A DNA stretch of 64,000 bases from Macrostomum hystrix (Eukaryota > Animalia > Platyhelminthes). The stretch is from the NCBI GenBank assembly GCA_950097015.1, contig CATNEN010000031.1:806001-870000 (forward strand), given 5' to 3'. Position numbers and translations under genes: made by a program. The notes below the pieces were generated by a model. It was given only the letters and a program-made list of their open reading frames with translations, was not told the DNA's origin and did not search any database. Positions 1-64,000 of the stretch are shown one piece after another. The first letter of the stretch is position 1. Every line of letters begins with the position of its first letter.

Positions 1-168
1 TTTAACAAAAGAAGGCTTGAAATTCATGCAATGGTGTCTATATATTCGTATGCGCACTGACCGCTAACACGAACTGCTCAGAAACATCTTTTCTTACGTT
101 GAGTGGCTTCTTGTAAGTAATGTGGCAGAGACACGTCATAGTCACATGGAAAGTAGGAAGTAGGAACC

Positions 169-1131
169 GTGGATTCCCATGCCACAGAGATTAACAAAAA
201 ATGTGGATACCCTATTCTTCTCTTAAGGAAATTAGCTAGCCATGGGGCGGTCAGATACAATCAGCTCATGCTGTACTGCACAGCAATGATAGAAAGCATA
301 GCTCTGTACGCCTCCGAGGCCTGGGGGGCTTTTGTCTCGTGGAACCTGGGTCCTTGGGACCGCTGTCTTGTGGAAAGGGTAAACATCAGGTGCTGTAAAG
401 CCATACTACAAGTCAGCCAAAATACGGATGGCAACGGGGCCCGCTCGGAGTTAGGCAGATTGCCTTTATTATACAACATCCAGAAAAGAAGCATTTCGTA
501 CTGGGCCTCCATAACAAGCCGGCCGGACTCCATAATTTTCAAGTTATTGGCGGACCAAACATACAGTGATGTTGGAATCAAAGCAAAGACCAACAATGAC
601 GTTATGCTGAACTGCAGAGGCATTAGTCCCGCAAAAGCAATTGGAAACCACAGGAAAAATTTCGTTTCTCAGTTTGATACCCATTGGAGACAAAGGACAC
701 AGAACTCAAGCAAGCTAAGACACTTCTATTACTCCTTCAAGCAATATTATTCAGCCGAAAAATATTTACAGCAAGTATACAACCCGGAGTTGAGACGTAC
801 CATATCCTCGTTTAGACTAGGAAACCATAAGCTAGCTTGCGAAACATTGCGAACTGCAAGACCGAAAATTCCGTATGAGAACAGATTATGTAGTAAGTGC
901 AAAACAGAAGTTGAAAACGAGGTCCACTTCCTTTTTAAGTGCAGTTGGAATATGTATAGCGCAGCACGTTCGAATTTTGAGAAGGAAATTTCTGGGAAAA
1001 CTCCCAATTTCATATCCTTAACAGCAGAAGAGAAATCTAACTACATAATGGCTCAAGACGATAGGGAAACCAATGAAGCTTTAGCAAAATACATCATAGA
1101 TATCTCTAAAATAAGGGAACAGCTGCCCTGA
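169..1131 (+). mobile_element. Non-LTR retrotransposon (LINE, L2/Crack-like) ORF2 C-terminal fragment, 5'-truncated
   Basis: 320-aa ORF with post-RT motifs (INKKCGYPILLLRKL...MIESIALYASEAWG; FCKAIL-like CCKAILQV; ELGRLPL; FRLGNHKL) and the C-terminal Zn-binding motif RLCSKCKTEVENEVHFLFKC. Followed by a T-rich 3' UTR and an A-rich tail near 1320-1341. Confidence 0.85.
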
Positions 1132-1368
1132 GACTACAAGCTCGCATTAACATTTAACAATATATATATTGTTTTATTCGTGGCGTCCCTTGTGTTTTTA
1201 CTGCTCTTATTTTTAATACCTTTGCTTTTGCTTTTCCCTTCCCAGCTCGATAGTGGAATCCTACAAAACTTCGCCTTTTATGTTATGTTTTTCGTTGTCC
1301 ATTAAAATATTTGTCAACAAAAATATATAAAGAAAAAAAAATCAGCACCCATAGATGGCGTGCGCGTT

Positions 1369-1370
<2 letters not shown>

Positions 1371-1399
<29 letters not shown>
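1371..1399. repeat. (AAT)n microsatellite
   Basis: About 10 perfect AAT units seen directly. Confidence 0.95.
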
Positions 1400-1400
<1 letters not shown>

Positions 1401-2698
1401 CAGGCAAACATAAACATCACTGATTCAAGTTTAACTTATAATAATTAACTTATTAACCAGACAATTATTCATCTGCTATCAGACTCGGATATAGTTTCAT
1501 CCAACAACTGAACGGTTATTGACAAGTTTAAACTGGAATTTCGCATGGCTTTGGACTAGCAGTCAGCGCGAGAGCGCCATGGGTCAAGCTTAGAATTTGA
1601 GTACAAAACACACAGGATCCTGGAGTTATCCTATGCTGCAGCATTCAGACTTGAAGTTGAGCGGTATTGCAGTTTGGAAATGGTTATTGTTGTCACTGCT
1701 TCTTGGAAAGCCTAGGGCTAAAGTGACCGACTCAATCGGTATGATGCAGACTTGTCAAAACAAATCTAGCAACGTGAGTTTGGATACTGTCATGAGAAAC
1801 AGGGATTGCGGTATTTTGAACTCATGAAGAGTAATCGACCATTTTCATTAGCTCGTTCTAGAGCTCTTTGCTTTTGTCTCTCTATTTCTTCTCATTACAT
1901 GATTCACTCGAGCCGTAGCCTCAAAGCCGCCGTAGACAATAATGGGGAATACCGATACCCCTAATGAGCACTGATGCAAAAGTCTATTCAAAGTTAGTCA
2001 ATTAAAAGTGCAAATGAAAGCCACAACAGAAACATACATTTTTTAAACGACTTGTACTTTGTGCACTTTAGTCTAGTCAGAAAGAATAGAAACTACACTT
2101 ACCCGAGTTGGGCCAGATGTACAGCCAGTGGCTACTGCACGACGCTTCCAAAGGCTGTGTACAGTTGTTCAGTCCGTGGACATGGCATGCCACAACACCT
2201 ACCCAAATTTCTAACCCAGATTCTGCTTGTAAGCATTTACCTATTCCGTGCCATACATAGCTGCTTATCGGCTGAGGTTTAACCTACCAGTGGCATAGAA
2301 GCTTCCTTCATCCATCATGCACTATTGTTCATACATTGTTAATACAAAAATCATACTATAAAACTGTTCTAATCATACTGACATACCGGAAATTATGAAT
2401 CAATTCTGCACTTTAGAATCCAGCTAAATAGATTCCATCGCGTCAGAACGCAACAACAGCTTTTACCCGCTTTTTATTGATGTGATCTAATGCGTGAAAT
2501 AGTCGACAGTCCAGCCAACGGTTCGCACAATGCCACTTGATATGCAATGTTCACAATAAAATTGTAAGTTTTGAATTTTGACTGTCAGCACTATGCAGTA
2601 GCACATTTTAGGCACCTCGAGTTGGGAGACCATCAGGTAGAATCTTCAATTTGGCTCATCGACAGCTGCAATGATTCGGTCAACAATGGAGAGATCAG

Positions 2699-2783
2699 TT
2701 AGCTCTGACGTCGTCGGTACAAAAAAGTGCGAAGACTCATTCCAAACCATGAAGAACTCACGCTATTAAGCTCTGACGCATCT

Positions 2784-2816
<33 letters not shown>

Positions 2817-5800
2817 GAATTCAGCCGAGCGACTCGCAGCGGAATGGCCACCAGCTGGAAGCTGCGCCGCGATCCGCTCAGGCATCGGTACGTGCCGATC
2901 GCCAGCCCGACGCAGAATGCGACCGCCAGGGCACCCAGGCCGAGCCCCATCAGGCTATTCCCAGACTCCGCATGAGGCCCACGCAGAAGCAACTTGGCCA
3001 GCGTGCCGTCTGACTTCGGGGCGTCCGTTGGAGCTTCAAGCGGCTTGGTCAAAGGCTCAACTGTCGACTTGCTTACTTTCTGAGCATCCGATAGGGAGGT
3101 TCTTGAGAAGCCGTCGGCAGCTACAGTGGAAGCAATGCTATCGGCGGCCAAGCCAATGTGCAAGTCAGCTTCCATGTTCTCATTCGAGGTCTTTTCGATG
3201 GCTAAAATGGGGAGATCGTTCGACAGTCATTGCATTCGCGATCGGAATTTTGATATTTGAGTGTATTCTCTAACTTCCACTCACTGTAGTTTGCCTGAAA
3301 CATTTTCGAGTTTCTCGATGGACCAAAAACTCGGTCTCCGATCTCCGTGAACTGGCTGACCTGACAGGTGACGGTGACTGCAGCCTGAGGCTCCAGCAGC
3401 CGTTGGAGCACCTGGGCTCTTTGGACCCAGCCAGAGTTGGGACCCAGCCGTTCTGACAAGGGAATAATCTGAAGTAAAAGCACAATGCAGTCAACATTTA
3501 TCAACATATCCTTAGAAAAATTCAGCAATACATCACTTGATCCCTTCATCGATATTTCACGTAAACTTTTTGTAATATAAGTCCTTATTATGCAATCAGC
3601 CCCTCATCCCAACGGGACTGGTTCAGGGTCGATCACCGTCACAGTGTCGATGCTGACAGCTTCTGATGTCAGCGAGCAGTGCAGTTCAGGCCGAGGGTTT
3701 CCCTCCTCCGTCAGCACTGCCAGCACCAGGTCCGAGCCGTTGACAAGCCGGCCAGACCAGCCGATGGTGCTCGCGGAGACTGCAAAGGCAGGAGAGGAAA
3801 GTCATGAGGTCGCGGATACCCATGACGGACACTCGTGTGTCAAATTGATTACAGTGAACTGTGATGGTCTGCGAGAACTCCTGAGTGTATTCCGACCTCC
3901 CTGCCTGACTGGCTCTGCATTTCAGGTGTCCAGAGTTGAATCTCCGAACGACGATGATGGAGAACTTGCTCACGAGGTGAGACGGACCCGCGTAAACGCG
4001 GCTCGGTTTCAGACGCACCTGGAGATTGCGGACGGTACAATAACCAGAGTGCTCAATCAATACAAGTTCAACAGTGAAAGCAGTCTTGGATTCACCTGAG
4101 AGCCGTCAATGATCTGCAGCCAGCACTGTTGATTCGGCTCCGGGTTGCCCTCGAGAGACTCCACATTGAAGGTCATTCGCTGGCCCTCCTTCAACACGAT
4201 TGGTGCGCTCGCGGACCAGTTGCTTCTGGCTGTGACTAAAATGAGTAAAGTACAAGAAAATCACATCAGAATCAGAGATGTGAGAAATCAGAGAGCTTCT
4301 CACAATGAACCGTCAGGTTTCGAGACGCTCTCTGCCAGAACAGAGTGAGCGATCCATTGCTCTGGGTGAGGTCGCACTCGACAACGCATCCGTGCACCAT
4401 CGCCTTCGTCACTTCGAAGCTGCCAGTCTGAAATGACATGCAAAGGGTCATGCAGTCGAGTTTGGGTTTGCTCGAGAGTATTGACAGAGTCCTCTCACAA
4501 GGTTCTCCGTCAGTGGGAGCAAGGTAACTGAGCCCGTGCATGAGAGGCTGCAGCTGACAGTCGACTGTGGCTGGCCTGGTGTGACGTGAACCCTGAATTC
4601 TGTGGCATTGCCTACTTTCAGTACGTCTGGCAGATCTATGCTCAGTGCGGCCGGATCTGCAGAGGGGAGTAGAGACGCTAAGATATGAGCACCGATTCGA
4701 TTGAAAATGCTGGACTGCGCATGCTTACTCACAGTAGACTGTAAGTCTCTGACTGAAGAAGTGCAAAAACTGGCGAGTATTGGCCACACATCTCAGCACC
4801 GTTTGGTCCATCAAAGGCGTAGCGGTGAAGACAAAGCGAGTCACCAGGGGAGATTCTCCAAGTCGCGATCCATTGTTCGCAAAGGCCTTTTAAGCAAGCA
4901 AATCAATTACTTTTAGGCCGTGGCTCATTGAAAACGAAAACATTATATTCAACTTACCGTAGAGCCATTGGCTAGTATGATGAAACATATATGAAGTGGC
5001 ACAGGGTTGCCACCGAGAGATGTCAATGTCACCTGAAAGGTATCTCCCTGCATGACCCACAGAGTGGGAGTTCCGGTCCATGAACTGTTGGATCGGTCTG
5101 CCGGAATTATCGATCGAGGGTTTAACAGAAGTGCACGGACAGGAATGCATGACGGGTTAATATTTATTGATACTTTACTGTCTGACTGTTCTTACTAACA
5201 TTCAATGTTTAAACGCCTATTAGCCCAGTCCGAGAACACAATTGTTGAGTTGATGGTCTGATTGAGCAAACAGACTAGGTCTCCATGATGCATGCTTCTC
5301 TGGGGCATGAACTGGCCAGTCTGAAAAGCAAGAGTGGGGACTTATGAAGAGTGCCAGCTTTCAGGTCAAATTCGTGGCACATGCTCGCACCAGATCTGGG
5401 CTCAGCGGCACGCTGAGGACAACGCCATTGGCTCGCACACTGCAGTCGACCTGAGGTGGCGGCTGTCCAGAGCTGACGTTGACGCTGAAGTTTGCTGCGA
5501 CGCCCTCCGTAAGGACCTCCGGGACGGAAATGCTGATTGACGCAGCAACTGGAGACAGTGAGGATATGCTGGGCTTTTATGTCCAAATGTCACGTAGGAC
5601 TACCAAGCCGTTTCGCCGCCCATTTTTATACCAACAGGTGGGAAATTCCCCCTGATAATTATTTTCGCTGCACCCAAACAGAGCAACGCAAGCAAACGAA
5701 ACTCATGAACACGGGCCAACTTTTTGTTGCGCATTTTCTGAAACAGGAATCAAGTCGCCAGCCCTACAGACCGTGGTGATATTCAACAGTTCTGGCTGAA

Positions 5801-8800
5801 GGTCAGACTTTCCTAGTGTATTTCAAATACCCCTATAAACGAATTTGCACTGCGCATCAGTGCAGCCTTGGCAGGCCTTTAAAATTTCTCGGCACGTCAT
5901 CCGAATGTGCCTGCATCTTCTCCGACATCGATGGTCACTGAGCTTTATCTAGAATACAATGGCTTCTTATGGGAAAAAGCAGACCGTCGGCCAGAACCGG
6001 CGAATATCTCATGTTTCAGAAGATGCACAGCAAAAAGTTGGCCCGTGTTCATGAGTTCCGTGAGGCCTGCGTTGCGCTGGGGGGCGCGAATTCGTATCTT
6101 GAAAAGCGAAATTAGCGATCTGACTCACACAGCACCGCTGGCAGCCGCTGCTCAGTCCAGGTCTCGAAGAGTCCCGACTGGTTGGCCAGGCACAGCAGCG
6201 ATGCCCCGCTGCCCCAGAGCCGGCTTACGTTCAGCGAGTAGGAGCTGCTGCTGTTTGTGGTCTGCGGAGCAGCAAATCGTATTCATAGGGTAAATTCTAG
6301 TCGTAAGTTGTGGATATTGCTGTCGGATTGTCATCAGAAATTGTGACGTACCAACATTGGAGTCAAGCTGGTGTTGCCGAGGTCGGACTGAAGCAGGCAG
6401 CTGTGGCTGGTCTCGAGCTGGTTGCTGTCCGATGAGTTCACGGTGAGGCTCACAGTTGCGCCATCCAGCCAGCTGGCTAGCTCTGGCAGCTGGAAGAGCG
6501 TCCTGCAGCGAACTGAGAGAGCGAGTCGGTTGAGTAGTGTGACTCAGCTCACAGCTAACTAAATCCTTATGTGAGTATTGGCTATTCATTCACTGCCAGG
6601 GCAAGAATTGAAATTATTCTGAGCCTCACAGAGAAACCGTGGCACCGACAGCTGCCTGGTCTCCGCCACACCTGTGCCTTGCAGCTGGGATTCGCACGAG
6701 ACGTTCCCGTGCTCGAATTCAGCACTCACGATCGGTCTGAACTCGGACTGCAGCCTCACGAATGAGTAGACATCTGTGAATCCTCTCTCCTGCTGGCTCT
6801 CGGATGCGGCTGACAGAGCCAGTCGGTGGCCGTTGCTGCTGACCAGTGAGCAGGAATGCCGCGGTGCGGGCAGGGCGAAGTCCGTACTGAAGCTGAAGTG
6901 CACCGGCTTGCCCACCAGCCAGTGAGGGGCGCCATTCAGGCTGAGCTTCACCGACCGCGAAGGAACTGCGGGTGTGGAGGCGAGACTAAATTTTTCCTCA
7001 CTAGCTTCAAACCGTTTCATAAGAGTGTAGCTTTTCCTTAAGAAAGATACGAGAATGAAAACTTCGATCAGCCTTATATTGAGAATTTATTAAGATGAAA
7101 CTGAGCGAAAATCGGATCGCACCTACGAACTCGAGCGTCTCGGAGACAGCCTGGCTTCCTCCGTCCGAGCACCTGTAGCTAAGAGTGAGCACTGCTCCCT
7201 GCATCCACAAATATCCGATCAGCGAGAACCTCAGCTGGTTGACTGACAACTAAAGTGAAAAAAAACTAGCTGAAATGTGTTTTCGGCTAGACAGACAGCA
7301 AAGCGATTCGCAATGATTACCCTGTGGAATTCATTGGTCGGGTTCGGCAGCACTCGAGTGCCGTTGGGAAGCTTCATAGTAAGAGTCACATGACCTGGCT
7401 GCATTGTGCACGGCAGATGCGCCAGCACCGTGACGCCGCGACCATCGGTGAGAAGCCGCAGGCCGCCATCATGACACTCGGTGGATTCAGTTGTGCAAAC
7501 TGAGAACTTACCAGCTTCTGTGGCTGAAAGCGATCAAGTTGCTCTTCATCAGGGATAGCGTCTACATAGAAAGTATCATCGATACTAGTATCAGAAAGTA
7601 ACTGGATCGGAGCTGTCAGTCACTAACAAAAGATTTATTGAATGATTTGGCTGTGGGAATGGTGCGAGTTTCTGTATCCAATGCCCGCAAAGATTACTTA
7701 GAATTGCCAAGCCAACGAAGCTCATGTTCGCGTAATGGTCGGCCAGCTTCCTCAGCAGGATGACGGACGCTCTGGTCTGCAATGCCGGACAGCTCAAACT
7801 GGCAATCAATTCTTGGAAGGAAATCAATATCGACTATTTTTTATAATCCTAAATTCCTTAATTAGGACGCCCACCTGACTGGCCAGCGAGCAGCAGGAGA
7901 CTGTGAGCAGCTCCCCGTCTGCGATCCCCGCGGCCTTGGTGGAGCCGCACAGTGAGAAGTCCTCAGCCCTGAAGCCGGCCATCCACTCGGACTGGCAGCT
8001 GTCCTTGCGCAGCAGCTCACCTGGCAGTGTACCGGAATAGTACACCTGCACTCCTGCGGCCCCGTTGCGGGCCTCGTCGCTGCCACCTGAGGTTTTTGAA
8101 GGTTGACAAGTTGTGAGCTGTGAAACTGCTCAAGCTATTTTCTACATGTAGCTTGACGCCACCAATTACTTGTGCACTTGAAAAATGCTTGAAGGTCGTG
8201 GCGAGTATAGTTATCTTGAAGGAGGTACTCAGGAAATAGAAATGTTCCGTGTTAATTTATTATTTCAGTTGCCCCTTCTAGGAAAAGTTTAGGAGAGGAG
8301 ACTGTGGAGCATCACGTCATCAACTGCCTTTATTTGAGTAAGTGCACCAGCTGCTGGCTCCTTGGCCACCCCGACTGGATAGACGAGCTGACTGCCCCGG
8401 ACAACATCCGTGACATTCGCGCCTTCGTCCTGGACACCAGGCGGATGAGGGTCGCCGACACTTTCCCTGAAAACATGCAGTCAGTAAGTGCTTGGCATCA
8501 CACACTCGGACTCACTGCCAGCCTGAATCTGCAGCAGCCATAGAAGCGCAGGCTGCCGCAGCTGCAGCAGAAACCAGTGGTAGTCGGCGTCCGCAGTCGC
8601 CCAGCTGCCGGACTGAAAGAAGCCGGAGCCCAGCGGCGTCGAATAATTCCAGAAGCAGCTGGTTTGAGATTGGAATCGCCAGGAAGATGACTGCCAGGTT
8701 CGGACCAGGTTGGTCTTTGACACCGGGGAAAAATTGTCTAAAATAATCGAATTGGATTCTCAGAACTGTCGATTTATTCAGCTTTATTGTTTGGCACCTA

Positions 8801-11413
8801 TAATCACCTTCTTCGATCTCCATATACTTGAAGTTTAGCATTTTATCTTCGCTGTGCAGCACATTCTTGAGAAGCAGAATGTAGTTTGTCAGCTGGATCA
8901 GAAGATGGAGCTTAATCAGAAATTATTTGACAAGTCGTACTTATTAGATCGAAATATTTAGTACAGTATGGTTTCATAAGCCGACCTGGCTGCAAGGTGT
9001 CCTGGAGCAGCGCACTGATTTCCTCATATTACTATCAGCAGTAATGCCGCACAGGTCCAGCTGATCCGATTGCGAGGTGTGCAAGTAGCCCAGACAGCTG
9101 GACTGGGCTGTCATGAGCTGCTCAGGCAGAGTGCTCGCATGCCGAACCGCGATATTGTTGGCTCTGTTATTCACTAAAGTCGGGTGGGCGGAGAATAATG
9201 GACTTTGCAATGGAATGGCTTAGCTCTTGGCGGTCTCTTATTAGGCAGTGAGTTGTCAGGTGAGGCAGTGAGCTGTCAGGTGAGGCAGTGAGTTGTCAGG
9301 TGAGGCAGTGAGCTGTCAGGTGAGGCAGTGAGCTGTCAGGTGAGGCATTGAGCTGTCAGGTGAGGCAGTGAGCTGTCAGGTGAGGCAGTGAGCTGTCAGG
9401 TGAGGCAGTGAGCTGTCAGGTGAGACAGTGAGCTGTCAGGTGAGAGCAGTGAGCTGTCAGGTGAGGCAGTAAGCTGTCAGGTGAGGCATTGAGCTGTCAG
9501 GTGAGGCAGTGAGCTGTCAGGTGAGGCAGTAAGCTGTCAGGTGAGGCAGTGAGCTGTCAGGTGAGGAAATGAGGCAGTGAGGTGTCAAGTGAGGCAGTGA
9601 GCTGTCAGGTGAGGTAGTGAGGAAGTGAGCTGTCAGGTGAGGAAATGAGGCAGTGAGGTGTCAAGTGAGGCAGTTAGCTGTCAGGTGAGGTAGTGAGGCA
9701 GTGAGGTGTCAAGTGAGGCAGTGAGCTGTCAGGTGAGGTAGTGAGGCAGTGAGGTGTCAAGTGAGTCAGTGAGCTGTCAGGTGAGGTAGTGAGGCAGTGA
9801 GGTGTCAAGTGAGTCAGTGAGCTGTCAGGTGAGGTAGTGAGGCAGTGAGGTGTCAAGTGAGGCAGTGAGCTGTCAGGTGAGGTAGTGAGGCAGTGAGGTG
9901 TCAAGTGAGTCAGTGAGCTGTCAGGTGAGGTAGTGAGGCAGGAGGTGTCAAGTGAGGCAGTGAGCTGTCAGGTGAGGTAGTGAGGCAGTGAGGTGTCAAG
10001 TGAGGCAGTGAGGCAGTGAGCTATAAGGTGAGGTAGTGAGCTGTCAGGTGAGGCAGTGAGGTGCGAGAAAGAGTAAGTTTAAAGATTCGTCTTGGCACTT
10101 AAAAAATTGTCCCGGTCTGGCATCCAGCGTGACGGACAGCAAGCGCACAGGCCTAGCCAGCCGGATCAGCAGCCACTGGTAGCCCGAGTCCGATCTGTCG
10201 GCTGTGTGAAAGTAGTCCCAATGGCCGGTGCGGCTGATGGTGTTGCTGAAGCAATAGGTGTCAGAGTCGCCGTACCTGGAGGATTGCCAGGACTGGGCGA
10301 CCAGGCTGTCGGTCACGACGACTGATTTTCCTGATGATGGACGGTTTGGGTTGCACCCGGTCTATGCATGAATTCACGCCCCTTGTGGCCTAACCCGAAG
10401 GTGCAGTGTGTACATATGCACTTCCTGATGATGAAGAATTCGGTGATGAAGAGCTCAGTGACAGTTTAACATTTCTCCCCTGGGGTAAGACCACGCGGTA
10501 TTTCGTATACCCACTGTCCACCTCACGATAGCTCCCAAATAGAATGACAGATTTTCGTGAAAAATCCACCATATAAATCCAAGTTTGCCGCACTAACTTT
10601 CAAAAGCGTCCGATATCAGCATCGTCGCGATATTCAGCGATTCTTGTCGAAGACCCTGGCGACAAAGACAACTAACATTGCTCTTTGTATAGACCTCTAT
10701 GGTGAATCAATATTGGTAAAAAAATTAACAATATAGTCAAATTAATATAACTAAAATAATATCCGACTAGGTTATAGCTCGTTTATTGGCGGTGTTTGGT
10801 ACCCACACCCCGACGAGAATCGTTGAATATTTCGACGATGACCGATGTTTTGTGATTCTGGAAGTTGTTTCATCGGATAGAGCAGAAAATGTTAGCCCGT
10901 GTTCTGGATTTTCCTGGTGGTTAGTTGAATTTTTGGGAAGTACAGAAAAAGTATGGGTATCTGAGATGCCCCTATAGTCTTTCTACCGTTAATTAAAAGT
11001 GTGTCCATATTTGCTATAAGAGACCAAGAGTTGAAAGCCAAGTCTTTGTTGAACAGAACAGTATTGGACCGCAAAAAGACGTTGCATATAATCATTCTGC
11101 TGTACACTATTTAAGTAGAGGACCAACGATTGGCGATGCAGGTGAGCAGCCAATCAATGATAACAATAGTCCTATTTCAAACGTCCGAATAATGCCGCGC
11201 AAGTGGTCCCTTCTGAGCTTTACTGATGCACCTGTTTTCCGTGATCTTGCAAGTGACACAACCCGACATACGAGCGTATACCTCATACACAACTCGTATA
11301 TGATTACCTGCAGCCACATTGTCCAGCAGAACACAGCAGAGAAGCACTAGTAGCGGCAGACGCGGCAGGCAGCGAGAGCCCGCTCTGAACCGGATCGACT
11401 TCTTAGCAAACAT
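2699..11413 (-). CDS. Type I membrane receptor, ~1385 aa: signal peptide, 2 F-type lectin (FTP) domains, Cys-poor Ig-like domain, 7 atypical Ig (nephrin/Kirre C2-like) domains, S/T stalk, TM helix, polyQ cytoplasmic tail
   Basis: Manual splice model, all introns GT-AG with consistent phases: 11413-11308, 10330-10099, 9163-8986, 8892-8808, 8737-8516, 8086-7875, 7833-7698, 7561-7512, 7476-7321, 7249-7123, 7004-6630, 6512-6352, 6261-6129, 5548-5391, 5320-5200, 5097-4958, 4886-4733, 4656-4499, 4427-4304, 4235-4096, 4018-3853, 3779-3643 (or 3637), 3468-3285, 3201-2699; total 4158 nt, open to a stop. N-terminus [36 protein letters not shown] is a signal peptide. FTP-like AQSWQSS...YFHT...WLLIRL occurs twice. 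Ig motifs GGNPVP/EGNPEP/EGNPRP and [30 protein letters not shown]. Confidence 0.82.
5670..6100. mobile_element. Foldback/MITE-like element in a receptor intron
   Basis: 48-bp inverted repeat: 5698-5745 GAAACTCATGAACACGGGCCAACTTTTTGTTGCGCATTTTCTGAAACA versus 6012-6059, 4 mismatches. Weaker dyad symmetry extends outward and inward. Confidence 0.65.
9246..10062. repeat. 20-bp minisatellite (GTGAGCTGTCAGGTGAGGCA) in receptor intron 2
   Basis: Tandem units seen directly; higher-order variants with GGTGTCAA in the 3' half. Confidence 0.95.
10487..10988 (+). mobile_element. Non-autonomous TIR element, copy 1 (same family as 25100-25466)
   Basis: Colinear similarity to the reverse complement of 25100-25466 (GATAGCTCCCAAA; CATCGTCG.GATATTCA.CGATTCT; TTTTGTGATTCTGGAAGTTGT.TCATCGGATAGAGC). 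Right end GTCTTTCTACCG is followed by TTAA. Confidence 0.7.
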
Positions 11414-11756
11414 TTCGACAACTGAGCGACCTACAGATGCTGGAAAACTGCTGAAAAATATCACTGAAGATCCACCTTTTATAACCTGTGCCGCACACAA
11501 GAACGGATAGAATGCAGCTTCAGTGTACACGTCTCTCCCTGGATACTTCCACCTTGGAAAGGGAAAACCAATTTCTTGTGAAACAGTCCTTATCGTCGAC
11601 GTCATCTCATCGCCTTTTGGACGCTTAAAAACTGTTCGTCCTTTAATTTGCGCAAAATAGGGCCAACCCCCAAAGGCATAGTGGACACAGCTTCAAGGCA
11701 GATGCACACACGCTTCAGGGCCTGGTGTCATTCTGCAAACATTACTACCTGTATTA

Positions 11757-12252
11757 CGAGGGTCACTCAGAAAGTCTTTAGCCTGAGTATGATCCACGAG
11801 ACGCAGAAGCATGAAATTTGTCTATGGTAAAGACCACCTTTTAAAAGTCTTATAGCTAAATTTTCAAACAGAAGCAGTTACTTTTGAGTCCACTGCAGTG
11901 AGCCAAAGTCAGTTCACCCCTTGCGCCGTTCAATTGCACAATGAAGCTGGAAAATCGTGACTTCAGAGCTATGATGTACTTGCATTTCAAGCAAGGCAAG
12001 TCGCCGGCCGATTCATTTCAAAAATATTAAAGGGCCAGATTTTTTCTTCGCCGGAAGAAGCTGTGAATGAGTTCAAAGACGTCATCGGGGAGCTCCGGGA
12101 TGAGGATTGGCGGCAGTGCTTCGACAGCTGGTTCCACAGGATGCAAGCCTGCATCAATGCGGGGGGAGAGTACTTTGAGCAGTTGTAATGGTTTTTTAGT
12201 TCATATGTTGCTGTTTTCTTGTTCAGGCTAAAGACTTTCTGAGTGACCCTCG
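11757..12252 (+). mobile_element. Internally deleted mariner element (496 bp)
   Basis: Perfect 30-bp TIRs CGAGGGTCACTCAGAAAGTCTTTAGCCTGA (11757-11786 and 12223-12252) with TA duplications on both sides. Transposase N-terminus MKLENRDFRAMMYLHFKQGKS (ATG 11941) is joined to the C-terminus LKGQIFSSPEEAVNEF...WFHRMQACINAGGEYFEQL* (stop 12188). Confidence 0.95.
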
Positions 12253-12659
12253 TATAATAGTAACGTTGGGCTGAAAGTAATTTGAGCAAGAAAAGTCCCA
12301 GTTCGACTGCTCCAAACTTTTCAGGTTGTTCTCAATTCTGACATTCGTTAAGCACTAACCATTACCATTATAATGGATTAAAAATAATTACAGAGAGCTG
12401 TTGTAAAAGTATTGAAAAGTTCAAACTGAGACCAATTTGCCAATCGAGACTGGCATTTAAGCGGTTGTGTTTATTTTTTGCAGACAACTTCTTATCTCTC
12501 CTTCAACCAGACACGATTTCAAAGATAAAAAGCTTTCGCTTTCTGATTGGTTAAAAAAGATTAATCTCGAGGCGAAACTTTTGCTGCATGCAGCAAAATT
12601 CAACACAGTGGAAAATATTATAGCACTTAAGCTTGTTAGACGCTAATGTGTTTATGCCA

Positions 12660-13270
12660 CTGTTGCTAAGGTGATGATACCCACAGTTGCTAAGGTGATG
12701 ATACCCACTGTTGCTAAGGTGATGATACCCACTGTTGCTAAGGTGATGATACCCACTGTTGCTAAGGTGATGATACCCACTGGTGGCCTGGTGCTATGGT
12801 GATGATACCCACTGTTGCTAAGGTGATGATACCTACTGTTGCTAAGGTGATGATACCCACAGTTGCTAAGGTAATGATACCTACTGTTGCTAAGGTGATG
12901 ATACCCACTGTTGCTAAGGTGATGATACCCACAGTTGCTAAGGTAATGATACCCACTGGTGGCCTGGTGCTATGGTGATGATACCCACTGTTGCTAAGGT
13001 AATGATACCTACTGTTGCTAAGGTGATGATACCCACAGTTGCTAAGGTAATGATACCCACTGGTGGCCTGGTGCTATGGTGATGATACCCACTGTTGCTA
13101 AGGTAATGATACCTACTGTTGCTAAGGTGACGATACCCACCGTAGTTAAGGTGATGATACCCACTATAGCTATGGTGATGATACCCACTGTTGCTATGGT
13201 GATGCTACACACAGTTGCTAAGGTGATGATACACAATGTTGCTATGGTGATGATAACAACTGTTGCTATG
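12660..13270. repeat. 24-bp minisatellite (CCACTGTTGCTAAGGTGATGATAC)
   Basis: Tandem units, interrupted three times by a TGGTGGCCTGGTGCTATG variant. Confidence 0.95.
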
Positions 13271-13780
13271 TAGCCATGCTCTGTTGATGATAGCAACGCA
13301 CCAACTGTTAATTTTGAGGCGTCATTAAGAAACAAATAGTTCCAGAAAAATCCAATTATACTACGAGCTAGTGTTCACTAATGTCTTGGTGTTCTCACAA
13401 CTGCGCAGACCACCTGGCCATCGAAGATAACAGGAAAGGCCTGGGAAAGTTACTTTAGCTAAACAAACTAGGCGATTGTGCAATCTGATGCATACCTGAT
13501 CGGCATATACAATTTAGCCTTTCAGAACTTAAAAATGTAAACAGAAATTTCCAAGAAATAGCGCTAACTAACGCTAAGTCATAACGATGAACATTTTTAA
13601 GCACGGCGAAAATACGCAATTCTGCAATGCAATTTCTATACTAGCAAAATAATAAATACCTAGCTCTAACTGCATTCAGGGTCTGATGGTTACAGAGAAG
13701 GCTAAGATTGTACTAATTGATTAGGCGGGCATTTACAACTCCCAGTCCGGGGTGAAGGCGGCGTTCACGGCCTCATGCCT

Positions 13781-16700
13781 TCAGGCCGGTGAGGGAGTCG
13801 GCAGGGGCGCGCGCCGCCGGAGCAGCTGGCGAAGGCGTTGCACAATGGACAGCCGGACTGGCGCCTCGCTGGGATTGCGATCCTCAGTTAGCTGCGGGTG
13901 CGAGGGAATGGGAGATCAGAGAGATCTGACAATATTGGAGTAGGGAGATAAGCAAAAACTGACGGAATGAGAGTGGGGAGAAGGACTCAGGGGAAGAGGA
14001 GAGTGGGGGACAAGGACTGAGGGGAAGAGGAGAGTGGGGGAGAAGGACTGAGGGGAAGAGGAGAGTGGGGGACAAGGACTGAGGGGAAGAGGAGAGTGGG
14101 GAGAAGGACTGAGGGGAAGAGGAGAGTGGGGAGAAGGACTGAGGGGAAGAGGAGAGTCGGGGAGAAGGACTGAGGGGAAGAGAAGAGTGGGGGAGAAGGA
14201 CTGAGGGGAAGAGGAGAGTGGGGAGAAGGACTGAGGGGAAGAGAAGAGTGGGGGAGAAGGACTGAGGGGAAGAGGAGAGTGGGGGACAAGGACTGAGGGG
14301 AAGAGGAGAGTGGGGGAGAAGGACTGAGGGGAAGAGGAGAGTGGGGGAGAAGGACTGAGGGGAAGAGGAGAGTGGGGGAGAAGGACTGAGGGGAAGAGAA
14401 GAGTGGGGGAGAAGGACTGAGGGGAAGAGGAGAGTGGGGGACAAGGACTGAGGGGAAGAGGAGAGTGGGGAGAAGGACTAGGCGAAAAAAGAGAGGGAAA
14501 GAGGGTGGTATTCCACCGTCCAACTTATATCGCAACGAAAAGCAATATCTTACATTTGTGACGCGCAGTTGCCAGACTCGGGCATCGTTGGTGACATGCG
14601 CGTAAATTAAGTAGTCATGCCACCTGGCAGTGATGCGATAGGAATATATTAAATATGCATGGTCTGGATAATCTGGGGATGCAACTAAAATCAACGTAAA
14701 GTCGACTCAAACTGGGGAAACTAAGGGATCGACTCAAACTGGGGAAACTAAGGGATCGACTCAAACTGGGGAAAATAAGGGATCGACTCAAACTGGGGAA
14801 ACTAAGGGATCGACTCAAACTAGGGAAACTAAGGGATCGACTCAAACTGGGGAAACTAAGGGATCGACTCAAACTGGGGAAACTAAGGGATCGACTCAAA
14901 CTGGGGAAACTAAGGGATCGACTCAAACTGGAGAAACTAAGGGATCGACTCAAACTGGAGAAACTAAGGGATCGACTCAAACTGGAGAAACTAAGGGATC
15001 AACTCTAACTAGGGAAACTAAGGGATCGACTCAAACTGGAGAAACTAAGGGATCAACTCTAACTAGGGAAACTAAGGGATCGACTCAAACTGGAGAAACT
15101 AAGGGACCGACTCAAACTGGGGAAACTAAGGGACCGACTCAAACTGGGGAAACTAAGGGATCGACTCTAACTGGGGAAACTAAGGGATCGACTCAAACTG
15201 GGGAAACTAAGGGATCGACTCAAACTGGGGAAACTAAGGGACCGACTCAAACTGGGGAAACTAAGGGATCGACTCAAACTGGGGAAACTAAGGGATCGAC
15301 TCAAACTGGGGAAACTAAGGGATCGACTCAAACTGGGGAAACTAAGGGATCGACTCAAACTGGGGAAACTAAGGGATCGACTCAAACTGGGGAAACTAAG
15401 GGATCGACTCAAACTGGGGAAACTAAGGGATCGACTCAAACTGGGGAAACTAAGGGATCGACTCAAACTGGGGAAACTAAGGGATCGACTCAAACTGGGG
15501 AAACTAAGGGATCGACTCAAACTGGGGAAACTAAGGGATCGACTCAAACTGGGGAAACTAAGGGATCGGCTGTACTCCAAATGAATGAGGCTTCATCGCG
15601 GAATCAAATACTTATTATTTGGGGATATTGAGATATTTATGAATCTAAGAGGTGGAATGTGTACATCAAGTGAGAAAGGTGGTCGAATTCGTGAGCACTT
15701 ACTCGCCATTCTGCTCAATGTAGGCAGCGGTGCCCAGCTGGTTCATCTTGGTCAGGTGCGTGAACGGTTTGGAGCCGCCGATGCAGCGCACGCGGAGGCG
15801 AATAGCAAGGCAGCTGTTGGCCCTGTCAGTGTCGATGCGGAGAATCACCGGCTTCTTCATAGCGTACCGAACATCGTAGTAAAGCTTCAGCTTCAGCCGG
15901 TCCACTGACAGGAGGTAGACGCCTCTGGATTGGAATGGAATCAGAATGGGATTAGAATGGAATTGGAATGAAATAGAATGGTATAAGAATGGAATCATAA
16001 TGAAAAAGAATGGAATTAGAATGGAATTGGAATGGTATCAGAATGGAATCAGAATGGAATTAGAATGGAATCAGAATGGAATAAGAATGGAATCAGAACG
16101 GAATAAGAATGGAATCAGAATGGAATCAGAATGGAATAAGAATGGAATCAGAATGGAATCAGAATGGAATCAGAATGGAATAAGAATGGAATCAGAATGG
16201 AATCAGAATGGAATCAGAATGGAATCAGAATGGAATAAGAATGGAATCAGAATGGAATAAGAATGGAATCAGAATGGAATAAGAATGGAATCAGAATGGA
16301 ATAAGAATGGAATCAGAATGGAATCAGAATGGAATCAGAATGGAATAAGAATGGAATCAGAATGGAATCAGAATGGAATCAGAATGGAATAAGAATGGAA
16401 TCAGAATGGAATCAGAATGGAATCAGAATGGAATAAGAATGGAATCAGAATGGAATACGAATGGAATCAGAATGGAATCAGAATGGAATCAGAATGGAAT
16501 AAGAATGGAATCAGAATGGAATACGAATGGAATCAGAATGGAATCAGAATGGAATCAGAATGGAATAAGAATGGAATCAGAATGGAATAAGAATGGAATA
16601 AGAATGGAATCAGAATGGAATAAGAATGGAATCAGAACGGAATAAGAATGGAATCAGAATGGATTCAGAATGGAATAAGAATGGAATAAGAATGGAATCA

Positions 16701-19228
16701 GAATGGAATCAGAATGGAATAAGAATGGAATCAGAATGGAATACGAATGGAATAAGAATGGAATCAGAATGGAATACGAATGGAATCAGAATGGAATCAG
16801 AATGGAATCAGAATGGAATAAGAATGGAATCAGAATGGAATACGAATGGAATCAGAATGGAATCAGAATGGAATCAGAATGGAATCAGAATGGAATAAGA
16901 ATGGAATCAGAATGGAATACGAATGGAATCAGAATGGAATCAGAATGGAATCAGAATGGAATAAGAATGGAATCAGAATGGAATACGAATGGAATCAGAA
17001 TGGAATCAGAATGGAATCAGAATGGAATCAGAATGGAATCAGAATGGAATAAGAATGGAATCAGAATGGAATACGAATGGAATCAGAATGGAATCAGAAT
17101 GGAATACGAATGGAATAAGAATGGAATCAGAATGGAATACGAATGGAATCAGAATGGAATCAGAATGGAATCAGAATGGAATCAGAATGGAATCAGAATG
17201 GAATCAGAATGGAATAGAATGGAATCAGAATGGAATAATAATGGAATCGGAATGGAATCAGAATGGAATCAGAATGGAATCAGAATGGAATCAGAATGGA
17301 ATAATAATGGAATCGGAATGAAGTCAGAATGGATTCAGAATGGAATAGGAATGGAATCAGAATAGAAGGATGGGTTGGTATAGGACATTCCAGAATCGAG
17401 TTGACCCAGCTTACTTAGAAACCTTAGCAGGTGTCTGCATCTCGTTGATGTACACAAGATCGGGCGTGAATACGCTGTAATCCATTAGGCTGACAAAGAA
17501 GCGAGGAATCTGTCAAACGGTAAAAATTGTGCTCTGGTCTGATTGACTGACGCAAATGAGTAGCCAACTAAAGTGGCTAGTGAATAAATTGGCTTACAAA
17601 CTCCTCCATGTGATATTTCACAGCGTTGAGTTGGTCAATGGTGGCAGTCTTTGTGTAGTTAGGCGTCGCTTTGCAAGGATTCTTGTAGGTAATGGCTGTT
17701 CGATCCTGCAATCGTTTCACCTCCTTCTTCAGTCTCTCGATGGCCTCTCGGTCTTCCTGATCCTGGCGGCTCCTCCGGTCGTTTGGCTTCGGCTCAGGCT
17801 GAGGCGGAGGCGGACTCGCCGCGGCAGCCAGAAAGGACAGTGGAGGCAGCGGCTGTGTTCGATCCGTTTGCTGGCTGACAGTCTAAAAATTGCAAGCGCT
17901 ACTTACTGACTTATGAATGGTCGCAACTGTCTACTGCTAATATAGTATTAAGTAAATTAAATTTCTCTAGCAGTAGAATCCCTGAAGAATAGGGGGCTAG
18001 CACTAGTTCCCTGAAGAATAGGGGGCTAGCACTAGTTCCCTGAAGAATAGGGGGCTAGCACTAGTTCCCTGAAGAATAGGGGGCTAGCACTAGTTCCCTG
18101 AAGAATAGGGGGCTAGCACTAGTTCCCTGAAGGATAGGGGGCTAGCACTAGTTCCCTGAAGGATAGGGGGCTAGCACTAGTTCCCTGAAGGATAGGGGGC
18201 TAGCACTAGTTCCCTGAAGGATAGGGGGCTAGCACTAGCTCCCTGAAGGATAGGGAGTTAGCACTAGTTCCATGAAGGATAGGGGGCTAGCACTAGCTCC
18301 CTGAAGGATAGGGGGCTAGCACTAGTTCCCTGAAGGATAGGGGGCTAGCACTAGTTCCCTGAAGGATAGGGGGCTAGCACTAGCTCCCTGAAGGATAGGG
18401 AGTTAGCACTAGTTCCATGAAGGATAGGGGCTAGCACTAGCTCCCTGAAGGATAGGGGGCTAGCACTAGTTCCCTGAAGGATAGGGGGCTAGCACTAGTT
18501 CCCTGAAGGATAGGGGGCTAGCACTAGTTCCCTGAAGGATAGGGGGCTAGCACTAGTTCCCTGAAGGATAGGGGGCTAGCACTAGCTCCCTGAAGGATAG
18601 GGGGCTAGCACTAGTTCCCTGAAGGATAGGGGGCTAGCACTAGCTCCCTGAAGGATAGGGAGTTAGCACTAGTTCCATGAAGGATAGGGGCTAGCACTAG
18701 CTCCCTGAAGGATAGGGGGCTAGCACTAGTTCCCTGAAGGATAGGGGGCTAGCACTAGTTCCCTGAAGGATAGGGGGCTAGCACTAGCTCCCTGAAGGAT
18801 AGGGAGTTAGCACTAGTTCCCTGAAGGATAGGGGGCTAGCACTAGTTCCCTGAAGGATAGGGAGTTAGCACTAGTTCCCTGAAGGATAGGGGGCTAGCAC
18901 TAGTTCCTTGAAGCGGATAGGGGGCTAGCACTAGTTCCCGAGGCCCAGATGATAGCAGATGATAGCAACTAGCAAGTGAACCAACCATTCCTGACAAAGG
19001 TTCAGTCTGAAATAGCTGGTCGCAGCTTTGCCAAAGAGGCTTAGAAGAGGCTGCACTAGCGAGTGACGGCGGCAGAGGCGCCCGCAGTCTGTGTACGAGC
19101 TGGGCCCGGGCGAGTCCGCTGTTGCAGCAGCGGTGCACTTTTAGCAGGTGATTGAATGGCCGGCTAACTGAGCACCAGGACTGCCTGTTGGAGGCCAGGA
19201 GCAGCGACTGCAGCTCACTGGAGATCAT
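13781..19228 (-). CDS. C6orf136: C6orf136/DUF2358 (SnoaL-like) family protein, probably mitochondrial
   Basis: Exons 19228-18986, 17882-17598, 17509-17415, 15924-15703, an uncertain small exon ~15644-15612, ~14687/14623-14554 and ~13891-13781. Translation MEEFIPRFFVSLMDYSVFTPDLVYINEM...GVYLLSVDRLKL...LRIDTDRANSCLAIRLRV resembles human C6orf136 (ELPKLFLQSHDYSLYSLDVEFINEIL...GRTWYILSL) as recalled. R/S/L-rich N-terminus. Splicing across 15700-14620 is not resolved. Confidence 0.65.
13968..14478. repeat. 30-31-bp purine-rich minisatellite (GAGGGGAAGAGGAGAGTGGGGGAGAAGGACT) in an intron
   Basis: Tandem units seen directly. Confidence 0.95.
14702..15568. repeat. 27-bp minisatellite (GATCGACTCAAACTGGGGAAACTAAGG) in an intron
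   Basis: About 32 near-identical units. Confidence 0.95.
15930..17365. repeat. 11-bp satellite GAATGGAA(TCA/TAA/TAC) in an intron
   Basis: About 130 units, built on a GGAAT core. Confidence 0.97.
17978..18938. repeat. 29-bp minisatellite (TCCCTGAAGGATAGGGGGCTAGCACTAGT) in an intron
   Basis: Tandem units seen directly. Confidence 0.95.
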
Positions 19229-19479
19229 TGCCTATTGCTGGTTCTTTAAGTAGCTGGTCTCAAATTATGTAGCTGAGCTACGGCAACTGACCAGGCCTCA
19301 AATTTATATTGCCTTCTGCTGGCTTCTGGTAAACGCAAGCTGAAAATGATAGTTACATTTTGTAGTTACCTATATAAGCACGACTTAACCTCTATGAAAA
19401 TAGAGAGCAACTTCTTATATTAATATCAAATACATTAAAAGGACCATAAATATGACCGACAGTAACAGGCATTAGGGAA

Positions 19480-20850
19480 CATTTTGTAACAGGCAGACAG
19501 TTACAGGCACTAAGTGAACAGACAGATTGTAACAAACAGACAGTTACAGGCACTAAGTGAACAGACAGTTTGTAACAGACAGACAGTTACAGGCACTAAG
19601 TGAACAGACAGATTGTAACAAACAGACAGTTACAGGCACTAAGTGAACAGACAGTTTGTAACAGACAGACAGTTACAGGCACTAAGTGAACAGACAGATT
19701 GTAACAGGCAGACAGTTACAGGCACTAAGTGAACAGACAGATTGCAACAGACAGACAGTTACAGGCACTAAGGGAACAGACAGATTGCAACAGGCAGACA
19801 GTTACAGGCACTAAGTGAACAGACAGATTGTAACAGGCAGACAGTTACAGGCACTATGTGAACAGACAGATTGTAACAGAAAGACAGTTACAGGCACTAA
19901 GGGAACAGACAGATTGCAACAGGCAGACAGTTACAGGCACTAAGGGAACAGACAGATTGTAACAGGCAGACAGTTACAGGCACTAAGTGAACAGACAGAT
20001 TGTAACAGGCAGACAGTTACAGGCACTAAGGGAACAGACAGATTGTAACAGGCAGACAGTTACAGGCGCTAAGGGAACAGACAGATTGTAACAGACAGAC
20101 AGTTACAGGCATTAAGTGAACAGACAGATTGTAACAGACAGACAGTTACAGGCACTAAGTGAACAGACAGATTGTAACATACAGACAGTTATAGGCATTA
20201 AGTGAACAGACAGATTGTAACAGGCAGACAGTTACAGGCACTAAGTGAACAGACAGATTGTAACAGTTACAGGCACTAAGTGAACAGACAGATTGTAACA
20301 GACAGACAGTTACAGGCATTAGGGAACAGACAGATTGTAACAGACAGACAGTTACAGGCACTAAGTGAACAGACAGATTGTAACAGACAGACAGTTATAG
20401 GCATTAAGTGAACAGACAGATTGTAACAGACAGACAGTTACAGGCATTAAGTGAACAGACAGATTGTAACAGACAGACAGTTATAGGCATTAAGTGAACA
20501 GACATATTGTAACAGACAGACAGTTACAGGCACTAAGTGAACAGACAGATTGTAACAGGCAGACAGTTACAGGCACTAAGTGAACAGACAGATTGTAACA
20601 GGCAGACAGGTACAGGCACTAAGTGAACAGATTGTAACAGACAGACAGTTACAGGCATTAGGAAACAGACAGATTGTAACAGACAGACAGTTACAGGCAT
20701 TAAGTGAACAGACAGATTGTAACAGGCAGACAGTTACAGGCACTAAGTGAACAGACAGATTGTAACAGTTACAGGCACTAAGTGAACAGACAGATTGTAA
20801 CAGGCAGACAGTTACAGGCACTAAGGGAACAGACAGATTGTAACAGACTG
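19480..20850. repeat. 43-bp minisatellite (ACAGTTACAGGCACTAAGTGAACAGACAGATTGTAACAGGCAG)
   Basis: About 32 tandem units upstream of the C6orf136-like gene. Confidence 0.95.
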
Positions 20851-21704
20851 TAGACAGACAGGCAGAAGGTAAATAATTGACAGTTACGGCCAGAGTTAGT
20901 TGCAGGCAGAAAATAACCGTTACCTACTTATGCAGTGGCAGCTTCAGACCAAAAATATACAGTCTGGAATACAGTAATTTACAGCATTCTGTCCCCAAAT
21001 AAGTAGAAGACAAGGCCACGGCCGCCTAGAATTTTTTCGTCACAAAATGCAGTGGATTAGATTCCGATGATCAAATTCCACGTCTTAATTTTCGCGAGAC
21101 AGGCGACCATACGAGACCAGGCTTGGACTAAAAAAATAGAAAAAGTTCTCCCGCAAAATACGCGCGCAATTGATACACACAAACTATCCCATAAATTCGT
21201 CACAAGGCTGCTACAGAATTGTAACAGAAACTAGCAGTACGATAGCAATTGTAACAAATTATTTGGCAAACAAAACTAAATGGACATTAGTTATAGGCGC
21301 ACAGGAATTGGTTTTGGGCGAGTGTTTTTATTGCGAACATAAGAAAATGACAAACCACACGCAAATTGCACTACTTACAACAAGTAGCACTGCATATTAT
21401 ATGGTGCACAGTAAAAAATAAAACGATTTTTAAGCGTGGTTACATACTATTATACTATACTAACAGTATACTAACAGTAGTTAAGAAGAAAATTATCTCC
21501 ATCATATTTACTGTGTATTACAATAATGGACCGCAATAAGAAGTGAAACATAAACCTGGCAATTCAGCACAAAAAACAATAGCATTAACATTATTATTAG
21601 ATTTCACACTTTCATACCTGTAGGAATATACTGATATATAGCCACAAATAGGAGGTTGTAGCCTCGTGGTTAGAGCGTTGGACTCACCACTGAAAGGCCG
21701 TGAA

Positions 21705-22030
21705 GAAATTTGGGGATAGGGAATGGGGTATCCCAGCATAGGGAATAAGGAAACCGATAAAGAATTTGGGCGTCTGGAATGGGGTATCCCAGCATAGGGA
21801 ATAAGGAAACCGATAAAGAATTTGGGCGTCTGGAATGGGGTATCCCAGCATAGGGAATAAGGAGACTGATAAAGAATTTGGGGATCTGGAATGGGGTATC
21901 CCAGCATAGGGAATAAGGAAACCGATAAAGAATTTGGGGATCTGGAATGGGGTATCCCAGCATATGAAATAAGGAAACCGATAAAGAATTTGGGGATCTG
22001 GAATGGGGTATCCCAGGACATGACATAAGG
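21705..22030. repeat. 56-bp minisatellite preceded by a tRNA/SINE-like head fragment
   Basis: About 5.5 units of GAATTTGGG(CG/GA)TCTGGAATGGGGTATCCCAGCATAGGGAATAAGGAAACCGATAAA. 21661-21690 GCCTCGTGGTTAGAGCGTTGGACTC is A-box-like. Confidence 0.85.
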
Positions 22031-22653
22031 AAACATAACAGAACAGCTCAATGGAGAAGAGGAAACACGTTGGCTTTAAACAGAGAGGACCAGAACCACC
22101 TGTAAAGTGGCAGATGAGCAGTAGCACCAGGAGATTAAACATATCATTGACATTGAGCAAGAAAAGAAACAAAGCAAGCATTTAGATTAGCTAAATTAGA
22201 GAAAAGAATAGTCAACAATGCGAAAACACCTCATAGGTAGCAGGCAGACAGGAGATCAATCTAGCCTGCTGCGAGAACCGAAGCCGCTAGTGTTGGGACT
22301 GCGGCGATAAGGCGACACCGGACTAAAGTCTGCCGAACTAGTATAGCCGTAGCCTTGGCTCCACAGGACTGGGCCGGACCGGTCTGTGGGAGAGTTCGGC
22401 AGAGATTAATAATGGCATGACAATCCGCAAAGCCTTCTCAACGCGCTTTCAAAGAGTGTACAGCTGCTCAGTCCGTGGACTGGGGTGGAAGACTGTACAG
22501 CCCATGGACTGTGGAGAAAGACTACAGCTGTTCAGTATGTGGACTGGGGAGGAAGACTGTACAGCTTATCAGTCCGTGGACAGGGGAGGCCGCAACACTA
22601 ACTCATATTTTTAGTTACAATTACTTCAAATTTTCGAAGCTCTAACTACTAAA

Positions 22654-25600
22654 CTAGAAGCTCTCGAGTCTATTTAATGGAATATAAAACGCACGCAAAT
22701 GTGGGCTAACTAGCGCCAGCTCACCCAGGCTAGACCGAGGGCCTAACGGGTCCACTCCAGCAGCACCGCGCGGCGGTGTCAGCCCGGAGCTCGTAGCCGC
22801 TGCAGCAGCGGCGACAGCAGCTGCAGAGTCAGTTAGCAGCAGTCTGGTTGGCTGCTGTAGCCTGGCTGTGAAGACGATCACCAGCAGGGCAATCAGGGCG
22901 CCGAGGCCGATGTACAGAAAGCCCCTATTGCTGGCGTCGGTGACCAGGCCAGCAACCGAGTCAGCGTCGACGCCGCTGCTACTGCCGGCAGAACGTCGCA
23001 GCAGGCTAGGATGAGGCCGCACAGGCAGGTCCAGGTTCTGACGAGTTCTCTGGTGTCTGACAATCACTCGAATGTCGGCGCCAGCAGACGAAGTCGACGA
23101 TGACGAGTCCATCGACTTTGCCAGGCTGTCTAGAGCGGCTGAAGTCAGTCGCAGCGAAACCGTAAGACAGCCGGCTGAGGCTACGCCAGCGCTGTCAGCG
23201 GCATCCGGGACATCGGCGGCAGTGTCGGAGCAGACGCGCGGCTCAGATACTCGGAGCAGATCCGGCCGAGCGGCCTGTACAGACAGGCCCTGACGAGCAG
23301 CCGGGTGCACGAGCAGGCGCAGCTCCGCCAGCCCCGTCTCGTCTGTTGCTGGCGACGGCGAGGAGGCGAGGCGAACGGACGGCCAGAGAGGAATGGAGAC
23401 AGGCAGAGAGGCGGCGCCAGCTCTGGGCAGCTCGGCTGTGACAATGACGTGAGGCAGCTGCTGCCGGCGCTCATCGTCGTCGGCGTCCCACCAGGGCGAC
23501 GCGGCTGTGGAGGCCAAAGGCGGCTCAACGCGGACCAGGCAGGCGAGTCGGCCGCCGCTAACCAGAGTTGGCTCGGCACGTAGAATTGGCAGCGCGGGTG
23601 CAGCCCGATGACCGGTGACCTCCTCGCTGAAATGGGCCTGGCAGCGCAGCAGAGTAGTCAGGAGTTCGAGTCCGCTAGGCGATAATTTGGCAGAGCCGCC
23701 TCCGGTACAGTTGCCGGCAGCGAAAGCGGCTGCGGCGGCCAGGGAGGCGACAGGCGCGGTGGGGCCAACGGCAACAAGAACTGGCGGCGTGTGGCCGCTG
23801 TCGGACAGCAGGGAACCGGGCGGCGCGGTGGCAGAGAGCTCAGCCGGCTCGGACACAAGTACCTCGGCGGAAGCTGAGAATCGTCGGCCGGACAGCGAGA
23901 CGGCGGCCTTGCCCGGAGCCAGGGCGACGGCCAGGCCGATGTCTGACAGGACAGCCAGGGACTGCGGATTTGTGGAGGCCCAGCGGAGCTCCTCGCCGTG
24001 TAGGAATGGCGAGGAGAAGCAGAGAACAGTGCCGGCGGGTACCTAGATAGGCCGAAAAAACGGCAACGATGATAAATATAGAGACTGCTCACTGCAGAAC
24101 AGGCTGTGGGTTAGAGACTGCTCAAAGCAGAACAGGCTGTGGGTTAGAGACTGCTCACAGCAGAACAGGCTGTGGGCTAGAGACTGCTCACTGCAGAACA
24201 GGCTGTGGGTTAGAGACTGCTCACTGCAGAAAGTCACAGCAGGAAGAACAGGCTGTATGTCAACTATAATCATTTATCAGATTCCTACCTGGACATTATT
24301 CGGTTCGATAGCAGGCGCGGTGAACACCACGGCATAGTCTTCAAGGCCATTGTGGCCAACCTGAAAAGCGGTGCAGCCTTTGGCAATAGCGCGCAAGCTA
24401 AATGACTGATTGGCAAAGTCGGACAGTTGGACAAAGTCTAGCCGGGAAGCGTGGCCAGTGAGTGGCAGGCTAGCCGCATGGATTGGGTCACCCAGGGCGG
24501 TGTAGGCAGCGGCTCTCAGGCTGTAGAGACCGCCAGTTGGCAGGTGATGCAGATCAGCTCGCATGCTGGGCAGGGAGGGTCCATCATAGTGCAGCATCAG
24601 GTAGGCAATGGGGCAAATGTCCACACGCAGGGTGAGGGTCTGATTTGCCCAGCGACTCTCAGCTGAGACGGTGAGCAGGGAGCTGCCGTGACTGTGCAGG
24701 GCGGTCAGCCTGCCGCCTTGGCTCAGGGTGACCACCGCATGCTGATGGAGATGCGGCGGCAGCGGTTGTACAGCGTCCAATAGGCTGTAGCGCAGCTCGC
24801 CAGCTTCGTGATTGGCCGCCAAATCGTAGCTGCTGCCTGGCGCCATGCGGATTGGCTGGGAGCAGACTCCGGGCACCGACAGAGCCGCCACCACTCGGAT
24901 TGACAGCTCGGCCTGATGCTGCTGCTGCTCGCCCTGAAGGCGAAGGCGAACGACGGCCAGGCCGGGCGAGAGGCCGCACAGTCGGACACCGGCCGACATT
25001 CGCTTGGCACGCAACGGCTGGCCAAGTTCGCTTAGCAGGTGGCTGAGCCGGCCCACCTGAACATAGATTGATTGATAGGTTTGTTACATAATCTATTAGC
25101 AGTAGACCACGGGCTATTTCAAATACCAACAATTTTCTTTTTCTGTATCTCCCAAAATATTCAACCAATTTTATGTGCAAAATCCAGAACACTGGCGAAA
25201 AATTTTCGCTCTATCCGATGAGACAACTTCCAGAATCACAAAACATCGGCATCGTCGGGATATTCAACGATTCTCGTCGGGGTGTCTGGGTCTATGACAA
25301 GAATTGCTGAATATATCAACGATGCTGGCTCGTACGGCCTTGAAAGTTAGCTCATTGTAAAGGGTGGAAAATTTTGATCCAAACCGTGATCGGTCATTCG
25401 GTTTGGGAGCTATCGGTTGAAATCGGTAGGCAGCGGTTGAAATACCCCCCTGTGGTCTTTCTACTGTTAATAGTGCTGAGCATTTGAATTATTCACGCGT
25501 GAACTAACCTGTCCCTCAGCGTCCAGACTCCAGTGGAAGTGCATAGCCGGCGTTACGGTTGCCAAGGCGATGGGCCCGACGCCGCCCTGGGCCACGGCCC

Positions 25601-28600
25601 AGAGTGGCACGCAGTTGCCAACTTTGACAGCTGAGACAGGCGCGTGAACGCGCAGCTCGGCTAGGGGGACAACGGACACCCAACCGTGGGCGGTCGAGAA
25701 CACGCGGGGACTGCCGCTGGAGTCGAAGCCGACTGACTCTACGCGAACCTAGAGTGGCGCGGTGTTAGTAGGATGTGGCCTCAATAATCTTTGCCAAAGA
25801 CAGAAACTCCCCACGCATAGACACAACTAACGAAAGACTGAACATTCCTAAAATCTTTAGAGCTTTCTAAGAACTTAACAACTTAAAATCTGAAGCCTTG
25901 AGATAACACAAACAGACAAACTTTCTTGCAACCTAAAAGCTTACCATAAACTTAGAAACCTTATTTCAACCTGTAATAAACTTCCCAATTAGAAAGTAGG
26001 CTTTAGCCTAGCAACTCCCAAAACCTAGCAACGTCCCAAACCTAGCATAGCAACTTCCCAAACCTAGCATAGCAACTTCCCAAACCTAGCCTAGCAACTT
26101 CCCAAACCTAGCAACTTCCCAAACCTAGCCTAGCAACTTCCCAAACCTAGCAACTTCCCAAACCTAGCCTAGCAACTTCCCAAACCTAGCAACTTCCCAA
26201 ACCTAGCCTAGCAACTTCCCAAACCTAGCCTAGCAACTCCCAAAACCTAGCCTAGCAACTTCTCAAACCTAGAGCAAATAAAGAAACTTCCCATAAAAAA
26301 TCAAGCTTTCTAAACTTATCTAAACTTCCTATAATCTAGAAACTTCCCTGCAAAAAAATTCGGCTGCTTCTTCGGCGGTTTTTTGTGCAAAATAGGAGTG
26401 GAATCTACCAAAATCCCCCCTATCTCGCAAGAGTTAAAGAAACCACCCAGGAAGCAGCCGATGTAACCGTAAATTGTGCGGAAACCGCCGAAGAATCACC
26501 CGAACCAGTGGCCCATGGGACAACCAGAGAATTATTTACGGGCGATTCCTCGGCAGTTTCTGAGCATGGAATCTTCCGAACTGGAGGATTCTTTGGGTGA
26601 TTCCATTTCGCCACCAAAAAGCACCGAGAAAACGCCCAGTTGGGTAGTTTCTAAGCATGGAATCATCCGATTGGTATGTTTCCAGCGTTCGGCTGTTTAT
26701 TTTTCTGGAAACATCGCAGATTCCAACTGGAATCACCCAAAGAAACATCCCTATTTTTAGCGGGTTTCTAAGCCTAGAAATCTCCAATGTCATAAATTTT
26801 ACCTAGGGCTCAGAACAATAGCTGTTCGCAATTAAGCCTACCTGGACCCGCCCCTCGGCGGTTGCGTCCACCAACCCGGCCTGGGACACGGCGGCCACAG
26901 CCGCGCCGAAGCGTCGGCCAACGCCGCCCTCAGTCGTGGCCGGCAGTGCCGAGAAGCGAAGCGCAGCAGCCGGTGGGCCGCCGACAGCCTGGAGTTGAAT
27001 CTGGCTGCCAACCAGCAGGGTGACATTGGCTGGACGCAGCCGCAGAGGCGGATAGACGGTCACCTGTGCCCAGTTGCTGCGCACTCCCTGGCATTCGGCT
27101 TGCACACGGGCAACGCCGATTGACTCGCCGGTGGCGCTGACACTGCCGACGCCTTCATCGGCGGAGCCAACAGCGGCAGTAGCGGATTCGTTAAGAGCAA
27201 CGCTAACTAAACCGGGCGGCTCGGAGCGCAGTCCGAGTGGCAGGCCGGCTTCAACAATCAGGCGCAGCGGAATCGGCCGGTCGCCGCGGCCGAGGAGACG
27301 CAGAGAGCCGGTCTCGCGGCCGCCCAACGGCAGCCGGTCTTCCATGACGAGCCGCATTGATCTGAGAGCCACAACCAGCAGGGGCACCTCCAGCGGCCTG
27401 GGGCGGTCCATGCACAGATCGTAGACTGTCACAATTGACTCCGTCTCCCGATCGCTGCCGGCTGTGAGAAATCGGCCCTGAATAGTAGGACCGGATGAGC
27501 CGCCAATTCCGGTGCCAGTTTCGGCTGTAGCGTGAAAATGACCGCTACCGTCTGCCAGATAGGCGGCTGCCCGGCCACGCCCGTGGTAGCTGATTAGGCG
27601 GCCCGGATGAGCAGCCGCATCGCCGGCTGTGCGAAGCTGGGCGCTGGACGACACGGGCGGCTGCTGCACGGCGGAGGTCCACTTGCTATAGTCCGGTTTG
27701 TAGCCGGAGAGCGTCGCCGTGATCTGGCGGAGAGGCGGTCATCTCGCTTTTGCTAAATGCATCCGATTAATGGTGCGACTAAGGGGTCAATGACTCACAG
27801 TGTGTGAGCACGGGAGGTCAATGACTCGCCGAGTGTGTAAGCAGGGGGTCAATGACTGGCAGTGTGTGAGCAGGGGGTCAATGACTGACAGTGTGTGAGC
27901 AGGGGGTCAATGACTGGCAGTGTGTGAGCAGGGGGTCAATGACTGACAGTGTGTGAGCAGGGGGTCAATGACTGAAGGTGTGTGAGCAGGGGGTCAATGA
28001 CTGACAGTGTGTGTGCAGGGGGTCAATGACTGACAGTGTGTGTGCAGGGGGTCAATGACTGACAGTGTGTGTGCAGGGGGTCAATGACTGGCAGTGTGTG
28101 TGCAGGGGGTCAATGACTGACAGTGTGTGAGCAGGGGGTCAATGACTGAAGGTGTGTGAGCAGGGGGTCAATGACTGACAGTGTGTGTGCAGGGGGTCAA
28201 TGACTGACAGTGTGTGAGCAGGGGGTCAATGACGGACAGTGTGTGAGCATGGGTCAATGACTGACAGTGTGTGAGCAGGGGGTCAATGACGGACAGTGTG
28301 TGAGCAGGGGGTCAATGACTGACAGTGTGTGAGCAGGGGGTCAATGACTGGCAGTGTGTGTGCAGGGGGTCAATGACTGACAGTGTGTGAGCAGGGGGTC
28401 AATGACTGAAGGTGTGTGAGCAGGGGGTCAATGACTGACAGTGTGTGTGCAGGGGGTCAATGACTGACAGTGTGTGAGCAGGGGGTCAATGACGGACAGT
28501 GTGTGAGCATGGGTCAATGACTGACTGTGTGAGCAGGGGGTCAATGACGGACAGTGTGTGAGCAGGGGGTCAATGACTGACAGTGTGTGAGCAGGGGGTC

Positions 28601-29201
28601 AATGACTGACAGTGTGTGAGCAGGGAGGTCAATGACTTTGCGAGTGCCAGAACAGGGCTGATTAAGGACTGGCCGCATGCTTGAGCAGGGGGCCAAGGAC
28701 TGACCAAATGTTGGAGCAGGCGGGGTATAGGTCTGACTAAATGTTTGGAGACAGGACACGCCCCATCAAAAAGTGGTGGGATGACAGGAATGATGACTCA
28801 TTCGATAAAGAAAAGAAAACAAAAGAAGGTGCTCAACTTGTCACTCACCTGCACCGTGTCATTTCGATTATTGGGCTGCACTCGAATCAGCGGCACCGGC
28901 GCCGAGTCGTCCGCCACCGCAGGGGCAGCCACATCCGGGTCGCTGCTGGTCACTGACACAGCCAAGCTGGCCAGACTGGTAAACTGGCGACCTTCGGCGT
29001 CAAGGGCAACCAGGCGGAGAGACACTGGACGATAGTTGTGAACTGGCACAGGCAGAGACGGGTCCTCAAGCACAGCAGGACAGGGCGGCAGGCCGGGCCT
29101 AGTTGGCAGATTCAATAGCGGCTGCAGGCGCAGGCTAGTGGGCACGGCGCATACAAAGCTCACCTGAGGGATTGGAGAAGGCCGAATTTCTTATATCATA
29201 C

Positions 29202-29246
<45 letters not shown>

Positions 29247-32200
29247 TGCAGGAGGGCTGCGAGCAATGGCACATCACTTGGTGACACCATAGACCCGCAG
29301 CCAGCGAGGAGGCAATTCTGCCCATTTCGCTGACTCCTGAGCACACACGCACACAAGGGAGGGAGGGAGGTTGAGGGAGGTTAAAGTAACGGATTTTACC
29401 TGCACAGATCGTTTAGCCGGGTACTTATTCTTGGCGCTAGGCAGGTTAGCCACACTCAGAGCCAGCTGAAATTCGCCCAATCCGGTGCAGCGGACTAGGA
29501 AGGCCGACCGGCCAGTGTGCTGATCCTTGGCTCGCGACACTTCAACAGCCGCTGTTGGAGTCAGCTCGGCCCGATAAGTAGCCGGATCCAGCACCCATGG
29601 CTGCGGCCCGCCTCGGTATTCCACAGTCTCCGTGGCGCCAAGCGACACCACGAAGCTGCCAGCCTGCGGGCGCAGAGGCTTGAAAGCGCCAAGCATCACT
29701 TCCGCGGTGATGGACGCTGTCGGGCCGCCGACGCCCTTGTAGCGGGCCACCAGCCGGCTGAAGCCTTTGCGCAGGGCGCGGACAACAACAGCCGCGCAGC
29801 CGCGCTTACCGCAGTCCCGACAGCTGGCTGGCAGCTGCTGCTCCAGGCCGGCGACAATCTCGAACACGGCGGCGTCGTCCTCGAATGCCAGCTCGATCGG
29901 TGCATGCGAGCAGCTGCACATGGGGTCTCGGCCAGCCAGGAGCGCTATGGGCAGACGCAGGGTGGAGCCGATCTCAGCCTCCACTGTGGCCGGCAGGAAG
30001 GCCATGCCGGTCGGCTCGGCGACGATGACCTCGGATCTGTCAGCATTGTCGGCGTTGCGCACGTCGGCCGCCGTGATGGCTGCCCGGCCAACAGACATGG
30101 CGGTGACAATACCCCGGCTGCTGACTACAACGGAGGTGGCGTTGGAGCTCAGCCAGCTGTACTCGCCGCTGCCGCCAGTTGCCTCCAGACTGCAGGCCGA
30201 CGGTGGTAAAGCTTCGGATGACAATGACTCGGTGGCTGGCGACGATCCCGACGCCACCGCCGAGGCAGCATTAGAAGCTGACGACAGTGCCGAGGCTGGC
30301 AGGGAAGCAGCCGGAGATGATGAAGGTCCGGATGATGCGGCAGATGTTGGCGATGGAACCCATATCAAGACTACGCGATCGGGTAGCACGGACACCGGGT
30401 CGTAGATTTCCACCTTTTATTTATAAAAACGAGATTACATTTCCACATATTATGTCTTTTTTATAATACAGACAAAAAAGTTCCCACCTCCTGGCTGCCA
30501 GTAACAGGCGTTGCCAGCTCGTGCCTGACACCGTCCGGAGTCTGGATCGTGGCCAGCTTGGCGGTGATGACACAGGCGCCCGGACGCAGCGGTTGGACCC
30601 GATGCCAGGTGCCATTGCTACTGGACTCCAGTAGGCGCATGCGGTCCTCAGGAAACACCGCTTCTAGGCGCAGATCATCGGATGGCCAGATTCGATGACT
30701 GTTCCTATCGAATATGTCGATGATGACTGTGTAGGCCCGTGTGGTGTCCAGAACCCAGCGCCGGCCGGGCAGTGCGGTGAAGGTCAGGTAGCTGGGCTCC
30801 ACAATGCTCACAATGGATTTTGGACGCTTGAAAGTCTCAGTCTCTTCGATGTCTGAGAATGGGCAATTGGGAATCAGAACGATTTAGAGACAATGGGATG
30901 GCGGGGCGAGACCATCAATATGTAGATGATAGCGGCACTTACTGCGGTCGTACAGAGACACTTCAACTTCGCCCAACTGTTTGGCAGTCAGGCGCGACTT
31001 CTCCATGTCCAGGGTAGCCTTGTCCTTGTCATTCAGATTCAAATAGTACTGCGGCGACGGCATCGGAACCTCTGGGGATGTGAGGGTAGACGGAATTTGA
31101 GGACCTGGGAGAGTGACAGTTGATGAGGATCTGGGAGAGTGACGGTTGATGAGGATCTGGGAGAGTGACGGTTGATGAGGATCTGGGAGAGGGACGATTG
31201 ATGAGGATCTGGGAGAGTGACGGTTGATGAGGATCTGAGAGAGTGACGGTTGATCTGGGAGAGTGACGGTTGATGAGGATCTGTGAAAGTGACGGTTGAT
31301 GAGGATCTGTGAAAGTGACGGTTGATGAGGATCTGTGAAAGTGACGGTTGATGAGGATCTGTGAAAGTGACGGTTGATGAGGATCTGGGAAAGTGACGGT
31401 TGATGAGGATCTGTGAAAGTGACGGTTGATGAGGATCTGTGAAAGTGACGGTTGATGAGAATATGGGAGAGTGACGGCTGATGAGGATCTGGGAGAGGGA
31501 CGGTTGATGAGGATCTCGGAGAGTGACGGTTGATGAGGATCTGTGAAAGTGACGGTTGATGAGAATATGGGAGAGTGACGGCTGATGAGGATCTGGGAGA
31601 GTGACGGTTGATGAGGATCTCGGAGAGTGACGGTTGATGAGGATCTGTGAAAGTGACAGTTGATGAGAATATGGGAGAGTGACGGCTGATGAGAATATCG
31701 GAGAGTGACGGCTGATGAGGATCTGGGAGAGGGACGATTGATGAGGATCTGGGAGAGTGACGGTTGATGAGGATCTCGGAGAGTGACGGTTGATGAGGAT
31801 CTGTGAAAGTGACGGTTGATGAGAATATGGGAGAGTGACGGCTGATGAGGATCTGGGAGAGTGACGGTTGATGAGGATCTCGGAGAGTGACGGTTGATGA
31901 GGATCTGTGAAAGTGACGGTTGATGAGAATATGGGAGAGTGACGGCTGATGAGGATCTGGGAAAGTGACGGTTGATGAGAATATGGGAGAGTGACGGCTG
32001 ATGAGGATCTGGGAGAGTGACGGTTGATGAGGATCTCGGAGAGTGACGGTTGATGAGGATCTGTGAAAGTGACGGTTGATGAGAATATGGGAGAGTGACG
32101 GCTGATGAGGATCTGGGAAAGTGACGGTTGATGAGGTTCTAGGAAAGTGACGGTTGATGAGAATATGGGAGAGTGCCGGCTGATGAGGATCTGGGAAAGT

Positions 32201-35200
32201 GACGATTAATGAGGATCTGGGAGAGTGACGGTTGATGAGGATCTGGGAGAGTGACGGTTGATAATAAGAGGATATTAAGGATCTGGAAGTGCTATTGTGA
32301 TTTACTGTATTACCCAATCCTTACCGTTGAGGTTGCCTTGATGAAACACTAGGACCTGATAGTTGAGCGAAGCGCCAGGTATGAGATAGGCGAGGCTGGG
32401 CTTCAGCATAGCGTTGGCCATGACCAGGAGGCGCACCTTGCCAGCAGACACGCCGGCGTAGATGCTGTCCTTCACTGACACTCCAACGAAGGCGGAACCG
32501 GTTTTGATGCCGCCAACCAGCTGCTGGTCACCCTGCAAGCCCTGACTCTCCAGATTGCCAATTACTTTGGGTATCTCGTATTCTGACTCTGTCCAGCTGA
32601 TAAAGCGGAGAATGTTCAGGCCGTCAACGCCGTGGGCGGAGGTGATGGACCATTCGAATGGCAGGCCGGTTAGGCTGCTGAATATATTGCCTGGAATGAT
32701 GTTCAGAAGTCATTAGTCTCTAGTCTTTACAATTTTAATGCCACTTAAGAGTCGTACTCACCCAAGTCGTCATAGGCGCGAACAACCAGAGCCTCTGGAG
32801 CGTCGTGCAGATACAGCTCCTGAGTGGTGGTCTCAATCTCCAGCTTTGATGGCTTGTCAACGATGACGTCACACTTAACAGTGTGGCCAGTCACTGCACG
32901 GAAAAATAATGATAATAAATACAGATCTCTAATGACTTCAAGATCAGTGATTCGTTTAGATTTAAAGCATATGAAGTCTACATACTGATGTTTTCAACAA
33001 GAATAGCTGTGCTAGCCCTGTATGGATTCTTCCAGGTGGCAGTGATGATGGCTGACTGGCTGCAATCCTCATTTAGTGGCGTCACTGTGGCAACCTCTGG
33101 CGATGTTGATGTCCTAAAATTTAGCAGTCATTGCCTAGATTATTCACAATATAAAAGGTTTGCTTGCAATCGACTATTGCATTGAACTAAATATATAGTT
33201 TTGATGGATTTATAAACTTTAAGCCTCTAAAAACACTTTTTCTCAATAATGTAACCCAATGTAATGTTTCCAGATTGGAAAAATGTAACTAGTTATACAG
33301 CCTGCAGAAAGCACTGCTTGCTAGACTCTACACTATAAATTTAGTTAGATTAGTCAGTATAGTATATTTCCTAGTTTAGATTAGATCTTAATAGCCTTAT
33401 TCTGTTACAATTGCCATAACTAAAGCAAGACTTCTTTCAGGTTTCCTGCTGACTTTACCAAAGGCATTGCTTGTGCATTAATTTCCATGTTTTTAATATT
33501 CCGTGACTTCACTGTAATGTGTCATTTAATATAACAATTGTCTTAAATTGAGTGTGTGCAGACCACCTTAAAAATGTGTGATTCCACAAATTTATGTATG
33601 TGGGGGGTTCTAATACAACTAATAAGATTCTAAAGAACTGCAATCTAAGATTGTGCAACCTGAAGATTGTAAGAATTGTCTGTAGCCTAGGAGAATTGGA
33701 GAAAAACAATAGAACTGGAAGAACTGGAAGATTTTTTGTGAACAAGGAGACTAAAAAAGACTTTTCCTAGTTTAGGAAAGCACTTACTTACTTACTAATG
33801 CCTTATCTCTTTCATTGGACTGCATGGCTAAAGCATTTCTAATCTGGGAATTTTGTCTTCTCTATTCTCTGTTAAGACTAGTGTACACAGAAGATACTAT
33901 GCATTGAAACAAAAAATAGTGCATAGTACTGATGCACAAACATTAATTATAGCTAACTCAATCAGTATATATGCTAATACATACAATAGTAAACTAACTG
34001 GATCCTAGACACTTCGTCATCTTACAACTTTGTCATCTTACAACTTTGTAATCTTACAACATCATCATCCACTTGGAAGGTAGGACACTTCATCATCCAG
34101 CCAATTGGCATGCTTAAAGTTTGGTCAGTTCATTATCTACTAATAACAAGCAACCAAGTTTGTCATCAATAAAGTGAGTGTGGGGTGTAGGGATGCCAAC
34201 TCCGGTTAACCGGTTTGCCAAAAAACCGGTTTCGGGCCGAAAAACCGGTTTTGAAAAAACCGGTTTTTTGGTCCGGTTTTTCACGGTTTTTCACATGCTT
34301 ATTAAAATTCTAAAATGGAATACAATCTAGATATAAAGAGTCACAAGACTCACAACAACGTGACAAATGTCACAACCACAACAATACACATCACAATTCA
34401 TAATGTCGCAAACAATTCAACGTGAGTCGTGACTCTTGAAAATTAGAAATTTAAATTCAATAATTTCTTCGAAATCAAAAGTGAAAATATTATAACGTAA
34501 AATAGAATGGGATTTGTCTTGGGCAATTTGTGTTTCGTAACTTTCGTATCACCACCTACGGCTACTAGGATGGGTTTCAGACTTTCAGCTAGGCTTTCAG
34601 CATTCAGTGATTCAGATTCAGTCATTTTTCAGGGCTTCCAGATCCAGAAGTTTTAACTTTTAGCTTTCAGCTTTCTAGTTTCCCGTACAACGTACAAGTA
34701 CAACGTACAAGTACAAGTACAACAATCCGAGTCCCGACTCCCGACCCGATCCCGACGTCGACCGTCGGCCGACATCGCTGTAATGTAACATTACCACTTT
34801 TCCTATCTCCCGGTCCCGAGTCCCGAATCCGATCCCGACCCGACCCGACGTCTAGCAGACGTCTAAATCTAAATAAACGTCAAACGTCGGTTGGTTGGTG
34901 TTGGTGGTCAGGACTCAGGACAGGACTCAGGAGATGGTAAAAGCGGTAATGCTACAGCGACGTTGGCCAACGTCGAAAAAGTCGCCAACATTGGCTGATG
35001 TCGGATTGTTGTTTGTACGGGTTTCCATATCATATCACTGGCTGGCACTGGCAGGCAGCATTGCCATTGCCATTAGCTCAGCATTATCTTTACTCAGGAC
35101 AGGACAGGAGTCAGGAGTCAGGACTCAGGACTCAGGAGTCTAGGAGTTAGGTTAGGTATTTACTATTTAGTATTTACTATTGAGTATAGGCCCAAGTGTC

Positions 35201-38200
35201 CAAGCCCAACCATTTGCTAATTTCTCTTCTAATCAGTCTAATGAAGGAGCTCTATATATAGTCTACTATCATCTGTAACTATATGTAACTGTAATCTATA
35301 AGCATAATTAAATATGTACAAAGTGCATTGTACTATGCATGGGCCAGTGTGGGCTGTGTGGCACTTTAAAATCCAAATTCAAAATATGTGAGTTAAGCCT
35401 GACTATTGTCAATGACAATTAAATAAATTTATTTAATTCTAAATATAAATGCTAAGAAAATGAATAATTTTTTTGTAAATTTGTAATTGCAAGTATATAT
35501 ATATATCATATAGTAAAATTTCTTAGGAAAGGTTTGAATTACTTATATAGCCAAGGGAAAGCCCAAAGGGTCCTAAGGGTAAAGGTGCAACCAGGTGGGC
35601 TTTAGCCATTCGTCATTACTACTCATTAGCCTTAAGTCATAAGTCATTAGCCTTAGCCAACTATATATTTCTGTCAAATTTCAAAGTGAAATCTCCATGG
35701 TTATATCATATATAAAATGATAGGGTAGGCCTAATAATATTTTTTTACATATTTCTAAATATTTTATTTGAATTCATAAGTAATAAATAACAACTACCAT
35801 TGAATATAAGTAAAAAAATCTAATCTAATTAATTGCAGATCATCATCAGGATTCAGGACATCAGCAAAGATACAAATGTCTAGTCTTCCAAAGTCTAGCA
35901 TATGGACGAATTTTCAGAGAATTTCTGAAAAGCAAGCTAGTTGCAATATTTGCAAGACTACAATCCAGACTAAGGGAGGATCCACTTCGGCCATGCATGC
36001 GCATCTGAAGAAGTTACATGATATCAAACTTCCTGTTTCTGGGACAAATACTAAGTCTGGAAATAGCAGAATGCCTCGTGCTACTAGCAGCATTAGCCAA
36101 CCTTTGCAAGATAGCCAAGCTGCCCCCACTGCCACAGCTGCAGCTGGCCCAGTTGTCCAAGCTGCCCTAGCTGGCCCAACACCTGCAAAGCAGTCAAAAA
36201 TAGTTGAATTTCTGTCTCGTAAGCCAGTGGATGATAATGCTATTTTTGCCAGAATGGTAGCCAAGGATGGAATTGCATTTCGATTGTTTGTAACATCTGA
36301 GGATATTCGAAGTGGTCTCCAAGCACGTGGAGTGCATGTCCCCAAGTCAAGGGAGACAATCAAGGCTCGGGTGATGTTGTTTGCAGACTCAGTTGAGGCT
36401 GAAATAAAGACAGATCTTTGTGCGCGACGCAAATGTGGTGAAAGGTTTGCCCTGACACTTGATGAGTGGACAGGTATAAACAATCGTCGTTATATGAATG
36501 TGAACATTCACTTAGCCAATCGAAGTCATCACAATCTTGGACTTGTAAGAGTTCATGGATCAATGAATGCTGAGGCTTGTTTGCAGCTTGTAACTGAACA
36601 TGTCAGCAAGTTTGGAGTAGATGTCACCAAAGACATCATTGCTTGTACTACAGACGGAGCATCAGTGATGGTGAAGTTTGGAAGGTTAATTCATGCTGAG
36701 CACCACCTGTGTTTTGCACATGCAATTCATCTGGCTGTATCTGATGTGCTTTATTGTCCTGTTGCTACCGCAGTTACATCTACTGTTTCTGTTTCTGATG
36801 TCGAAGCTGATGCATGTGATGATGCTGAAGTGGCCATGCTGTGGGACTTGTCTGATGAAGGAACTGATGGCAATGCTATGCAACTGAATCCTACTATTCA
36901 AGAACTCATTGTCAAAGTTCGCGATGTTGTCAAGTGTTTTCGCGGAAAACCTGTGCGCAATGACACACTTCAGTCATTTGTGAAGGCAAGTCATGGATCT
37001 GAGCTTAGTCTCATCCTTGATTGTCGGACTCGGTGGAATTCCTTGCTGAGTATGGTGGATCGCTTCTTGCTGCTTTTGAAGCCCATACAGCGAGCACTCT
37101 TGCAACTTGATCTCGAATTCCCATTGGATCGCCAAGACATTGCACGCTTGAATGAAATCAACCAGGCCCTCAAACCTGTAGAGCTAATTGTGAAGACACT
37201 ATGCCAGCGTGATTGCACAATCGTCACTGCAATCAATGCAGTAGAGTTCGCCATACTGAAGCTGTCAAGCCAAGAAAGTGACCCTGCACAGGATCTTTCC
37301 AGCTCACTTAAGCTGCGTATTCAAGAGCGCAGCGGACCCATAGTCACTGCAGCCAAGTTTCTCTTCCAATATGGAGCTACTGACTCAAAATCTGAGCTCA
37401 ATGCCGTTAAGTATACTTTAATTGCTCTCGCCAAGAAACTAGAACTGTGTGCACAGCCTGAGGACAATGCCGATCAAACTGCTAGTGAAAGTGGAGCAGC
37501 TGCAGCAGGTCTTAACATGAATCTGGAATTGTCAACACGCTCGGAGGAGTTGGCAGCATCATCTTTACCAGCACCAGTAGCTGCGTGTTCAAGACCAGCT
37601 GAAGCAATCGACAGCAATCGGGCAAATCAGCAAGAGGTCTGCATAGGCCTAGAAGACCAGCTGAAGTTATTTTTGCAACAGAAGAATGAGCAGCCTCGAA
37701 ATCGAAACCAAAGCATGACACTAGAAAGTCGAATTGGCCGCGAGATTGAGTTCCTCCGTATTGCACAGCAACGAGGCACTTTGCTCACGCAACTATACCA
37801 AGGACTTCAGCTAATTCCACCTACAAGTGTCGAGGCTGAACGTGCGTTTTCTGCAAGTGGATCTTTCCTGTCGAAAGTGCGATCTCGACTGACTGACACT
37901 ACACTGTCAAGGCTCGTCATGCTCCGCCATTACTTTTTAAAGCGTGAAAGGGACACATGATTGCATTGCATTCACATTTCCCTCCCTGTATTGTCAAACA
38001 TTTCAAGGACTTATGGAAGTGAAATTAAGTTAAAAGTCAATTGTCCTAGAATAGGACATGAGTCACATGACCATATTAGAGTTGGATTACTAAGAAAAGA
38101 CTGAAGAGTGAAAGAGTTTTGAGAAGTTGACAATAAGAAGAGATACATTTAGATTGAGCAGGATAATGACAGCAGATGAGATAAGTTGAGTGGAATAGTG

Positions 38201-39508
38201 TGGAAAAATGATAGAGTAGAGTAGAAGATATGGAAGTAGCTAAACTCCTATACACATGCACTTCGAGTTCGAGTAGAGTAGAAACTAGTTTGTAGCTTGA
38301 AGCCTGCAGGGTTTGTTGCGCAATTTTTTACGACAAAATTGTCTTTGTGTCTGTGTCTGGTCTTTTTCTTTATCTTGTTTTTTGTTTGCTTGCGCCAATT
38401 CCAATGCCAAATGCCGAATAATTTTTGAAGAAAAAAACATGACTGTCTGAAATGTGAGAATGCTGGCTGATGCCAATTGCCAAGTTGCCAACGAATTAAG
38501 AGAATGAAATGACAATAAAGCACGTCACTGACATTATTAGTCAGATTCGTGCCTCGTGTTTATTATAACTTATTAATTTATTCAATAGTATTATGCTTCG
38601 CAAATTATAATATTAAACAGCAACAGCAAGTCAAAGCCTTCAAGGGTCAAACAAAGCAGGGGGAAACAAATGACAAATATGTAAAAGAGGTATCTAGCAT
38701 GCATTTTAAAGCCGCAAGTTCATTTGTTATTTGTTTACGAAATTGACGCACAAACCGGTTTTTAAAAACCGGTTTCCTGAAAAATACGGTTTTTAAAACC
38801 GGTTAACCGGTTCTCAAAAGAGCACGGTTTTTGGCATCCCTAGTGGGGTGGTAGGGCAGTGGTGTGAGCACACTTCATACTCTAAATTGTCAAAAAGAGG
38901 TGTCAGAACTGATTTCAATATAAGAGTTGAAAGATAGGTGCCAACACGATGTGAGGAGGGGTGGGGAGGGGTGGTTCTATTCTAACTTTCAAAACTTTTG
39001 TTTTATAGATGACTTATAGAATTTTAAAATAAAGGATTCATGCAAGTCAAAGTCTCTTTGTCATCCACCCTCTGAGATATTGGATAGATCGTCATCTGGA
39101 TGACAAAGTTGTAAGATGACAAAGTGTCCAGGTACCAACTAACTGATATAAAAAGAACTAATTTAAATAAAATTAAAACTCTTAATAAAACTAGTGTTAT
39201 TTATTTTTTTGGTTTGCCTATTTTTTAAGACCCAAAACAAAAACAACTAAATCATAAAAGTCTGAATAAAATAATTGAAATTTTATAAGGCAAAAAGCTG
39301 AAAACTTATTATTCAGTATTCTTGAAACATCAACTTACCAGCGATAACAGTATTTAACTTCGGACTCCGCCTCAAGTGTATAGTTAACTGGGACATAGCT
39401 TGAATAGGGCAACAGTACTTTTGAAGTACTGATGCGAAAGTCAAGTGACAGTGATACAGGACAATTCGAAAAAGAAAGTAATGCAACAAGAATGAAATAA
39501 TTGCACAT
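22654..39508 (-). CDS. nup210: Nuclear pore membrane glycoprotein 210 (gp210), 12 exons, ~1965 aa
   Basis: Exons 39508-39339, 33113-32986, 32893-32762, 32690-32325, 31071-30943, 30852-30488, 30413-29400, 29163-28849, 27723-26842, 25748-25509, 25056-24289, 24042-22654; all GT-AG, phases consistent, 5898 nt. Signal peptide, then SKVLLPYSSYVPVNYTLEAESEVKYCYRWTSTSPEVATV, CDVIVD, TTQELYLHDAP, GNIFSSLTGLPFEW (diagnostic gp210 N-terminus), repeated bacterial-Ig-like units, and a C-terminal TM (LYIGLGALIALLVIVF). Confidence 0.95.
24080..24230. repeat. 33-bp minisatellite (AGAGACTGCTCACTGCAGAACAGGCTGTGGGTT) in the last Nup210 intron
   Basis: About 4.5 tandem units. Confidence 0.9.
25100..25466 (-). 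mobile_element. Non-autonomous TIR element, copy 2 (same family as 10487-10988)
   Basis: Termini CAGTAG(AAAG)ACCAC.GGG.TATTTCAAATACC and GAAATACCCCCCTGTGGTCTTTCTACTG, flanked by TTAG and TTAA. Internal imperfect palindrome at 25245-25328. Confidence 0.7.
26010..26270. repeat. 17/22-bp minisatellite (AACTTCCCAAACCTAGC[CTAGC]) in a Nup210 intron
   Basis: Alternating 17- and 22-bp units. Confidence 0.9.
27785..28637. repeat. 29-bp minisatellite (GGGGGTCAATGACTGACAGTGTGTGAGCA) in a Nup210 intron
   Basis: About 29 tandem units. Confidence 0.95.
29205..29246. repeat. (AAT)n microsatellite in a Nup210 intron
   Basis: 14 perfect units. Confidence 0.95.
31105..32275. repeat. 26-bp minisatellite (GAGTGACGGTTGATGAGGATCTGGGA) filling Nup210 intron 4
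   Basis: About 45 units with recurring variants. Confidence 0.95.
34188..38842 (+). mobile_element. Autonomous-looking hAT (Ac-like) DNA transposon, 4655 bp
   Basis: Perfect 12-bp TIRs TAGGGATGCCAA, perfect 8-bp TSD GTGGGGTG (34180-34187 and 38843-38850), clustered AACCGGTT subterminal repeats at both ends, intact transposase ORF. Confidence 0.97.
35876..37960 (+). CDS. hAT transposase with N-terminal BED zinc finger, 694 aa
   Basis: BED finger IWTNF...CNIC...MHAHLKKLH. Catalytic D in LTLDEWT, D in CTTDGAS, CxxH in CFAH, RW in TRWNS, E in PPTSVEAERAFS. No stops. Confidence 0.95.
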   Translation: MSSLPKSSIWTNFQRISEKQASCNICKTTIQTKGGSTSAMHAHLKKLHDIKLPVSGTNTKSGNSRMPRATSSISQPLQDSQAAPTATAAAGPVVQAALAGPTPAKQSKIVEFLSRKPVDDNAIFARMVAKDGIAFRLFVTSEDIRSGLQARGVHVPKSRETIKARVMLFADSVEAEIKTDLCARRKCGERFALTLDEWTGINNRRYMNVNIHLANRSHHNLGLVRVHGSMNAEACLQLVTEHVSKFGVDVTKDIIACTTDGASVMVKFGRLIHAEHHLCFAHAIHLAVSDVLYCPVATAVTSTVSVSDVEADACDDAEVAMLWDLSDEGTDGNAMQLNPTIQELIVKVRDVVKCFRGKPVRNDTLQSFVKASHGSELSLILDCRTRWNSLLSMVDRFLLLLKPIQRALLQLDLEFPLDRQDIARLNEINQALKPVELIVKTLCQRDCTIVTAINAVEFAILKLSSQESDPAQDLSSSLKLRIQERSGPIVTAAKFLFQYGATDSKSELNAVKYTLIALAKKLELCAQPEDNADQTASESGAAAAGLNMNLELSTRSEELAASSLPAPVAACSRPAEAIDSNRANQQEVCIGLEDQLKLFLQQKNEQPRNRNQSMTLESRIGREIEFLRIAQQRGTLLTQLYQGLQLIPPTSVEAERAFSASGSFLSKVRSRLTDTTLSRLVMLRHYFLKRERDT

Positions 39509-40170
39509 CTCTTTAGAATTTTAAAGTTTTTAGGCTAATTTTCGTTGAACAGATAAAAGTAAAAAACACACGTAAATTGAAGTGACTACCAAAGGATCAT
39601 TGGCTACAATTACAAATACAAATATTAACAATTCATATTTATTCGTCAATCAACAATTGTATTCTTTTCAAATAATCGATTAACCACAAAAAGGTTCTCA
39701 AAAAAATACTTAAATGTAAATGACGTGATGCCCGGGCATGATTTACGCTTGCGCACTATTATACTGGTTTGCATTAAATTTAATTTGAAATTTTCGTGTC
39801 CTTTCATAGAATAGTATTTTTTAATAAAAGTAACGCCTTTGAAAGTCGGTGAACGTAGTTATAACAGTTTTTAGATCTTTGTACTGAGATTTATATGAAC
39901 TTCAATTACATAAATATGAAGCTAATTACGGCATACACCTGTGTTTGTTGATAATTTTAAAATTCGAAAATGTGTTTACAGGTCTTTTAATTTTAATTTA
40001 AATTAAATCACACACTTGCTTGGTTCGTGATTAGACCCACGATAATTATACGTTTTTATATATTTTAAAATAATAGGTGAATTATTTTCTATTTGTAAAA
40101 CATTTATTTCGTTCAGCTTTGTAGCCAAAAAGTTATTGGGCGTTGTGAAGTATATTCAACCAAATTGGAA
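39509..40170. promoter_or_regulatory. Putative bidirectional promoter between nup210 and crk
   Basis: Divergent start codons at 39508 (-) and 40171 (+), 662 bp apart. AT-rich, with a central TGACGTG next to the 12-bp palindrome ATGCCCGGGCAT (39728-39739). Confidence 0.6.
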
Positions 40171-42492
40171 ATGACTCAAGAGTTACTAAACCTTGGAATA
40201 AAAGGAACCGAGGAGTAAGTATTTTAAGTTTATTTGTATTTTCTAGTTTTTAGCACCATAGAAAATAAATTTCGCACTTGCAAGATTCTGTTCAGCATGC
40301 TAGTATGATATTTTCCTTTTTACAACTTTTGTGTGTGATATTACTTTCATTATTTCTGCCATAGCTATCTTGAATTAAAAAAGACAGTTTTTGTTGTCCT
40401 ATGATTGAACTATAAACTGAGAATTATTAAAGGTGGTTTAAAAGCCAATTATGGCTTAAAGATTAGGAGTCTGAATGATTTCTAATTCTAAATAGAACAA
40501 TGGTGTCCTTAAGCTAGATAGAATGAAACAAAGTTCTATTGTTTCATTTCACCAAATTGTAAAATGGGTACCAGCATCAGCTTGTGTAACTCAGGGTGGG
40601 TGTGGTACCCTCCCTAGTCTATGGACTAAGCAGCTAACCATTTTTATATATGCCCCAAGCACTGTTACATCTTAAATACATATTTTCCTTTATGTCATGC
40701 TTATTGCTAAGTGGCATATTTTATGAAGCTTGTCATGAGTATTCTTGTTTACTAATATTTTCTTCTCATTTTAGTTGGTACTTTGGCAACATTATGCGTG
40801 AGCAGGCAAATGAAATTTTGCTCAATGGTGATGTTGGAATGTACCTGGTTCGTGGCAGTAGAACTGAGCCAGGCAGTTTTGCTCTGAGTGTTCGGTAAGT
40901 CTTTTATATTTGATTTTTATCCAACTCCCTGCTTGTGTATGCACTGTCACAAAACTTATTCAATTTCAGGGACAAACAAAAGGCCAATCACTACAAAATC
41001 TTTGCCATTCCATGCAAAACTCAAGCTGGCTTTAAATTTAAGATTGGTTCTCTGGAGTTTATCTCGATTCATCATATACTTGAGTACTACAAGAAGAGTA
41101 AGCTGGCTGACTCCAACCTCACTGTGCCTGTGAGTCTGCTCTTTGACTTATATTAAAGCACCTTTTATTCAAATATCATGACTTTATGACCGACTGTATG
41201 ATTCTGAGGGGCTAAAGTTAATAATGTTCCCTTTATGAAGGCTCCGCGTCCATTATACCGAGCTAAGATTGATTATCGACCCGACTCGGACGCCGCCACT
41301 GTTGGCCTGCGACGCAACGAATGCGTCCTGTTTCTAGATTTGACAATGAAATCAGACGGCAGGGAGGATACCGAATGGTGGCACGTAGTGAAGCGAAACT
41401 CGGGTAGGGAAATTGTACTTTTTGCTCTGCTTCTGTGTTCTATTGCTTCAGACACTATTCATACTACTCATAGTAACTTGAAGTAGCTTCATGTCGAACA
41501 GCTAGCCATGAATACCAGACAGCTAGCCATGAATATCAGACAGCTAGCCATGAATATCAGACAGTTAGCCATGAATATCAGATAGCTAGCCATGAATATC
41601 AGACAGTTAGCCATGAATATCAGACAGCTAGCCATGAATATCAGACAGCTAGCCATGAATATCAGACAGCTAGCCATGAATATCAGACAGCTAGCCATGA
41701 ATATCAGACAGTTAAGCGTGTATTATGCAAGCTTGAAAGTGATATTGGTCTAATCATATTACCATAAATTCCATTGATATGATCAGGTGAGGTGAGCTTC
41801 GTCCCGAAGTCCTGCCTTCGCCAGTGCAATCCGGGCGAAGCTGACGACAGCAAATTCGGCGTACTTCGCCAGCTTAATCTGCCATTCGATGTTGAAGCCA
41901 TGCGAGCTCGAAATCCCAATATATTTGATTCTAGCCAACTGCGACTGGAGGTTGGGGATCAGATCCGCGTGAAGCAGGTATTATCCCATTTATAATATCC
42001 TTAACATTTTTTGCTAGAATCGGTGATTAGAGCTTTGTACTTCTGATCAAGAGGTCCAGAGTTCGAATCTCAGTCCTTGGGAAACCATTTGTGTCGCCGA
42101 GAAACACGCTTAATCAGTCTCAGTCCTTGTGTAGCCAGGTGTACACAGGCTTTAAAAGCTGCGGCTGTGCCAGGGCCGGTACATCTAGCCATCTTGGTCG
42201 TGTATAATTTCCATATATTTCTGTCTAAGATAAAATTTTGAATTGCATCTCTCAGGTTATTCAAGACACTCCAGAGCTGTGGTTTGGCGTCAACCTACGC
42301 AGCAAAGCTGAAGGCGTTTTCCCATTCAACTACGTCCGGCCGCTCTCCCAGGAGCTGTCGGCTGGCACCGAGAACTGTCGCCACTCGGCTATTTCCAGCA
42401 ACAGCGCCGCCTCCTCCGGCCGGCTTGGCAACAGGACAAGCAACCGGGCTTCTGGCTGCACTCTGGATGAGCATCCAGAAGATGCCCACTGA
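40171..42492 (+). CDS. crk: Crk/CrkL-family adaptor (SH2-SH3-SH3), ~304 aa
   Basis: Exons 40171-40214, 40775-40894, 40970-41129, 41241-41403, 41787-41977, 42256-42492, all GT-AG and in phase. SH2 WYFGNIMREQANEIL...GMYLVRGS...GSFALSVR; nSH3 ...TEWWHVV...FVP; cSH3 RARNPNIFDSSQLRLEVGDQIRV...GVFPFNYV, matching the Crk cSH3 pattern PNAYDKTALALEVGELVKV...GHFPFTHV. Confidence 0.9.
41493..41712. repeat. 21-bp minisatellite (GACAGCTAGCCATGAATATCA) in crk intron 4
   Basis: About 10 tandem units. Confidence 0.95.
42016..42205 (+). mobile_element. tRNA-derived SINE in crk intron 5
   Basis: Degenerate A box (CGGTGATTAGAGC) and B box (GTTCGAATC), followed by GTGTCGCCGAGAAACACGCTTAATC...CTCAGTCC...CCAGGTGTA, resembling conserved central SINE domains. 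No complete cloverleaf. Confidence 0.6.
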
Positions 42493-42506
42493 TTCAACAC
42501 TGATTC

Positions 42507-43600
42507 AGCCATCACTGACATCCCAATGCTGACATGTCTCAGCCATCACTGACATGTCTCAGCCATCACTGACATGTCTCAGCCATCACTGACATCCCAA
42601 TGCTGACATGTCTCAGCCATCACTGACATGTCTCAGCCATCACTGACATGTCTCAGCCATCACTGACATCCCAATGCTGACATGTCTCAGCCATCACTGA
42701 CATCCCAATGCTGACATGTCTCAGCCATCACTGACATGTCTCAGCCATCACTGACATGTCTCAGCCATCACTGACATGTCTCAGCCATCACTGACATGTC
42801 TCAGCCATCACTGACATGTCTCAGCCATCACTGACATCCCAATGCTGACATGTCTCAGCCATCACTGACATCCCCCAATGCTGACATGTCTCAGCCATCA
42901 CTGACATCCCAATGCTGACATGTCTCAGCCATCACTGACATCCCCCAATGCTGACATGTCTCAGCCATCACTGACATCCCAATGCTGACATGTCTCAGCC
43001 ATCACTGACATCCCCCAATGCTGACATGTCTCAGCCATCACTGACATCCCAATGCTGACATGTCTCAGCCATCACTGACATCCCCCAATGCTGACATGTC
43101 TCAGCCATCACTGACATGTCTCAGCCATCACTGACATGTCTCAGCCATCACTGACATCCCCCAATGCTGACATGTCTCAGCCATCACTGACATGTCTCAG
43201 CCATCACTGACATGTCTCAGCCATCACTGACATGTCTCAGCCATCACTGACATGTCTCAGCCATCACTGACATCCCAATGCTGACATGTCTCAGCCATCA
43301 CTGACATCCCCCAATGCTGACATGTCTCAGCCATCACTGACATGTCTCAGCCATCACTGACATCCCCCAATGCTGACATGTCTCAGCCATCACTGACATC
43401 CCATTGCTGACATGTCTCAGCCATCACTGACATCCCAATGCTGACATGTCTCAGCCATCACTGACATCCCCCAATGCTGACATGTCTCAGCCATCACTGA
43501 CATGTCTCAGCCATCACTGACATGTCTCAGCCATCACTGACATGTCTTAGCCATCACTGACATGTCTCAGCCATCACTGACATGTCTCAGCCATCACTCA
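42507..43600. repeat. 20-bp minisatellite (CATGTCTCAGCCATCACTGA) with a 14-16-bp CATCCC(CC)AATGCTGA variant
   Basis: Starts 15 bp after the crk stop codon. Confidence 0.95.
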
Positions 43601-44231
43601 CACCCTTAACGTGATGGCTTAGCTTGTACTCTAGATAATAAGAGTTCAAATGATACATCCTAGTAATATTTTTATTAATAACGTATAATTATATTTATAT
43701 TTAATTTTTTAATTAAATTGGACACCAATAGCAAGATTTGTGCAAATGTCAATAGAATTTTTTCACTTTGTTGTATTTAGTAATTTTTTGTTAAGCTTTT
43801 TCGATAAGCAAACTAAATTTTGCAATAGTTGTGAATAGTGTCCTTTTTAAAACGAGTTGACTCTTTTTTCCGAAAGTTGTTGCATGCTTTGTCTGTTTAA
43901 TTCATAATCTCTCAAGATTATATAGAAACTCATTATTGGTGCTAAGCAATTGACAGTTCATTAGTTGCAATAACCTAGATTTGTAAATTATATTTTACAA
44001 TTTTTTATGCAGAGTTCACATGTAAGATTTTATTATCTCATTTTACAGTGCTGAAAAAACAATGCCTGCACTTTTTTTGTTTAGCTTTACTCTTGATGCC
44101 TGGCTTATTTACCTAGTTGGCAATTTAGCGACTACTGTTCGTGTTCATTGGTCGATATGTTTAGTCAATTCAAATATAACTCGGCGACGCCATCAACTTG
44201 TATTCCGAAACACTGTCGCATTATATACACA

Positions 44232-45015
44232 TTACTAACAGCCATTCACACACATACTGTGACTGTACCAACAGCCATTCACACACATACTGTGACTGTA
44301 CCAACAGCCATTCACACACATACTGTGACTGTACCAACAGCCATTCACACACACACTGTGACTGTACCAACAGCCATTCACACACACACTGTGACTGTAC
44401 CAACAGCCATTCACACACATACTGTGACTGTACCAACAGCCATTCACACACACTGTGACTGTACCAACAGCCATTCACACATACTGTGACTGTACCAACA
44501 GCCATTCACACATACTGTGACTGTACCAACAGCCATTCACACACATACTGTGACTGTACTAACAGCCATTCACACACATACTGTGACTGTACTAACAGCC
44601 ATTCACACACATACTGTGACTGTACCAACAGCCATTCACACACACTGTGACTGTACCAACAGCCATTCACACATACTGTGACTGTACCAACAGCCATTCA
44701 CACATACTGTGACTGTACCAACAGCCATTCACACACATACTGTGACTGTACTAACAGCCATTCACACACATACTGTGACTGTACTAACAGCCATTCACAC
44801 ACACACTGTGACTGTACTAACAGCCATTCACACACACACTGTGACTGTACTAACAGCCATTCACACACAACTGTGACTGTACTAACAGCCATTCACACAC
44901 ACACTGTGACTGTACTAACAGCCATTCACACACACACTGTGACTGTACTAACAGCCATTCACACACACACTGTGACTGTACTAACAGCCATTCACACACA
45001 CACTGTGACTGTACT
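44232..45015. repeat. 31-33-bp minisatellite (CTGTGACTGTACCAACAGCCATTCACACACATA)
   Basis: About 24 tandem units. Confidence 0.95.
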
Positions 45016-45947
45016 GCACTACTGACAGCAGCTCAAATTTCAGTAGGCAGATGCGGGTATAGCGAATACTAATATTATATTAATTCAAGTATGCGACTTC
45101 ACCATGCAGGCTTTTCATAGTCAGAATTACGGGATTAAATCACGCAGCTTGCAATGAGCTGTGCCTGATCAAAGCCTAAGGAATGAGCAGATTGAGGAGG
45201 TTTCTTGGACTCCTCAATAGTAGTTGAAGGTTTTCTTTGCCAGTCCGCGTTGGCGCATGCTAAAGAGGCCATCTTTTCGATTCGGGCAGCTGCAACTAAT
45301 GAGTTCTCTGGCTAGGTGCGCACACACAAATCACTATTACCTGGGAGTCCTGAGCTGTGCCAGTTAGCGAACTGGCTGATTAAGGCCCAGCCCCAAGCGA
45401 ATCGACAGCCATGTGGTCAAGTGGAGCCAAGTCTGCAACGTAAATCACAGCCTCTTCAATCACTGTTGCATCACATTCGCGAGCACGCAACCTGGCTGCC
45501 ACTTCACACCTGGCAGCGAAGGAGGCGCCGCGTCGAGACATCCTCTTGATGAGGAGGAACTCTCTCTCCTCCGGATTCCCTTCTTCCAGCCTCCCAGTGG
45601 ACTGAGGCCTCTTCATTAAAAGTCTGTTAGCTCAAGCCTGTTCTCCATATCACTCTTATCCCTGTGATACAATCGATCTCGCCTACGGGCAAGTCGACGG
45701 ACTGCGTGTCAGTCAGCATGGGGTCTCTCTGGGGGCCATGGAAACTGCGCGCATTGTACAGTGCTCTCGTCTGGGGTTCGTTGTCTGCAGACCAAATTGG
45801 GAAGCATTGTCCGATGGCGCAGACTCAGTCTAAGTGGAATCTGTGTTCCTCAGCCTTCAATAAACTTTTAGCTATGAAAATAATTACGAATTAGTAGACT
45901 AAAAATCTGAGTTAAAAGAGCAACTCGGATTGCTCTTGTGTACAAAG

Positions 45948-46800
45948 ATCTGAGCGCAGTTAGATTAAGATCTGAGCACAGCTAGGTTTAGATCTGAGCA
46001 CAGTTAGATTGAGATCTGAGCACAGTTAGATTAAGATCTGAGCACAGCTAGGTTTAGATCTGAGCACAGTTAGGTTAAGATCTGGGCACAGTTAGATTAA
46101 GATCTGGGCACAGTTAGATTAAGATCTGGGCACAGTTAGGTTAAGATCTCAGCACAGTTAGATTAAGATCTGGGCACAGTTTGGTTAAGATCTGGGCACA
46201 GCTAGGTTAAGATCTGAGCACAGTTAGATTAAGATCTGGGCACAGTTAGATTGAGATCTGAGCACAGTTAGATTGAGATCTGAGCACAGTTAGATTAAGA
46301 TCTGGGCACAGTTAGATTAAGATCTGAGCACAGTTAGATTAAGATCTGGGCACAGTTAGATTAAGATCTGAGCACAGTTAGATTAAGATCTGAGCGTAGT
46401 TAGATTAAGATCTGAGCGTAGTTAGATTGAGATCTGAGCCCAGTTAGATTAAGATCTGGGCACAGTTAGATTAAGATCTGAGCACAGTTAGATTAAGATC
46501 TGGGCACAGTTAGATTAAGATCTGAGCACAGTTAGATTAAGATCTGAGCGTAGTTAGATTAAGATCTGGGCACAGTTTGGTTAAGATCTGGGCACAGCTA
46601 GGTTAAGATCTGAGCACAGTTAGATTAAGATCTGAGCACAGTTAGATTAAGATCTGAGCACAGTTAGGTTAAGATCTCAGCACAGTTAGATTGAGATCTG
46701 AGCACAGTTAGATTGAGATCTGAGCACAGTTAGATTGAGATCTGAGCACAGTTTGATTAAGATCTGAGCACAGTTAGATTAAGATTTGAGAACAGTTAGC
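45948..46800. repeat. 22-bp minisatellite (AGATCTGAGCACAGTTAGATTA)
   Basis: About 38 tandem units. Confidence 0.95.
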
Positions 46801-47566
46801 TTGTGAGCATTGAGGCCAGAGACCGAGAGACCGAGCAAGACGCCATGAAGTCGCTCAGTCGGAGGCCAATGGATTGAGTTCTGGTATTACTCAGAAAGAA
46901 AAAAAATAAGAAAGCCTCAGACCTAGAAAGGCTCAAATATTGTGACTGCTACTCACAGTTGGTCCAGCAGCTCGCTTGCCAGCGCTTCCTGTGAGCTCAG
47001 ACACACTCAACTGCCATTATCTGGCGCCAAGCCCGCACCTCTAGTTGCTACCCGAGGACTGCTCCACCCCCCTCATGACATCGAGTAGCTGTTCCTTCAC
47101 ATCCTTTCACGGGCGACAACTTCTGCAATATCTTTCGACACTCTTGTGCGGGAAGCCAGAGGTTGCAGAAGAAGATGAAGAATAGAATTGATTTGGGAGG
47201 CTGCGGGATGCTTGTGAATAGGTGCGAAAATCTGAAATTATGTTTGGCCACATGGCGACTTCCTGCCGCCGTCATTTGCCCCATCCCTCCCTCGACCTCT
47301 ATTAGGACCCCCTGCTGAGCTCGCGACAGCCTGGTTGACGCGGGTTCGTGCCCCGCTCACACCCGCACACTACTCACAGCTAGCATGGATTGTTCCCTTG
47401 TCCTCTGGAGGGCGCCGTTTTTTTTAATCTCCGCCGACCGGTCCAGCCACCCCCACCCCGCCCCGCCCCGCCCCCTGCTGAGACCGGCCGTCATAAATGC
47501 GAGTCACTTCAGCAATATTCAAATCAAATCGGGGAGGAGCTGGCCTCACCTTTCACCTCTGTGCTA

Positions 47567-47640
47567 CATGTCTGTCTGGCTGTCTGTCTGTCTGGCTGTC
47601 TGTCTGTCTGTCTGTCTGTCTGTCTGGCTGTCTGTCTGTC
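47567..47640. repeat. (CTGT)n microsatellite
   Basis: Seen directly; a shorter copy lies at 56232-56252. Confidence 0.9.
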
Positions 47641-48054
47641 TTTTGATTTCTTTCATTTTCCAATGCAATCCAATCCCAGCCCAGATTTGAGAACAGCTTC
47701 TCCGCAGGTGGTTCCGCTTCTATAGGCAACTGGCTAACTGTCAATTTTAGAGAAACTCGGAGTCTAGGACCATTGTTGAGTGGACTGGGCTTAGGTTCCA
47801 ATCTGTGCAAACCCTGGGCTATAATATGTGCTCCGTGTGCTCTACACTAAGCTAGCGTTTGCAATATTTAATTGATTGTCACTGCATAACTCAATTAGAA
47901 ATGAAATGCCACTTTCATGCTCTGCTAACACAGCAAAGCCTCCCTAGAAATTTAATTAATTGTCTGCACGAAATTCTTTGCATCTAATCATCTGGAAACT
48001 CGATCCATCAAATACAATAGCGAATTGAATACCAGCTTCATATTCTGTTTGTTG

Positions 48055-48776
48055 AATAGACCTGTGTACAGTTCCAGTCTGTCTAAATAGACCTGTGTAC
48101 AGTTCCAGCCTGTCTAAATAGATCTGTGTACAGTTCCAGTGTGTCTAAATAGACCTGTGTACAGTTCCAGCCTGTCTAAATAGATCTGTGTACAGTTCCA
48201 GTGTGTCTAAATAGACCTGTGTACAGTTCCAGTGTGTCTAAATAGACCTGTGTACAGTTCCAGTGTGTCTAAATAGATCTGTGTACAGTTCCAGTGTGTC
48301 TAAATAGACCTGTGTACAGTTCCAGTCTGTCTAAATAGACCTGTGTACAGTTCCAGCCTGTCTAAATAGATCTGTGTACAGTTCCAGTGTGTCTAAATAG
48401 ACCTGTGTACAGTTCCAGTCTGTCTAAATAGACCTGTGTACAGTTCCAGTCTGTCTAAATAGATCTGTGTACAGTTCCAGTCTGTCTAAATAGACCTGTG
48501 TACAGTTCCAGTCTGTCTAAGTAGATCTGTGTACAGTTCCAGTCTGTCTAAATAGATCTGTGTACAGTTCCAGTCTGTCTAAATAGATCTGTGTACAGTT
48601 CCAGTGTGTCTAAATAGATCTGTGTACAGTTCCAGTCTGTCTAAATAGACCTGTGTACAGTTCCAGTCTGTCTAAGTAGATCTGTGTACAGTTCCAGTCT
48701 GTCTAAATAGATCTGTGTACAGTTCCAGTCTGTCTAAATAGATCTGTGTACAGTTCCAGTGTGTCTAAATAGATCT
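48055..48776. repeat. 31-bp minisatellite (AAATAGACCTGTGTACAGTTCCAGTCTGTCT)
   Basis: About 23 tandem units. Confidence 0.95.
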
Positions 48777-48807
48777 AGATACTCAGAGTAAATAGGTACA
48801 CATAAGT

Positions 48808-49079
48808 GTACAGTTCCAGACTCACTATCAACACATCAGTGTACAGTTCCAGACTCACTATCAACACATCAGTGTACAGTTCCAGACTCACTATCAACAC
48901 ATCAGTGTACAGTTCCAGACTCACTATCAACACATCAGTGTACAGTTCCAGACTCACTATCAACACATCAGTGTACAGTTCCAGACTCACTATCAACACA
49001 TCAGTGTACAGTTCCAGGCTCACTATCAGCGCATACGTGTACAGTTCCAGGCTCACTATCAGCGCATCAGTGTACAGTT
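48808..49079. repeat. 33-bp minisatellite (GTGTACAGTTCCAGACTCACTATCAACACATCA)
   Basis: About 8 tandem units; shares a 14-bp core with the adjacent 31-bp array. Confidence 0.95.
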
Positions 49080-50255
49080 TCACCTCAGTGTGCTATCAGA
49101 CTATGTAATCCTAAATGTTGTGTCGCACGGAGCTGAAAAATCCCAAAATGAAAGTGTAATCGATTCTGAAATTCAAAAGCGGTAAAAAAGACGGTGCGCC
49201 AGCAGTTAAAAGCCCCCGTCACGCACACCTGGGCGCTGCGCTCCGACGGTTGCCGCTGAAGCTTTTCGAGGAATTTAAAGCGGCTGAGAAAAAAAACGGC
49301 AAATTTTAATTGAACTCCGGCCAAGCCGGGAGAATTAATGCGAAATCGCAGCCAGTTCAAGTCCATAGCTGGGCTGGGAGTCAGTGATTTGAACACAACT
49401 ATGAAGGGGTGGCAACACAAGCATATCGCTGCTGCAGAAATAGATATTGTGTGTGACTGCGTGAATTCTCCCATTTCATCCACCTGGGCACAGAGCTGGC
49501 AGCTGCCGGGGGGGCTTCATCAGATTCCGCTCGGCGCTGACCGGCCATTGTCCCGTTCACAGTGCTCTGCAATGCTAGGCCTGCATGAGCAGAGGACAGA
49601 CAAGTCCGCATCAGGCCAGGATGGGGGGGAGAGAAAGTGAGACTGACGCCGGGAGTTCTCTAGCAGCAGCAGCAGCAGCAGCGAAAAGCTCTGACAGTTC
49701 CGATGCATTTTCTGGGCTGGCAGAAGGCGGACCTGGCATTGTGAAGAGCCAGCCAGAAGCGGGAAGCTGTGAGCATTGGCGCGTCGGTTGAACAAAAGAC
49801 TCCGGCAGTGAATCGCACTGAGGCTGACACTGTGAGCACCGTGAGTAGCTGCTGGCGGCAGCCGGGCTCGCTTTGGGGAGAAAAGAAAACTTGTCTTGTA
49901 GTTTTTTTCCTCTAGCAGGCCCTTTTAAACACGGCCGGGGAGGGTCGGCCGGGTTAGGCGGACAACGGAGCAGGCGAGCTGTCTGAAAATTGTGAAGAAT
50001 AAAAAAATGCTCAGCCTGCACTCACTCTGTCTCACTCTCCGTCACTTGAGTATTTTGTCTGCTCAAACCCGGCCTTGCAGATGGGATGAGTATAGTTATT
50101 GAAAGTGAGACAGAGAGAGCGAGTAGTAGCGACCACCAAAATTTTACGAGTACTCCAGAAGCGATAAAAAGTCCATAGAGAACCAATTTTAAAAGCAACA
50201 CTCGGCTGTATTAAAAATGGGGGACACAGGGCGGGACTGTGGATTTGTCTCGGCT

Positions 50256-51320
50256 GGGATGGGAGAAGGAGGGGGAGAAAACTGAGAAGGGATGGGAGAA
50301 GGAAGGGGAGAAAACTGAGAAGGGATGGGAGAAAGAGGGGGAGAAAACTGAGAAGGGATGGGAGAAGGAAGGGGAGAAAACTGAGAAGGGAGGGAGAAGG
50401 AGGGGGAGAAAACTGAGAAGGGATGGGAGAAGGAAGGGGAGAAAACTGAGAAGGGAGGGAGAAGGAGGGGGAGAAACTGAGAAGGGATGGGAGAAGGAGG
50501 GGGAGAAAACTGAGAAGGGATGGGAGAAGGAGGGGGAGAAAACTGAGAAGGAATGGGAGAAAGAGGGGGAGAAAACTGAGAAGGAATGGGAGAAGGAGGG
50601 GGAGAAAACTGGGAAGGGATAGGAGAAGCAGGGGGAGAAAACTGAGAAGGGATAGGAGAAGCAGGGGGAGAAAACTGAGAAGGGATGGGAGAAGGAGGGG
50701 GAGAAAACTGAGAAGGGATGATGGTAGAAGGAGGGGGAGAAAACTGAGAAGGGATGATGGTAGAAGGAGGGGGAGAAAACTGAGAAGGGATGGGAGAAGG
50801 AGGGGGAGAAAACTGAGAAGGGATGATGGTAGAAGGAGGGGGAGAAAACTGAGAAGGGATGATGGTAGAAGGAGGGGGAGAAAACTGAGAAGGGATGATG
50901 GTAGAAGGAGGGGGAGAAAACTGAGAAGGGATGGGAGAAGGAGGGGGAGAAAACTGAGAAGGAATGGGAGAAGGAGGGGGAGAAAACTGGGAAGGGATGG
51001 GAGAAGGAGGGGGAGAAAACTGGGAAGGGATGGGAGAAGGAGGGGAAGAAAACTGGGAAGGGATGGGAGAAGGAGGGGGAGAAAACTGGGAAGGGATGGG
51101 AGAAGGAGGGGGAGAAAACTGGGAAGGGATGGGAGAAGGAGGGGAAGAAAACTGGGAAGGGATGGGAGAAGGAGGGGGAGAAAACTGGGAAGGGATGGGA
51201 GAAGGAGGGGGAGAAAACTGGGAAGGGATGGGAGAAGGAGGGGGAGAAAACTGAGAAGGGATGATGGTAGAAGGAGGGGGAGAAAACTGAGAAGGAATGG
51301 GAGAAGTGGGGGGGAGAAAA
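50256..51320. repeat. 33-36-bp purine-rich minisatellite (GGGATGGGAGAAGGAGGGGGAGAAAACTGAGAA)
   Basis: About 31 tandem units. Confidence 0.95.
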
Positions 51321-52021
51321 AAGGAGCGGGGAGAAAACGGAGTAGAGGTCGCTATCGGTATGCGACTCATATTCGGTTATCCAGGTAAAAAATAACTTTC
51401 GTAGAGCATATAGCGAGTCCAAGCGATTGTGGGCAATGCTTAACGCACGCGCACAGGCCAGCAGCTATCGCTGGGTGCTCAGACATGCTCAGAACACCTT
51501 GTTTAAATGCTGTTGTCAGGCTCGCCACGGGGAGCAGTTCGAGAGTGCGTGGGGGTGCGCCCCACGGAAGAATTGGGAAGTGAGAAGTGGTAGTGAAACT
51601 CCAGAAATCGGGCCACTCAATGCATAGGAGAGTCGGGGCTTCCCTATGCAGAGGAGTTTGCCAAAGCTCCCACGCTGTTCTGTGGGCTTCAGCTAACTAA
51701 TATTCAATAGACCGATCGCATAGTAAACTGAGAGCATTGTGAAACAGATGAAGTCAGCAGAGCAACCCTCACTGTGCTCACTAATACTCAATTGCTCATC
51801 TGTGGGGCTTCCCTTTCATTCGATGGCGGGGCCATTGCGGTCTGGCCAGATCCCAGTCATGTTCAATAGAATCTAAGCGACACGCGGCCTTAACTAAAGC
51901 TTGACTGGCTGAATTGACTGAAGCTAATATTTATATACTGCTTTTAAGGACAGTTGGGAAAGAACACTTGGCCAAATTTTATCCCACTCTAATGACCTAC
52001 TCATACCTTCCCTTTAGTTCA

Positions 52022-52190
52022 CTGTCATTCTCCCCTTGTCTCTGTCTCATTCTCCCCTTGTCTCTGTCTCATTCTCCCCTTGTCTCTGTCTCATTCTCCC
52101 CTTGTCTCTGTCTCATTCTCCCCTTGTCTCTGTCTCATTCTCCCCTTGTCTCTGTCTCATTCTCCCCTTGTCTCTGTCTCATTCTCCTGT
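52022..52190. repeat. 22-bp pyrimidine-rich minisatellite (TCTCCCCTTGTCTCTGTCTCAT)
   Basis: About 7.5 perfect units. Confidence 0.95.
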
Positions 52191-55100
52191 CTTAGTCATG
52201 TTTCACTTGATTAGACAATCTATAACACCCAATGTTCGAATCTACAAGCCGTGTTTGAAATAGAAAAGCAAAATGCTTCCCAAAAGTTGAAAGTGATTTA
52301 AAAACACATTGTAAGGAGAGTTAATTGTAAAAAATAATTCCTGTCGCAAATTCTTAAAGACACCATCAAGGTGTGAGTGTCATATTTCCTGTTAAAGCAA
52401 TTTTTGAAGCCATCCATTGTTTTGAATGTGATGGCGCCGGGTTCCTCCAGACTCGCCAATCAGTTGTAATTAGGAGACTCGGAGGTCACAAGGCACGCAG
52501 TCACGGAATGAGCGACTTTGCGGCCTCCCATTGGAACAATGCCGCTGCAGAGCTAGCTTGTCTAGTTGGACAAGGAGGCGGGCAGGGACTGACCACGCCC
52601 ACCTGCTTCAGATGGGATGTCTCAACTTTTTCTCAACGAGGTCTTGGTCAGAAATCACCTGACAAAGTGATTTGGCCCCCGGGGGTGTCGGTGGTGCGGG
52701 GCTCTATTTAGCAGGTATTGGGCGGCAGAACATGATGATTTCACAGATCAGTTCTCGCACGCACGAGCTCAGGGGAACACGACCAACGACTTCCGCTCTG
52801 CCGCTCGGTCTCCCAATTTCGGAGCCCTGTTACGCGGAACAGTAGACAGAATTGTGGGATTCTTTGACAATGTGGAGTTGTTGCGATAGATAACCAGAGA
52901 AGAGCTCTTGTTAACTCCGTCCTGCCCTCTTGGCCTCCCCTCCTTCATCAAAAATCCCTTTTGGCTTTCCCTCTCAGCTTCCTTCCTCTTCTCCGTCTGT
53001 TTTTGTCGCGGCTCTGTCGGCGTTCGACCAAATCCGTGGGTCGAATAGCAATTCGACCAAATTGGCTCGAATAGGGGAAAATTCTCCCCTGCAGCCTTCC
53101 GGCGGCCCCGCTTTGACCCGCCCGGTTAGCGGGAAGAAGCCACGCTCTGATGGTATTTCTGCGCATCAAAGCAATGGGAATTTAGACACCTAAATTTAGG
53201 CAGCAATTACTTCTCATGGAATCGACTCATAGCTCATAGCCTTCTCCAAGGCCTCTTATCTGCCTTTCTCTTCCCCTCTTCCTGTGTCTTGGAAATCGAT
53301 TCTGGCTTTTGTTGTTGATTGCAGCAGATTAGCATTTGTGCTCATCTTCCTCTTGTCTGCTTCTCCCGAGCCGAGCCAGGGGAACCACTTCACGGCGTCA
53401 TGCTGTCGTCAGGCCGGTGCCGGCCGGTCTTGCCCGATCCTGCCATTTCTGCAACAACAAAAAGCAGCCTCAACCTAAACGCTGCCCACGTCCAATGATT
53501 CGATCCAATATCCCCACTCTTTCACAATTGTCTTCTCTGTGTGAGTGTTTTTGTCGGCGACCGAAAGTCTGTTAATTTTGTTCAGAAATTGTCAGCCCGG
53601 GGTCATTCTGGTGCCCCGAAAGTGGCTGAAAACAAGCGGGGGAACATTTTTTATAAATGCAACACAATCGGAAACTGCCTGTGAGAGAGAGAGTCGGTGA
53701 GACAGCCCACACAGCTCAGATCCAAGGATGTGATGGCGGGATTTTAACCAACGATGGGAAAACTATTTCTCATCTTCACTTCCCACATTCGCATAGCCGA
53801 AGAGCAAGAGGAGGAGGAAGAGAGGAGCCTCAAAGGATCTGGGCCTGTTTCGCGTTCTTAAAAAGTGACGCGGATCACACTTTCGGCTTCTTTTACTGAA
53901 TTTGCTGACTTCCCGATCGAGGCAGCGTGCAAATTCAATTTTTTTTCTCTGCATCTCTTTTCAGCTCAATTGTTGCTGCTGCTGCTGCTGCTTCTCCATT
54001 GTCCGACAAAAAATTGCCGCGGCTGCGATGTCGAAGGAAAGGAAATCCCTTTGGTTAGCCACCAAAATTTCCCCCCGGTTCCTGCCGCGCTCGACTTCCG
54101 CGGCCGCCAACTTTTGCTCCTCCCATTCTGTCAGTTTTTTCCCCCAAAATTTTGTAGGAAGCGAGTCCCTGGCCGGATGAGAATGAATCTTGCATTGTTG
54201 TTCAGTAGCTTCATAACTTTTCTACTCGATTTTAATGAAAATTCAAATCAGCGACGAGACAATTCTGCCGATTTCGCTGACTCCTGATACTGTACGCAGG
54301 CACTCGGTCACACAGGTGTTTACATCTGCCCCGACTTTCTCAGCGTCAGGCAGTGTACAATATCACTGTGGCCCTCAAGGGCCCAAAATGTGGCCTCGCC
54401 GCGGAATCGAGCTCAAGGGACCGTCCTGGGTGCGAGACCGCTCTGCCACCTCGCCCTCAGTGACTGTCTCAGCACTATTTCCCATTGCTTCAGATCACCC
54501 ATCTGTGGGTGTGTACAAGTTGCTGCGGCCGAGACACTGGCTGCACATGCGCCACGAGTTTAAATAATAATAAAAAGTTTAAAACAAGCAAAGTGACAGG
54601 GCAGTTTGGCAGCTGTCAGTTTGGGAAATGTCAGTGTGTCTAGCGCCTATATCCTGCCTGTCCATGAAGGCTTTCAGTCGTTTTTTTTCGAGAGTGTAAA
54701 AATTGGGAATAAAGTGGAATAATGAAAGCGCGAAAGTGGCACCCGAGTCGATGAAAAAACTCCTCACTCTCTCTCTTCCAACTGCACTTTGGGTTGCTGG
54801 GCGGATTGCAAGCAGCGAAGCCTTATTGAAATCCTCCAATATTGGGAAGATTGTGAGAACAGTTTGACACCTACTCAGAGAAGCCAAGCACTCAGTGTGG
54901 CAATTGTCGGAAGCTGACTGGTGGCATCTCAAAAGAAAAAATAGCAATTTTTATTGTAGCAATTCCCAGACTCAGCAGGGGTATTAGGGGGGGCGTTTTA
55001 GCACACCGCTTGGATACACGGGTTCTGTGCGAAAGCTAATTGGCGCTTTAGAGTCTTCTGCTTTTTCTAATCTCACCTGGAAATATTTATCAAATGCTTA

Positions 55101-55261
55101 TAGAATTGGCGCCAAGTTACAAAAAGTCGCTAAGCAATCGAATGAGCACAGATTTCTTCTTCACTCACTTCATACATGATGGATCATTAGCAAAACTTGC
55201 GCTAAAAGCTTTCATCACTCACTCTGCTGCATCACTTTCATTGTTGGGCTTGCCTGTGAGA

Positions 55262-55825
55262 GGAGAGAGAGGAGAATGGGAGAGAGGGGAGAATGGGTGA
55301 GGGGAGAATGGGAGAGAGGGGAGAATGGGTGAGAGGGGAGAATGGGTGAGAGGGGAGAATGGGTGAGAGGGGAGAATGGGTGAGAGGGGAGAATGGGTGA
55401 GAGGGGAGAATGGGTGAGAGGGGAGAATGGGTGAGAGGGGAGAATGGGTGAGAGGGGAGAATGGGTGAGAGGGGAGAATGGGTGAGAGGGGAGAATGGGT
55501 GAGAGGGGAGAATGGGTGAGAGGGGATTGGGGATAAAAGGGGAGTATGGGATGAGAGTGGAGTAGGAATGATAGTGGAGTAGGGATGAGAGTGGAGTAGG
55601 GATAAAAGGAGAGTATGGGATAAGTGTGGAGTAGGGATGAGAGTGGAGTAGGGATAAAAGGAGAGTATGGGATAAGTGTGGAGTAGGGATCAGAGTGGAG
55701 TGGGGATAAAAGGGGTAGTATGGGATGAGAGTGGAGTAGGGATGAGAGGGAAGAATGGGTGAGAGGGGAGAATGGGTGAGAGGGAGTAGGGATGAAAGGG
55801 GAGAATGGGTGAGGGGGAGAATGGT
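55262..55825. repeat. 17-bp purine-rich minisatellite (GAGAGGGGAGAATGGGT) with a degenerate 3' part
   Basis: Tandem units seen directly. Confidence 0.92.
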
Positions 55826-58371
55826 AGACTGAGCTGATCGTTCGAGTCACATCTGCATCACGTGAGCCGTAGGAATTTAATTGCAATTTTAGCACATGGC
55901 AACATTGCGATTTTTCTGCCCAGTCTTGCATATCATGTTAAGCAAACACGAAAATAACTAGTTAAGAATTGTTTTAAGAAACCGCTGTTTATCTGCTTAT
56001 TTTACTATGTAAATCCCCTGGCTTATCCGTGACGCATTCGAGTTGCTGCTCCTACAATGTTATTCGAAGGATTTAACTCTTTAATCTGTTAAATTTGACT
56101 TGGAAGCGGTAGTTAATATTGCAACAGTCTTGTCTCTAAGCAAGCTTTCTCTCGCTTGAGCAAAGACCTAAAACAGACAAATTTTGAGAAAATGAGAGTG
56201 AATTGATTAATTAATTTTGTCTTTGTCTTTGTCTGTCTGTCTGTCTGTCTGTCTAACACAATTCTTGAAGCCAATGATCCCCAGCAGTCCAGGTGAAAGG
56301 CGGGCAGGTATGCATGAGGCATAAAAAATCATTTGTAGCATTGCATTGGCCAGGTAAAAATCTAATATATAACAACGCATCTCTCAGTAGAGAAGGTGAG
56401 CGAGAGTTGCGGAAGACTCAGCCAGGGCAGCCCTGTTCATTGAGCACATATGAGCACATTTGCACGGCTGGTATTAGCAAACCAGACAAAAGAGTAACAA
56501 AGTGGGTTGTGAGTCGCTTACAATGCCTTCACTTGTATTTTCTTTTTTATTCCATTCAATTTAACGATTAAAGCCCCCAGTGCGATGCGGTGAATTATTG
56601 AGCAGACTCAAGCTGTGAGACGCACGCGGAGCACAATCTGGCCTTTCCCACCCATGGGGATGCCTCATCCCACAGCGCTTTCACCATTCAGCTCACCCCC
56701 CCTAAGTAGGTTGTGCATTTCCGCTGTTGGTGTGCCTCCGTGACAAAGGACAAGATTTAGTTGCTGTCCACAGATTTTGTTGTCTGTCAATTTTTTAATT
56801 CGAACGGAAGTCGAATTTGGGATCTCAACTCACAATGCCCCCCTCAGCTTCCCTGACGCGCCATCATATCGTCCTGCTCCGATGTTTCAATTGTTGAATG
56901 TATTGAGCCTGCAGTTCCCGCGGTGCCATCAACCTACTGTGACCTGCTGGCTCTCCCAGTGCGCGACACCCGCTCAGATACCGGAGCTGCGCCATCACCC
57001 CCTCCCCTGAAGTCGTGCATCGTCAGGACCGCCTGTAGAGGAATGCTTCCTGAATTAGGGGAATCGCCAGCAAGCTTTGGTTGTCAAGGCACGCTTGTCA
57101 AATATGATAGAGATGATGGTCCCAGATTTAGGCCAGTGAAAATTGACGTGACACTAACAACAACCAACTGGATGCTCTTGGCTCCGTCATTCACCGTTTT
57201 GCTAGCAACTGGGTCAATGAGCAGCTTTTGATAACCTCAACAAAGATGCGCGGAGTGCTTTTTTTCCTGAAGTTGCCAAAATTTTCATTTTTGAGAACAA
57301 AAAGAAAGTAAATTTTGAGCAATAATCTATGAGTTGCACGTGCGTATTGTTCTAGGATCCTACAGAAATGTATGCACATACCATGTGAAAGCAAGATGGT
57401 GGGGCGCTAGACAAATAAAGAATTCTGAAAACAATGTCAAAGCAAATTCTCGTATTTTATAGAATCGCAGGCCAGCAGACAAATGGGCAGGTGTTTAGAG
57501 CACGCACAGGTATAGCCACACTTTCTCTATTTAGTTGACATATAAAAATTATAATAGAAGCACACAGCAGACACTGATTTCATGTCCAGCATAGCCGCTA
57601 GTGCATCGGCTTTTTGTATTTGGCAGGTGAAGTGTAGTGTGAGCTCACGCACTGGGTGTCGCATGCAGCTCATATCCGTGGCGATGATCTGCTCAGATTG
57701 TGGCTGTGGGGTGGCGGGTGCATAGGCAGGTAAAATCCCCAATCAGGCGTATATTATATCCCAGCTGTGTGCCCGCGGGAATCGGGCACCAATGCTAGCA
57801 TGCCCAGCAGGCAAAATCAACAACTGGTCAGGTGTGAAGAAATTGACTTCTTCTTTTTCTCTAATCCTATATAGGCCTTGCTGTGAGCTCTGTTCACAGC
57901 AGCATCAAGGCATTTCCCAGCTCCTTTGTACTCACAGAGCCAGGTCTATGCATAGTCTGGACAATAAGATCCTGATTTTATGTAGGCTTGCCTCAGTTTG
58001 AACAAAGACCGCTCATTAGGTATTATTGGCCCTGCACCACAGTTGGTCCTTGTAGCTTAAAAATATTCACTGATTTAAAAAACAATTGAATAGTTCTAAA
58101 GAAAACTTTAATGCTTAGTTAAATCGATTCCTAATTGGTCAGTATATTAAGCACAGGTGTAAAAAGCACAGATTAACATATGTTATACCACTTGCTGTTC
58201 GAATCTTTTAGAATCACAGCATTAGTTTGCATTGTCAGGCGTGTAAAAACAGCAGGTACTCAATTATAGCATTACGCTTTGTGACTTTAATTAGTAATAA
58301 CACTTTAAAACAATGCCAAGGCTTAGAAAGGAGACAAAATCTAAAAATAATAATAGTACTGGTGCCCTAAT

Positions 58372-59308
58372 CAGTAATCAGTAATATAGTAATCAGTAAT
58401 ATAGTAATCAGTAATATAGTAATCAGTAATACAACTGACACTCATGCTTAATCAACTGACACTCATGCTATATCAACTGACACTCATGCTTAATCAACTG
58501 ACACTCATGCTTAATCAACTGACACTCATGCTATATCAACTGACACTCAGATGCTATATCAACTGACACTGATGCTATATCAACTGACACTCATGCTATA
58601 TCAACTGACACTCAGATGCTATATCAACTGACACTGATGCTATATCAACTGACACTCAGATGCTATATCAACTGACACTGATTCTATATCAACTGACACT
58701 GATGCTATATCAACTGACACTGATGCTATATCAACTGACACTCAGATGCTATATCAACTGACACTGATGCTATATCAACTGACACTGATGCTATATCAAC
58801 TGACACTCAGATGCTATATCAACTGACACTGATGCTATCAACTGACACTGATGCTATATCAACTGACACTGATGCTATATCAACTGACACTGATGCTATA
58901 TCAACTGACACTGATGCTATATCAACTGACTGATGCTATATCAACTGACACTGATGCTATCAACTGACACTCATGCTATATCAACTGACACTGATGCTAT
59001 ATCAACTGACACTGATGCTATATCAACTGACACTGATGCTATATCAACTGACACTCAGATGCTATATCAACTGACACTGATGCTATATCAACTGACACTG
59101 ATGCTATATCAACTGACACTGATGCTATATCAACTGACACTCAGATGCTATATCAACTGACACTGATGCTATATCAACTGACACTGATGCTATATCAACT
59201 GACACTGATGCTATATCAACTGACACTGATGCTATATCAACTGACACTGATGCTATATCAACTGACACTGATGCTATATCAACTGACACTGATGCTATAT
59301 CAACTGAC
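58372..59308. repeat. 15-bp (AGTAATATAGTAATC) array followed by a 21-bp (ATCAACTGACACTGATGCTAT) array
   Basis: About 4 and about 41 tandem units respectively. Confidence 0.95.
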
Positions 59309-60852
59309 ATCACACAGATGAAATATCACAACAGTTCGTTATCTAAAATAGAAATAGCTTTCTTTTCATCTTGCGTATAAAATGTATTTAGAATGTTAAA
59401 ATAAAGCAGAATTTTCATTAAAAATGGAACGGAAATTAAACTCGTAGATTAGATGTCTAAAGACGAGCAAATATGAATGAAATGGTGTGTCCGGATAACG
59501 CTATTGTAGGAAATGATCCAGACAAAAATATATGTAAACTATGCTCGTATGCATAAATATTGCCTGTTGTGTCACTAAAATTTCCCAAAAGAAACATTGT
59601 TTGCTTTCAATGTGGAGAGCTGCAGGGGTAGAGCCGGAAAAGTGACAGCAGCAGCAGCAGCAGCAGCAGGATGCTGCTTGTTTTGTTTCCAATTCCACTT
59701 TGCCATTTTCATTTTGGCAGAACTGACACCCAGGCCATGCTCAAACGTGAGTCGGATGGAGAGGCAGGCGGGAGTACGCGGCTGATTTTTATGAGAGAGT
59801 TGCTGCACCAACATTGCCGGCGCACTGAAGGCGGAAGAGTGACAGGCGGGATTCCTGCTGCTGCTGCTTTGGCAAAATCTGCAACTGGCAATTCTGCGGC
59901 ATTGCTCAGCCGTCATTGCCGCTGCCATGCTTGATGCCGCTGCGCTGCAGGTGTGAAAATGGGAGCCCCCCTCCTTGTCCATCAGAACAAAGTGGGATAT
60001 TTCCTCTCGCTTTCTTTCATTCCGTGGGCCTCTCGCAGATCCCCCCAGTCTGGCGGGGAGGCTGTGTTGTTTCTTTCATAAAAAAACAGTTTTCTCAGCG
60101 CTGGCTGCGAGTTCCGGGAGGCATGTGGCGGCCATCCACCACCCCACTCCCCAACACCAAAAAGCTGCCTCATCACCCCTAGAAAAGCAATTGTTGCAGA
60201 CTCTGTTTTTCCTTTTTTGCTTCCTTCTTTCCCTTCCCACCTCTCCGCATATTTTCCCCAGTTTCCTATCCCCGGGCGCCAGGTCATCAGTCATCAGTGA
60301 TCTGCTGGTCCAGCCCCTCCCCACCCCACTCCCCAGCCGTAAAAGTGTCGGCAATTCGGTAGTGCGTAAAAGGATGCTGGACCAGCCACCGCAGGTCCCG
60401 CTGCTATTGGACAGCCGCGGCTCGCTGAGCTGAGCGCCCATTGGCGGTCGGGCTTGGCGGCCCGGCGGCGGGGTGGGCGGTGGGCGGGGCCGACTCAACA
60501 CAGGCCAGGTTTGGGGAACTGACATGAGCTGACATGAGCAGTTGTAGGTGTGTGGCCAGGTTAGGCACTTCGGCGGGGCGGGCAGCTGCTCAGGGTGTGA
60601 GGAGGGAGGTGGGGGCGGGTCTGAGACCGATTCGATTTGACAGCCGACCAACCGGCTCTCCCCTCTCATGCTCCACCCCGTCGGGCGGTCGGGCGCCCAA
60701 TTCGATTTCGTATTTAACAGGCGCGCCAGTGCTCACCATAGGGCCATCAACTCGAAATATTCGCGCTCAACCGCTGAGAAATATCTGCTCCGAGGCAACA
60801 CGGTTGAGGAAACTCGAACGATTCAACTCTATAGGCGCTCCCGGCTGAGCAA

Positions 60853-61618
60853 ATGAGCAGCTTGAAGTTCTCCATCGCTTCGCTGATTGACGATCGGGGA
60901 GGCGCTGCCGCAACCGAGGAGAGGGCCGGCAGACCTCCGCCATGCAAGATGGCTCGCCCGCTGCCGTCGCTGCCGCAGCCGCTGCCGCCAGTGCCGCCCC
61001 CTCCTCCGCCAACAGCGTCGCGTAAGGAGATCCCGGCGATGGTGACTTCAGCATCGGCTGGTCACAGCCATCACGGCAGACGAGGCGGATGCAGTAATGA
61101 CATTGGGGTACATCATCAGAACAATAACCATTACCATCATCAGCAGCAGCAGCAGCAGCAGCAGCTAGCCCGGTGCTTCCCTTGCTTCTCGACGGCCCCA
61201 ATCCTTCCGCCGTTTGCATCGGCGAGTCACGCGGCGTTGCTGGCCGCAGCAGCAGCCGCCGCCAACAGCGAATCGAAGCACCAGCGCCAGCTGCATCTGC
61301 CGACACCGCCGCCACCGCCGCCGGCTCTGATGATGTCACCTCAGTACCAGCAGCTGCTGGCCGCCTTCTTGCAGCAGCAGCAGCACCAGCATCAGCAGCA
61401 GCAGCATCAGGCTGCACTAGCGTCGTTACACCGGCAGCATCATCATCATCAGCAGCAGCATCAGTCAAGGCCGCAGCAGGTTTCGCAGTCTCAGCTTTTA
61501 AACGCCAGTCCTCCGCGAGGTACAGCTGCCGGGGCAAAGTTCGTCAAAGGGTCGGCATCGCTGCAGCCACTGCCGCTGCCAGTGCCGCTACCATTGACAC
61601 AGACCCTGCGTCAGCATA

Positions 61619-61653
<35 letters not shown>

Positions 61654-62325
61654 GTGTTGGAAGAGAGCAACGGCCAAACTGCAGAGAAGCCATCGCCAGA
61701 GATGAAGAGCGAGTAAGTTTATGCTTTATTATGCTCAGCAGCTGCACCTAACTCGGTGACTTCAGAAAAGCCCCGCTCATATTAAACTCGAACCTAAACC
61801 AACTCCCACAGCCGCGGGGAGGCTCAGTTCGTGGAGGACGCCGACAACTCTTCGAATCTGAGCGCCTCGCACGAGCGCGGCTCATCAGCCTCAGCCGCCA
61901 ACTTGTCCCTGTCGCGCCGATCCGAGTCGGCCGTCGAGGACGACGACGGCGAGGGCGACGACGATGAGGACCTGCGGGCAGTTGGGCCAGCGTCCGCTGA
62001 GGCTGCACCGACTGGCGCCGTTGAGGAAGTCGATGACGAAGAAGATCCCGACGAAGAGGATGAAGAACTCGAAGAGGACGAAGAAGACGATGAGGAAGAC
62101 GAGGACGAAGGCGACATCGGCCTGACGGCCGGCGGCGGTGACGATAGCAACGCCGACGACAGCGTCATCGGCAGCCGGGGCGATGGCAGCGGCGGCTCCT
62201 CTGGCGGCGTCAACAAGCAGGGGAAGACTTTTACCTGTCCGGAGTGCGGCAAGGTGTTCAACGCGCACTACAACCTCACCAGACACATGCCGGTGCACAC
62301 AGGGGCGCGGCCGTTCATCTGCAAG
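60853..62325 (+). CDS. fezf: Fez-family C2H2 zinc-finger transcription factor, 5' two exons (gene continues beyond the window)
   Basis: Exons 60853-61712 and 61812-62325 (GT-AG, phase 2). N-terminal eh1 motif LKFSIASLI. First finger [32 protein letters not shown] is essentially the diagnostic FEZF1/2 finger 1. Donor GTGAGT follows CK; the next fingers are not found before 64000. Confidence 0.92.
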
Positions 62326-64000
62326 GTGAGTTTTGTTGACTAGCCCGAAGGTTTTCATCGTCAGAAATTGTATTAGTTGAATTTCGGCTCGCTTTTTGCA
62401 GAGAAATTGGCTGGAAAGAAATTTGTTACAATATAGCGACATTATTGAATGCGTGGAAAGCCAGTCGAAAGTGATACAACTCGATGGAAATCGATTTTAC
62501 TCAATTCCGCTATTCCGTTAATTCGTTCGCTCATCTGCTGATGAAGGCAATTCGAATCCCGCACCTGTCCCAGTTTCCTGATTTTCGAATTTCCTTTGGC
62601 ATCGCGAGAAAATTGTCACCTGGCAATGGCGATTAGTTGCTAATTGGCTTCGATTTCTTCTGCAGAATTTTTTTGGGAAGCAGCTTAAGGCTCACCTATA
62701 TAATATAATCAGCGGAATTGAATTGTTTGAATCACTACTCAAGCAGTTCTCACGTCAGTTTCCTATTACGTGTATCAGCGAAATCGTTACACACACCTAT
62801 AAATACGCGTCGCCCTTATTAGCATGAACAAAATCAGTGTCTCTCTATTAATCAGCGGGTCTTTGATGGAAATCGGGGATTCGTGAAATCGATTTCTTTC
62901 GGCCATGGCTCGATCTATGGGACATCGCATGCAGCTATAGGATTCCTTTGGGCGGACACGCTACTCTCTGCTGGGGCTCTGCACGAATAAAAGACAAAAG
63001 TTTTTAGCCAATCATGCATTGCCACTTCCTTTGGTTGATGAAGCAAGTGTTAAGAGGAGCTGTCAGATGGCCCGGGTGAAAATATCTAATGTCTATATTT
63101 ATGAGCAGTTGGAGCCACTTTTTGGGTCTGTTTTGGGACCCGGTTGGCGATTCGCCAGCCAAGTGCTGCTCCCCCGGTTATTTTCCCGGTGGGAGTTCGC
63201 GCCGATTGTCTATGGCCACAGTTTACCTATATATATACCTGCAGTTGTTTGCGCATGTGCTATAGGTCCCGGTCTCGACGCCCCCTAGGGGAAAAAGCCC
63301 GCCCACTTAATCCCGCGGGTGATGCTCCCCAATTTAATGAGTTTTCCCCAGGCCAGACTACAATATAGGGCCTCAGACAGCAGGGATGTTCCGCTCCTCA
63401 GTCAGGGGTGGTGTTTTGTTGCTAAATGCCTCTCAGCGGGACTGTCTTGCGTCATCGTAATATACTCCCCTAGTGCAGTGTTTTGACAGCAGTTGTGCTT
63501 CTCTTATATGGAGCTCCCATATTCGATTGCACAAGCAACTGGCACCCTTTCGCAGCCTCCTCAGCTTAGCAACGCCTATCGCCAACACCCTTTTAGATAG
63601 GCCTGACAAGCCAGTTCTTGGACAATTGGGAGTGAGCAATTATTAATTTATGAAAGAGAAACCAATATGCATATACATGCAGTTGAATTTTGAATTGTTT
63701 TCATATTCCTGCGCGCCGCCGCTCTCAGCGATTCGAACCCCGGCACCTCAACCAGCCGAGTGAGTTCGCATTGAGCATTCTCAAGTGTGGAAGCCATGCA
63801 TCCAGCGAAATTGCTTGGCCCGCTTTTTCACTCATTTAAGACCCCAACAACGCGGTGCCCTCTCTGTTCTCTGCTCTGATTAGGATTTTTTCTAAATCGT
63901 TTGGCCTGCAAGCAAGCGCGCGCTGTGCCTGGTTTGGGATTTCTATTTTTACGGATTTCGGCGACAATTTTCTTTTTTTTCGGTCCACTTAAACTAAAGG

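What the first reader, a model, noticed from the sequence alone, without database searches (positions are those of the whole stretch)
3285..7004. Seven tandem Ig domains with a systematic Cys switch (B-strand Cys lost, C-strand Trp replaced by Cys): a predicted array of CD4-D2-type C-F disulfides
Seen in sequence: after splicing, the seven repeats align to the nephrin/Kirre C2-type template G-x-x-V-x-L-x-C...GNP-x-P-x-x-x-W. Ig1 [17 protein letters not shown]; Ig2 [14 protein letters not shown]; Ig3 [17 protein letters not shown]; Ig4 [18 protein letters not shown]; Ig5 [17 protein letters not shown]; Ig6 [18 protein letters not shown]; Ig7 [18 protein letters not shown]. In every repeat the B-strand Cys position holds F/V/L and the core Trp position holds Cys. 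The F-strand Cys is kept (VSCES, LLCLAN, LVCLLN, LRCVAN, VECDL, LKCRAS, VTCQVS). Established knowledge: CD4 domain 2 has the same substitution, giving a strained cross-strand C-F disulfide that is thioredoxin-reducible and linked to dimerisation. Inference: this receptor carries seven such potential allosteric disulfides in series, a possible redox- or mechano-switchable ectodomain. I know of no described receptor with this architecture.
Basis: partly seen in the sequence, partly recalled or inferred. Interest (0 to 1): 0.85.

Follow-up and report, generated by a model that had tools for sequence, protein, structure and literature searches.

The report
Flatworm receptor with rewired Ig disulfides
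A flatworm membrane-receptor gene encodes seven immunoglobulin-type domains that have all lost the usual cross-sheet disulfide and instead carry two cysteines on neighbouring strands. This arrangement is otherwise known from domain 2 of human CD4; here a whole small gene family keeps it, although the bond itself has not been shown.

Summary
On the minus strand, 13 exons (6968..3285) encode seven tandem repeats. Each repeat has F, V or L at the canonical B-strand Cys position, a Cys at the C-strand Trp position, and the F-strand Cys.

- **Ig fold.** AlphaFold2 models of Ig1 (pLDDT 85) and of a paralog's Ig5 (pLDDT 95) are Ig sandwiches. The closest solved structures are ICAM-1 D3, Necl-4 D2, Rst/SYG-1 D2 and SYG-2 D4. 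In each model, one Cys sits mid-strand C and the other on strand F. The strand limits fit a register that puts them directly opposite each other.
- **Extra pair.** The window's Ig5 has a second Cys pair at +4/-4 in that register. Both positions are non-Cys (W and G) in the paralogs.
- **Family.** A Macrostomum lignano contig carries three tandem paralogs. All 22 first halves and 21 second halves scanned keep the switch. dN/dS is about 0.23.
- **Splicing.** An RNA-seq-derived GenBank CDS has introns at the same positions.
- **Not shown.** I read the bonds as inherited structural staples that arose once, not seven times.

The scan had already noted this stretch (lectin plus Ig stalk, s1-278303) and paralogs upstream of the window.

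The parts
6630..6968 (-). Ig1, a single exon. C-strand Cys codon at 6852-6850, F-strand Cys codon at 6696-6694.
   Evidence: AF2 model pLDDT 84.9, with Cys39 in strand 35-43 and Cys91 in strand 87-95. Foldseek hits are butyrophilin, SYG-2 D4 and SYG-1 D1-D2.
6352..6512 (-). Ig2, first half (strands A-C'). Linker Cys133 codon at 6507-6505, C-strand Cys codon at 6399-6397.
   Evidence: The junction is homologous to the paralog CDS.
6129..6261 (-). Ig2, second half (strands E-G). F-strand Cys codon at 6192-6190.
5391..5548 (-). Ig3, first half. C-strand Cys codon at 5444-5442.
5200..5320 (-). Ig3, second half. F-strand Cys codon at 5272-5270.
4958..5097 (-). Ig4, first half. C-strand Cys codon at 4987-4985.
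   Evidence: The counterpart is present in M. lignano DNA (L001 6299-6433) although the UniProt models skip it.
4733..4886 (-). Ig4, second half. F-strand Cys codon at 4790-4788.
4499..4656 (-). Ig5, first half. C-strand Cys codon at 4552-4550, and extra Cys459 codon at 4540-4538 (+4).
   Evidence: The paralogs have Trp at the extra position.
4304..4427 (-). Ig5, second half. Extra Cys486 codon at 4388-4386 (-4), and F-strand Cys codon at 4376-4374.
   Evidence: The paralogs have Gly at the extra position. The paralog Ig5 model has pLDDT 95.
4096..4235 (-). Ig6, first half ([10 protein letters not shown]). C-strand Cys codon at 4125-4123.
   Evidence: The only Pfam Ig hint falls on the paralog's Ig6: Ig_3, E 0.0045, below the cut-off.
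3853..4018 (-). Ig6, second half. F-strand Cys codon at 3919-3917.
3637..3779 (-). Ig7, first half. C-strand Cys codon at 3678-3676.
3285..3468 (-). Ig7, second half. F-strand Cys codon at 3366-3364.
   Evidence: The junction is supported by PAA50157.1.
2699..3201 (-). Linker rich in Ser, Thr and Pro, transmembrane helix ([21 protein letters not shown]), and a short tail with a run of ten Gln. The stop at 2701-2699 is uncertain, because a GTGAGT donor near 2757 could lead to a further exon.
   Evidence: The paralog CDS has an extra last mini-exon.
7123..7249 (-). Last exon of the domain upstream of the Ig array (…[18 protein letters not shown]). It joins Ig1 in phase 1.
   Evidence: It is homologous to residues 445-486 of P0007.
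10047..10361 (-). Open frame holding an exon of an F-type-lectin-like / discoidin-like domain. The exon bounds are not refined.
   Evidence: Atlas features point to fucolectin/FTP, F5_F8_type_C_2, score 0.95. Pfam F5_F8_type_C is weak on the paralog, E 0.01. This is a lead only.

Best explanation
The stretch is the stalk of a type I membrane receptor of a Macrostomum-type flatworm.

Domain order. The N-terminal part is inferred from the M. lignano paralog PAA50157.1 plus window open frames, because I did not build the window's upstream exons: signal peptide, then two F-type-lectin-like / discoidin-like domains (weakly supported). The rest was modelled here: seven C2-type Ig domains, a linker, a transmembrane helix and a short polyQ tail.

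The rewired disulfide. The Ig domains are a lineage-specific subtype. The canonical inter-sheet B-F disulfide and its packing Trp are replaced by an aliphatic or aromatic residue on strand B and a Cys on strand C. That Cys faces the retained F-strand Cys across the GFC sheet. In the oxidising secretory pathway these two most likely form an intra-sheet cross-strand disulfide, as Cys130-Cys159 do in CD4 domain 2.

Origin. The switch happened once, in an ancestral two-exon domain. It was then copied by tandem domain and gene duplication, and it is kept by purifying selection. Its primary role is therefore probably structural: a staple for the GFC sheet.

Shown: the sequence pattern, the exon structure, the Ig fold, the strand placement and the family-wide conservation.
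Inferred: that the bond forms, its geometry, the carbohydrate-binding head, and any recognition or immune role.
For: - **Splice model.** Regular 1-0-1 intron phases. Intron positions match the transcript-derived M. lignano CDS PAA50157.1 (annotation method in PMC5730564).
- **Cys pattern.** Seven repeats, two aligned Cys each, no B-strand Cys.
- **Models.** AF2 gives Ig1 pLDDT 84.9 and paralog Ig5 pLDDT 95.0, both all-beta sandwiches.
- **Fold matches.** ICAM-1 D3 Z 11.6 (rmsd 1.6 over 84 residues), Necl-4 D2, Rst D2, SYG-1, SYG-2 D4, butyrophilin. Language-model neighbours are all CD80-like C2-set.
- **Profile against PDB.** Nectin-4 D2 (E 0.004) and SYG-2 (E 0.02) align with the new Cys on their Trp. 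CD4 D2 residues 101-130/131 align up to the profile's Cys position, though not significantly.
- **Register.** In Ig1, 39+91 = 35+95 = 43+87. In Ig5, 36+70 = 106 = 40+66. The IgStrand paper states that the C-strand Trp anchor and the F-strand Cys anchor lie in one run of backbone-backbone contacts (PMC12051499).
- **Extra pair.** C459/C486 sit at +4/-4 in the same register and are both non-Cys (W and G) in the paralogs.
- **Family.** All 22 first halves and 21 second halves in the window and in three M. lignano paralogs keep the pattern.
- **Selection.** dN/dS 0.23 over 798 codons at dS 1.16, with all 14 signature Cys conserved.
- **Location.** 19 N-glycosylation sequons and a transmembrane helix place the array outside the cell.
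- **CD4 precedent.** Leu118 / Cys130 / Cys159 (PMC4354306).
Against: - No coordinates could be read from the models, so the S-S distance and chirality were not measured.
- Pfam does not recognise the domains. The best hit is Ig_3 at 17.9 bits against a cut-off of 30, and the window's own Ig1 gave none.
- PDB profile E-values are weak (0.004 and above).
Transcript support comes only from a paralog.
- The AF2 alignments were shallow (20-21 rows, mostly the repeats themselves).
- An odd conserved Cys133 has no assigned partner.
- No homologue was found outside M. lignano, so the ancestral state is unknown.
Confidence: 0.72

Rival explanations
1. The seven C-F bonds are labile allosteric (-RHStaple) disulfides. 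Thioredoxin or PDI, or mechanical force, opens them, so the stalk changes length, stiffness or oligomeric state as a signalling switch.
For: - The same site in CD4 D2 is an allosteric, thioredoxin-reducible bond (PMC3352085, PMC4354306).
- Cross-strand disulfides are typically strained.
- KIR2DL4 D0 shows a cross-strand -RHStaple bond acting as a switch in an Ig domain (PMC13661046).
- The conserved unpaired Cys133 next to Ig2 could serve as an exchange partner.
Against: - Nothing here tests lability.
- The bond would face the sandwich core on interior strands. PMC4354306 notes that in CD4 strand G shields the site from thioredoxin.
- Retention in every one of 22+ domains under purifying selection is what a structural requirement predicts. 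A regulatory switch would more likely sit in one or a few domains.
Confidence: 0.13
2. The cysteines do not pair within a domain. They stay free or modified (for example glutathionylated), or they form bonds between domains or between chains, so the stalk is a covalent oligomer or a thiol sensor.
For: - The Cys count in the modelled Ig-array part of the ectodomain is odd, 17.
- Chicken CD4 D2 carries a single unpaired F-strand Cys (PMC4354306), so unpaired states exist in Ig domains.
Against: - The Cys always come in pairs within a domain, 7 of 7 here and in all paralog domains.
- The extra Cys of Ig5 were gained as a pair in register.
- The modelled strands place the partners opposite each other on the same face.
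- Core-facing side chains are badly placed for bonds between domains.
Confidence: 0.1
3. Artefact or dead gene. The exons are a mis-joined set of ORFs or a decaying paralog, and the pattern has no functional meaning.
For: There is no direct transcript evidence for this locus. The UniProt models of the paralogs are fragmentary and skip exons.
Against: - 14 exons join without a stop and with regular phases.
- Intron positions are identical to those of a transcript-derived CDS.
- dN/dS is 0.23.
- The fold predictions are confident.
Confidence: 0.05

Closest known systems
CD4 domain 2 (human Cys130-Cys159 cross-strand disulfide)
   Same: The residue logic is the same. The B-strand Cys is replaced by a hydrophobic residue (Leu118 in CD4; F, V or L here). 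A Cys was gained on strand C, and the F-strand Cys was kept. The bond lies within the GFC sheet (PMC4354306). It is the only precedent I know of at this exact site.
   Different: In CD4 this is one domain out of four, and the bond was acquired late in mammals. It is known to be redox-active. Here every domain of a 5-7 domain stalk, in at least four genes, has the pattern. The Cys-Cys spacing is 34-52 residues against 29 in CD4. There is no sequence relationship (profile E 0.1). Bond formation and lability are untested here.
Nephrin/SYG-2, Kirre/Rst/SYG-1, nectin and Necl C2-set domains (Pfam C2-set_2, Ig_3)
   Same: Same fold, and shared motifs: GNPxP before strand C, xLxCxAN on strand F, LxVxY at strand G. 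These are the best profile and structure matches.
   Different: Those proteins have the canonical B-F disulfide and the Trp. Similarity here is below the family thresholds. This protein has no FN3 domains and no V-type first domain, and it carries a lectin-like head. Orthology is not shown.
ICAM-1 domain 3
   Same: Closest solved structure to the Ig5 model: Z 11.6, rmsd 1.6 Å over 84 of 93 residues.
   Different: Sequence identity is 17%, so the likeness is of fold only. I did not compare disulfide positions.
KIR2DL4 D0 Cys10-Cys28 cross-strand bond
   Same: A cross-strand, -RHStaple disulfide inside an Ig domain of a surface receptor (PMC13661046).
   Different: It links strands A and B, and it exchanges with a canonical B-F bond. 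Here there is no B-strand Cys at all.
F-type lectin (fucolectin/FTP) domain receptors
   Same: The exons upstream of the Ig array resemble FTP / discoidin-like domains.
   Different: The support is weak (Pfam E 0.01, below the cut-off), and the sugar-binding motif was not checked. I found no paper describing an FTP head on an Ig stalk in flatworms.

Membership tests
Immunoglobulin fold, C2-type | Two-sheet beta sandwich with strands ABE(D) and C'CFG | tested here: met
   AF2 models with pLDDT 84.9 and 95.0 have 7-8 strands. Foldseek and VIA matches are Ig domains, with Z up to 11.6.
Immunoglobulin fold, C2-type | Canonical B-strand Cys, F-strand Cys and C-strand Trp | tested here: not met
   The B position holds F, V or L. 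The Trp position holds Cys. Only the F-strand Cys is kept, in all 7 domains and in all paralog domains.
Pfam C2-set_2 / Ig_3 | HMM score above the gathering cut-off | tested here: not met
   No hit on the window's Ig1 or on the half-domains. The best hit is Ig_3 at 17.9 bits against a cut-off of 30, on the paralog's Ig6. No Ig family hit on the full-length P0007.
CD4-D2-type cross-strand C-F disulfide | B-strand Cys replaced by a hydrophobic residue, with Cys on strand C opposite the F-strand Cys | tested here: met
   Sequence. In the models one Cys lies mid-strand C and the other on strand F, in a register that puts them opposite each other. The Cys aligns to Trp in nectin-4 and SYG-2. CD4 has Leu118/Cys130/Cys159 (PMC4354306).
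CD4-D2-type cross-strand C-F disulfide | The S-S bond is actually formed, with -RHStaple geometry | not testable with these tools
   Structure prediction returns no coordinates, and there is no experimental structure.
Allosteric (redox-labile) disulfide | Reduction by thioredoxin or PDI with a functional change | not testable with these tools
   This needs biochemistry.
Nephrin/Kirre (IRM) adhesion receptors | Significant sequence homology or orthology, and the family's domain plan (Ig array with FN3, or five Ig domains, with canonical Cys) | tested here: not met
   Only weak profile hits, E 0.02-0.04 to SYG-2. Searches of 1.8 and 5.8 billion proteins returned only M. lignano paralogs. The head is lectin-like, not Ig.
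F-type lectin (FTP) domain | Match to the FTP / F5_F8_type_C models, and the sugar-binding motif | tested here: inconclusive
   Atlas feature score 0.95 to FTP clusters. Pfam F5_F8_type_C E 0.01 and F5_F8_type_C_2 E 0.32, both below the cut-off. No hit on the window ORF pieces. The motif was not examined.

The most novel reading that the evidence does not exclude
The stalk is a chain of seven (in Ig5, doubled) strained cross-strand disulfides. Extracellular oxidoreductases or tension can open them one after another. This would give a receptor whose length, compliance or dimerisation is set by redox state or force, with the conserved free Cys133 acting as a built-in exchange partner.
Probability: 0.12. 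Interest if true: 0.85.

Novelty: new variant of a known kind. Interest (0 to 1): 0.55.

Why it matters
The B-F disulfide with its packing Trp is the hallmark of classical Ig domains. The C-F alternative is otherwise known to me only from CD4 domain 2, where it is treated as a special redox switch.

Here a gene family has 22 or more domains, diverged to 14-38% identity within the window gene, that all keep the C-F arrangement under purifying selection. That would show the arrangement is a stable, heritable way to build an Ig domain. It offers three things:
- a natural series for testing whether 'forbidden' cross-strand disulfides are inherently labile or can be plain structural staples;
- a natural comparison for how the position of the disulfide changes the mechanical unfolding of Ig domains;
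- a warning that profile libraries miss such domains, since Pfam found none of them.

The receptor itself, a lectin-like head on this stalk within a tandem, fast-diverging cluster, is a candidate recognition molecule in a flatworm that can be studied by transgenesis.

Tried and rejected
- **RNA-seq.** There is no direct transcript check of this locus.
- **Pfam on exon pieces.** No Ig hit. Pfam on the upstream ORF pieces gave only noise.
- **Half-domain profile against PDB.** Noise only.
- **Homologue searches.**
  - phmmer of Ig1 against 1.84 billion representatives gave two real hits plus two spurious repeat proteins, P0003 and P0004.
  - Three word-indexed searches found only M. lignano clusters. 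The domain profile found nothing among proteins of 62-196 aa.
  - So distribution beyond Macrostomum is unknown.
- **The look-up of encoding contigs.** Nothing on record for P0001 and P0005. It worked for P0007.
- **Alignments.** The two-domain alignment A2 and the whole-protein alignment A5 were misaligned and I did not use them.
- **Rejected: a third, G-strand Cys per domain.** Those Cys codons are splice donors.
- **Rejected: Kit D5 as a C-F precedent.** In that local alignment the profile's Cys falls on a Cys in the stretch PGTEQRCSAS. From the Kit sequence as I recall it, D5 also has a canonical B-strand Cys and Trp. This rests on my own knowledge and was not tested.
- **Not done.**
  - The spliced window protein has no reference, so I did not submit it to any tool.
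  - S-S geometry could not be measured.

Full report
**What is in the sequence.** I scored GT-AG introns that keep the frame and assembled a 14-exon model that reads through without a stop.
- The exons are 6968/7020..6630, 6512-6352, 6261-6129, 5548-5391, 5320-5200, 5097-4958, 4886-4733, 4656-4499, 4427-4304, 4235-4096, 4018-3853, 3779-3637, 3468-3285 and 3201-2699.
- Introns between repeats are all phase 1, and introns inside repeats are all phase 0. Ig1 alone is a single exon.
- The real start of the Ig1 exon is 6968. The upstream exon 7249-7123 ends '…ETLEFV' plus one G before GTGCGA. The acceptor CCCGCAG at 6969 then gives '…[13 protein letters not shown]', which matches the paralog's 'EFVVPPQSVSLSL'.
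- The 'LTVHC/LTVYC' strings seen in raw ORFs are not residues. The TGT is T|GTGAGT, a phase-1 donor, and the spliced sequence reads 'LTVYYP', the usual end of a C2-type G strand.

**The repeats.** Aligning the seven repeats puts one Cys under 'GNPxPxxxC' and one under 'xLxCxAN' in all seven. The position of the canonical B-strand Cys holds F, V, V, L, V, V, V.
- The repeats are only 14-38% identical to each other.
- The C-strand Cys is the only invariant column in 12 first halves.
- Ig5 has two more Cys, C459 and C486.
- One further Cys, C133, lies in the Ig1-Ig2 linker.
- Downstream come a linker rich in Ser, Thr and Pro, a clear transmembrane helix, and a short tail with ten Gln. The ectodomain has 19 N-glycosylation sequons.

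**Are they Ig domains?**
- Pfam does not see them. It found nothing on the window's Ig1 or on the half-domains. The only hint is a sub-threshold Ig_3 hit on a paralog's Ig6, 17.9 bits and E 0.0045. Nothing appeared on the full-length paralog.
- Other evidence agrees on an Ig fold. Language-model neighbours of the paralog's array are all CD80-like C2-set clusters, score 0.93.
- A profile of the repeats finds nectin-4 D2 (E 0.004), SYG-2 (0.02), CD22 and CD4 D2 (0.1) in the PDB. In the nectin-4 and SYG-2 alignments the family's Cys falls on their Trp.
- AlphaFold2 with an alignment of the repeats gives confident sandwiches. The window's Ig1 has pLDDT 84.9 and pTM 0.76. The paralog's Ig5 has pLDDT 95.0 and pTM 0.81.
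- Foldseek returns butyrophilin, SYG-2 D4, SYG-1 D1-D2, Necl-4 and PD-L1 for Ig1, and Ig domains of MLCK, Robo, titin, OTK and sDscam for Ig5.
- VIA-align ranks ICAM-1 D3 first (Z 11.6, rmsd 1.6 Å over 84 residues), followed by Necl-4 D2, Rst D2, NEGR1 and VCAM-1.
- The fold is Ig, of the C2 kind.

**Where the cysteines sit.**
- In the Ig1 model, Cys39 is the middle residue of strand 35-43 and Cys91 the middle residue of strand 87-95. The two strands are co-terminal in the antiparallel register that puts the two Cys opposite each other: 39+91 = 35+95 = 43+87.
- In the Ig5 model, Cys36 lies in strand 33-40 and Cys70 in strand 67-76.
- In classical Ig domains the C-strand Trp anchor and the F-strand Cys anchor lie in one run of backbone-backbone contacts across GFCC' (PMC12051499). 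A Cys at the Trp position is therefore the direct cross-strand neighbour of the F-strand Cys.
- An internal control supports this register. The window's extra pair C459/C486 lies at +4 and -4 from the main pair (455+490 = 459+486). Their paralog counterparts, W40 and G66, are the last residue of strand C and the residue just before strand F (40+66 = 36+70). Both positions are non-Cys in both M. lignano paralogs.
- Two cysteines gained together at register-matched sites are hard to explain unless the strands pair as modelled and the cysteines bond.
- The tool returns no coordinates, so I could not measure S-S distance or chirality.

**The family.**
- A phmmer search of 1.84 billion representatives with Ig1 found only two real relatives. 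Word-indexed searches found three clusters, all from Macrostomum lignano and named only 'Ig-like domain-containing protein'.
- A cluster look-up produced the full-length GenBank protein PAA50157.1, 1136 aa, and its contig NIVC01003706.1.
- That annotation comes from a genome-guided RNA-seq assembly (PMC5730564). Its introns fall at the same positions and phases as in my model, for example 'AVPRFF T|GTGAGT' against 'SVPRFL T|GTGAGG'. This is indirect transcript support for the exon structure.
- PAA50157.1 has a signal peptide, two discoidin-like / F-type-lectin-like regions, five Ig domains, a transmembrane helix and a tail.
- The contig holds three tandem paralogs.
- Half-domain HMMs find exactly 7+7 halves in the window and none elsewhere in its 64 kb. 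They find 15+14 halves in the contig. Every first half has the C-strand Cys and no B-strand Cys, and every second half has the F-strand Cys.
- Against the seven-domain paralog, dN/dS is 0.23 over 798 codons at dS 1.16. All 14 signature Cys are conserved, at 52-81% residue identity per Ig exon.

**Interpretation.** The switch is best read as one ancestral event in a two-exon Ig unit that later spread by domain and gene duplication. It is not seven parallel substitutions.
- The residue logic is that of CD4 domain 2: Leu118 on B, Cys130 on C and Cys159 on F, forming a cross-strand disulfide in the sheet (PMC4354306). That bond is classed as an -RHStaple allosteric bond (PMC3352085).
- I put about 0.7-0.8 on the bonds forming as intra-sheet C-F staples.
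- I put only about 0.1-0.15 on them acting as redox or mechanical switches. Their presence in every domain under purifying selection, on core-facing interior strands, is what a structural requirement predicts.
- The conserved unpaired Cys133 is unexplained. It keeps disulfide exchange of the KIR2DL4 kind (PMC13661046) or covalent dimerisation open.

**Comparison and novelty.** The domains work like C2-set domains of nectin, nephrin and Kirre. They are not shown to be members of those families: they have no significant sequence homology, a different head, and none of the hallmark Cys/Trp. Literature searches for cross-strand or C-F disulfides in tandem Ig domains, and for Macrostomum IgSF or F-type lectins, found nothing describing this. 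I class it as a new variant of a known kind.

**Limits.**
- The spliced window protein has no reference, so I did not submit it to any tool.
- The 3' end of the gene and the lectin-like head were not worked out.
- The species of the window is not established. Its exons are 66-86% identical in DNA to M. lignano. An earlier scan note places this genome among Macrostomum flatworms.

Noticed in passing
window 6507-6505 (Cys133, 'FRCRT'): A 17th, unpaired cysteine lies in the Ig1-Ig2 linker, just before strand A of Ig2. It is conserved in the M. lignano paralogs ('YRCNT'). Its partner is unknown. It could pair with the lectin-like head, link two chains, or act in disulfide exchange.
   Followed up: partly
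window 4540-4538 and 4388-4386: Ig5 of this gene alone has a second Cys pair (C459/C486) at +4/-4 from the main pair. The paralogs have Trp and Gly there. This suggests a recent gain of a second cross-strand staple.
   Followed up: yes
window 5549-6128: The intron between Ig2 and Ig3 is 580 nt, against 68-168 nt for the others. It holds a 53-nt inverted repeat, 91% complementary, with arms at 5696-5748 and 6009-6061. This looks like a small foldback or MITE-type insertion.
   Followed up: partly
window 9243-10060: A G-rich minisatellite: unit about 20 nt, about 41 copies, with higher-order periods of 48 and 96 nt, and GC skew up to 0.6. It lies inside an intron of the lectin-like part of the gene. 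Its ORFs ('[13 protein letters not shown]…') are not coding.
   Followed up: partly
window 7123-11413: Upstream exons of the same gene resemble F-type lectin / discoidin-like domains (Atlas 0.95; Pfam only weak on the paralog). There is a putative signal peptide, '[19 protein letters not shown]', near 11300-11400. The exon bounds were not built.
   Followed up: partly
window about 2757, and below 2699: A GTGAGT donor follows '…EDASELNS' inside the last modelled exon. The M. lignano paralog splices at the homologous place to a 10-residue final exon. The true C-terminus of this gene may therefore lie downstream of 2699.
   Followed up: no
L001 (M. lignano NIVC01003706.1) 500-8600, 10001-19023, 26800-29023: Three tandem paralogs lie on one contig, with 7, 5 and at least 3 Ig domains. 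The UniProt models A0A1I8GMR8, A0A1I8J128, A0A1I8HMY5 and A0A1I8F2R4 skip exons or read into introns. For example, the first half of Ig4 is present in the DNA at 6299-6433 but absent from the models.
   Followed up: partly
P0003: A 1325-aa 'protein' made of a repeat of roughly 50 residues ('…VANFWARVSSKYDRCHPGCCRQLLGQ…') scored E 3e-15 against Ig1 with no aligned stretch. It looks like a translated satellite and a compositional false hit.
   Followed up: no
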